A DNA stretch of 33,874 bases, taken from assembly GCA_963712115.1 (NCBI GenBank), contig CAVQGX010000029.1, positions 1 to 33,874 of the forward strand. Reading direction: 5' to 3'. The DNA comes from an uncultured delta proteobacterium (GTDB lineage Bacteria; Desulfobacterota; Syntrophobacteria; BM002). Each line of letters starts with the position of its first letter. Within the stretch, counting starts at the first letter, position 1. Under the pieces are notes generated by a model. It was not told the origin of the DNA. It saw only the letters and a list, made by a program, of their open reading frames with translations, and ran no database searches. Position numbers and translations under genes: made by a program. Shown here piece after piece: positions 1-33,874 of the stretch.

Positions 1-62
1 TAAAGCGGAGCGCTCCTCCAACCTCCAACTCTATGCTCTGAAATCCAATAGATGAGGAGGAC

Positions 63-566
63 TTGGAACCGATGAGCGGTAAGGGGGAACTGACACCACT
101 CGAGAAAAAAATAATCCACGAGTTGCAGCAAGATCTTCCGGTCATAAGCCGACCTTTTGCTGAAGTGGCGGAGAAAGTTGGAATCAGCGAAACTCAACTA
201 TTGGAAAAGGTGCGCGAATTTGTTGCCAAAGGGACTATCCGACGTTTCGGAGCTACTTTGAGGCACCAACGCTCAGGATTTGACGCCAATGCCATGGTGG
301 TTTGGGAAGTGGCGCCCGAGAGGACTGAGGAAGTAGGTGCTATCTTCGCTTCATTCCGAGAAGTCAGCCACTGTTATCAGAGGCCGGCGTTACCAAATTG
401 GCCTTACCGGCTATTCACCATGATCCACGGATCATCCCGAGAAGTTTGCCAAGAAATCGCGCAGAGGATGGCAGATGCAGCAGGGGTCGAAAACTACGAA
501 CTGCTCTTTACCGAAGAGGAACTAAAAAAAACCACCATGGCCTATTTTGGCGATTCGGAAGATTAA
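63..566 (+). CDS. ahbB: Siroheme decarboxylase beta subunit (AhbB/NirH-like, Lrp/AsnC fold), alternative heme biosynthesis
   Basis: N-terminal HTH (LQQDLPVISRPFAEVAEKVG), IRRFGATLRH, VSHCYQRP and WPYRLFTMIHG motifs typical of AhbB/NirH; adjacent to hemL. RBS GAGGAGG at 54-60; the start may be ATG 72. Confidence 0.85.
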   Translation: MEPMSGKGELTPLEKKIIHELQQDLPVISRPFAEVAEKVGISETQLLEKVREFVAKGTIRRFGATLRHQRSGFDANAMVVWEVAPERTEEVGAIFASFREVSHCYQRPALPNWPYRLFTMIHGSSREVCQEIAQRMADAAGVENYELLFTEEELKKTTMAYFGDSED

Positions 567-609
567 TCCGGCAATTGAGAGGTGGAAGCAGTTAGCACAA
601 GTGGACTTA

Positions 610-792
610 GGTCATTAGGCTTCGCCGTCATTACGCCCTGCTGTCATTTGGGCTTACAGCCCGTCATTTATTGCCACTCTTCTCCGGCTTTATTCGGACT
701 AATCGACCGTTATCGGGTAATATGATGACCTACTATGAGTGACAGCGAAGCGTAGTGACGGCCACGTTAGTGGCCAAATGACTATAAATGAC
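610..792. repeat. Intergenic structured repeat: GTCATT units opposed by ATGAC/GTGAC units, with small hairpins
   Basis: GTCATT at 611, 627, 643 and 663, then complementary units at about 725-792; 610-633 matches 5138-5161 at 23/24 nt. Confidence 0.7.
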
Positions 793-847
793 ATTGAAGA
801 TTAATGAGGCTATTGACGGACGAAAAGGATAATGGGAGGAGGAAGTA

Positions 848-2131
848 ATGGCTCAGGATAGCAGCGAGCGGTTGTATCGGCAGGCAGAACAAATAATCCC
901 TGGTGGGGTGAACAGCCCAGTCCGTTCATGCCGCGCAGTGGGTACACATCCTTTGTTTATCGCTAGGGGGCTGGGTTCGAAGATTTTCGACGTTGATGGT
1001 AATACTTACATCGATTATGTGGGCTCCTGGGGTCCACTGATTCTTGGCCATGCTCATCCCGAGGTGGTGGAGGCTATTAAAACAGCAGCTGAACTGGGAA
1101 CCAGCTTCGGTATTCCCACTGCGCTGGAAGTTGAGTTGGCCCAAATGATTACCAAACTGGTTCCCTCCATGAAAATGGTACGGATGGTTAATTCCGGCAC
1201 CGAGGCCACAATGAGCGCCATCCGGCTGGCCCGAGGTTACACGGGGAGGAGCAAGATCATCAAGTTTGATGGATGCTACCACGGTCATGCGGACACGCTA
1301 CTCGTAAAAGCGGGCTCTGGAGCCGCAACTCTTGGCATACCTGGTAGTGCGGGGGTCCCAGCTGATTTCGTCCAGCATACTTTGTCACTGAGGTTCAATG
1401 ATCTGGACCAGGTAGCAGCGGTTATGCAAGCGCAAGGAAAAGAGGTGGCGGCCATCATACTCGAGCCGGTAGCAGGTAATATGGGCGTTGTTCCACCCAA
1501 ACCTGGTTTTCTCGAAGGTCTCAGGCACTGGTGTAACGAGACCGGAACCTTGCTGATTTTCGACGAAGTAATGACCGGCTTCCGTCTGGCCCTGGGTGGA
1601 GCGCAGGAACTTTATGGCGTCCAGCCAGATCTTACCTGTCTTGGGAAGGTTATTGGCGGCGGGTTGCCCGTAGGAGCCTATGGAGGACGCCGTGATATTA
1701 TGAGCCAGGTTGCTCCCCTGGGTGAGGTTTATCAAGCCGGTACTCTATCAGGCAATCCTTTGGCAGTTACTGCTGGCTTGACAACCTTGAGGCTATTGAA
1801 CAAGCCTGGTGTTTACGACGAACTGGAAGAGCGTTCCAACTACCTATTTAACGAGATGAGTCGGCTGGCAGCGAAGCACAAGGTGGTTTCCACCATGAAT
1901 AGAGTAGGCTCCATGGGGTGTCTCTTTTTTACTGAGCAAAGGGTGGTTGATTTCGACTCCGCTCAAACTGCCGACACCCAGAAATTTGCCCATATGTTTT
2001 GCGCCATGTTAGAGAGGGGCGTATACCTGGCTCCATCCCAGTTCGAGGCGGCCTTCGTCAGTCTGGCCCACGATCAGGAAGACATCGATAAGACACTGGC
2101 GGCAGCGGACGAAGTTTTTAAGGAGATTTAA
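848..2131 (+). CDS. hemL: Glutamate-1-semialdehyde 2,1-aminomutase
   Basis: [27 protein letters not shown] and [16 protein letters not shown] (PLP lysine) motifs; 427 aa; RBS GGAGGA. Confidence 0.97.
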
Positions 2132-2342
2132 TCCAGCGGGCAACGAGCTGCTGGCAGTGGGGAATAGGGACCAGGTAAAAGTAACTGCGAGACCAGCTAA
2201 ACTGGCGAGACGGGGGAATAGTCTACTGTGTTTTCATCCACGTCTCACTCGACCTCCAGTCTCGCACGACCTCCCGTCTCGTAGCGCAGAACGTATCGTT
2301 CTGCGCTTTGTTCGCGAACGAAATTCTTTTCACAAAAAACCG

Positions 2343-2371
2343 TTGACTTTCCCCAGGTGCTGTGGTAGGGA
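2343..2371 (+). promoter_or_regulatory. Possible sigma70 promoter of the atp Fo operon
   Basis: TTGACT-N17-TAGGGA, with TG just upstream of a weak -10 box. Confidence 0.35.
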
Positions 2372-2373
2372 AG

Positions 2374-2393
2374 TACGTGAAGTTTTACACGAA
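2374..2393. promoter_or_regulatory. Putative Rex operator
   Basis: TACGTGAAGTTTTACACGAA resembles the Rex palindrome TTGTGAA-N4-TTCACAA; it lies just downstream of the putative promoter of an operon that ends in rex. Confidence 0.6.
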
Positions 2394-2423
2394 CTCTGTT
2401 GCTGTCTTCGAGCAGTTTAATTC

Positions 2424-2681
2424 GTGGGCAGGGGCCAGGCTGGGAAGAGAGAGGTGGCCTTCATGAAAGAAGACACCAGGCAGGCTCTCAAACTGGTCGG
2501 GCTCGCCAGCACTCTGGGACTAACCATAGTCATTGCCACCTTCATCGGACTGGCCTTGGGACTCTGGTTAGACAGGGTGTTTAATACCAGCCCGTGGCTT
2601 ACCGTAATATTTCTCATACTTGGTATTATTGCAGGATTTCGTAATTTTTACCGTTTTATGTCCAAACGCGCCAAGGAGTGA
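2424..2681 (+). CDS. atpZ: AtpZ/AtpI family ATP synthase accessory protein (likely start ATG 2463)
   Basis: Two TM helices, GLWLDRVFNTSPW and GIIAGFRN motifs; first gene of the Fo cluster. Confidence 0.85.
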   Translation: MGRGQAGKREVAFMKEDTRQALKLVGLASTLGLTIVIATFIGLALGLWLDRVFNTSPWLTVIFLILGIIAGFRNFYRFMSKRAKE

Positions 2682-3097
2682 GGGTCATCTCTGGCCCAGC
2701 CACTATGCTTATAAAAGATGAGGCCCTGATTAAGAGGATTGAACTATTCAACTGGGTCCTGTTAGCACTTCTCACAAGTAGTAGTTTCGTTTTCTCATCC
2801 CGAGAATTTAGTTTTGGGGTCCTGGTCGGAGGGATATTGGCAATCGCCAATTTCTATTTGATGAAGCGCAGTCTGTTCAGGGCCCTAGATCCACAAAGAA
2901 CAGGAAAGACCCGCTTTTTCTATTTGCTCAAGTACTACCTGCGCTTTGCAGCGCTGGGACTGATTATAGCCTTGTTGCTGATCAAGGGGTGGGTAAGCCC
3001 CTTTGGTATGTTGTTGGGTTTATCAATAATAGTTCTTGGCATTGCGCTGGTAGGTATTGACGAGGCGCGAAAATTCTTTTTCAAGGGGGTAGTCTAG
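2678..3097 (+). CDS. atpI: ATP synthase subunit I-like membrane protein (likely start ATG 2705)
   Basis: Four hydrophobic helices, GG..AIANF and YYLRF motifs; lies between atpZ and atpB. Confidence 0.8.
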   Translation: MRVISGPATMLIKDEALIKRIELFNWVLLALLTSSSFVFSSREFSFGVLVGGILAIANFYLMKRSLFRALDPQRTGKTRFFYLLKYYLRFAALGLIIALLLIKGWVSPFGMLLGLSIIVLGIALVGIDEARKFFFKGVV

Positions 3098-3100
3098 GCC

Positions 3101-3823
3101 ATGGAACACCCGATAATCTTTCTGAATCTCCTTTTTACAAAACTTGGTCTACCTATTGTTCACGATTTCGCTGAAGCCCACACCTTTCTGCAGAAGATAC
3201 TCCTGCCCTATGTGACCTATACCTGGTTGATCATGATCGGTTTGGTGATCCTGGTCAAACTGACGGTCCGCAAGATCGAACTGGTTCCCAAGGGAGGGCA
3301 GAATGTCTTCGAGGTTGTGATCAACGGCATCGAGGAGTTCATGGTTAGCGTTACCGGGGAGGAGGGCCGTTACCTGTTCCCATTGATAGGCACGCTGGCG
3401 TTCTTCATTCTGATCAGTAACTACATGGGAATGATCCCGGGCTTCTTCGGTCCTACTGCCAACGTCAACACCACCGCAGCGTGTGCCATAATAGTGGTTG
3501 TCTACACCCACGTAATCGGTGTCAAGTTCCATGGACCTGCATACATAAAACATTTCATGGGGCCGATCTGGTGGCTGTCACCCCTTATCTTCGTTGTAGA
3601 GGTTATCGGTCACATTGCCCGCATTCTCAGCCTGTCCATCCGACTTTTTGGCAACATCTTCGGCGAGGAGCTGGTGCTCGCCATCCTCATGTTTCTGGCG
3701 GGTCTTTATTTGGCTCCGTTACCGGTGATGTTCTTGGGTCTGTTTACCGGCGGCGTGCAGGCCTTTATTTTCTGCCTGCTTTCCATGATGTACTTCGCCG
3801 GCGCTATTGAACATGCCCACTAA
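3101..3823 (+). CDS. atpB: FoF1 ATP synthase subunit a
   Basis: SLSIRLFGNI (essential Arg), PTANVN and QAFIF motifs. Confidence 0.97.
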   Translation: MEHPIIFLNLLFTKLGLPIVHDFAEAHTFLQKILLPYVTYTWLIMIGLVILVKLTVRKIELVPKGGQNVFEVVINGIEEFMVSVTGEEGRYLFPLIGTLAFFILISNYMGMIPGFFGPTANVNTTAACAIIVVVYTHVIGVKFHGPAYIKHFMGPIWWLSPLIFVVEVIGHIARILSLSIRLFGNIFGEELVLAILMFLAGLYLAPLPVMFLGLFTGGVQAFIFCLLSMMYFAGAIEHAH

Positions 3824-3934
3824 AATGCCAACTTTTGGCGAGTTCAAGGACAGGGAGAAACCGAAAGGGTTGGGAAGAAGGTCGTAGTAGGAAGAAGGCC
3901 ATATTAATAAATAAAAACAAGGAGGGCTTTTTGC

Positions 3935-4309
3935 ATGAAAAGGAAAGTTCTGTTTCTGACACTGGTGCTGGTTCTGGGTTTCGCCGCGTTGGCTTTTGCG
4001 GCAGAGGCGACGGAAGCTGAGAAGGTTATGGGTCTTAGGTTCTTCCTGTACTCTGCCACGGCAGCTGGTTTCTCCATTGCCATCTCTTCTATCGGCTGTG
4101 GTCTTGCCCAGGGAATCTCCATTAAGAGTTCGGTGGAAGGCGTTGCCCGCAATCCCGAGGCCTCTGGTAAAATCACTGTGACCATGATGATCGGTCTGGC
4201 GATGATCGAGTCCCTTTGTATTTATACCTTGGTTATCTGCCTGATCCTGATCTACGCAAACCCGGTGTCCAAGCTCATCCAGGGTTTTGTGGGGCTAGTT
4301 GCCCACTAG
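3935..4309 (+). CDS. atpE: FoF1 ATP synthase subunit c with N-terminal signal-like extension
   Basis: ARNPEA loop and IESLCIY with the ion-binding Glu; extra N-terminal hydrophobic segment ending ALAFA. Confidence 0.95.
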   Translation: MKRKVLFLTLVLVLGFAALAFAAEATEAEKVMGLRFFLYSATAAGFSIAISSIGCGLAQGISIKSSVEGVARNPEASGKITVTMMIGLAMIESLCIYTLVICLILIYANPVSKLIQGFVGLVAH

Positions 4310-4333
4310 TAGCTAAACTGCGGGTAAACGGCC

Positions 4334-4365
4334 GGGGGATTGATCAGGAAGTTGGTCAATCCCCC
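4334..4365 (+). terminator. Stem-loop between atpE and rex (mRNA-stabilising or partial terminator)
   Basis: GGGGGATTGATCA / TGGTCAATCCCCC 13-bp stem including one G-U pair; no U-tract. Confidence 0.5.
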
Positions 4366-4400
4366 TGTCACCCTCTAAATCGAGATCGGCGTGACCGCCG

Positions 4401-5060
4401 ATGTTACAACAGGATTGTGAGGTTATGAAGTTCGCTAAGATTCCCATGGCCACGATCAACCGGCTGTCTATCTATTTGAGAAATCTAGACGAATTGATGA
4501 CCAATGATGTCGAGGTGATCTCTTCAGAGCGCTTGGCCAAGCAGTGTGGGGTGAATCCAGCCCAGATTCGTAAGGACCTGGCGTACTTCGGTGAATTTGG
4601 AGTGAGGGGGGTTGGCTATAGAGTCAAGGACCTCTACTCTCAAATCAAGGAGATACTCGGTCTCGATCGCCCGTGGAACATGGCATTGTTCGGAGTAGGC
4701 AATCTGGGTTCAGCCCTTATCCGCCATGCCAACTTTTTAAAGCATGGATATCGCTTTGTGGCTGCCTTTGATTTGGATTCTGCAAAAATCGGCAAGAGGC
4801 TGCCCAATGGCCTTGTCATCGAGCACGTTGACCGCTTTGAGGAATTAGTAAAAGAACGCAACGTTGAAATGGGCATTATCGCTGTGCCGCCTGCGTCCGC
4901 CCAGAGTGTGGCAAACCAGCTCATTCTTGCTGGAATCAACGGAATTTTGAATTTCTCTCCGGTTCAGATCCAGGTACCTGACTGCTGTCGAGTGGAAAAC
5001 GTAGATTTCTCAATCAAGCTAGACAATCTCGCTTACCATATTTCTTCGACCAGCACCTAA
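4401..5060 (+). CDS. rex: Redox-sensing transcriptional repressor Rex (likely start ATG 4425)
   Basis: IP.ATINRL.IY, QIRKDLAYFGEFGVRGVGY winged helix, and GVGNLG Rossmann motif. Confidence 0.96.
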   Translation: MLQQDCEVMKFAKIPMATINRLSIYLRNLDELMTNDVEVISSERLAKQCGVNPAQIRKDLAYFGEFGVRGVGYRVKDLYSQIKEILGLDRPWNMALFGVGNLGSALIRHANFLKHGYRFVAAFDLDSAKIGKRLPNGLVIEHVDRFEELVKERNVEMGIIAVPPASAQSVANQLILAGINGILNFSPVQIQVPDCCRVENVDFSIKLDNLAYHISSTST

Positions 5061-5137
5061 ATGGCCCGCCAACCGTCAGGTGACCAAAGCCTTCCGTCGG
5101 TGGCGCGATCCGTGTGGTCTGCGATCCACTATTATCG

Positions 5138-5290
5138 GGTCATTTGGCTTCGCCGTCATTAGGCCTTTCGGCCGTCACTTATGGTCATTTGTAGTCAATT
5201 GCCTTCGGCGTCATTCATGGTCGCTCATTTTTTCATGACAATAAATGACAGCGAAGAGCAGTGACAGCGTAGCGTAATGACCTAGTGATT
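5138..5290. repeat. Second copy of the GTCATT/AATGAC structured repeat, between convergent rex and uvrA
   Basis: GGTCATTTGGCTTCGCCGTCATTA and GACAGCGAAG...AGTGAC are shared with 610-792; contains TTCG/TTTC-capped mini-hairpins. Confidence 0.7.
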
Positions 5291-5291
5291 A

Positions 5292-7763
5292 CTAGGTTAA
5301 CACCCGGTGTAGGTATCTTCCGGTATGCGATTCGGGTATTTCTGCTATTTCCTCCGGCGTTCCGGTGCCCACAATCCTTCCACCCTCTGTCCCTCCTTCA
5401 GGCCCAAGATCAATGACGAAGTCTGCGGTTTTAATAACATCAAGGTGATGCTCTATGACCACGACTGTGTTGCCCACTTCCACCAGGTGATTTAGAACAT
5501 AGAGGAGCTTTTTGATGTCGTCGAAATGCAGACCTGTGGTGGGTTCGTCCAGTAGATACAGGGTTCTGCCGCGACTACGCTTGCTGAGTTCCCGGGACAG
5601 CTTTATTCTCTGCGCTTCACCGCCAGACAATGTTGTGGCTCCCTGGCCGAGTTTGAGATAGCCAAGCCCGACTGCCTGCAAGGTGGAAAGCTTGTCTTTG
5701 ATAGCAGGGATGTTGACAAAAAACCTGAGGGCCTCGTTGATAGTCATGTCCAAGATTTGCCAGATGTTTTTCCCCTTGTAAATGATTTCAAGGGTATCTC
5801 GGTTAAAACGGAGACCATTGCACTGATCACAGGTAACATAAACATCTGGCAAGAAATGCATTTCCACTTTGAGAATACCTTGACCACTACAGGCTTCACA
5901 GCGGCCGCCCTTGACGTTGAAACTGAAACGACCGGCCCTGTATCCCCTTGCCCGAGCCTCAGGTACCTGTGCCAGGAGGTTGCGGATCTGGTTGAAGACG
6001 CCGGTATAGGTGGCCGGGTTAGACCTGGGGGTGCGACCGATTGCGCTCTGATCAATGTGAACAACCTTATCTATTCTTTCGAGACCCAGAATTCGTGCAT
6101 GAGCGCCAGGATATTTTCGAGCCCGGTGCAGAGATTTTGCAGCGGCACGGTGAAGAGTGTCCAGGATTAAGCTGCTTTTCCCCGATCCGGATACGCCAGT
6201 AACACAGGTGAATAGACCAACGGGGACAGATGCGGTTATGTTCTGGAGATTGTTGGCACTGGCCCCTTCGATGGTAATAAAGCCCCGTTGGGGTATGCGC
6301 CTCTTGAATGGCAAGGGTATGCTCAACCTGCCGGAGAGGTATTGGCCCGTAAGAGAGTCCGGGTGTTGACTGATAAGTTCCGGCTTGCCACTAAAAACAA
6401 GATAGCCGCCGTGATCACCGGCACCAGGCCCGACGTCAATGACATAGTCCGCCGCCATAATGGTCTCGGTGTCGTGTTCCACAACCAATACGGTATTGCC
6501 CTGATCCCGAAGGGTCTTGAGAGTGTCCAGTAGACGGTTGTTGTCCCGCTGGTGCAGGCCAATGCTCGGCTCGTCCAGGATGTAGAGCACACCCACGAGT
6601 CGGGAGCCGATCTGGGTGGCAAGACGAAGACGCTGGGCCTCTCCACCTGAAAGCGTAGTGGAGGCGCGATGGAGACTTAGATAAGAAAGCCCCACCTGGG
6701 CAAGAAATTCCAGCCGCTGCCGGACTTGGCTGAGCAAGCGATTGGCCACAGGAGCCTGCTGGGTCGAAAAACGCAGTTTACTGAGCCATTCATTCAGGCC
6801 GGTAATGTCCAGGCTGCTAACCTGATAGATGTTCATATCCTCGATGGTTACTGCCAGGGATTCCTGCCGCAAGCGGGCACCTTTACAACTGGGACAAACT
6901 CCTTCTCTTTCTATCACTACCCCGAGACCTGAGCAGTCAGGGCAGGCGCCAAGGGCGCTGTTAAAGCTAAAGAGTTGAGGAGAAGGCTCCACCATTTTCA
7001 GGTTGCAGGAGTGGCAGATAGGTTGGTCAGTGAAATCCCAGTCGTCCCCATCAAGAATGGCCAATCTAGCTCTACCTTCACCAGTCCTGAGTGCAAGTTC
7101 CATAGAATCTGTTATCCGCCTGACACCGTCAGACCGAACCACTAGTCGGTCCACAACTACTTCGATTCGCGGATTTGGATCAGGGTCGAGCTGAATGGGT
7201 TCGTCAAGATCAAGGACAATGCCATTTACCCGGACTCGAACGAATCCCTCACGGCGTAACCGGCTAAAGAGATGCCTTGGCTTACTTTTACGGTGCATTG
7301 CAAGGGGGGAAAGTATGAGAATGCGAGTGTTTTCTGGCAAGGTAAGGATCCTGTCCACCATTTGCTGAATGGTCATGGCCTGGATCTTCTCGCCGCAGCC
7401 GATGCAGTGAGGCTGACCTACCCTGGCAAAGAGTACCCTCAAATAGTCATATATTTCTGTAATGGTTCCGACGGTAGAGCGGGGGTTTTTACTCGCGGTC
7501 TTCTGTTCAATGGCAATGGCCGGACTCAGACCCTCGATTGAGTCCACATCAGGCCGGTCCATTCGCTCCAGAAACTGCCGAGCATAGGAGGAGAGCGATT
7601 CCACGTAACGCCTCTGGCCCTCGGCATACAAGGTGTCGAAGGCTAGGGAAGACTTACCAGAGCCGCTAATCCCGGTGATTACTACCAGACTATTGCGGGG
7701 TATATCGACGTCGATATTTTTGAGATTGTGCTGTCGCGCACCGCGAACTACGATCTTTTCCAT
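5292..7763 (-). CDS. uvrA: Excinuclease ABC subunit A lacking the insertion domain (ATG 7763, 823 aa; ORF track extends it to 7784)
   Basis: [10 protein letters not shown], two Walker A motifs ([18 protein letters not shown]), two LSGGEAQR signatures, CxxC zinc ligands; UvrB-binding region present. Confidence 0.93.
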
Positions 7764-7874
7764 TTCGCCTTTCTCATTGCACATCTCACATTTTTCATTA
7801 AGGTCCCCAAAACCTGGTCCTTTGCGCTAGGTCAAAGGTAGATGGCTTTGCCGGTGAAGATTGCTAGCTGTTTT

Positions 7875-8057
7875 GGAGTACTGGAACATCAGAAATTTCA
7901 AATCACAAATCACAAATATCAAACAAATCACAATGACCAAAATTCGAAATTCCAAACCTGTTTCGTGTTTTGGTCATTGAGTATTGGAATTTGAGATTTG
8001 TTTGTAATTTGGTGCTTGGAGTTTGGGATTTCACTATTTCACTACTCCATTACTCCA
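7875..8057. repeat. Long imperfect inverted repeat built from about 7-nt units (MITE-like hairpin)
   Basis: AAATTTCAAATCACAAAT...AATGACCAAAA pairs with TTTTGGTCATT...TTTGGGATTTC; nested inside GGAGTA.TGGA / TCCATTACTCC arms. Confidence 0.7.
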
Positions 8058-8098
8058 GCTGACTCACGCATCAAGGAAAGATAGGCTCTGGAGCCAGT

Positions 8099-8171
8099 TC
8101 AAAGCCAGGTCCTCCCTCCGGGCCGTAGGCACTCTGGGCCGGAGGCTGGGCCTGGATTCTTTACTTAGTAA
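8099..8171 (-). repeat. Dispersed repeat, copy A, with a ~31-nt hairpin insert
   Basis: Reverse complement reads TTACTAAGTAAAGAATCCAGGCCC...GGACCTGGCTTTGA and matches 32287-32327 apart from the insert at 8115-8145. Confidence 0.7.
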
Positions 8172-8403
8172 TTAGATGGAGAAAAGATGATTATACAAAA
8201 TCAGGATGTAAAGAGGAATCGGGTAGTGGTTGTTCATTTTCTATCCGAGCAAAATCTTCCTCTCTCCCTGAGAAGGGAAGGCAAACAGGTGGAAAGTCAG
8301 CTAACTACCATATACGGTAGCAGTTTCTCGAACGACAAAGTTTAGATTAAAGTATGTTATATGAAGTCCCACTGGAATGGTGGGAGAGTTTACATTATAA
8401 CGC

Positions 8404-8859
8404 CTATAAGGCCTCCTCTTGTCAACGGATAAACGTCTCCCAGGAACGAAAAAGTTCTTTTTTCGTCAAACAACTTTGATGATGCCGTAACAAGGCTCAG
8501 CGTTCCGATTTTGTTTCCCGATCAGGTTTGCAGATACCGTGTCTGCACCAAACGCCTATTGAGGGTCATCTCCCGCTCAATGCGGGAGCACGGGCCCAGT
8601 TGCATTAAGGCCCGCACTTAGAAATCTATCCGTACCCGTATGCCGGCCCCTTCGATATGGCGGGCTCAGGTGAGTCACCAGTCCCAGTTACTGTGTGGGC
8701 TCGGGGACGGAGCAGAACACGGAAACCACTGTACCGACATCATACTTATATAAACTGACTGGGGCCAGGGTGTGTGTCCAATCGCTTTAGAAGGGCTCGA
8801 CAGACTGTCCCTGTCATGGTCCAGTTATAAGTAGGGCTCACACACTCCGCCCCAAGCTT
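8404..8859 (-). ncRNA. Predicted bridge/seek RNA region of the IS1111-type element (exact ends unknown)
   Basis: About 450-nt non-coding right end with segments matching target and donor junctions: TTATAAC (8830-8824), TAAAGCG (8789-8783), ATAGGCG (8559-8553), GTATC (8537-8533). Confidence 0.75.
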
Positions 8860-9906
8860 TTAGGCTGCACTGAGAAAGATGTCCATATCGAAAGCTTCCC
8901 TTCGCTTGAGCATGAAGTAGACAGCACGGCCGAGCTTGTGGGCTAAGATGCTCAGAGCTTTGCCCTTGCCGTGTTTTCTGACCAGACGCTTGTGATAGTG
9001 CTGGGCTCGTTGATTATCTATCAAAAAGCAAACAGCGGCTTCTGAGAATGTCCACTTGAGATGAACGTTGCCGATCTTTTTGTTTGTGGTGCCCTGCTTC
9101 TTTCCTGCCGACTCCCTGGGACATTTGACCAGACGACAGTAGGAGACAAAGTCCTGCACCTTGGGAAAGCGACTGATCTGGTGGATTTCGTACAGAAGCA
9201 TCAGAGCGAGAATCTTGCCAACTCCGGGAATCGTTTGCAGAAGATCCAATACCTCAGGGTTATGATCTCTGGCTGTTCTGAGAATATAGAGTTCAACATC
9301 CCTGAGCAGGCCATCATAGAAATCGAGTAACTGAAGGTCCACCTCGATGCTCTTGTTGGCACTGGGATCTGGAAAATGCTCTGCTACTCCTTGACGATTG
9401 CATCTGGAGGTGATTGCTTTGGGTAGTGGAGGAAGATTGTATTGACTGTTGGTGTTGTGAATGTGAGTGAGCAGCTCGGCGCGTTTGCGCTTGAGGTAGT
9501 TGCGCCGGCGCAGAAGATCCCGGGTGGAGCGCATCTGTCTAGGATAGACATAGGAAACGGGAAGTGTGCCTCCACGCAAAAGAATGGCAATCTTCTTGGA
9601 ATCGATCCTGTCGTTCTTGCTCTTGCCCCCATGGATGGCTTTCATGTAAAGAGCATGGCCCAGAACAAAGGGAATCGCCTCCTCGCTACACAGATCTGCC
9701 AGCCAGTACCACATGAATATGCACTCAACCGCAACAACGATGTCCTCACGGTACGGTGCAATGACTTTCAAGAATGATTCCGCTGAGGCTTTCCTGTTTC
9801 CGTGGAATAGAGTTTTGCCCGCCTGGTCCAGAATGCAAATGTACATGCTCCGGGCGTGAAGGTCGATTCCGCAGTAATACTTGTGCTGTTTGGTGTAAAA
9901 TCTCAT
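8860..9906 (-). CDS. IS110-family DEDD transposase/recombinase (ATG 9906, 348 aa)
   Basis: RuvC-like DEDD residues in GIDLH, AVEC and KNDRID; TIPGVG HhH motif; RESAGK serine loop; RBS AAGGAGG before ATG 9906. Confidence 0.95.
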   Translation of the reverse strand: MRFYTKQHKYYCGIDLHARSMYICILDQAGKTLFHGNRKASAESFLKVIAPYREDIVVAVECIFMWYWLADLCSEEAIPFVLGHALYMKAIHGGKSKNDRIDSKKIAILLRGGTLPVSYVYPRQMRSTRDLLRRRNYLKRKRAELLTHIHNTNSQYNLPPLPKAITSRCNRQGVAEHFPDPSANKSIEVDLQLLDFYDGLLRDVELYILRTARDHNPEVLDLLQTIPGVGKILALMLLYEIHQISRFPKVQDFVSYCRLVKCPRESAGKKQGTTNKKIGNVHLKWTFSEAAVCFLIDNQRAQHYHKRLVRKHGKGKALSILAHKLGRAVYFMLKRREAFDMDIFLSAA

Positions 9907-10339
9907 AGGGCTTCCTCCTTTGAGTGTAAGTGGTTTGTGGCGATAAACCACATATTACACTTCACTGGAGGAGGCCTTTATAAGTATCGCTTTAAATGTA
10001 ATCGACTTGAACAGGGTGTCAGATCCCTATGGTATCAGGTAAGCGAGACTCAAGATAAGAAGGGGAGATCTTAACTTATTGGTACTTCACAGGAATCAAG
10101 ATACATAGCAGCGATCTGCAATTTTGGAATAAAAGAATGATATGCAAAACTCAGTACTTTTTGAAGCTTTGCCCATATCGAAGGTGAGGAACACGTGCAG
10201 TGGGTAAGCTTAAAAGGACAAATTAGTAGGATCTCATTTATATAGCCTTACAATATCAGTAAGTTACAGATTAACAGGATCATCAGCTATGCAAGCAGAC
10301 ACAGGTATACGATTCCTTTTCCGTCCTCGCTCAACGCAT

Positions 10340-12226
10340 TCAACGTGCACTAGCAGGAGACTTGGCATAAGTTTGTAGAATTTGGAGTGGCCAATCTTTT
10401 GTCATTTCGTCTCGTGGATGAACCTGGAATGACACACCTTCTGGAGCCGGACTTACATATTCTATGGGAAAAGATGCAGGATCCAAGTTCAAAAGGTGCT
10501 GACCCGCAGAGACATTCGGAAAATGGTAACGACCACTGCTGTCGGTTTCAACAACAAAGCCCTCGTCGAGTCGCAACACTACCCCTCCCAGGGGTTTATC
10601 TTCCGGATCAAAAACTCCGTTACCATTCATGTCAACATAAACACGTCCTGTAAGATGTCCGACGCCTCTGGGTTTCGGGCCAGTAAATTTTCCAATGACA
10701 GGACTAGGTTCACCCCAATAGTGCCGCCGTTCGATGATGACGAAAAAATCGATAGTTGTGTGAGTCGTATCCGAGTCATTTCCTGACAATGCTCCAGATT
10801 CTATCGACAAAGAGCTTCGTTGTGCACGCAGCCTCGTTCGGAGTTGCCAACCGCCTGGAAGAGGACAGGTAATGTTTATTCCTCCTCCGTAGACTTCTGA
10901 TCGGTCATTTTCATTCCAGCCAACTCCATATTGAAGGAAACCGCCGCCCGTTAACCCCATTCCAGTAATTGTTCTCCCTTCCAGCCTGAAAAGCGCTGAG
11001 GTCTTATCACCTCTTGCATCTACTGTCTCATGTTCCAGACTTATTTTCCCACCAGCGTCCCAACTCCCTGCCTGGTAACTAGAACTCACTTCGCCAAGCC
11101 AACGGTAAGAATCATCACTCCCGGTGGAATTTTCGTATGGAGGATCATCAAACAACTGTATTGCCTGAAGTTGAAGTGAGTTGTCCCATTTCGACCGCCT
11201 GCGGCTGTAGCGAAAATTTTCCTGCAGTCTTGTTTGTTTACCTCCGGAATCGGTATCTTTATGAGAAAAATTCAGACTGCTACTCAATGTGTCCCTCAAA
11301 GTAGCACGATAGTAACCGCCGAGACTCCCGCGATATAGCCAGGAGTCTTGGTCGGACGCATCCAATCTTCCTCCGCTACCCTCTATATAATATCCATGCC
11401 GGACTCCACTAAATCTGTAAGTCCCAAAGAGTAACGATTCACCCCTAGGAAGCGAATTGGTCTTATTTAAATATTCAAAGTCCTCTGGCACGTGTAAAAA
11501 ACCAGCCTCCACATATTTCCGTTCGTTGGATCTGCGTATTCCTACTACACCAGCGAGTTGCTCACTAGCTGAATCGTACCAGCTAGCCCCTCTTATCTCA
11601 GCGAAGGGAAAAGGGAGACTCCCATAAAATGTTGCAAGCAACCGATCTTCATCATCTTCAGTCAAAAAATCCAAGGCACCGGAGAAGCGGCTTTTGCCGG
11701 GTCCCAGCAGTTCTAGATAGGTTCCCGCTAACTCTCCATCAACAGTATCCACAGCCCCAGGGATCAAGAAATCCCCTTCGGTGAATTTTCCTGCTTGCAC
11801 TCCCGCTCGCCCCCATTCAGTTCTTAGCTCCGTGCTAACACCTCTCAATGACTGACTTGGGAGACCGAGGTGTTCGAAAATAAGTAGCGGGGTAATAAAC
11901 TGCATATCACCGTCTCCCAAATAGGAATCCATTTCGTAGCCCGGGGCGATCCAGAGATCTTTCATGCCATAGCTAAGGTACCCCAGCTCAAATTGGTCTG
12001 TATCGTTATCCCGATAAAAGCCGATAAAATTGAAATGGTGATCGCCCCAATTTAGGGTGGGTTGGTAAAGAGTGGTCGTCAGGCCGAGGTAGTTTGTGCG
12101 GTCCTCATCCGTGAATACTCCTTCCTGGTATCCGCCAAAAGTGCCCCAATAAGCATCGCCCGTCTCGACTGCGAAAGAGAGTGCTGGATATAATAGAAAG
12201 AGAAGGCAAAAGAAGAATCTTTTCAA
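10340..12226 (-). CDS. Putative outer-membrane usher-like beta-barrel protein with a C-terminal SdrD-B/Cna-B-like domain
   Basis: Signal peptide (ALSFA), Gly/aromatic-rich amphipathic strands, C-terminal G.V..D.NGNGVFD..D.PLGGV...TD..G.Y.F.NV..G motif; last gene after the chaperone and subunits. Confidence 0.6.
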   Translation of the reverse strand: MKRFFFCLLFLLYPALSFAVETGDAYWGTFGGYQEGVFTDEDRTNYLGLTTTLYQPTLNWGDHHFNFIGFYRDNDTDQFELGYLSYGMKDLWIAPGYEMDSYLGDGDMQFITPLLIFEHLGLPSQSLRGVSTELRTEWGRAGVQAGKFTEGDFLIPGAVDTVDGELAGTYLELLGPGKSRFSGALDFLTEDDEDRLLATFYGSLPFPFAEIRGASWYDSASEQLAGVVGIRRSNERKYVEAGFLHVPEDFEYLNKTNSLPRGESLLFGTYRFSGVRHGYYIEGSGGRLDASDQDSWLYRGSLGGYYRATLRDTLSSSLNFSHKDTDSGGKQTRLQENFRYSRRRSKWDNSLQLQAIQLFDDPPYENSTGSDDSYRWLGEVSSSYQAGSWDAGGKISLEHETVDARGDKTSALFRLEGRTITGMGLTGGGFLQYGVGWNENDRSEVYGGGINITCPLPGGWQLRTRLRAQRSSLSIESGALSGNDSDTTHTTIDFFVIIERRHYWGEPSPVIGKFTGPKPRGVGHLTGRVYVDMNGNGVFDPEDKPLGGVVLRLDEGFVVETDSSGRYHFPNVSAGQHLLNLDPASFPIEYVSPAPEGVSFQVHPRDEMTKDWPLQILQTYAKSPASAR

Positions 12227-12244
12227 ATCTCACTCACTCTCCTT

Positions 12245-13084
12245 TTACAACTTACCCTTCTTCGGATTGTCAACTACCTGAAGCACTTTCATACTAACCT
12301 TACGTTCTCCTGCGCCGAGGTCAACATGTAGGGTAAGCTCCAGTTCTGAGCCTGGCGGCGGCTTTTCACCCTGAAATTCCAGGGGAATCCAGCGGATTTG
12401 CCCGGGTAGTAAGGGTAGACCCGGAACAATACCCTCGAATTTCATACTGGTGGAGCTGCGAGCAGAAAAAAAACCGTTCATCCGTAGATGTGCATTGCCC
12501 TGATTATGGACCTTCAACGCGGGCTGTTGCCCTTTTCCATCTAATGTTTTCCAGGCGGCTTCCAGAATCTTTCCATCAGGGCGGGCATTACCAACTCTTA
12601 CATAGATAGGGAGTGCCAAACGTCCGCGTATAAACACGGTGGCTGCACCGCTTTCTCCTTCTTGCTCAGCCTCGGGTGGTTGAAAGAAAAGGGCAACGAG
12701 GTAGCTACCTGAAGGAGTTTCTTCAGGTATTCGAATCGAAATCCGTACTGTTTTTCTCTGGCGGGGGTAGACTGTAACTTCTTGAGGATGAAAACGCACC
12801 CAGGATGCGGCCGAATTAGGCATAGTAGCAGGACTGTCAAAAACAGGAGCCCCAGCCTCATTCAGGGTCCAATACCCTGCGCTTATATCAACCTTTTGGA
12901 TCGCCCTCGTGCCACTCGTCAGGGTTACAACGTTTCGTAAAGTGTCACCGGGTTTGCCCTCAGCTTCCCACCGTACAGGGCTAATGCCAAGCGAAAATCC
13001 TGAATGGACCTTGGATGTAAAGGAAAAGGAGAGGATTATCAGACAAGGAAACAGTAAAATAAAAAGGCCAATACTTCTTTTCAC
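12245..13084 (-). CDS. Periplasmic pilus-chaperone-like protein (PapD/EcpB/DUF916-like)
   Basis: Signal peptide, ISPVR.E first strand, W..F.P...T..P.....VR..I..P and N.GNAH.R motifs of two-Ig-domain chaperones. Confidence 0.7.
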   Translation of the reverse strand: MKRSIGLFILLFPCLIILSFSFTSKVHSGFSLGISPVRWEAEGKPGDTLRNVVTLTSGTRAIQKVDISAGYWTLNEAGAPVFDSPATMPNSAASWVRFHPQEVTVYPRQRKTVRISIRIPEETPSGSYLVALFFQPPEAEQEGESGAATVFIRGRLALPIYVRVGNARPDGKILEAAWKTLDGKGQQPALKVHNQGNAHLRMNGFFSARSSTSMKFEGIVPGLPLLPGQIRWIPLEFQGEKPPPGSELELTLHVDLGAGERKVSMKVLQVVDNPKKGKL

Positions 13085-13521
13085 GGAATTTCCTCCAATA
13101 TTAGCATGATACGACCTCTGTAGTCACCGGCAGAGAGTGCACCGTCTCCAGCACGCCATATCAATCTACCTTCAAAGACTCGCCCATTTATGGGTCCCTC
13201 GCCAATAATCACCTTTTGGTTCGGAAGTAAGTTCCTACTGATAAAAGGTGGCCGTGCCGTCCATGAGAGAACCTCAGGCCTAAACGTTTTCCCGAACGAT
13301 TCAGGTGGGACGGTCACCTCTACTGACAAACGCCATCTGCTTCCCTGCAAAAGACCCGTATATATCCTTATTTGCAAGAAATCTACTGTGCTCTCAACCT
13401 GCTCAAGCCCAAGATCACTTATCTCTAGGTCAATGGTGCGAGGGAAGACTTGCAATGCCTGAGCACTAGCAAGTGATGGCAACAATAAAATCCCTAGCAA
13501 GGATAATACCAAACGAATCAT
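13081..13521 (-). CDS. Secreted minor pilin-like subunit
   Basis: Signal peptide (SLASA); C-terminal AGDYRGRIMLIL strand resembling the G.Y.G.V.YTL end of the upstream paralogs; overlaps both neighbours by 4 nt. Confidence 0.55.
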   Translation of the reverse strand: MIRLVLSLLGILLLPSLASAQALQVFPRTIDLEISDLGLEQVESTVDFLQIRIYTGLLQGSRWRLSVEVTVPPESFGKTFRPEVLSWTARPPFISRNLLPNQKVIIGEGPINGRVFEGRLIWRAGDGALSAGDYRGRIMLILEEIP

Positions 13522-14093
13522 GGTGAACTCAGAGTGTAGGTGACACGGCTCGTATATACGCCTGAAGGTACGTAGAGAATATTTCTATAATAGAAAGACA
13601 TCGCCGCCATAAAATTTGATGCTGAGGTAGCCATTATCACCTGATCAGCAGCACTGCTGAAATTCCCACTGGGCATGCCACCGGTTCCTACCCAACCAAT
13701 CTCTGAAAAAGGTATTGTGTTGCCGGCGCCATCCTCGAGAGGAGTCGAGGAGTCAGCAGTCAAGATCATCTGGCCAGAAAGAAAACGCGCTTTTGCTTGA
13801 ACCGGTACTGGATTTGGCCCGGACGAGACGCCTTGAACCTGTCCTGAACCTGGGAGTCCGGAAACACTAAACCTGACCACATCAATTTTACCGCCTGGAC
13901 TACCGATACGAAGTGAAAGGGAAAATTTTGATTGGATGCGGATATCTACTGGTGCTTGGGCTACAACTCGGCCCTGAGCTGCAAGTTCTGCTGAAAGGAT
14001 TATTAAAGATAACACAAGCATCAACGGCAGCAAAAACAGCCGGCCCATCAAACTAGCCAACAAATAGCCTCTCTTTTTCATGGCTAAATTCAC
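13518..14093 (-). CDS. Pilin-like subunit 3 (paralog)
   Basis: Signal peptide; LTADSS, IPFSEI.W and G.Y..RVTYTLSSP shared with its neighbours. Confidence 0.65.
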   Translation of the reverse strand: MNLAMKKRGYLLASLMGRLFLLPLMLVLSLIILSAELAAQGRVVAQAPVDIRIQSKFSLSLRIGSPGGKIDVVRFSVSGLPGSGQVQGVSSGPNPVPVQAKARFLSGQMILTADSSTPLEDGAGNTIPFSEIGWVGTGGMPSGNFSSAADQVIMATSASNFMAAMSFYYRNILYVPSGVYTSRVTYTLSSP

Positions 14094-14674
14094 TAGGGTG
14101 AACTCAAGGTATAAGTAACTGTTCCAGCATAAGTGCCAGCTGGATAGTATGTGTCATTATTATAAAAAAATTCATATTTTCCGCAACGAGAGCCGGAGCC
14201 TTTGAACTGATCTAGCTGTTGGCTTAGCTCGTTGTCAAAAACATTACCCATAAAATCACCAGTGGCAGTCCATGAAACCTGATCGAATCGAATCGCGCTT
14301 ATCCCACTAGTCAGCGCTGTTGAAGAGTCGGCAATTAAATTTATAATCTGACCCGGAGGTACGACGGCTGTGGCTCTAACAGGGACAGAACTGCCTCCAG
14401 AAGAACTTCCCGACACAGCTCCTGTTCCAGGTAGATCATTGACAACGAATTCTATACTTTCAACTTCAGACTCTGTGTCTCCTAATTGTAGAAACAGTAT
14501 CGTCTGGATTTGAATTTTAAAATCCAGATCCACCGAACAAGCGCCACCTCCTGGGGCTCTGTCGCTTCCAGCACCAACTGAGTCTACGTAAGAAAATATT
14601 GCAGCAATAACGAAGAATAATAGGGTCTTAACCCTTAAATTCCTAAGCATAATCATGCCTACAGAGCATAACAT
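14093..14674 (-). CDS. Pilin-like subunit 2 (paralog, extra Cys pair)
   Basis: Clearly similar to 14871-15425 (LDF.IQI.TIL.LQ.G, DLPGTG.V.G.SSG, NDTYYPA.TY.GTVTYTLSSP). Confidence 0.65.
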   Translation of the reverse strand: MLCSVGMIMLRNLRVKTLLFFVIAAIFSYVDSVGAGSDRAPGGGACSVDLDFKIQIQTILFLQLGDTESEVESIEFVVNDLPGTGAVSGSSSGGSSVPVRATAVVPPGQIINLIADSSTALTSGISAIRFDQVSWTATGDFMGNVFDNELSQQLDQFKGSGSRCGKYEFFYNNDTYYPAGTYAGTVTYTLSSP

Positions 14675-14715
14675 ACTTCCTGCCGGCTATCGAATGAGGA
14701 GTTAAGAGTGACACA

Positions 14716-14731
14716 AGCAGGATGTATGCCA
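14716..14731 (-). promoter_or_regulatory. Putative sigma54 (-24/-12) promoter for the minor subunit, chaperone and usher genes
   Basis: TGGCATACATCCTGCT, exact GG-N10-GC spacing, downstream of the terminator. Confidence 0.6.
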
Positions 14732-14794
14732 CCTTTTCAGACAAGGACGCACATCCAGTTCATTAGATGAGCTTGCCATAGAAGGATCCCGTGC

Positions 14795-14823
14795 AAAAAA
14801 AAGGCCGGCAGAATCAGCCGGCC
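14795..14823 (-). terminator. Rho-independent terminator after the major pilin-like gene
   Basis: GGCCGGC-7 nt-GCCGGCC followed by T8 on the minus strand. Confidence 0.85.
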
Positions 14824-14870
14824 CTAAGTTGTCAACTACAGAGATTTTTTTCTTTTAATAGATTAATAGC

Positions 14871-15425
14871 TTACGGTGAACTCAAAGTGTAAGTGACTGT
14901 TCCGGTATAAGTGCTAGCCGGATAGTAGGTGTCGTTATCGTAAGAGAATGCATAGGTTCCAGTTCGATTGCCGGGGCCCGAAAATTGATCCAGTTGCTGA
15001 GCGGCACTATTGTCGAAAGCACCACCTGAGAAATTGCCGGTAGCAGTCCATGAAATCTCAGCGAACGGAATATTAGTTGTTCCATCTGACAGTGCACTTG
15101 AAGAGTCTGCGGTTAAGGTCATAGTGCTACTTGCACCAACAAAGCCTGCAGCCCTCACCGGTACAGGGTTAGCACCAGAGGAAGTCCCGACCACTGGACC
15201 CGTCCCAGGCAAGTCTCCTACATTAAATGTAATAGTATCTACTGCCGCCCCAATGGTTCCAACCTGCAATAATAAGATCGTTGGAATTTGGATAGCAAAA
15301 TCTAGCCTGGCTTGCGCAGATCCTCCACCAGTCACTAAATCACTCTCGGCATTGGCATGGCCAACATGGCAAAACAGAAAAACAACCAAAAGTCCTAATG
15401 TAAGTAATTTGCTAGTTTTCTTCAT
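14871..15425 (-). CDS. Putative major pilin-like subunit (ATG 15425, 184 aa; ORF track extends it to 15566)
   Basis: RBS GGGAGG, Sec signal peptide ending ANA, alternating-hydrophobic N-terminal strand (ARLDFAIQI), C-terminal YTGTVTYTLSSP; Thr/Ser/Gly/Ala rich. Confidence 0.7.
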   Translation of the reverse strand: MKKTSKLLTLGLLVVFLFCHVGHANAESDLVTGGGSAQARLDFAIQIPTILLLQVGTIGAAVDTITFNVGDLPGTGPVVGTSSGANPVPVRAAGFVGASSTMTLTADSSSALSDGTTNIPFAEISWTATGNFSGGAFDNSAAQQLDQFSGPGNRTGTYAFSYDNDTYYPASTYTGTVTYTLSSP

Positions 15426-15533
15426 GATGAATTTCCTCCCCTCAAATTGAAATTTTTGTAACTCTCTCTTCTCAATAAATGGTTTTCCAAAACGTTGCCT
15501 CACAGTTTCATTTCTCTTTGGGGGGCGGTATTT

Positions 15534-15550
15534 AGCAGATGTGATGCCAA
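15534..15550 (-). promoter_or_regulatory. Putative sigma54 (-24/-12) promoter of the major subunit gene
   Basis: TTGGCATCACATCTGCT, GG-N10-GC; imperfect palindrome AAATTTGGCC-AAAT-GGCCAATTT at 15631-15653 is a candidate activator site. Confidence 0.65.
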
Positions 15551-16764
15551 AAGATATAAAAATCAAAAACTGATTATATTCCAGTAACTTATCAAAATAC
15601 TTTACTAGGAAGCCATCAGGTTAAATCGCAAAATTTGGCCAAATGGCCAATTTGAATTTTGCCAGAATACCAAGGGGAGGACCTTTTGCGTGGCAAATGT
15701 CAGAAGGGCTTTAGTCACTTGGAGTATTGGAATTGCTCGGGACTTCTGAACCAAATATTATTGGAATGTTGGGCGTGTTGATAGGTTGGGATACAAATGA
15801 CTTAATAGAGGATCCGAAATGTGAGACTCTTCATTTTCTATCTATGCACCACTGGCAAACAGCACCACAGTACTCTTCCTATACCCGGTCTTAACCAAAC
15901 CTAGTTATTGCGGTCGCATTTGAAAACGGGGTTAGTGCTAATGACAAGGTTTCATGACATAATTTAGGACTATGTGCAATAGGTTGCCAGATTCAGTTAT
16001 TATCTGTCATCATTACAATCAGAACACTCTGCATAATTGTTGTTGAGTAGCGCACCAGATCAGAGGTGGGCAAGCTAGAAGACATTTCAACACCTTGAGA
16101 CTCCTCAAGCTGCAGAAAGATCCCCAAGATGCTGAGATAGATTGTCTCCAATTGATATTTCACATCTCTTGCCAGTATGTGAACTCGACCAGAACTGAAG
16201 GTATGAGAAGGAGATGTGACTTTTCTTGGTGATGAGATACGTAAAGGTATTTCGATCATTATCGAAGTTTGTATTACATCCCTTAATTCACACTTTCAGC
16301 TCTGGGAAGCACACTACCACATGTTGGGGCAAGTCAGAAGGCGGGAAAAGTGGGGAGTATGTTATATCAAGTTTCATATCGCTTTGATCGGGCTTAGCCT
16401 CATAACACTATATTTTCATCTCCTTGCTGCCATACAGACAGGGAGAAACCTCAAAAGGAAACCTAGGAGTCTGTCGGAGTACCTCTTTATTGGACACTTG
16501 GTGGTCATCGTGGCCCTAATGGGACCCTAAAACGGCGAATGGAGTGGTCAACGTTAGTCAGAATGCCAGTGCGACTGAACCTTGCGTCCCTATTTTTCCA
16601 TTGAGAGCTAGCTAGTCCGACACACTCCTAGCTAAAAAGTAGGGCTAGGTAATAAACGCCTTAAAATGGACAAACTTATACTAATACTTGAAATTGTTTG
16701 CTTTTTTGGTAGATCTGGGCGGTGAGGATATCCATGGCAAGATTATTGCCATCTGAGAAAGATT

Positions 16765-17523
16765 TCAAAAGAGACATATTCCTTTTCCAATAATCGGCTT
16801 CACAAGCATAGGTCGCCAGAATAACCTCAATCTTCCTTTACGCTTGATTTCCAGTAGTGCAAGAAAGTATTCACCGTCCTTATGGACACCTTCGGAAGCA
16901 ACACGAAGAGGTAAGGGGGAATCAAACACTATTCTCTCACCATCATTTTCTCTGGCATACGAAGGATTTGTCCAATGGGCAATCTTTCGGTTGCCTGGCC
17001 ATTCGGTATTAGCCTGCTCAGTTGGGTGATTGGAGGGATTTATGTCAACTCTTGTCCCCTGCACTGGTTCCCAATAGGGTTCAATCCATCTTTGCCAAAT
17101 ATCTGAATGTTCTTTTAAAGGGTTTGTGTCATCACCGGGAGGAAATCGGACAGTATCAGGTAGTCCAACGGGCGGACGATATAATATGGTATCGTCTGTT
17201 ACAGAGGATTTCGGTTTGAATAACGAAAGTTGAATCCAATGGGGTTGCTTGTCTGGATTTACTTCCATCAAATTCCACTTGATAACCACGTTTCCAAAGT
17301 CAACGCTAATTTTTGATGGCGGATATGCGGGGAGAAGCTTGCTACCCTCGCTTACGTAAATAGGGTTTTCTCTTCCGTGAGTAATGGTAAAGTTCAAATC
17401 TGATTCTATCGTTGAAAAGGGAGTTTGTTGCGCATAAGCCACATCCAGCAAGCTCTTCCCTGTGCAAAATCCTATCAATACCATGCCACTTGTTTTAATA
17501 AATGAACGCCGTGTAATTCTCAT
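16765..17523 (-). CDS. Tat-exported protein of unknown function (ATG 17523, 252 aa)
   Basis: RBS AAGGAGG; MRITRRSFIK twin-arginine signal with AYA cleavage site. Confidence 0.7.
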   Translation of the reverse strand: MRITRRSFIKTSGMVLIGFCTGKSLLDVAYAQQTPFSTIESDLNFTITHGRENPIYVSEGSKLLPAYPPSKISVDFGNVVIKWNLMEVNPDKQPHWIQLSLFKPKSSVTDDTILYRPPVGLPDTVRFPPGDDTNPLKEHSDIWQRWIEPYWEPVQGTRVDINPSNHPTEQANTEWPGNRKIAHWTNPSYARENDGERIVFDSPLPLRVASEGVHKDGEYFLALLEIKRKGRLRLFWRPMLVKPIIGKGICLF

Positions 17524-18015
17524 AGATGCCTCCTTGTTGCAATACATGTTCGATTGAGTTTCATCATTCAGGCCCTGAGGGCATGCTAGAGTTGAAATTA
17601 CAGTAACCGCCAAAGATTTCTTACACCGTTAAGACATCCCATGGCATCATGCCCCGGATACTTTTGGCCAAAGGTTCTCTCGGAAGATAAATACAGGGAT
17701 TCTGAACTGGAGTTCTTAAGATGACTCAGGTTCGTGCACAAATGGGCTTGGGAATAGAATCACTTGAGAATGCGCTAGAATAGTAGACTCAACTGCTTAC
17801 AAACTACAGCAATGATTGACTTATGTAAACAAGAAAACAAACATTTTCTAGGTAGTCGGCTAGATCTATAAAGGGGTAGCGCAAACTGTGGATGACATCC
17901 CTTAATCTAAACTTTATTCCTCTGTAACCAAGGCACAAAATATTGAGTATAACCTTCTCAAAAAATTGCACCAATGCAGTGTAGTTAGGCAAATACAGTT
18001 TTTGAAACTTTATTT

Positions 18016-19143
18016 TCAATCTCGCCAAATCTCTAATATGGTTAAATCGTCATTTGCAGATGAATTACCCCGCCAGTCACTTATGAAGTCCAAAAGTCCC
18101 TTACCCCACGGCGGTCCTTTCGCATCCCTTATATAGCTGATCAGGCGATCATTACCGAATAGCTCATTATTTTCATTCTCTGCTTCGACAACTCCATCTG
18201 TAAAAAAGAGAATCGATTCTCCAGGAGACAGTAAGATTTCCTTTATCCCGTATTGAACATCCGGTGTGACCCCCAATGATATTCCCTCGATTTGCGGTAG
18301 GTTTCTAATATCACCTTCTGCGATCCACATAGGCGATAAATGACCACCCAGGGCAAGTTGCATCTTTCCACTAGATGGCCAATACCTGGCAAGAGCAATG
18401 GTGGCAAAAAATCCTTCTTCGGACACCAGCCTGTACATGCTCTTATTCGCGGTTTCAAGAAGCTTGTCCACCTCTCTTTGAACTTGTGCTTCGCTGCGGA
18501 TTTTGGTTGACAATGCGGCCATGATCAAAGCAGCGGGAACGCCTTTATCCGAAACATCGGCCACATATGCTAATAAGCTGTCGTCGGACAAAGGAATCAC
18601 GTCGTACAAATCGCCGCCCACATAGGCGGCAGGAACAGATACAGCCCAGATATGGCCTCCCGCTTTCAGCTCTGGAATTCTTGGCCAGAATAGAGATTGA
18701 ATCTTGGTTGCAGTCTCGAGTTGAACTCTAAGCTGAGCCGACTGCTCAAGGACGGTGTCATGCAGTTCCTTGATCCTCAGCATCGACTTGACCCTGGCAA
18801 CCAGTGCCGCATGGTCCACAGGCTTGGTCAGATATTCGTCACCACCTGCCTCCAGACCGGCCACCACGTCTTTTGAATCGGCCTTGGCAGTCACCATAAT
18901 GATCGGCATAAATGGCAGGGAAGGGTCCTCTTTGATCCGCCGACAAACCTCAATGCCGTCCATCCTGGGCATCATAATGTCAAGCAGCATCAGGTCCGGC
19001 TGTTTCTCTCTGGCCATGGCCAGCCCGGCTTCGCCGTCAGCCGCTGTGATGACCTGGTAGTTGTGTGTCCTCAGGCGAGTCTGGAGGATATCCAAGTTCG
19101 TGGGGTTATCATCCACGATCAGAATCAGTGGTGGCGTTCTCAC
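18016..19143 (-). CDS. Receiver domain fused to a PP2C/SpoIIE Ser phosphatase (likely GTG 19143)
   Basis: ILIVDD, LLDIMMP and YLTKP receiver motifs; VGGDLYD, ADVSDKG, FTDGVVE and DDLT PP2C motifs. Confidence 0.9.
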   Translation of the reverse strand: MRTPPLILIVDDNPTNLDILQTRLRTHNYQVITAADGEAGLAMAREKQPDLMLLDIMMPRMDGIEVCRRIKEDPSLPFMPIIMVTAKADSKDVVAGLEAGGDEYLTKPVDHAALVARVKSMLRIKELHDTVLEQSAQLRVQLETATKIQSLFWPRIPELKAGGHIWAVSVPAAYVGGDLYDVIPLSDDSLLAYVADVSDKGVPAALIMAALSTKIRSEAQVQREVDKLLETANKSMYRLVSEEGFFATIALARYWPSSGKMQLALGGHLSPMWIAEGDIRNLPQIEGISLGVTPDVQYGIKEILLSPGESILFFTDGVVEAENENNELFGNDRLISYIRDAKGPPWGKGLLDFISDWRGNSSANDDLTILEIWRD

Positions 19144-19345
19144 AATGTTCCCTCTGTGGTTATCTAGCGCGGATGTTTCATGAATTGTTGTCGCGAGACC
19201 GTGAAGATGGACGTGCCACCGGGCAACCACAGGGTGTTGGATCCGAGGCGTACCTAAACGGTACGTCGCAGGGTTCGACACCCGAGGACGCCCGGAAGGA
19301 TGGCCATATTCGCGGTCGCAGCAGATTATTCATGAAACATCCGCG

Positions 19346-19711
19346 CTATAATAGGTATTCGCGGATCTTTGCCAGCAACTCACGGGGACTAAAGGGCTTC
19401 GATACATAATCATCGCAGCCAGCCTCATAGGCCTTTATATCATCACCGCTAAGGGCGTAGGAGGTGACTACGATGATCGGGATGTGTTGCAGGTCTGGGT
19501 TGGCCTTGATCTGGCGCGTGGCCTCGTATCCGTCGAGACCAGGAAGCTGGATGTCCATGAGGATCAGGTCAGGGCGATAGGTCTCAGCCGCTGCCACCCC
19601 CTCTTCTCCGGTGACGGCCTCCATCACTTCATATCCGGCGCTGGCGAGGAGGTCGCGCATGATGCGCCGGTTATCCTCCTGGTCTTCTACCACCAAAATC
19701 AGCTTGCTCAT
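19346..19711 (-). CDS. Single-domain response regulator (DivK/CheY-like)
   Basis: [30 protein letters not shown]; 121 aa. Confidence 0.92.
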
Positions 19712-21744
19712 CTTTGTTCCCTTTGCCTCTCGACTCGAACCGGCAGTGTGAAAGAGAAAGTCGAACCTTTGCCCAAGGTCGATTCAACCCAAATGCGGCC
19801 CCCGTGCATTTCGACAATCCTTTTGGCAATGGAAAGCCCGAGGCCGGTTCCGCCCTTTTTCCGAGTGCTGGAAGCATCCACCTGATGGAACTCCTCAAAG
19901 ATCCTTTGCTGATCTCCCTCCGAGAGTCCGGGACCTGTGTCAGACACGGAGACCACAAAAGTATCGTTGGAAGCTGTGGCCTCAACCTCTACTTCCCCCG
20001 CCTCGGTGAATTTGATCGCGTTTCCCACAAGATTCATAAGCACCTGAGATATACGCTGTTCGTCGCCCTTACCGCAATCCACCTCTGGAGATACTGTAAC
20101 CTTCAATTCGAGATTTTTCTCCGCAGCCAGGGACTCGACCGCAGTAACCACTGTCTGAACGACTTCTTTCATGGAATAGTCAGCGAGAGAAAGGGTAAGC
20201 TGACCCGCCTCGATCTTGGAGAGGTCTAAAACGTCGTTGATCAAGCTCAGGAGATGGCGCCCATTTTGCTCCACTCGTTCCAAGACTTCTTGAATCTGCT
20301 CGGGCACATTGCCGTAGATCTTGTCGAGGATCAGCTCCGTGTAGCCCAAGATAGCGTTGAGGGGTGTTCTGAGTTCGTGGCTCATGTTGGCGAGGAACTC
20401 GGACTTGTGCTTGCTGGCACTCGCCAGCTCCTGTCCCTTTTCCTCGATTTCCCGGAAAAGCCTCGCATTCTGGATTGCCAGGGCTGACTGAGTGGCGAAA
20501 TTTTGCAGCAGGTCCACCGTTTCCTTGGCAAACTGCCCGGGCTCTCTGCGCCGAACCACAAGCCCACCAATGAGCCTGTCTTCGCGAAGCATTGGAACGG
20601 CGAGCAATGCTCGGAGTCCATCCCGCTCGATGATCTGGCGGAGTGGGTAATTTGGTTCTTCTAGGATGTCCGGAATTTGCACCGCTTCACGTTTATCCCC
20701 CGCCCGACCCAGGGCAGTCTCACCCAAGTGGACCGGAGACTGTCGTATCGCCTCGATCAGTTCTTTACTCATCCGGTGTGTTGCCCGGAGCTCGAACTGC
20801 TCGTTTGTCTCATCGAACTCATATATTGCCCCGGACTCCGTCTCTGAAAGCTCTACAGCATGGGCAACTATGGTGGCGAGAACTTTCTGGAGATCCAGGG
20901 TGGAGCTCACCGCCTGGCTGACTTCCCCCAGGCCTTGCAGTTCCTCCACCGACCGAGCCAGCTCACGGGTGCGCACCTCAACCTTCTCCTCCAGAGTTCG
21001 GCTGTACTCCTCCAGTTTCTCCTTGCTCGCGCTCAGTTCTCCAAATAAATTCTTGATCGAATCTCGCATGACATTGAGATCCTTCGCCAGGCTTCCGATC
21101 TCATCATTACTAGTCGTATCAATGAAGGTATCTAAATCTCCTTGAGCAATAGACGTGGCCGAGATTTGCAGTTCTGACAAAGGGCGAGAAATATAGCGTC
21201 TTGTAATGCGAATGGTTGTTACTGAAATGCCTATAATTATGAAAAGCGTTAAGTTAACAATTACACTTATATTTAAAATGAGTTGTTTTTTTATTATCTC
21301 ACGCGACATGACCAGTTGTATTGTACCGACTTTCTGTCCTTGGTAAATAATATCAGATGTTTTGGCGATGAAGTTTTGAGAGGATTCAAAATATGCAAAA
21401 TCTTTTTCTTGAAATTTATCACGCTTTTTTTCAGTAATGACCAGATTTCCCCACAAAACTTTAGCATATACGATGGATTTATCTAAAAATAATGATTTAA
21501 CAAAATCTTTTACAACATCGTGGTCAATATTCCAGAGTGGTATGGGCAAACTTATCTCGGCGAGTTTCAAAGAGTTGTTCAACCTTTCTTCTAATTCACC
21601 TTCCGTCTTGGAAACATTGAAAAATATGGCGAAGGCGGCAAATGCCACCAACATCAAGGTCACTACGCCAATCAAGGCATAACTGAAACGACGGCTGATG
21701 CTCCTGAATTTTAGAGTAGAAGGGGAACCGTTCTGCATGGACAC
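19708..21744 (-). CDS. Membrane sensor histidine kinase (periplasmic domain-HAMP-GAF-HisKA-HATPase)
   Basis: Two TM helices, HAMP (DEIG.LA...N.M), GAF, H-box [25 protein letters not shown] and GGTGLGL. Confidence 0.92.
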
Positions 21745-21792
21745 AATTCTATTGCGCTCGCCACGCCTTGGCGAAGTAGTGGTAGGTTTGTT

Positions 21793-22563
21793 CTAAAGTT
21801 TTTCCTCTATTTCTGGAAATGGATCATCCTCTAATTTAGCATTCCATTTCTTGCGAATTTGCATGATTGTTCCGTCAGCTAACATTTCATCAAAGGCACC
21901 TCTCCACTTTTCTACAATCGAATCCGAGGTTTTTTTCGAAAAAGCAATGTCAAGATTAATTTCCCTGAGATGGTAGACCTCCTCTATTTCGTTGTAATCA
22001 ACCCCGGCCAACTCGCAGACAGTTCTCAATCCCGGTATTTTGTATGTCCACAAGTCTATCCGCCCTAGAACTAGCTTTTTGGCATTTAATTGTTCGTCAG
22101 AAACAGGTTCAAGGTTGGTAAATCCCAGGCTTTCGAGCAAGCGCTCTCTTGTATCATCTCGAAGTGTCCCAATGCTTTTTACTTTCTTAGCATCTTCCAG
22201 ACTGTTAATTTTTATTCCTGAACCCTTTTTGGCCACAAGAATATCTCTTTTCGTTGCTAAAGGGCCAATCCATTTAAATTGATCATGGCGCACTTCAGTA
22301 TGAGTCATACCAAACAATACAACATTTTCTTCTTCCAAGGACATTTTGTAGGCTCTTGCCCAGGGGTAAACTTTGATCTCCTCATTAGACCCCACCCTTC
22401 TCTGAATTTCTTTGACTATTTCAACTGATGGACCAACCAATACTCCGTTTTCTACATAATTCAAGGGAGGCATATTTTCAGTCAAAACAGTTAGCTCCTG
22501 CGACAGTGCAGGGTTAACTGAAAATAAAAAAACTGAGGTTATCATTACAAATAGCTTTTTCAT
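21793..22563 (-). CDS. Family 3 periplasmic solute-binding protein with no adjacent transporter
   Basis: Signal peptide, TEN.PPLNY, PWARA, R...FKWIGP, GRIDLW and DGT...IRKKW motifs. Confidence 0.85.
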   Translation of the reverse strand: MKKLFVMITSVFLFSVNPALSQELTVLTENMPPLNYVENGVLVGPSVEIVKEIQRRVGSNEEIKVYPWARAYKMSLEEENVVLFGMTHTEVRHDQFKWIGPLATKRDILVAKKGSGIKINSLEDAKKVKSIGTLRDDTRERLLESLGFTNLEPVSDEQLNAKKLVLGRIDLWTYKIPGLRTVCELAGVDYNEIEEVYHLREINLDIAFSKKTSDSIVEKWRGAFDEMLADGTIMQIRKKWNAKLEDDPFPEIEEKL

Positions 22564-22672
22564 TATAAAGCCCCCTTTATTGGATCCGCATTTTATTCCT
22601 ACAATTTTTAGATATCCGCGCTCAGTGTCTTCTTTTGAAAATGCGGTGGAGCAGGAAATTTCGACTATTTTA

Positions 22673-22702
22673 AGGTTAATGCAACCATATATTTCATGTC
22701 AA
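22673..22702 (-). promoter_or_regulatory. Putative sigma70 promoter of the SBP-kinase operon
   Basis: TTGACA (22702-22697)-N18-TAACCT (22678-22673). Confidence 0.5.
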
Positions 22703-22842
22703 CGAGAAAGCATGCAGCGAAACTCCACTTGCGAAACAGGGCATGCATCACTATATACTATGTGTCGCAATAAATCAGGCGTGGTCTGCCGGTTAATGAT
22801 AAGCGGTTCTAACAATAAGACGGACGTGGGAGAAGTTCAGCA

Positions 22843-23832
22843 ATGGCTGGCAACAAAGGCAAAATACTAGTAACAGGGGCCACTGGTTTTATCGGCTATG
22901 AAGTTGCAAAACAATTGTCTCAGAAAGGCTACAAGCCCAGGCTCATGGTGAGAAGACCTCTTCGCGGTTTCCTGTTGAAATCCCTGGACGCCGAGCTAAT
23001 GCAAGGTGATCTGGGGCAACCCAAGAGTCTGGAACGTATGCTCAAGTCCGCTGATACGGTTATTCATCTAGGCGCTCGGGCCACCTTCGAGCCTTACAAA
23101 GCACTGCGTCCTTCAATAGTTGAAGGATCAATTAATCTTATGCGCGCTGCAATAGAGGCGGGCGTAAAAACCTTTGTCTATGGAGGTAGCCTTTTGGTAT
23201 ATGGCGAGCAGGCAAAGCCGATCACCCAGCAAACGGCTGCGGCACCAAATATTGGTTACAGTAGAGCTAAGCTGGAAGCAGAAACTATCTTGCTCAAAAT
23301 GGCAGCAGATGGTGGTATCCGTTTCACTTCAATGCGTTTACCACACACTTACGGGGTGAACAGCCTCCTTTTTAGCCAGATGCGGCGGGGAACCATCGTA
23401 TTTCCCGGAAAAGGAAACAATCTGTTTGCTCACCTCCACGTGGTCGATGCAGCTAGGGCATTAATCAAAGCCGCTGAGGATGGAAAGTCTGGTATATCAG
23501 TAATAGCGGATAATGCATCGTGCACCTGGAACGATCTTTTTACCGTCACCCAGCATTATTACCCCAGGCTCCGTGTTATTCGGGTTCCCAAATGGATAGC
23601 CCTCTTTGTGACCAGCGCACTGGATACGCTCTACCGCTTCACACCCTACTGGAACAGATTTTCTACAGGTGCAGTAAAAAGCTGGACCTCAAACTTACCG
23701 GTAGAACCAAATACTCTCCAGGATACTCTGGCAATGGAGCCGATTTACCCAACTATAGAGCAAGGTATACCCGCTGCCCTTGACGATTGTATCTCTTATT
23801 ATTGGCTTCATTCACTAGAAGACAATGATTAA
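22843..23832 (+). CDS. NAD-dependent epimerase/dehydratase (extended SDR)
   Basis: TGATGFIG Rossmann motif and YSRAK (YxxxK). Confidence 0.88.
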   Translation: MAGNKGKILVTGATGFIGYEVAKQLSQKGYKPRLMVRRPLRGFLLKSLDAELMQGDLGQPKSLERMLKSADTVIHLGARATFEPYKALRPSIVEGSINLMRAAIEAGVKTFVYGGSLLVYGEQAKPITQQTAAAPNIGYSRAKLEAETILLKMAADGGIRFTSMRLPHTYGVNSLLFSQMRRGTIVFPGKGNNLFAHLHVVDAARALIKAAEDGKSGISVIADNASCTWNDLFTVTQHYYPRLRVIRVPKWIALFVTSALDTLYRFTPYWNRFSTGAVKSWTSNLPVEPNTLQDTLAMEPIYPTIEQGIPAALDDCISYYWLHSLEDND

Positions 23833-23956
23833 TCGGCAAAATAAACAAGCAGAACCACCACTGCTTATTTCACGGGCCTTTCTCGGCAGGATGGCAGCGC
23901 CTCAATAAAAATTTACATCGGATCTTCGGTTCAATCAGGTCCACGTAGGGAACCTC

Positions 23957-24409
23957 ATGCTAATCAGAGAAGAGATTGAGATCGCAGCCCCCATGCCCTT
24001 TGTCTGGGCTGTCTTTTCCGCTCTGGAAGAATGGGACGACTGGAATACCGCCTGTCAAAGCTGTCACCTCATCGAAGGCGAGAAAATGGCGGCGGGAGCA
24101 TGTTTCTCCTTCGTGGTTAGGCCATTTACTTTGCCAATCAAAGTAAAGCCGCGCATCACCGAGTGCGAACCGGGACAGAAGGTCGTCTGGGAGGGAGAAC
24201 GTCTCGGGATTCACGCAGTCCACACCTGGACCTTTCGAGAGACTAATGGCAGGGTGACACTCATAAGCCACGAAGAGTTCAGCGGACCCCTTATCTGGCT
24301 GGCGAGATTAATCCTGGTTCCCAGACGTCTTCACAGTCTCACCAAGCAGCTCCTTGCCTCCGTCAAGCAAGAGGCTGAGGCCCGTTACCAAGCCCAAAAG
24401 GTATCCTGA
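23957..24409 (+). CDS. SRPBCC/polyketide cyclase family protein
   Basis: I.I.AP...VW......W..WN pattern; 150 aa. Confidence 0.8.
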   Translation: MLIREEIEIAAPMPFVWAVFSALEEWDDWNTACQSCHLIEGEKMAAGACFSFVVRPFTLPIKVKPRITECEPGQKVVWEGERLGIHAVHTWTFRETNGRVTLISHEEFSGPLIWLARLILVPRRLHSLTKQLLASVKQEAEARYQAQKVS

Positions 24410-24445
24410 CCTAGATGGTTTGGATAATAATCCACCGGAGCCGGA

Positions 24446-24979
24446 TTATTTTAACTCTTGTTTGCTCGGCGTATAGGTGGGAGCATTGGGGGGTGATTTG
24501 CCTTTGAGGAACTCCCGGTAATACTGATATGTCAAGGGGCGGCCATCTCTAACCACCTCGGTATTGACAGCATTGCCAACGAAAATGGTATGGGTCCCGA
24601 GGTCTATTTGATCAAAAACCTCTGCCTCCAGCAAGGAGACGGCGTGCTCGGTCACAAGAGGGCAGCCAGTCACACCCTCCTTAAATTGCACCTCTGAAAA
24701 TTTATTTATATCCCTTCCTGACCTGAAACCAAAGGGACCCAAGAACTTCATAGGAGTGGACTCATCCAAAACAGTAACGCCAAATACCCTGCTCCTGGAG
24801 ATGAAGTCGTGGGTCAAATTTTTCTTGTTGATTATTACCGCCACTCTGGGTGGATCGGAAGTAACCTGGATGACGGTGTTTACAATCTGACCATTCATTT
24901 GGTCTCCATGGCGAGAGGTCACTATATACAAGCCATAACTCAAGTCGCCAAACACCTTGCGATCTATATCGGGACTCAT
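24446..24979 (-). CDS. Flavin reductase-like FMN-binding protein
   Basis: SYGLYIVT, NG...NT..QVT..P, FGFRSGRD..KF and GTHTIF.G motifs. Confidence 0.88.
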   Translation of the reverse strand: MSPDIDRKVFGDLSYGLYIVTSRHGDQMNGQIVNTVIQVTSDPPRVAVIINKKNLTHDFISRSRVFGVTVLDESTPMKFLGPFGFRSGRDINKFSEVQFKEGVTGCPLVTEHAVSLLEAEVFDQIDLGTHTIFVGNAVNTEVVRDGRPLTYQYYREFLKGKSPPNAPTYTPSKQELK

Positions 24980-25003
24980 ACAATCACTCCTTCCTCTGAT
25001 CCC

Positions 25004-25186
25004 TTAGTCAACAACCTTGATATCCCCGGCGTATCTGCCCACCGTAGCATCATCAACGCAGCTGTTCAGCTCTTCTTCACTGGCATCCTTGGGGTCCATC
25101 AAAGAATCTAATGGACACAGCCACTCATTTCCAGCCGCATCCTTCACTCGTACGAAAGGTTTTCCCCGAACTGATTCGTCTGACAT
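25004..25186 (-). CDS. Small acidic hypothetical protein (60 aa, two Cys)
   Basis: RBS AAGGAG, protein-like composition (VRVKDAAGNEWLCP); 24 nt upstream of the flavin reductase gene on the same strand. Confidence 0.65.
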   Translation of the reverse strand: MSDESVRGKPFVRVKDAAGNEWLCPLDSLMDPKDASEEELNSCVDDATVGRYAGDIKVVD

Positions 25187-25290
25187 TTTTCTCTCCTTTC
25201 TCTGAATTGCTAGCTATAAATTAATCTGTAAAAAGGTTTTTTTGCTTTTCCAGATATCTTGGATAAAAGTGCCTATGAAAGTAACCTAAC

Positions 25291-25462
25291 TATACAGAGC
25301 GTCAAAAATAAATGCGTATTCTCGTCGCGGACTGGTCACATGTAGGGGTGGGCTTTATGCCCACCCGATGAGCAGATTCCAACACTTTTCCGGGGGGAGT
25401 AAATCCCGCCCCTACGGCAAAATTTGAACAAAGATGCGCAATAATTTATGACGCTATATATA
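25291..25462. mobile_element. MITE-like element with 29-bp imperfect terminal IRs enclosing a REP doublet
   Basis: 25291-25319 matches the reverse complement of 25434-25462 at 23/29 positions. Confidence 0.6.
25342..25415. repeat. GTAG-family REP doublet (REPIN-like)
   Basis: GTAG-GGGTGGGC-TTTAT-GCCCACCC (25342-25366) and inverted GTAG-GGGCGGGA-TTTAC-TCCCCCC (25415-25392). Confidence 0.8.
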
Positions 25463-25699
25463 AATACTTAACTTCGAATCGCAAAATTTTCCAATTAGGT
25501 TAGGTCTAAGCTAAGTCACGCGATCTCTGCTGTCAACACAACTCATCAGCTCAGCCAATTTTACTTTCCTTTTCGTAACCCGAGCTGGCGGAATGGATCT
25601 GATGATTTAGCCAAGTAATCTTTCCAAAATCAACAAGTTCGTTGCAAGCTCCTCTCTGAGTTCTTAGATTAGGTTTCACCCTTAAAGAGGAACTTTATT

Positions 25700-27235
25700 A
25701 TGTCAAGAATAGCTATTCACTACTTTTTTGCTGTCACAGTCTTGACTCTCTACGGCGGGCAGGTCTGACCCTTCATGGAAACACTACCCCCCGTGCTTTT
25801 GGGGGTAAGCCTTCTCATTCCCTTCATGGCGGCGCTGGCTCTGCGCAGGCCCCTTGAGAACCGCTTCGTAGTCTCCCAACCCCGGATTGTCCAGCCCAGA
25901 AAGCAGTTTTACCTTGATTTTACCCTGTGCCTGGCAGCTGGCTCTGCGGTAGCAGTTTACAACTCCCTAGCTCATGGCTTTCCTGCTCCCAGTGGTATCA
26001 GCCTATTGTTGGGTTGTACCGTCGTCGGCTTCTTCACTGGTATGGATATGGCCTTAGCCAGAGAGCGCTCACTTATACACGCTGCCCTTGCTGAAGACAA
26101 GGTACTACCGCCTCCAAAACGGCTTTATTCCATGACTCGTAAATTCTCCCTGGTTGCCCTAACCGCAACCTTATTCGTTTCTCTAATCCTCGGGCTGGTG
26201 ATTGCCAGAGATGTAGTCTGGCTTGCCGAGATCGAACAGAGCGGTATGTCGGTCATCCAGGCCCAATTGTCTGTCATGCGTGAAGTCCTCTTCATTATGG
26301 CCGTGCTCCTGGTAGCAATCGTAAATTTGATCGTTTCCTATTCCAAAAATCTTAAGCTCCTATTTCAGAACGAAACCACCGTCCTGGAGAGGGTTAGCCA
26401 GGGAGACCTTTCCAAATTGGTGCCGGTGGCTACCAACGACGAATTTGGCTTTATCGCCGGACACACCAATACTATGATTGAAGGGCTGAGGCATCGCACT
26501 CAGTTGATAACCGCCCTCAAGTTGGCCGAGGAGGTGCAGCAGAACCTCTTGCCGAGTGAGCCCCCCTCACTCCCCGGATTTGACATTGCCGGCACAAGTA
26601 AGTATTGCGACGAAACTGGCGGTGACTATTACGATTACTTCGAGTTCTCAAACGGCCACTTGAGAATTGTAGTGGCCGACGCCTCCGAGCACGGTGTGGG
26701 CGCAGCCATGCTCATGACCACGGTTAGGGCCCTTCTGCGGCAGAGGGTGACCATGGGGGGCGACATCGCTCGAATTGTCTCAGACGTCAACCTAGAGCTT
26801 GCCAGAGATGTTGGGGGTAGCGGACGGTTCATGACCATGTTTTTCCTGGAAATCGAACCTGAAAGTAACACATTGAATTGGGTTCGCGCCGGTCACGAAC
26901 CGGCAGTCCTTTATAACTCTAGAGAGGATAGTTTCCTCGAACTTACCGGGGAAGGTATGGCCCTCGGGGTAGTCGAGCACTTGGAATTCCAGAAGTATAC
27001 CCACCAGGGCTGGACTCCGGGTAGCATAATTGTGGTGGGCACCGACGGCATCCGAGAAGCCCAAAATGAGGACGGAGAAATGTTCGGCTCAAATCGATTC
27101 CGAGAGGCCATACGTAGTCATGCCACCGAGTCTGCCGAAGAGATCCAGAACCGTATTATAGAGGAGCTCCAAATCTTTCAGGGAGAGGCGCCTCAAGAAG
27201 ACGACATCACCCTGGTTGTGGTGAAACTTTTATAG
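25700..27235 (+). CDS. Multi-TM HAMP-PP2C (SpoIIE/RsbU-like) phosphatase; candidate selenoprotein with in-frame UGA at 25766-25768 (511 aa if read through)
   Basis: RBS AAAGAGG, ATG 25700, MSRIAIHYFFAVTVLTLYGGQV-TGA-PF, in frame with the 25775 ORF; HAMP (NDEFG) and PP2C motifs GGDYYD, ADASEHG, TDGI.E, DDIT. The PP2C call is firm; the Sec read-through is inferred. Confidence 0.8.
25785..25807 (+). promoter_or_regulatory. Candidate bacterial SECIS hairpin
   Basis: TACCCCC-CGTGCTTTT-GGGGGTA; stem starts 16 nt after the UGA and the loop GU lies 24 nt after it. Confidence 0.55.
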
Positions 27236-27251
27236 AGGTTGGAGGTAACAA

Positions 27252-27662
27252 GTGAAAAGGGTTCAAGTGGGAGTTGGCGTATTCGTCAAACGGAACGAGA
27301 AGATTCTGGTGGGTAAAAGAAAAGGCTCTCACGGCGCAGGCACCTGGGCTTTGCCCGGCGGTCATCTGGAACCCGGGGAGTCATTCGAAACATGTTGTAA
27401 GAGAGAGGTCCTGGAAGAGACGGGACTCATTATCAATAACATAAGCCCGGTGGTCTTTACCAACGATGTTTTTCACGAAGAGGGGTTCCATTACATTACC
27501 CTCTTTTTCAAGGGAGAATACGAGTCTGGAGAGGCAATTGTTGCAGAGCCCCGGCACTGCGAGGAGTGGCGGTGGGTCTCCCTGGACCATATTCCCCAGC
27601 CTATTTTCTTACCACTTAGCAACGCCCTGAAAGAGATCGAGAGAAAACATTTGGTTTTGTAG
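27252..27662 (+). CDS. NUDIX hydrolase (NUDT15/MutT-like)
   Basis: Nudix box GGHLEPGESFETCCKREVLEETGL; RKGSHG and EP..C..W.W motifs. Confidence 0.9.
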   Translation: MKRVQVGVGVFVKRNEKILVGKRKGSHGAGTWALPGGHLEPGESFETCCKREVLEETGLIINNISPVVFTNDVFHEEGFHYITLFFKGEYESGEAIVAEPRHCEEWRWVSLDHIPQPIFLPLSNALKEIERKHLVL

Positions 27663-27748
27663 TTAGGGTAGTGAGATTTAGGGGGGAAAAACACTACTAT
27701 CGAAATGAAAGTGTTTTTTCTACGAGTGGGTGGCGGATTGGAGGGAGA

Positions 27749-28585
27749 TCAGGGAGAGGTGATGAACTGAGTCTCGCTGATATGAAATTCATGGACGAAA
27801 TCATTGTTCTCCACCTCATCCGACACACCTATGAGAAATGGAACCATGAGCCCTTGAACACTCCTGAGGTCACGGTAATGCAAGGTTCCCTTGTATGACT
27901 CAAACAGTGATCGGAGGGTAAAGTCAATGTAATCTACATAGTAAGTTTGCTGATTTATGTAGATTAAATACTGATTGTGTTCAGGCGAAGCTGAAACCCC
28001 GCCTGAACTTGCGAAAAGGACATAGTAAGCCTCATTTTCGATATTTTTCTCGCCTGCATAGAGTAATACTGGACTTTCATACAATTTGTAGGGCCATTGG
28101 AAATAGTCCCTCAAAGGTTCCAAATAAAGCCTGATTTTCGAACTGTCAGCGAATTCCCTTTCTTGGTTAATAGCTCTGTAGGTCTTTTCATTTTCAACGC
28201 CAATATACTGTCCCTTTCGCTTACCGTTTAAAAAAAGGTAGTTAATTTCGTCCCCTGCTGTTGAAAACAAAACTTCGAACTTCTGTTCTTGCTCAGTTAC
28301 GGGAGTAAAAAATCTCACCAAACTCGAATGCCATAAATCAGTGCCCTTTAGGCGGACAGAGTTAAAAGATCTGTATGTGCTATATCCACCTCTTACATTC
28401 AAAGATTTCTCGAAAACTGTTATAGCCTTCTCTCGCAAGTCTGGTTGAGTGTCTGGATTTTTTACTTTGTCCGTAGACAGATCAGCAGTGCTGCAGCCGA
28501 TAGCGAGAATCATGGAAGTAAATACAAGCAAGAATCTGCCGCACCGTTTCTTGAAAATTTTTCCCGAAGATCGAATCTTATTCAT
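27749..28585 (-). CDS. Putative lipoprotein of unknown function (likely ATG 28585)
   Basis: Basic N-terminus, hydrophobic stretch and lipobox-like AIGC; C-terminal Y.D.R.V.GL.VPF resembles LolA-like fold proteins. Confidence 0.6.
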   Translation of the reverse strand: MNKIRSSGKIFKKRCGRFLLVFTSMILAIGCSTADLSTDKVKNPDTQPDLREKAITVFEKSLNVRGGYSTYRSFNSVRLKGTDLWHSSLVRFFTPVTEQEQKFEVLFSTAGDEINYLFLNGKRKGQYIGVENEKTYRAINQEREFADSSKIRLYLEPLRDYFQWPYKLYESPVLLYAGEKNIENEAYYVLFASSGGVSASPEHNQYLIYINQQTYYVDYIDFTLRSLFESYKGTLHYRDLRSVQGLMVPFLIGVSDEVENNDFVHEFHISETQFITSP

Positions 28586-28812
28586 GGGTGAAAGAATCTG
28601 CCCCTCCTTTGTTTCATTGGGCCTGAGATAAGCTCTGCTGAAAGCATTGTCAAGGATCTGATGCACAATTGCTAATTACAGTGTTTTCATTTATTAAAGA
28701 GAAGCTGATGCTAGCGCTTGAGTATGGGTTGACTGCATGGGAGATAAGCTTACCTTTAGAAGTGAAGACCGACTTGTCGGCTACTTAAAAATTAAATTAA
28801 CCCGGATATTTC

Positions 28813-29274
28813 ATGGCAAAAACGCACCGGTTCAAAACTTCTCTGACTCTACCTTTGGGTATTGACGAGGCTTTTAGCTTTTTTGTTGATGCCTCCAATC
28901 TCGAGAAGATTACGCCACCTGAATTGTGTTTTCACATTCTGACGCCACAGCCCATTGAAATCACTGAAGGTACAGAGATCGATTACCGGCTGCGTCTGTA
29001 TGGTGTGCCGCTTAACTGGCGCTCTAGGATAACCAACTGGTCTCCCCCACACCGCTTTGTTGACGAGCAGATTCAGGGTCCCTACAGGCTCTGGGTTCAC
29101 CTGCATCGATTTTACCAGCAGAACGGTAGTACAAAGATTGTAGACGAGGTCCGGTACCAGCTTCCCCTTTGGCCGTTAGGGGAGCTTGCTTATCCTCTTA
29201 TTGCCGCCCAGCTCAGTAGGATTTTTCGCTTCAGAAAACAAGCCATAGGGGAGGCCATTCACAAACAGTTGTAA
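28813..29274 (+). CDS. SRPBCC family protein
   Basis: F.FF....NL..ITPP, W...I....PP..FVD.Q..GPY..W.H.H.F and D.V.Y motifs. Confidence 0.85.
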
Positions 29275-29311
29275 AAATTCTGGCTGGATTATCTAGAAAG
29301 GGTGAGAACAA

Positions 29312-29752
29312 ATGAAAAGGAGATATTTTTTTATGCTTGCCTTTACCTTTGTTTTGACGGCGTGCTCCACTGATCAAAGCATAAAAACCGGAGCAACTGG
29401 CGACAGGCTGTCAGCCTGTCCCAAGTCTCCCAACTGCGTCTCCTCTTTGAGCGAGGATAAATCTCAACAGGTGGCACCCTTGACATACAGTGCTCCTCTT
29501 GATGAGGCGAGAGAAAAGCTCATCTCTGTGATCAACTCAATGAAGCGCTCTGAGATTGTCACCGCTGAGAACAACTACCTGCATGCAACCTTTAAATCTT
29601 TTCTTTTCCGCTTTGTGGATGATGTGGAATTTTCTTTTGATGACGAAAGAAAGATTATAGATGTGAGGTCGGCATCGAGGACGGGATATTCTGATTTTGG
29701 CGTAAACCGCAGTAGGGTAGAGGAAATAAGAAGAAGGTTTATGGCTCCGTAA
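29312..29752 (+). CDS. DUF1499 family lipoprotein
   Basis: LTAC lipobox; CPKSPNCVSS, FVDDVEF and RSASR.G.SD.GVNR.R motifs. Confidence 0.88.
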   Translation: MKRRYFFMLAFTFVLTACSTDQSIKTGATGDRLSACPKSPNCVSSLSEDKSQQVAPLTYSAPLDEAREKLISVINSMKRSEIVTAENNYLHATFKSFLFRFVDDVEFSFDDERKIIDVRSASRTGYSDFGVNRSRVEEIRRRFMAP

Positions 29753-29801
29753 ATGACCAAAACGACCTTATATTCCAGTTCCAGTTGGACCCGCATTTTG
29801 C

Positions 29802-30077
29802 CTAGCCGGCCGGTGGGGCCCAGAAAGCTATTTCCGGTGCTTTGCCTGATACAAGCCAGGGAAACCGCCTCTCAAAATCTTCCAACCTTCTTTTGTAGTG
29901 ATGCACCCTAACCCGCATGTCGCCATCATCGGGATCAGCTCGGAGGGCGGCCTCAGCATCACGCAAAAGTACCCTGAGCTCAAGGTACTCCCTCTCCACG
30001 TCTCGGACTTCCTTGCGAAACTTGTGAATACGCTCTAGAAGCCATTCAGGATCACTATAATCTATGGGAACGGTCAT
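29802..30077 (-). CDS. Hypothetical helical/coiled-coil protein (91 aa)
   Basis: RBS AGGAG and a charged amphipathic helical pattern. Confidence 0.6.
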   Translation of the reverse strand: MTVPIDYSDPEWLLERIHKFRKEVRDVEREYLELRVLLRDAEAALRADPDDGDMRVRVHHYKRRLEDFERRFPWLVSGKAPEIAFWAPPAG

Positions 30078-30392
30078 AACCTTCTCCTGACTGAATCACC
30101 TGCCCACCTGCTGGGGCGGTTGGCTAACTGCAATTTTGACTTTGTCGCAAACCAAGATTACTTTTACCCAGTTTATTACATCTGGTCATGTAGGAGCAAC
30201 CTTTGGTTGCAATGACAAAATGACAGATGAAAGTGCCCGGTAATCTCACTTTTAAAGCTCTCTTGAATGGTCAGGTGGAGCTCAAAAGTACTTGTGCTTG
30301 GCGAAAAGTTGCCACTCTGGTTTTCTCGGCGTAAAGTGATTACTATGATTTTCAAGGGTGAAATTATCAGGTTTGTTTGAGGTGGAGGGAGA

Positions 30393-31307
30393 ATGGCTGA
30401 GAATCTCTTGTTTGCTGAAGATCTATGCAAAACCTTTAATGGCTTGAAGGCAGTGGATGGTATATCTCTGCGCATGACCAGGGGAGAGTGCTTCGGCATC
30501 CTCGGTCCCAACGGCGCCGGAAAAACAACCACTGTTCGCATGATCTACGGGTTCAGCCCGGTCAGTTCCGGAACTCTCAAGGTCTTTGGCATGGACATTC
30601 AGAAGCACGCCCGGCTTATTAAGGCAAAAAGCGGTGTGTGCCAGCAAGAGAACAATTTGGATCCAGACCTCACCGTTTTTCAAAATTTGGTCACTTTTGC
30701 CAGCTATTTCGACATACCGCGAGCTACAGCCAGGCAGCGAGCCTCCGAATTGCTGCGTTTCATGCGCTTGGAGCATAAACAGCACGCCAAAATATTGGAG
30801 CTCTCCGGTGGTATGCAGCGGCGACTGGTTATCGCCCGCGCCCTGATAAACAAACCTGAACTCCTTATTCTTGATGAGCCTACCACCGGTCTAGATCCTC
30901 AATCCCGACATCAGGTGTGGGGGCGGCTGGCAGAGCTAAAGGCTCAGGGACTGGGTATTCTCCTCACCACTCATTATATGGAAGAGGCGGCACACCTTTG
31001 CGATAGATTAGTAATCATGGATCATGGGCGTATCTTAGTTGAGGGTGGACCACTGGATCTGATCCACCAAAATGTCGGAGCCAATGTAATCGAGGTTGAG
31101 TCACCTAGTGAATCACTCCTGAATTTTGTCAAAGAGAGCGATCTGGACCACGAGGAGCTTTCCCATAGGTTGCTCATCTACACCAGGGATGGTGAGACTC
31201 TCTTTCGCAAGATCTCTGAGGGTTTCTGCGATCGGGGTTGCAGCCTGAGAATGGCAACCCTTGAGGACGTCTTTCTAAAGCTGACGGGAAGGGAATTGAG
31301 AGATTAA
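30393..31307 (+). CDS. ABC exporter ATP-binding protein (NodI/DrrA-like)
   Basis: [26 protein letters not shown] and TTHYMEEA motifs. Confidence 0.92.
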   Translation: MAENLLFAEDLCKTFNGLKAVDGISLRMTRGECFGILGPNGAGKTTTVRMIYGFSPVSSGTLKVFGMDIQKHARLIKAKSGVCQQENNLDPDLTVFQNLVTFASYFDIPRATARQRASELLRFMRLEHKQHAKILELSGGMQRRLVIARALINKPELLILDEPTTGLDPQSRHQVWGRLAELKAQGLGILLTTHYMEEAAHLCDRLVIMDHGRILVEGGPLDLIHQNVGANVIEVESPSESLLNFVKESDLDHEELSHRLLIYTRDGETLFRKISEGFCDRGCSLRMATLEDVFLKLTGRELRD

Positions 31308-32107
31308 TGGCTGTTAGGGAAATGAACTGGCTACCACAGATATCACCAAGATTTCGCCGCATACTGCAGCGAAACTCCCAGGTGCTTCGACGTACTTGGA
31401 AGGTAAACTTTTTGCCGCCAATCCTGGAGCCTGTCCTGTATTTGCTCGCTTTTGGAGCCGGATTGGGGCTACTGGTTGGGGAGATGTCTTACCGAGGGGA
31501 ACCTGTGAGCTACGTTGCCTACATCGCACCAGCACTCATTGCAATAAACATTATGTATAACGCCTTTTTTGAAAATACTTTCGCTTCATACGTGCGAATG
31601 TACTACCAGAAGACTTACGATGCCATCATGGCTACGCCACTCAACTTGGATGAGATCATCACCGGTGAAATTGTCTGGGGTGCAGTAAAATCTCTAATTG
31701 CAACGATGCTCATGGTGGCGGTAATAAGTTTTTTTAGACTCCTCGTCTACCCCCATGCCCTGTTGATCGTACCCCTTGCTTTTCTTGGAGGATTGGCTTT
31801 TGGCTCAGTGGCCATGTGCTTTACCGCCTTGGTGCCCCAAATTGAGGTATTCAACTTTCCCATCTTTCTTTTCATCACGCCCATGTTCCTATTTAGTGGT
31901 ACCTTCTTCCCCCTGGAGACCCTACCTCGCTGGGCTCAAGTTCTGGCCCAAGTTCTTCCCCTCACTCACCTTGTCGCCCTAGTGCGGGCTTTGGCCATGG
32001 GCAAACTGGAGGGTCAGCTCTTGCTGAGTCTTCTCTACTTGGTTCTCTTCTCGGCTGTCACTTTTATCCTGGCGATTGCGCTCATGAGAAGGCGGCTGAT
32101 TATTTAG
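31307..32107 (+). CDS. ABC-2 type permease (NodJ-like)
   Basis: Six TM helices, EP.LYL..FG.GLG and PM.LFSG.FFP motifs; TAATG translational coupling. Confidence 0.9.
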   Translation: MAVREMNWLPQISPRFRRILQRNSQVLRRTWKVNFLPPILEPVLYLLAFGAGLGLLVGEMSYRGEPVSYVAYIAPALIAINIMYNAFFENTFASYVRMYYQKTYDAIMATPLNLDEIITGEIVWGAVKSLIATMLMVAVISFFRLLVYPHALLIVPLAFLGGLAFGSVAMCFTALVPQIEVFNFPIFLFITPMFLFSGTFFPLETLPRWAQVLAQVLPLTHLVALVRALAMGKLEGQLLLSLLYLVLFSAVTFILAIALMRRRLII

Positions 32108-32286
32108 TGTCGGGCAAGAAAACCCCAGTAAAGGTTTAGTCTCCCGAACCCCCTGTTTTTACTTCATTTGACTATAATTAATCTGATGGTTACCATCTTT
32201 ACATGCTTGGTAGTTAGATTAGCCGATTGGTGAGATAAGGAGGAGAATAGAGGTAACCTCTCATTATCTTGCCCTCCAACGAGATG

Positions 32287-32327
32287 TTACTAAGTAAAGA
32301 ATCCAGTCCCGGGGGACCTGACTTTGA
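32287..32327 (+). repeat. Dispersed repeat, copy B (no insert)
   Basis: TTACTAAGTAAAGAATCCAGTCCCGGGGGACCTGACTTTGA, homologous to 8171-8099. Confidence 0.7.
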
Positions 32328-32482
32328 TTGAGAAGGAATCAGGAGTCAAATCCCGTGGGCCAAGAGCATAGAGCGAAAGATTTTGAATTATCCCTATGCC
32401 CCATGCGCTATGCTATCTGACCTGGCCCCACGGACCAATTTTCCGAGATCCTAACCAAGAGATAGTTCGGTGTAGCCCACAA

Positions 32483-33091
32483 ATGATAAAAGCCATAATC
32501 TTTGACTTCGGCCGGGTCATTTCAGCGCAAAAGCCCGCCTCATTGTTTAGCAGTTACGAGAATGACCTGGGACTGGAGCCAGGCACGATCAACTCAATAA
32601 TGTTCAATAGTAAAGCCTGGGAGGACGCCCTTATTGGTAGCAAAACGGTGGAAGAATTCTGGCAGGAGATGGGACCGCATCTTAATCTTAACACCCCAAC
32701 TGAAATAGATGCTTTCCGCCGCCGTTATCATTCAGATGAGGCAATTAATCACTCAGTAGTGGAGCTGGTGCAAAGGTTACACGGCCGCCGCAAACTGGCG
32801 GTTCTATCGAATTCACCGCCTGGCCTTTCCCAATGGCTTGCTGACTGGAACTTGCTCGACCTTTTCGACACGGTTTTCTGCTCTGGTGATGAGGGCGTGG
32901 TCAAGCCCGAGCCGACTGCATTCGAAATCACACTTCAGCGATTGGAAGTTAGACCCGAGGAAGCGGTGTTCATCGACGATACTATGGAACACGTGGAGGC
33001 ATCCCGCAAGATGGGACTCCAAGCGATTCTTTTCACCACCGCCGAAGCGCTCGAGGAAGAGCTGGCTGATTTGTTGCGCGAAGATTTCTAA
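32483..33091 (+). CDS. HAD-superfamily phosphatase (YihX-like; ATG 32483)
   Basis: IIFDFGRV motif I, LSN, KP and FIDD motifs. Confidence 0.88.
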   Translation: MIKAIIFDFGRVISAQKPASLFSSYENDLGLEPGTINSIMFNSKAWEDALIGSKTVEEFWQEMGPHLNLNTPTEIDAFRRRYHSDEAINHSVVELVQRLHGRRKLAVLSNSPPGLSQWLADWNLLDLFDTVFCSGDEGVVKPEPTAFEITLQRLEVRPEEAVFIDDTMEHVEASRKMGLQAILFTTAEALEEELADLLREDF

Positions 33092-33106
33092 TCGCAACCA
33101 CGATAA

Positions 33107-33420
33107 AGAATTCAGGAGTCAGAATTCAGAATCCAGTTAGCATAGAGCATAGAGCATGGGGCATAGAGCAAGAAGCTAGAACTCAGAGTCTAGATTTCAG
33201 TGTTCAGGTTTCAGTTTTTGTCTTTCTCTTCCCTGACACCTGACACCCGAAACCTGACACCCTGAGATTTGTTGCTTGTGATTTGGAATTGCGGATTTCT
33301 AATTTCGAAATTATTGAACTGTGATTTGAATGCTCTTTTTGATTGCAACGATTTGAACGGCTTGAACGATTTGAACGGTTTCTAAACACTTTAGACATTT
33401 TAGTTCATTTTAGGCATTTG
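33107..33420. repeat. Stack of different short-period (7-10 nt) tandem repeats
   Basis: AGAATTC/AGGAGTC, (AGCATAG)n, (CCTGACA)n, GATTTG units, (TTGAACGAT/GGC)n and (CATTTTAG..)n in succession. Confidence 0.75.
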
Positions 33421-33438
33421 AAATGATAAGGGAGAGAA

Positions 33439-33874
33439 ATGACGATAGCTGTCAAAAACGATCAAATTCAAATTTACCGACTCGAGCTGGGGCCCTATAG
33501 CACCAACAGTTACATCCTAACCTGCAGAAAGACAAATGAGAGCGTGGTTGTAGATGCCCCTGGGGATGTGGACCTGGTTTTGGCCCAATTGAATAAGACT
33601 CGCCCTCAGTACATCCTGATGACCCACGGCCATTTTGACCATATAGGCGGACTGGCCGAACTGAAATCGGCCTTAGATATCCCGGTTGCAGCTCACCTTG
33701 CAGATGCCAGCGATTTGCCGCTTAAGCCCGATTTATTCCTTAATGACGAGGATGAGATCTCTGTGGGAGCTATCAAACTAAGGGTGCTATGCACGCCGGG
33801 ACACACGCCGGGGAGCATATGTTTTCTCACAGGTAATTATCTGATTGCAGGAGATACTCTATTTCCCGGCGGTC
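33439..33874 (+). CDS. MBL-fold metallo-hydrolase (glyoxalase II/YcbL-like), truncated by the window end and absent from the ORF track
   Basis: ATG 33439 after AGGGAG; translation gives LGPYSTNSYIL, VVDAP, THGHFDH (HxHxDH), TPGHTPGS and GDTLF. Confidence 0.9.
   Translation, partial: MTIAVKNDQIQIYRLELGPYSTNSYILTCRKTNESVVVDAPGDVDLVLAQLNKTRPQYILMTHGHFDHIGGLAELKSALDIPVAAHLADASDLPLKPDLFLNDEDEISVGAIKLRVLCTPGHTPGSICFLTGNYLIAGDTLFPGG

Follow-up and report, generated by a model that had tools for sequence, protein, structure and literature searches.

This locus raises the question of whether a single guide RNA of an IS1111-type insertion sequence can carry two target loops, each aimed at a different site. 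The window analysed here, a stretch of 33,874 nucleotides from an uncultured delta proteobacterium, contains a transposase gene followed on the minus strand by two tandem modules of similar letters. A preliminary description of these modules (8640-8840) had read them as two target loops of one RNA, the first matching the actual insertion site and the second predicting another target near CATATCGTTACTG, so that the element would be a naturally multiplexed programmable recombinase. The features on which the analysis turns are collected in Table 1.

Table 1. Features of the element ISa and of its predicted guide RNA, in coordinates of the window
Feature	Positions	Strand	Basis or remark
Whole IS1111-group element ISa with CG core at both junctions	8401..9989	-	copy comparison
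Left subterminal inverted repeat AAGGCCTCCTC	9968..9978	-	exact inverted repeat of 8408-8418; 9 nt inside left end
Right subterminal inverted repeat GAGGAGGCCTT	8408..8418	-	11 bp exact versus left repeat; 4 nt inside right end
Transposase gene, 348 aa	8860..9906	-	ATG (9906) after AGGAGG; open frame back to GTG at 9951
TTGACA, possible -35 box of a junction promoter	8420..8425	-	sequence only; 18 nt before GATACT across the inferred circle junction
Module 1, target-binding loop (equivalent of the short seekRNA)	8762..8853	-	outer stem, inner hairpin, two unpaired guide strands
Right target guide UUAUAAC	8824..8830	-	reverse complement of core G plus TTATAA of right flank
Left target guide UAAAG-CG + AU	8781..8789	-	last five left-flank letters plus core; AU = first two bases of the left end of ISa
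Module 2, second loop with the layout of module 1; predicted first arm of donor-binding multiloop	8634..8713	-	covariance model R1
Module 2, 5' loop strand ACACAGUAAC	8687..8696	-	family consensus ..CUAAC
Module 2, 3' loop strand GCCAUAU-CG-AA	8651..8662	-	family consensus ..UUU-UG-A
Helix P0, 5' strand, predicted to close donor multiloop	8712..8718	-	RNAalifold pairing with 8541-8546
Helix P0, 3' strand GCAGAC	8541..8546	-	RNAalifold; family GCAG(A/C)C
Right donor guide region GGAUAGAUUUCUAAGU	8616..8631	-	junction strand directly 3' of module-2 basal stem
Left donor guide AUAGG-CG-UU	8551..8559	-	last five right-end bases, core and first two right-flank bases

The boundaries of ISa were fixed by comparison of its copies. 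On the minus strand the element occupies window positions 9987 (left end) to 8403 (right end); the left flank ends in ...TTTAAAG (9990) and is followed by CG (9989-9988), and a further CG (8402-8401) precedes the right flank, which begins with TTATAATG from 8400. The insertion site had been rebuilt correctly in the preliminary description (...TTTAAAG, CG, TTATAATG), with the right end taken as 8404 where it is actually 8403/8401. A second copy of ISa, identical over 1588 nt and with different flanks, is found on another contig of the same genome (C9), and a third, with a transposase 99% identical, on a metagenome contig (L073). The same genome encodes a second member of the family, ISb, on contig C54 (11217-12878, L003), which is 74-77% identical to ISa. 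Insertion of ISa is sequence-specific and in one orientation, with CG at both junctions and no duplication beyond this shared core.

The predicted transposase contains the Pfam domains DEDD_Tnp_IS110 (PF01548, E = 4e-15) and Transposase_20 (PF02371, E = 2e-18) and scores 199 bits against the NCBIfam model of IS110 family RNA-guided transposases (NF033542, cut-off 140); chains of IS621 and ISCro4 are distant matches to it (IS621 E = 3.4e-6). Subterminal inverted repeats of 7-17 bp are described for the IS1111 group (Durrant 2024, PMC11208160), and those of ISa, at 11 bp, are subterminal and fall within this range, bearing the hallmark of the group. As in other IS1111 elements, the non-coding sequence downstream of the gene (457 nt, 8859-8403) is longer than that upstream (81 nt, 9987-9907). 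ISa is a new IS1111-group element, and its predicted guide RNA is of the ordinary two-part kind. The TTGACA near its right end is retained in the right ends of relatives and may be part of a junction promoter, by analogy with other IS1111 members (PMC11187229). Contigs, which rarely show such forms, contained no circle-junction joint in any of four sequencing runs. In one RNA run (X20), coverage was present on the flanking repeat and on 217 nt of the gene, with none on 8404-8859. No Rfam family matched the non-coding region, and when the full 459 nt were folded as a single sequence, z was -2.3 and the architecture described below was not visible from that fold alone.

The right flank of ISa (8338-8403; also C31:156249-156316) is a repeat unit with the hairpin CCCACCATTCCAGTGGG, the summed contig depth of which was 973 in one marine-sediment run, compared with about 20-50 for ISa. 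Many contigs cross this repeat unit into different left sequences ending in ..TT(T/G/A)A-G-CG, which are empty target sites; contig C31 carries such an empty copy, TTTCAG-CG-TTATAATGTAAAC. From the depth of the repeat and from the empty sites it follows that ISa targets a high-copy repeat. Elsewhere in the window, upstream of a uvrA-like gene, positions 7898-8017 form a roughly 120-nt, AT-rich, near-perfect palindrome with TTTTGGTCATTG arms that looks like a small inverted-repeat element; its only Rfam matches are weak ones to plant microRNA models (E = 0.03-0.5).

The letters of the repeated scaffold are as they had been described. On the minus strand, GAGCCC starts at 8839, 8798, 8702 and 8667. 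This hexamer is not enriched overall, since 16 copies are seen on both strands of the window and about 20 are expected; these four, on one strand and within 178 nt, form a cluster. The longer scaffold GAGCCC-N6-TAACTGG matches twice (8839-8821 and 8702-8684) against 0.05 expected, and none of 100 shuffles reached two matches. Its variable parts read TTATAAC and TAAAGCG in module 1 and CAGTAAC and CATATCG in module 2. The preliminary description can be followed in part: its IS1111-type element, with the guide RNA encoded after the transposase gene, is supported, as is the pairing of module 1 with both strands of the actual insertion site, through the flank matches given below, while the second target loop and the multiplexing drawn from it are not. 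The donor guides lie outside 8640-8840 and did not enter into that description.

In the centroid fold, both guide strands of module 1 are open between the outer stem and the inner hairpin. The 5' strand would pair with the top strand of the right flank, and the 3' strand with the bottom strand of the left flank and the CG core. The right flanks of the copies of ISa are TTATAATG (window and L073), TTATAGG (C9) and TTATAAGG (a contig of run X9), and the left flanks are TAAAG-CG, TTAAG-CG and TTTAG-CG. There are thus three full sites, TAAAG-CG/TTATAA, TTAAG-CG/TTATAG and TTTAG-CG/TTATAA, of the general form x(A/T)AG-CG / TTATA(A/G), and the guides of module 1 fit all three as well as the fourth right flank, from run X9. 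A target of the module-1 type would read TAAAGCGTTATAA.

Relatives were sampled by a transposase search, which gave 68 loci in species genomes and 351 in metagenomes, the best 80 of the latter being kept. Guides and junctions were parsed by anchored fuzzy matching into 109 rows, and 69 distinct elements have both modules; the guide map rests on about 100 relatives, and the transposases of loci with module 2 are 41-99% identical to that of ISa. The left target guide matches the flank in these relatives at 3.34 of 6 positions, compared with 2.07 after shuffling (0 of 2000 shuffles as high), with z values of 10-11 at the matching positions of a mutual-information scan and a peak at the expected offset of an offset scan (z = 11.9). 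The right guide of module 1 gives no peak at its expected offset; right-side tests have low power because right flanks vary little.

A common RNA plan is found in the relatives, consisting of module 1, a linker, module 2, a conserved UUUCUAGG, one or two hairpins, and a conserved CUCAAUA(A/G)G-UG-UUUGGUGCAG. Their junctions read LT-TG-ATACT... on the left and ...CCTTATA(A/G)G-(T/G/A)G-TTAGGC on the right, and the usual target of the family is ..T-TG-TTAGGC, with GCCUAAC as the right guide of module 1. ISa is exceptional among its relatives in having the core CG and a different target. Integron attC core sites have the forms G/TTRRRY and RYYYAAC, and an 'IS1111-attC' group exists. The left-junction dinucleotide is TG in 66 of 70 distinct sites and CG in three sites of ISa, the CG of locus L134 having been parsed as TC; the right-junction dinucleotide is TG in 42, GG in 25 and AG in 3 of 76, and the left donor guide nearly always has UG. 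The two junctions therefore differ in how the first 'core' position behaves. In ISb, the target guides are GUCUAAC and GAGUUG-AU, and module 2 has nearly the same letters (UCUAAC and GAUUUG-AU).

Module 2 is built like module 1, with a stem, GAG, CCY paired with RGG, two open strands and a capping hairpin, and the letters ..UAAC and ..YG-A are kept in both. The covariance model R1 scores 63.1 bits on module 2 of ISa (E = 4e-17). The module is not a special feature of ISa, for R1 has one match per locus in 114 of 150 related loci (47 of 70 and 67 of 80), a count that includes the 41 training rows, which match by construction. Most of the loci with no match appear, as an overall impression and not locus by locus, to be those in which the gene was matched in part or the contig ends at the gene. 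The three short basal helices of module 2 are 99% paired in 41 relatives, with compensatory changes (81 double-change cells, compared with 33.7 in shuffles), and 17 of its columns are invariant. Module 2 is probably an old duplicate of module 1, an idea that rests on their common layout and not on the model score, because the module-2 model matches module 1 weakly (7.8 bits, E = 0.32).

Two donor guides were found beside and beyond module 2. The right donor guide consists of the eight letters before the UUC of UUUCUAGG; in 40 distinct relatives these match the reverse complement of left-end bases 3-10 at 4.67 of 8 positions, compared with 3.73 after shuffling (0 of 5000 as high). No signal in the mutual-information scan exceeds that of one of its position pairs (z = 13), which is in the predicted register, and the offset scan peaks at the expected offset (z = 7.9). 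This guide became visible only after anchoring on the conserved UUUCUAGG motif; a plain search of the relatives' non-coding regions for the reverse complement of the left end gave no common place. In ISa itself, 4 of 8 letters match in the family register, and a register shifted by eye, UUUCUAAGU, matches left-end bases 3-11 at 8 of 9 positions; the two candidate registers other than that of the family are 8624-8616 and TATATAAGTAT at about 8750-8740. The latter sequence, on the minus strand of the linker between the modules, agrees at 10 of 11 positions with the reverse complement of the first 11 bases of ISa. It is found in ISa only and is absent from ISb and the other relatives, and may be either a right donor guide that is additional or out of place, or a chance match in AT-rich sequence.

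The left donor guide, in the block before GGUGCAG, is an exact 9-nt match in ISa. Among 41 distinct relatives the mean agreement is 6.29 of 7, compared with 5.61 after shuffling (0 of 3000 as high), and perfect matches number 17, compared with 5.8 in shuffles; the variants ATAAG, ATAGG, ATATG, ATACG, AGAGG, ACAGG and ATAGA track the right end. Like the right guide of module 1, it gives no peak at the expected offset in the offset scan. About 313 nt of non-coding sequence separate the start of module 1 from the end of helix P0, the outermost pair of which shows 20 double changes in 44 sequences; P0 is also recovered by the single-sequence fold. Because P0 and the basal helices are supported, the donor guides are placed in the junction strands of a multiloop of which module 2 is the first arm, and because these guides co-vary with the ends of the element, module 2 is best read as a look-alike arm of the donor multiloop.

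We therefore favour, with a probability of about 0.6, a model of one bridge or seek RNA in which module 1 is the target loop, the donor guides occupy the junction strands of a multiloop, and module 2 is an arm of that multiloop that serves mainly for docking. The RNA would come from the minus strand, on the downstream side of the transposase gene; we infer both its production and its chemistry. Module 2 would form the first arm of the multiloop closed by P0 (8718-8712 with 8546-8541), and the joined ends of the element would be read not by the loop of module 2 but by the junction strands, with 8631-8616, immediately behind module 2, as the right donor guide and 8559-8551, ahead of P0, as the left one. 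Module 2 would mainly dock a second recombinase dimer beside the donor guides, its core letters at most touching the DNA. This docking role is proposed after the donor-binding loop of IS621, in which each loop holds one dimer (PMC13626964). The short RNA of ISEc11 alone was reported to be enough for movement (PMC11187229), so that in some settings the donor half may not be needed.

Pure docking leaves one observation unexplained. Of 69 distinct elements, ISa and L134 alone have C as the first core letter of module 2, and the same two alone have C in the guide of module 1 (L019 was left out of the count, its apparent C being a mis-parsed string); by our own hypergeometric arithmetic, the chance of such coupling in 69 elements is about 0.001. 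L134, which belongs to another clade (module 2 at L134:1528-1605), is an independent second case of the coupled core change. It has CG in module 1, in module 2 and at the left junction; its left donor guide keeps UG, so module 2 follows the target side and not the donor side. In ISa, the RNA shows the change from TG to CG three times over, in both modules and in the left donor guide. The coupling argues that the loop of module 2 touches DNA.

The main rival reading, kept on account of this coupling although we regard it as tentative and somewhat unlikely, is that module 2 is a further, target-type loop, the third to read DNA. Such a loop would have a very short reach and make no choice of site by itself; its reading would cover only the central letters, with (T/C)G-A on one strand and G-TTA on the opposite one, at the target or at the left and right junctions, and possibly act in excision or strand exchange. 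The layout and kept letters that it shares with module 1 (..UAAC and ..YG-A) point the same way, as does the L134 module 2, which has CG like the target side, and there is a small excess of agreement of module 2 with left flanks. The 3' strand of module 2 matches these at 2.48 of 6 positions, compared with 2.01 after shuffling (0 of 2000 as high), and the agreement fraction is 0.23, compared with 0.177 (5 of 1000 shuffles as high); this excess (z about 5-6) is no stronger than the clade background from shared ancestry in the same scans. The coupling itself, however, is a signal at one position in two lineages. A scan of 112 nt around each junction, which has low power for sites that vary little, found no DNA partner of the module-2 loop strands above the clade background (z about 4-5); moreover, the target, the donor and both junctions are already accounted for by the four guides, those of module 1 and of the multiloop, and the short RNA of ISEc11 sufficed (PMC11187229). 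A fuller form of this reading, which seems to us distinctly unlikely, would give the RNAs of the subfamily three DNA-reading units: a target loop, a donor multiloop, and nested within it a second target-type loop that reads the core and its nearest letters. The nested loop might check the core or hold the junction in excision or strand exchange, and the coupled T-to-C core change in both loops of ISa and L134 would be the trace of this third unit.

The reading with which the question began, that module 2 is an independent second target loop giving two sites per RNA, with the second site of ISa near CATATCGTTACTG, is very improbable and close to refuted. It is invited by the duplicated scaffold and by module-2 loop letters that differ from those of module 1 and vary among relatives (74 distinct combinations), and the left flanks of two relatives, L033 and L042, fit module 2 better than module 1 (5 versus 3 and 4 versus 2 of 6). 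Among 51 insertions with both flanks, however, module 1 fits better in 42, the two modules tie in 6, and module 2 fits better in 3, which equals the null of 3.1 obtained with guides borrowed from other elements. Where the guides of the two modules differ, the flanks track module 1: 113 left-flank positions agree with module 1, 54 with module 2 and 68 with neither, and the corresponding counts for the right flank are 109, 33 and 72. The ..AGUAAC form of the 5' strand of module 2 is common to five distinct elements with different targets (ISa, L075, L076/L080, L085 and L089). The predicted 13-mer CATATCGTTACTG has no exact copy in the 4.9-Mb genome, in which there are 3 sites within one mismatch of the module-2 target and 4 within one mismatch of the module-1 target; the three near-matches are on contigs C18, C22 and C62, whereas the element copies are on C29, C9 and C54. 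The flanks of the other copies of ISa, to which the preliminary description had pointed as a place to look for the second target, are all of the module-1 type, as are all known sites of ISa (three full and one right flank). No co-variation of the module-2 guides with any insertion site was found beyond that of shuffled guides. Neither a second target loop nor a naturally multiplexed recombinase is supported by these results.

The 3' strand of module 2 was also noted in the DNA of the window, on the plus strand at 8883-8892 (CCATATCGAA, 10 nt, at the 3' end of the transposase gene) and at 10173-10184 (CCATATCGAAGG, 12 nt, 190 nt to the left of ISa). Because the plus strand is identical, the minus strand at both places is complementary to this RNA strand, and the 12-nt exact complement near the left end counts in favour of a second target; the site at 10173 nevertheless matches the left half alone, and alignment of the flank with the element is not above that of shuffles. 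The 12-mer CCATATCGAAGG occurs three times in the genome, two of these being inside the two ISa copies. Kinship between the left flank and the element was considered as the source of the match at 10173 and rejected (local alignment 21-24, compared with a null of 18.8 +/- 2.1, maximum 26). A search of relatives for similar matches to the 3' strand of module 2 gave just chance matches of 5-9 nt. The matches of CCATATCGAA and CCATATCGAAGG are probably chance, yet both are on the same guide-like strand.

That module 2 is a degenerating copy of module 1 without any current function is as improbable as an independent second target loop. Close relatives do show free drift of its loop letters outside the core, and R1 matches module 1 weakly, but a single copy has been retained at the same position in 114 of 150 loci with transposases 41-99% identical to that of ISa, compensatory changes preserve its helices, and 17 of its columns show no variation.

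ISa resembles the IS1111 elements for which a seekRNA or bridge RNA has been described (ISEc11, ISPa11 and ISKpn4; PMC11187229, PMC11208160) in its DEDD transposase, subterminal inverted repeats and long downstream non-coding region. The accounts of these systems further describe, as in ISa, a loop in which the top-strand match lies 5' of the bottom-strand match (PMC11187229), a longer RNA beyond the short one, with donor-binding letters in a multiloop, and insertion in one orientation into a repeated, hairpin-like site. The text of Siddiquee 2024 (PMC11187229) presents a short target-matching RNA and a longer RNA, the role of which is there said to be still to be established. ISa differs from the studied IS1111 members in its longer non-coding region (457 nt), and the literature passages covered here make no mention of an arm like module 2 for ISEc11 or ISPa11. 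The transposases of plasmid-borne elements are distant from that of ISa: there is one match at 65% identity, the other 246 matching plasmid records being below 60% and the rows listed at 24-32%.

The bridge RNA of IS621, as described in the texts of Durrant 2024, PMC11208158 and PMC13626964, likewise has a target part and a donor part, each reading both strands around a shared core dinucleotide, and two extra letters beside a guide that match the other DNA partner (handshake guides). Similar handshake-like letters in ISa are the AU that follows the left target guide and the UU that follows the left donor guide, although they stand beside the bottom-strand guides, whereas those of IS621 stand beside the top-strand guides (PMC11208158). 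Other differences are that the RNA of ISa is downstream of the gene and that of IS621 upstream, that the order of top-strand and bottom-strand guides is reversed, that the donor guides of ISa are in a multiloop and those of IS621 in a simple internal loop, and that the multiloop of ISa, unlike the IS621 loop, has an extra loop resembling module 1. The core is TG in the family of ISa and CG in ISa itself; in IS621 it is CT.

The natural retargeting reported for ISEc11 and ISXne4 (Siddiquee 2024, PMC11187229), in which guide letters are changed to fit another target and the scaffold is kept, has a parallel in ISa, where TAAAG-CG-TTATAA stands in place of the family target ..TTT-TG-TTAGGC. Unlike those elements, ISa has changed the first letter of the core as well, from TG to CG.

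Because the claim of a multiplexed recombinase fails, the finding itself is an ordinary one. What is useful in it is a sequence-level map of all four guides in an IS1111 subfamily of uncultured sediment bacteria, in which ISa is a clean natural example of retargeting that includes a changed core dinucleotide. The map poses a testable question concerning the longer seekRNA, namely what role the conserved second loop has and why its core letter follows the target loop.

What the first reader, a model, noticed from the sequence alone, without database searches (positions are those of the whole stretch)
25700..27235. Candidate selenocysteine-containing membrane sensor phosphatase (YGGQV-U-PF, HAMP-PP2C)
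Seen: the ORF track starts at ATG 25775, which has no obvious RBS. An upstream in-frame ATG at 25700 has AAAGAGG and encodes a TM-like helix (IAIHYFFAVTVLTLYGG). A single TGA at codon 23 interrupts it, followed by a hairpin (25785-25807) with a GU-containing loop about 24 nt downstream. Known: this matches bacterial SECIS geometry, and Desulfobacterota are selenoprotein-rich. From memory and unverified, related N-terminal membrane domains have Cys here (YGGxVCPF). Inference: Sec at the end of TM1 acts as a redox or metal/heme-ligand sensing residue controlling a PP2C output. Most known bacterial selenoproteins are oxidoreductases, so a Sec signalling receptor would be unusual. It would also make synthesis of the phosphatase selenium-dependent.
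Basis: partly seen in the sequence, partly recalled or inferred. Interest (0 to 1): 0.88.

Follow-up and report, generated by a model that had tools for sequence, protein, structure and literature searches.

The report
Selenocysteine in a membrane sensor phosphatase
The stop-like TGA near the start of this gene is almost certainly read as selenocysteine, which puts a selenium atom at the one nearly invariant residue of a membrane sensor domain and shows that databases annotate the gene 25 residues too short.

Summary
ATG 25700, TGA 25766-25768 and the hairpin 25785-25807 are as described. Read through, the protein is MASE10 (6 TM) + HAMP-like linker + PP2C, and the Pfam MASE10 profile is matched from its first position only if the 25 upstream codons are included. 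All 34 distinct TGA-form loci found carry the TGA in the same column (YGGQV-U-PF). In an unselected set of 100 MASE10 proteins that cover this column, 98 have Cys, making it the most conserved column of the domain. Codons upstream of the TGA evolve like coding sequence (pN/pS 0.37). Synonymous change is suppressed threefold only in the hairpin. Four different hairpin sequences sit at the same distance in different clades; 30 of 34 TGA forms, 0 of 7 Cys forms and 2.4% of random TGAs meet a bSECIS-type test. SelA, SelB and a Sec-type SelD are present; tRNA-Sec was found only in relatives. Sec forms also occur with cyclase outputs. The family is not in a 2026 catalogue of 119 selenoprotein families. 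What the Sec senses is inferred, not shown.

The parts
25685..25691 (+). Shine-Dalgarno-like AAAGAGG, 8 nt before the true start
   Evidence: In one search, most of the 21 homologous genes show a purine-rich AAGG/GAGG-type stretch about 6-12 nt before the equivalent ATG.
25700..27235 (+). Full coding sequence of the selenoprotein: 511 codons including Sec23, then stop TAG 27233-27235. The product is MASE10 + HAMP-like linker + PP2C (SpoIIE-type) phosphatase.
   Evidence: The AlphaFold2 model has mean pLDDT 94.0 and pTM 0.77. An ATG lies 21-22 codons before the TGA in 20 of 21 homologues.
25766..25768 (+). In-frame UGA read as selenocysteine (residue 23, motif YGGQV-U-PF). It follows directly after TM helix 1, on the periplasmic side.
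   Evidence: The TGA is in the same column in all 34 distinct TGA-form loci. Cys occupies this column in 98 of 100 unselected MASE10 proteins. The helix spans residues 2-22 in both models.
25785..25807 (+). bSECIS-like hairpin: stem 25785-25791 with 25801-25807, loop 25792-25800 (CGUGCUUUU), 23 nt after the UGA. It encodes L-P-P-V-x-L-G-V at the start of TM2.
   Evidence: 97.5% of pair cells are paired across 23 sequences. One pair covaries (AU 10, GU 7, GC 6, none unpaired). Fourfold-degenerate sites are frozen only here, and pS is 0.23 here against about 0.68 elsewhere.
25775..25777 (+). ATG used as the start by ORF callers and databases. It gives a 486-aa product that lacks TM1 and the Sec, and is most likely a mis-annotation.
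   Evidence: most of the 120 best database homologues are 486 or 480 aa. In A2 this codon is ATG in 12 of 23 and Leu in the other 11, so there is no conserved restart codon.
25718..26293 (+). MASE10 integral-membrane sensor domain (residues 7-198; six long helices)
   Evidence: Pfam PF20970 scores 137.2 bits against a cut-off of 27 and matches profile positions 1-186 of 186. Helices are 2-22, 31-58, 62/65-92, 96-131, 145-181 and 185-214+.
26378..26491 (+). HAMP-like linker (residues 227-264)
   Evidence: Pfam PF00672 scores 21.2 bits, E 3.8e-4, which is below the 25-bit cut-off. The model shows helix, connector, helix at this place.
26651..27229 (+). PP2C / SpoIIE-type Ser/Thr phosphatase domain (residues 318-510)
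   Evidence: Pfam PF07228 scores 152.6 bits. The best Foldseek match is the SiaA PP2C domain 6k4e_B: E 6.2e-12, TM 0.85 by target length, rmsd 2.7 over 250 columns.

Best explanation
The gene runs from ATG 25700 to TAG 27235. Its 23rd codon, UGA 25766-25768, is decoded as selenocysteine by the SelB/tRNA-Sec system, guided by the hairpin at 25785-25807 inside the coding sequence.

The product is a 511-residue inner-membrane receptor. It has a six-helix MASE10 sensor domain, a HAMP-like linker and a cytoplasmic PP2C phosphatase. Sec23 replaces the one nearly invariant Cys of MASE10 (motif YGGxV-C/U-PF). Because the HAMP and PP2C parts must be cytoplasmic after six helices, Sec23 lies at the periplasmic end of TM1.

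Supported by comparative evidence, not shown biochemically: the UGA is a Sec codon, and the annotated 486-aa form is a truncation.

Inferred: the selenol is the signal-perceiving group. My preferred mechanism, at about 45% given that Sec is real, is a reversible redox or electrophile switch. Oxidation to a selenenic acid, a Se-S or Se-Se bond, or an adduct at the membrane surface would shift TM1/TM2. The shift would pass through TM6 and the HAMP-like linker and change PP2C activity. The phosphatase would then act on a phospho-STAS partner-switch protein, as RsbU and SiaA do.

A further consequence is that the receptor can only be made when selenium is available.
For: 1. Domain completeness. 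The Pfam MASE10 profile is matched from position 1 to 186 only with the upstream codons included (residues 7-198, 137 bits).

2. Conserved UGA. All 19 full-length matches in 15 of the 22 genomes of the order have exactly one TGA, at 57-100% identity. These include a 68% paralogue in this genome. The TGA is in the same column in 20 of 20 loci. It is also there in forms at 25-47% identity from other families and in Desulfovibrionaceae.

3. Sec/Cys pair. 98 of 100 unselected MASE10 representatives covering the column have Cys, and it is the most conserved column of the domain. Cys forms were also read directly from DNA in 7 loci.

4. The region upstream of the UGA is coding. Codons 2-22 give pS 0.62, pN 0.23 and ratio 0.37, against 0.38 for the rest of MASE10. 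An ATG is conserved in 20 of 21 genes.

5. RNA constraint.
- Only 2 of 48 invariant fourfold-degenerate codons have a frozen third base, and both are in the hairpin.
- pS in codons 30-37 is 0.23.
- RNAalifold finds the same hairpin.
- 97.5% of pair cells are paired, against 40-71% when the partner is slid. One pair covaries and is never unpaired.

6. Four unrelated hairpin sequences lie 17-23 nt after the UGA in different clades. 30 of 34 TGA forms meet the bSECIS-type criteria, against 0 of 7 Cys forms and 2.4% of 3000 random TGAs. The criteria are those given in PMC13188914, section 5. SelD of the same genome has a comparable hairpin (7 bp, spacing 20, -10.0 kcal/mol).

7. Machinery. SelA scores 518 bits, SelB 395 bits (over its cut-off), and SelD carries its own in-frame TGA. 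SelA is present in 19 of 22 genomes of the order. tRNA-Sec is present in 3 of 4 single-contig relatives.

8. TGA is an ordinary stop in this genome: it ends 341 of 1127 long open frames.

9. Output. The PP2C fold matches SiaA, RssB, RsbU and SpoIIE. An RsbW-like kinase and a STAS gene lie near the paralogue on C30 and near the Oceanidesulfovibrio TGA form L084.
Against: - There is no direct evidence of selenium in the protein.
- tRNA-Sec was not found in this assembly. The best RF01852 hits score 45.8 bits or less and are tRNA-Ser, and ARAGORN finds no SeC. The assembly is 94.4% complete and also lacks tRNA-Asp and tRNA-Phe.
- The 71-nt stretch does not fold better than its shuffles (z = +0.79).
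- The stem is mostly invariant, so only one pair gives covariation. The shuffle control for 'pairs with a change on both sides' was reached in 75 of 500 shuffles.
- The stem also encodes a conserved peptide (LPPVxLG), so part of its conservation could be at the protein level.
- The homologues are related to each other, so the counts are not independent.
- Four of 34 TGA forms fail my strict hairpin test: L036, and the three cyclase forms, whose loop is 11 nt.
- The HAMP match is below Pfam's cut-off.
- No partner-switch genes lie next to the window's own copy.
- No ligand of any MASE10 protein is known (passages of 10.1101/2021.11.05.467447), so the sensing chemistry is conjecture.
Confidence: 0.87

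Rival explanations
1. Sec is real, but it is a ligand-binding residue rather than a redox switch. Two selenolates, one per subunit of a dimer, or Sec together with neighbouring conserved residues, would bind a soft metal (Cu(I), Zn, Cd, Hg) or another thiophilic ligand at the membrane surface. Binding would drive the HAMP/PP2C output. This rivals only the mechanistic half of the best explanation.
For: - There is a single conserved Cys/Sec per chain. No second conserved Cys could act as a resolving partner: column 106 is Cys in only 43 of 149 and column 77 in 15 of 144.
- The motif is C/U followed by Pro at the end of a helix.
- Several membrane selenoproteins in Table 1 of PMC13188914 are metal transporters: a MerT-like protein, a cation ATPase and the SO_0444 Cu/Zn efflux family.
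- Other conserved residues lie at the same membrane face: F94, P95, S98, D171 and W174.
Against: No His, Met or second Cys is conserved beside it. In sulfidic sediments free soft metals are scarce (general knowledge).
Confidence: 0.25
2. The UGA is a true stop. A conserved 22-residue membrane peptide is made on its own, and the phosphatase is translated separately from ATG 25775 (or from GTG at codon 32 in homologues), as annotated in the databases.
For: Most of the 120 best database homologues are called as 486 or 480 aa. ATG 25775 lies 7 nt after the TGA. GTG at codon 32 is nearly invariant in the main group.
Against: - Codon 26 is Leu in 11 of 23 main-group genes, and the cyclase and Desulfovibrionaceae forms have no GTG at the later position.
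- In Cys forms the same 22 residues are joined to the rest as TM1 of one domain.
- The Pfam profile needs them.
- A five-helix remainder would invert the topology relative to the Cys forms.
- This reading does not explain why TGA rather than TAA or TAG is kept in 34 of 34 loci, nor why a hairpin follows the TGA only in the TGA forms.
Confidence: 0.04
3. The UGA is read through, but not as Sec. It would be read by near-cognate tRNA (Trp or Cys) or another SelB-independent route, with the hairpin merely slowing termination.
For: UGA followed by C is a weak termination context (recalled, not tested). tRNA-Sec is not in this assembly.
Against: - The aligned residue in homologues is Cys in 98 of 100, which is the classic partner of Sec.
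- Every genome searched that has a TGA form, except the 83%-complete G010, has SelA.
- The hairpins fit the bSECIS spacing and loop rules and resemble that of SelD in the same genome.
Confidence: 0.04
4. The TGA is a sequencing or assembly error, or a nonsense mutation in a decaying gene.
For: The source is a metagenome-type assembly with 5.99% contamination. One relative (L046) has a frameshift further on.
Against: The same TGA is present in 34 distinct loci from many assemblies. Contigs of four independent runs were laid on the stretch, and no difference at 25766-25768 is listed (only 40 of 328 differences were shown). Purifying selection acts on both sides of the TGA.
Confidence: 0.01

Closest known systems
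Cys-type MASE10-HAMP signalling proteins, e.g. Vibrio cholerae VC1295 (HD-GYP c-di-GMP phosphodiesterase). The domain was defined in 10.1101/2021.11.05.467447 (passages read).
   Same: The six-helix domain is the same (Pfam PF20970 over its cut-off). The motif YGGxV-C-PF at the end of TM1 is shared. It is followed by a HAMP-type linker. Outputs are PP2C, class III cyclase or HD-GYP.
   Different: Here the conserved Cys is encoded by UGA with a SECIS-like hairpin. That paper does not mention selenocysteine or stop codons (0 occurrences). No signal is known for any member.
SiaA of Pseudomonas aeruginosa and RsbU/SpoIIE-type PP2C partner-switch phosphatases
   Same: The PP2C fold is shared (6k4e_B E 6.2e-12; also RssB, Rv1364c RsbU and SpoIIE). 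NCBIfam's SiaA model hits the PP2C part weakly (56.5 bits against a cut-off of 700). The layout is a membrane anchor plus a HAMP-type linker (SiaA architecture recalled). STAS and RsbW-like genes lie near a paralogue.
   Different: The sensor domain is different, and this protein is not an equivalog of SiaA (far below the cut-off). None of these proteins has selenocysteine.
Known or predicted integral-membrane bacterial selenoproteins in Table 1 of PMC13188914: MerT-like mercuric transport protein, YeeE/YedE, SO_0444 Cu/Zn efflux transporter and the permease SaoP
   Same: Sec sits in or at the edge of a transmembrane segment. It is decoded through a hairpin inside the coding sequence, and Cys homologues exist.
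   Different: Those proteins are transporters. None of the 119 listed families is a signal-transduction receptor. The words phosphatase, sensor, HAMP, cyclase, MASE and transmembrane do not occur in the main text (Table 1 read).
Prx(Sec)-PP2C fusion proteins from the Global Ocean Sampling data (PMC2398784, passage read)
   Same: This is a selenoprotein that carries a PP2C-type phosphatase domain, proposed to link redox chemistry to phosphatase signalling.
   Different: There the Sec lies in a soluble peroxiredoxin domain, and the PP2C is a distant subgroup with its own conserved Cys. There is no membrane sensor, no MASE10 and no HAMP.
Thiol-based redox sensor kinases such as ArcB and RegB (recalled from general knowledge, no call)
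   Same: They may work alike: a Cys near or in the membrane is oxidised or cross-linked and this changes the output of a dimeric receptor.
   Different: The domains are unrelated. Their reactive Cys residues are cytoplasmic, and no Sec forms are known to me.

Membership tests
Bacterial selenoprotein (SelB/bSECIS-dependent UGA decoding) | The in-frame UGA is conserved at the same position in orthologues | tested here: met
   All 19 full-length places in the order have one TGA. It is in the same column in 20 of 20 loci, and in 34 distinct loci overall.
Bacterial selenoprotein (SelB/bSECIS-dependent UGA decoding) | Homologues carry Cys aligned with the UGA | tested here: met
   98 of 100 unselected representatives have Cys. 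Seven Cys-form loci were read from DNA.
Bacterial selenoprotein (SelB/bSECIS-dependent UGA decoding) | Protein-coding conservation on both sides of the UGA | tested here: met
   pN/pS is 0.37 upstream, 0.16 for codons 24-29 and 0.38 for the rest of MASE10. The Pfam profile spans the UGA.
Bacterial selenoprotein (SelB/bSECIS-dependent UGA decoding) | A hairpin 16-37 nt after the UGA, with a 3-9 nt loop that has G in its first two positions, a stem of at least 4 bp and MFE <= -7.5 (model quoted in PMC13188914, section 5) | tested here: met
   The window hairpin has 7 bp, a 9-nt loop CGUG..., spacing 23 and -10.6 kcal/mol. 30 of 34 TGA forms meet the test, against 0 of 7 Cys forms.
Bacterial selenoprotein (SelB/bSECIS-dependent UGA decoding) | SelA, SelB and SelD are in the genome | tested here: met
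   All three score over their curated cut-offs, and SelD itself has one TGA (motif GKGG-U-ACK).
Bacterial selenoprotein (SelB/bSECIS-dependent UGA decoding) | tRNA-Sec (selC) is in the genome | tested here: inconclusive
   It was not found in this assembly, which is 94.4% complete and also lacks tRNA-Asp and tRNA-Phe. It was found at 75 bits, with anticodon tca, in relatives G003, G004 and G018, but not in G002.
Bacterial selenoprotein (SelB/bSECIS-dependent UGA decoding) | Selenium is physically present at the residue (75Se labelling or mass spectrometry) | not testable with these tools
   An experiment is needed.
MASE10 (Pfam PF20970) | Profile match over the gathering score, covering the domain | tested here: met
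   137.2 bits against a cut-off of 27; residues 7-198 match profile positions 1-186 of 186.
MASE10 (Pfam PF20970) | Six transmembrane helices | tested here: met
   Both AlphaFold2 models show six long helices (pLDDT 94.0 and 94.7). Topology follows from the charge of the loops (sequence).
MASE10 (Pfam PF20970) | Followed by a HAMP domain (stated for all classes in 10.1101/2021.11.05.467447) | tested here: inconclusive
   PF00672 scores 21.2 bits, below the 25-bit cut-off. The model shows a helix-connector-helix at the expected place. The Cys form L060 reaches 30.2 bits.
PP2C / SpoIIE-type phosphatase (PF07228) | Profile match and PP2C fold | tested here: met
   152.6 bits. Foldseek matches 6k4e_B, 3f79, 3ke6 and 5ucg at E 6e-12 to 1e-10.
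PP2C / SpoIIE-type phosphatase (PF07228) | Metal-binding Asp residues of the active site are intact | not tested
   By eye only. Stretches ADASEHG, GTDGI and QEDD are present, but I made no residue-by-residue alignment to a solved enzyme.
Partner-switch phosphatase (RsbU/SiaA-like system) | STAS-domain substrate and RsbW-like kinase are encoded with it | tested here: inconclusive
   None lie beside the window's gene. They are present about 3.4 kb from the paralogue on C30 and about 0.8 kb from the TGA form L084.

The most novel reading that the evidence does not exclude
MASE10 is a family of receptors that perceive their signal through a single chalcogen atom at the outer face of the membrane. 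The forms in sulfate reducers and syntrophs would be the first selenoprotein signal receptors, with one Se atom per chain acting as the redox or electrophile (or soft-metal) sensor that drives phosphatase or cyclase output. Selenium would then be used for sensing rather than catalysis. A whole branch of partner-switch and cyclic-nucleotide signalling in these anaerobes would be made only when selenium is available.
Probability: 0.4. Interest if true: 0.85.

Novelty: new variant of a known kind. Interest (0 to 1): 0.72.

Why it matters
- Annotation. The gene and well over a hundred database homologues are annotated about 25-31 residues too short, without TM1 and without the key residue. Thirty of the 150 best cluster representatives start just after the column.
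- Selenoproteome. This adds a family that is absent from a May 2026 catalogue of 119 prokaryotic selenoprotein families and from NCBIfam release 20. Unlike most of those families it is a transmembrane signalling receptor, not an oxidoreductase or transporter.
- MASE10 function. No signal is known for this domain. By the usual logic of Sec/Cys pairs (recalled), the exchange marks Cys23 as chemically active. This gives a direct experiment for tractable Cys forms such as V. cholerae VC1295.
- Evolution. The same column switched between Sec and Cys at least twice (most parsimoniously five times) on a tree of 131 domains. Four different hairpins and two outputs are involved, showing how readily a SECIS can arise inside codons for a transmembrane helix.

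Tried and rejected
- Rfam at gathering thresholds over the whole window gave 0 matches. I know of no general bacterial SECIS model in Rfam (recalled), so this says little.
- Folding 25760-25830 against shuffles gave z = +0.79. I replaced this unspecific test with a hairpin-specific control.
- tRNA-Sec in the own assembly was not found by RF01852, ARAGORN, or blastn with the relatives' tRNA-Sec. The flank of selC in relative G004 maps inside contig C45, so the contig does not end there. No conclusion on absence can be drawn.
- The search for related loci with alignment A3 returned an error because no stretch was conserved enough. I repeated it with the single protein.
Whether the two Sec residues of a dimer approach each other therefore stays open.
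- Fold search of the MASE10-only model against 48,161 solved chains gave a best Z of 7.3 (rmsd 4.9, 152 aligned). The hits are unrelated helical bundles, below the level the tool itself calls meaningful for helical proteins. No solved relative was recognised, and this is no proof of a new fold.
- The lipoprotein signal peptide idea (TM1 cleaved before the Cys/Sec) was rejected. Residues -3 to -1 are G-Q-V, unlike a lipobox (lipobox consensus recalled), and TM1 packs in the bundle at pLDDT 93-95.
- Global reassignment of TGA was rejected, because TGA ends 30% of long open frames.
- Neighbour conservation: the NUDIX gene downstream is kept only in five close relatives, so no functional link is claimed.
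- Sigma-70-type promoter scan of 25100-27800 found 0 sites.
- Reads: all runs were available as contigs only. An RNA-library contig (X15, record 9) spans 25507-25821 with 11 differences. This is compatible with transcription across the ATG, UGA and hairpin but does not prove it.
- Earlier findings of this scan: three look-ups found nothing.
- Literature searches that found nothing relevant: selenoprotein + SpoIIE (only the Prx-PP2C fusion); selenocysteine + HAMP domain; selenoprotein + PP2C + transmembrane + bacterial; SECIS + adenylate cyclase + selenoprotein + sensor; MASE10 (two papers, neither on selenium); VC1295 (no sensing ligand reported in the passages read).
Full report
**The observation.** AAAGAGG lies at 25685-25691, ATG at 25700 and TGA at 25766-25768 (codon 23). 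ATG 25775 is the start that a plain ORF list gives (486 aa), and the stop TAG is at 27233-27235. Read through, the product has 511 residues and begins MSRIAIHYFFAVTVLTLYGGQV-U-PFMETLPPV. The hairpin has a 7-bp stem (25785-25791 with 25801-25807) and a 9-nt loop CGUGCUUUU, 23 nt after the UGA. Its energy is -10.6 to -11.6 kcal/mol.

**What the protein is.** Pfam finds MASE10 (PF20970, 137 bits, residues 7-198 matching profile 1-186 of 186). It finds a HAMP match below the cut-off (21.2 against 25 bits, residues 227-264) and SpoIIE/PP2C (152.6 bits, residues 318-510). The first 19 positions of the MASE10 profile are matched by residues upstream of and across the TGA. AlphaFold2 with 75 aligned sequences gives mean pLDDT 94.0 and pTM 0.77. 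It shows six long helices (2-22, 31-58, 65-92, 96-132, 145-181, 185-233), a helix-connector-helix and a PP2C domain. The sensor part alone gives pLDDT 94.7 and pTM 0.90. Because HAMP and PP2C are cytoplasmic after six helices, the N-terminus is inside. The loops rich in Arg and Lys (49-68, 121-147) are the cytoplasmic ones. Residue 23, directly after helix 1, therefore lies at the periplasmic face. The PP2C part matches SiaA (6k4e_B, E 6.2e-12), RssB, an RsbU domain and SpoIIE.

**The TGA is conserved.** Among the 120 best database homologues (62-93% identity), most are 486 or 480 aa long, meaning they are called from just after the TGA. I then searched the 22 genomes of the same order with stops read through. 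All 19 full-length matches (57-100% identity, in 15 genomes) contain exactly one TGA. So does a match cut by a contig end (G005). PP2C-only paralogues contain none. In 20 of 20 loci the TGA is in the same column, within YGGQV*PF (twice YGAQI*PF). One of these, L046, also has a frameshift further on. This genome itself has three such genes:
- the window's gene;
- a 98% copy on contig C3;
- a 68% paralogue on C30.

**Wider homologues and the Sec/Cys pair.** In a sample of 401 genomes of the phylum, 11 have MASE10, at 14 places. Ten places have one TGA and four have none. The four without TGA have Cys at that column. The TGA forms from other families are only 25-47% identical to the window's protein. 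Named records show the following:
- TGA forms occur in MAGs labelled Syntrophobacterales, Syntrophobacteria, Desulfobacteraceae, Desulfosarcinaceae, Oceanidesulfovibrio and Desulfovibrionaceae.
- Cys forms occur in Desulfobulbus, Maridesulfovibrio and a Desulfobacterales MAG.

An exhaustive phmmer search with the sensor part found 327 clusters at E <= 0.001. Of the best 150 representatives, 100 cover the column: 98 have Cys, one Asp and one Ser. The other 50 start downstream of it. Thirty of those begin at query residue 26-34, as expected for calls truncated at a TGA, but their DNA was not seen. The column is the most conserved of the whole domain. The only other columns with appreciable Cys are 106 (43 of 149) and 77 (15 of 144).

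**Both sides of the TGA are coding, and the hairpin is under RNA-level constraint.** I used 21 main-group genes. I left out L038 (partial), L043 (the 98% copy) and L046 (frameshifted).
- An ATG lies 21-22 codons before the TGA in 20 of 21 genes; L033 has ATA there.
- Pairwise distances give pS 0.62 and pN 0.23 for codons 2-22 (ratio 0.37). This is like the rest of MASE10 (0.38) and PP2C (0.34).
- Codons 30-37, which form the hairpin, have pS 0.23 against about 0.68 elsewhere.
- Of 48 columns with an invariant fourfold-degenerate amino acid, only two have an invariant third base. These are Pro31 (CCC) and Gly35 (GGG), both in the stem. The Pro codon right after the TGA shows all four bases.
- On 23 sequences the named helix is paired in 97.5% of cells, against 40-71% when the partner is slid.
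- One pair shows AU 10, GU 7, GC 6 and is never unpaired. The change to GC goes with a Val-to-Ala replacement on the 3' side.
- Three pairs never vary, and the shuffle controls are only moderately exceeded.
- RNAalifold predicts the same helix.

**Different clades, different hairpins, same place.** Four hairpin sequences occur after the UGA:
1. The main group has UACCCCC/GGGGGUA with loop CGUGnnnnU, at spacing 23.
2. The cyclase-type forms L061-L063 have AGGCCU/AGGCCU with an 11-nt loop that begins CGGG, at spacing 17.
3. L084 has GCUCUCC-GUG-GGAGAGC, at spacing 21.
4. L085 has GCUCCC-GGUCU-GGGAGC, at spacing 20.

My strict test requires at least 5 contiguous pairs, a loop of 3-9 nt with G in its first two positions, 16-37 nt from the UGA and E <= -7.5. 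It follows the model quoted in section 5 of PMC13188914. 30 of 34 distinct TGA forms pass and 0 of 7 Cys forms pass. Of 3000 random TGA triplets of this genome, 2.4% pass. The failures are L036 (-6.8 kcal/mol) and the three cyclase forms, because of their loop length. SelD of the same genome, a known selenoprotein family with its own TGA, has a like hairpin (7 bp, spacing 20, -10.0 kcal/mol).

**Machinery.** SelA (518 bits), SelB (395 bits, over its cut-off) and SelD (382 bits, one TGA) are present. SelA is in 19 of 22 genomes of the order; the three without it are 61-83% complete. tRNA-Sec was not found in this assembly. The assembly also lacks tRNA-Asp and tRNA-Phe and is 94.4% complete. Three of four single-contig relatives have tRNA-Sec at 75 bits with anticodon tca. 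TGA ends 341 of 1127 open frames of 400 codons or more, so it is a normal stop here.

**Outputs and partners.** Sec-type MASE10 is joined to PP2C (the window, L057, L059) and to class III cyclase domains (L061-L063). Cys forms in my sample have HD-GYP (L053, L055) or cyclase (L060) outputs. The Sec/Cys exchange therefore belongs to the sensor, whatever the output. On a tree of 131 sensor domains, built with the column masked, the Sec/Cys label needs five changes at the least. Well-supported branches force at least two (quick search, many weak branches). The window's gene has no partner-switch neighbours. The paralogue on C30 is divergent from a cluster that encodes an ABC transporter, a cNMP-binding protein, an RsbW-like kinase, a STAS protein and an FHA protein. 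The ABC gene is kept beside relatives of that paralogue. An RsbW-like and STAS pair lies near the Oceanidesulfovibrio TGA form.

**How it most likely works.** Supported by comparative evidence: UGA23 is a Sec codon, and the protein includes TM1. Inferred: Sec23 is the reactive, signal-perceiving group at the membrane surface. By the usual rule that Sec replaces catalytic, redox-active or metal-binding Cys (recalled), I favour a reversible redox or electrophile switch that acts through TM movements on HAMP and PP2C. Dephosphorylation of a STAS protein would be the output. Binding of a soft metal by the selenolate is the main alternative. No second conserved Cys exists, so any resolving partner would be the other subunit, a small molecule or none.

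**Comparison with what is known.** MASE10 was defined from VC1295. Its authors noted a conserved Cys in the periplasmic loops and said that no member has a known signal. That text does not mention selenocysteine. A May 2026 review lists 119 prokaryotic selenoprotein families. I read its Table 1 and searched its text. It contains no MASE10, HAMP, PP2C or cyclase receptor. NCBIfam release 20 has no model for the family. The nearest printed case is a Sec-peroxiredoxin fused to a distant PP2C in ocean metagenomes, which is a different arrangement. Five further literature searches found nothing. Supplementary tables of selenoproteome surveys could not be opened, so an earlier listing there cannot be excluded.

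**Verdict.** This is a real feature, correctly read by the first stage. It is a new selenoprotein family and a Sec variant of a known sensor domain. The evidence is comparative and strong for the recoding. It is indirect for the function.

Noticed in passing
G000 contig C3:23045-24577 and flanks (window 17883-33874 against C3 16919-31412): A second copy of this gene, 98% identical and with the same TGA, lies on another contig of the assembly. It sits in a syntenic stretch of about 14 kb at 93-98% identity. This is either a co-binned sister strain (contamination is 5.99%) or a recent segmental duplication.
   Followed up: partly
G000 contig C30:45343-46875 (locus L093 1341-2876, minus strand) and L093 3172-8097: A 68% paralogue, also with the TGA, is divergent from a cluster that encodes an 841-aa fused ABC transporter, a cNMP-binding protein, an RsbW-like kinase, a STAS protein and an FHA protein. 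The ABC gene is conserved next to relatives of this paralogue in about 15 loci.
   Followed up: partly
Loci L061, L062, L063 (other families of the phylum): These are Sec-type MASE10 domains fused to class III adenylate/guanylate cyclase domains. They have their own hairpin, AGGCCU-(11 nt)-AGGCCU, 17 nt after the UGA. They would be selenoprotein nucleotide cyclases.
   Followed up: partly
G000 contig C22:26789-27709: SelD of this genome is itself a selenoprotein (GKGG-U-ACK) with a 7-bp hairpin 20 nt after its UGA.
   Followed up: yes
Loci L086, L087, L089 (Cys forms; Desulfobulbus, Maridesulfovibrio, a Desulfobacterales MAG): The Cys forms encode LPVWE/K after the Cys. The same peptide's codons form the GCUCCC-GGUCU-GGGAGC hairpin in the TGA form L085. 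In the Cys forms only a weakened remnant pairs (for example UUCC-GGUUU-GGGA, -1.1 kcal/mol). This may be a relic of a former SECIS, or it may be the raw material for one.
   Followed up: no
Protein P0134 (232 aa): This is the single representative with Asp at the Sec/Cys column (YGSQVDKMMAALPPINLG). It still carries the LPPxNLG signature typical of TGA forms. It may be a frameshifted or miscalled TGA form; its DNA was not seen.
   Followed up: no
Locus L033 (G001:C321) and locus L046 (G017:C70): L033 has ATA where 20 other genes have the start ATG. L046 has the TGA, a second TGA and a frameshift near residue 61. These may be a decaying copy or assembly errors.
   Followed up: no
Window 19708-21744, minus strand: This is a 678-aa membrane histidine kinase. 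By eye it has HAMP-like, GAF-like and HisKA/HATPase stretches; its HATPase part gave a weak PF13581 hit. It lies next to a periplasmic substrate-binding-type protein at 21793-22563. It was not analysed.
   Followed up: no
Window 25205-25699: About 500 bases upstream of the gene have no ORF of 40 aa or more on the plus strand, no sigma-70-type promoter match and no Rfam match. An RNA-library contig reaches back to 25507. This may be a long leader or an unconventional promoter region.
   Followed up: no
Relative G002 (single contig, 87% by marker count): G002 has SelA, but no tRNA-Sec over the cut-off and no full-length MASE10-PP2C gene. It is the only single-contig relative lacking both.
   Followed up: no
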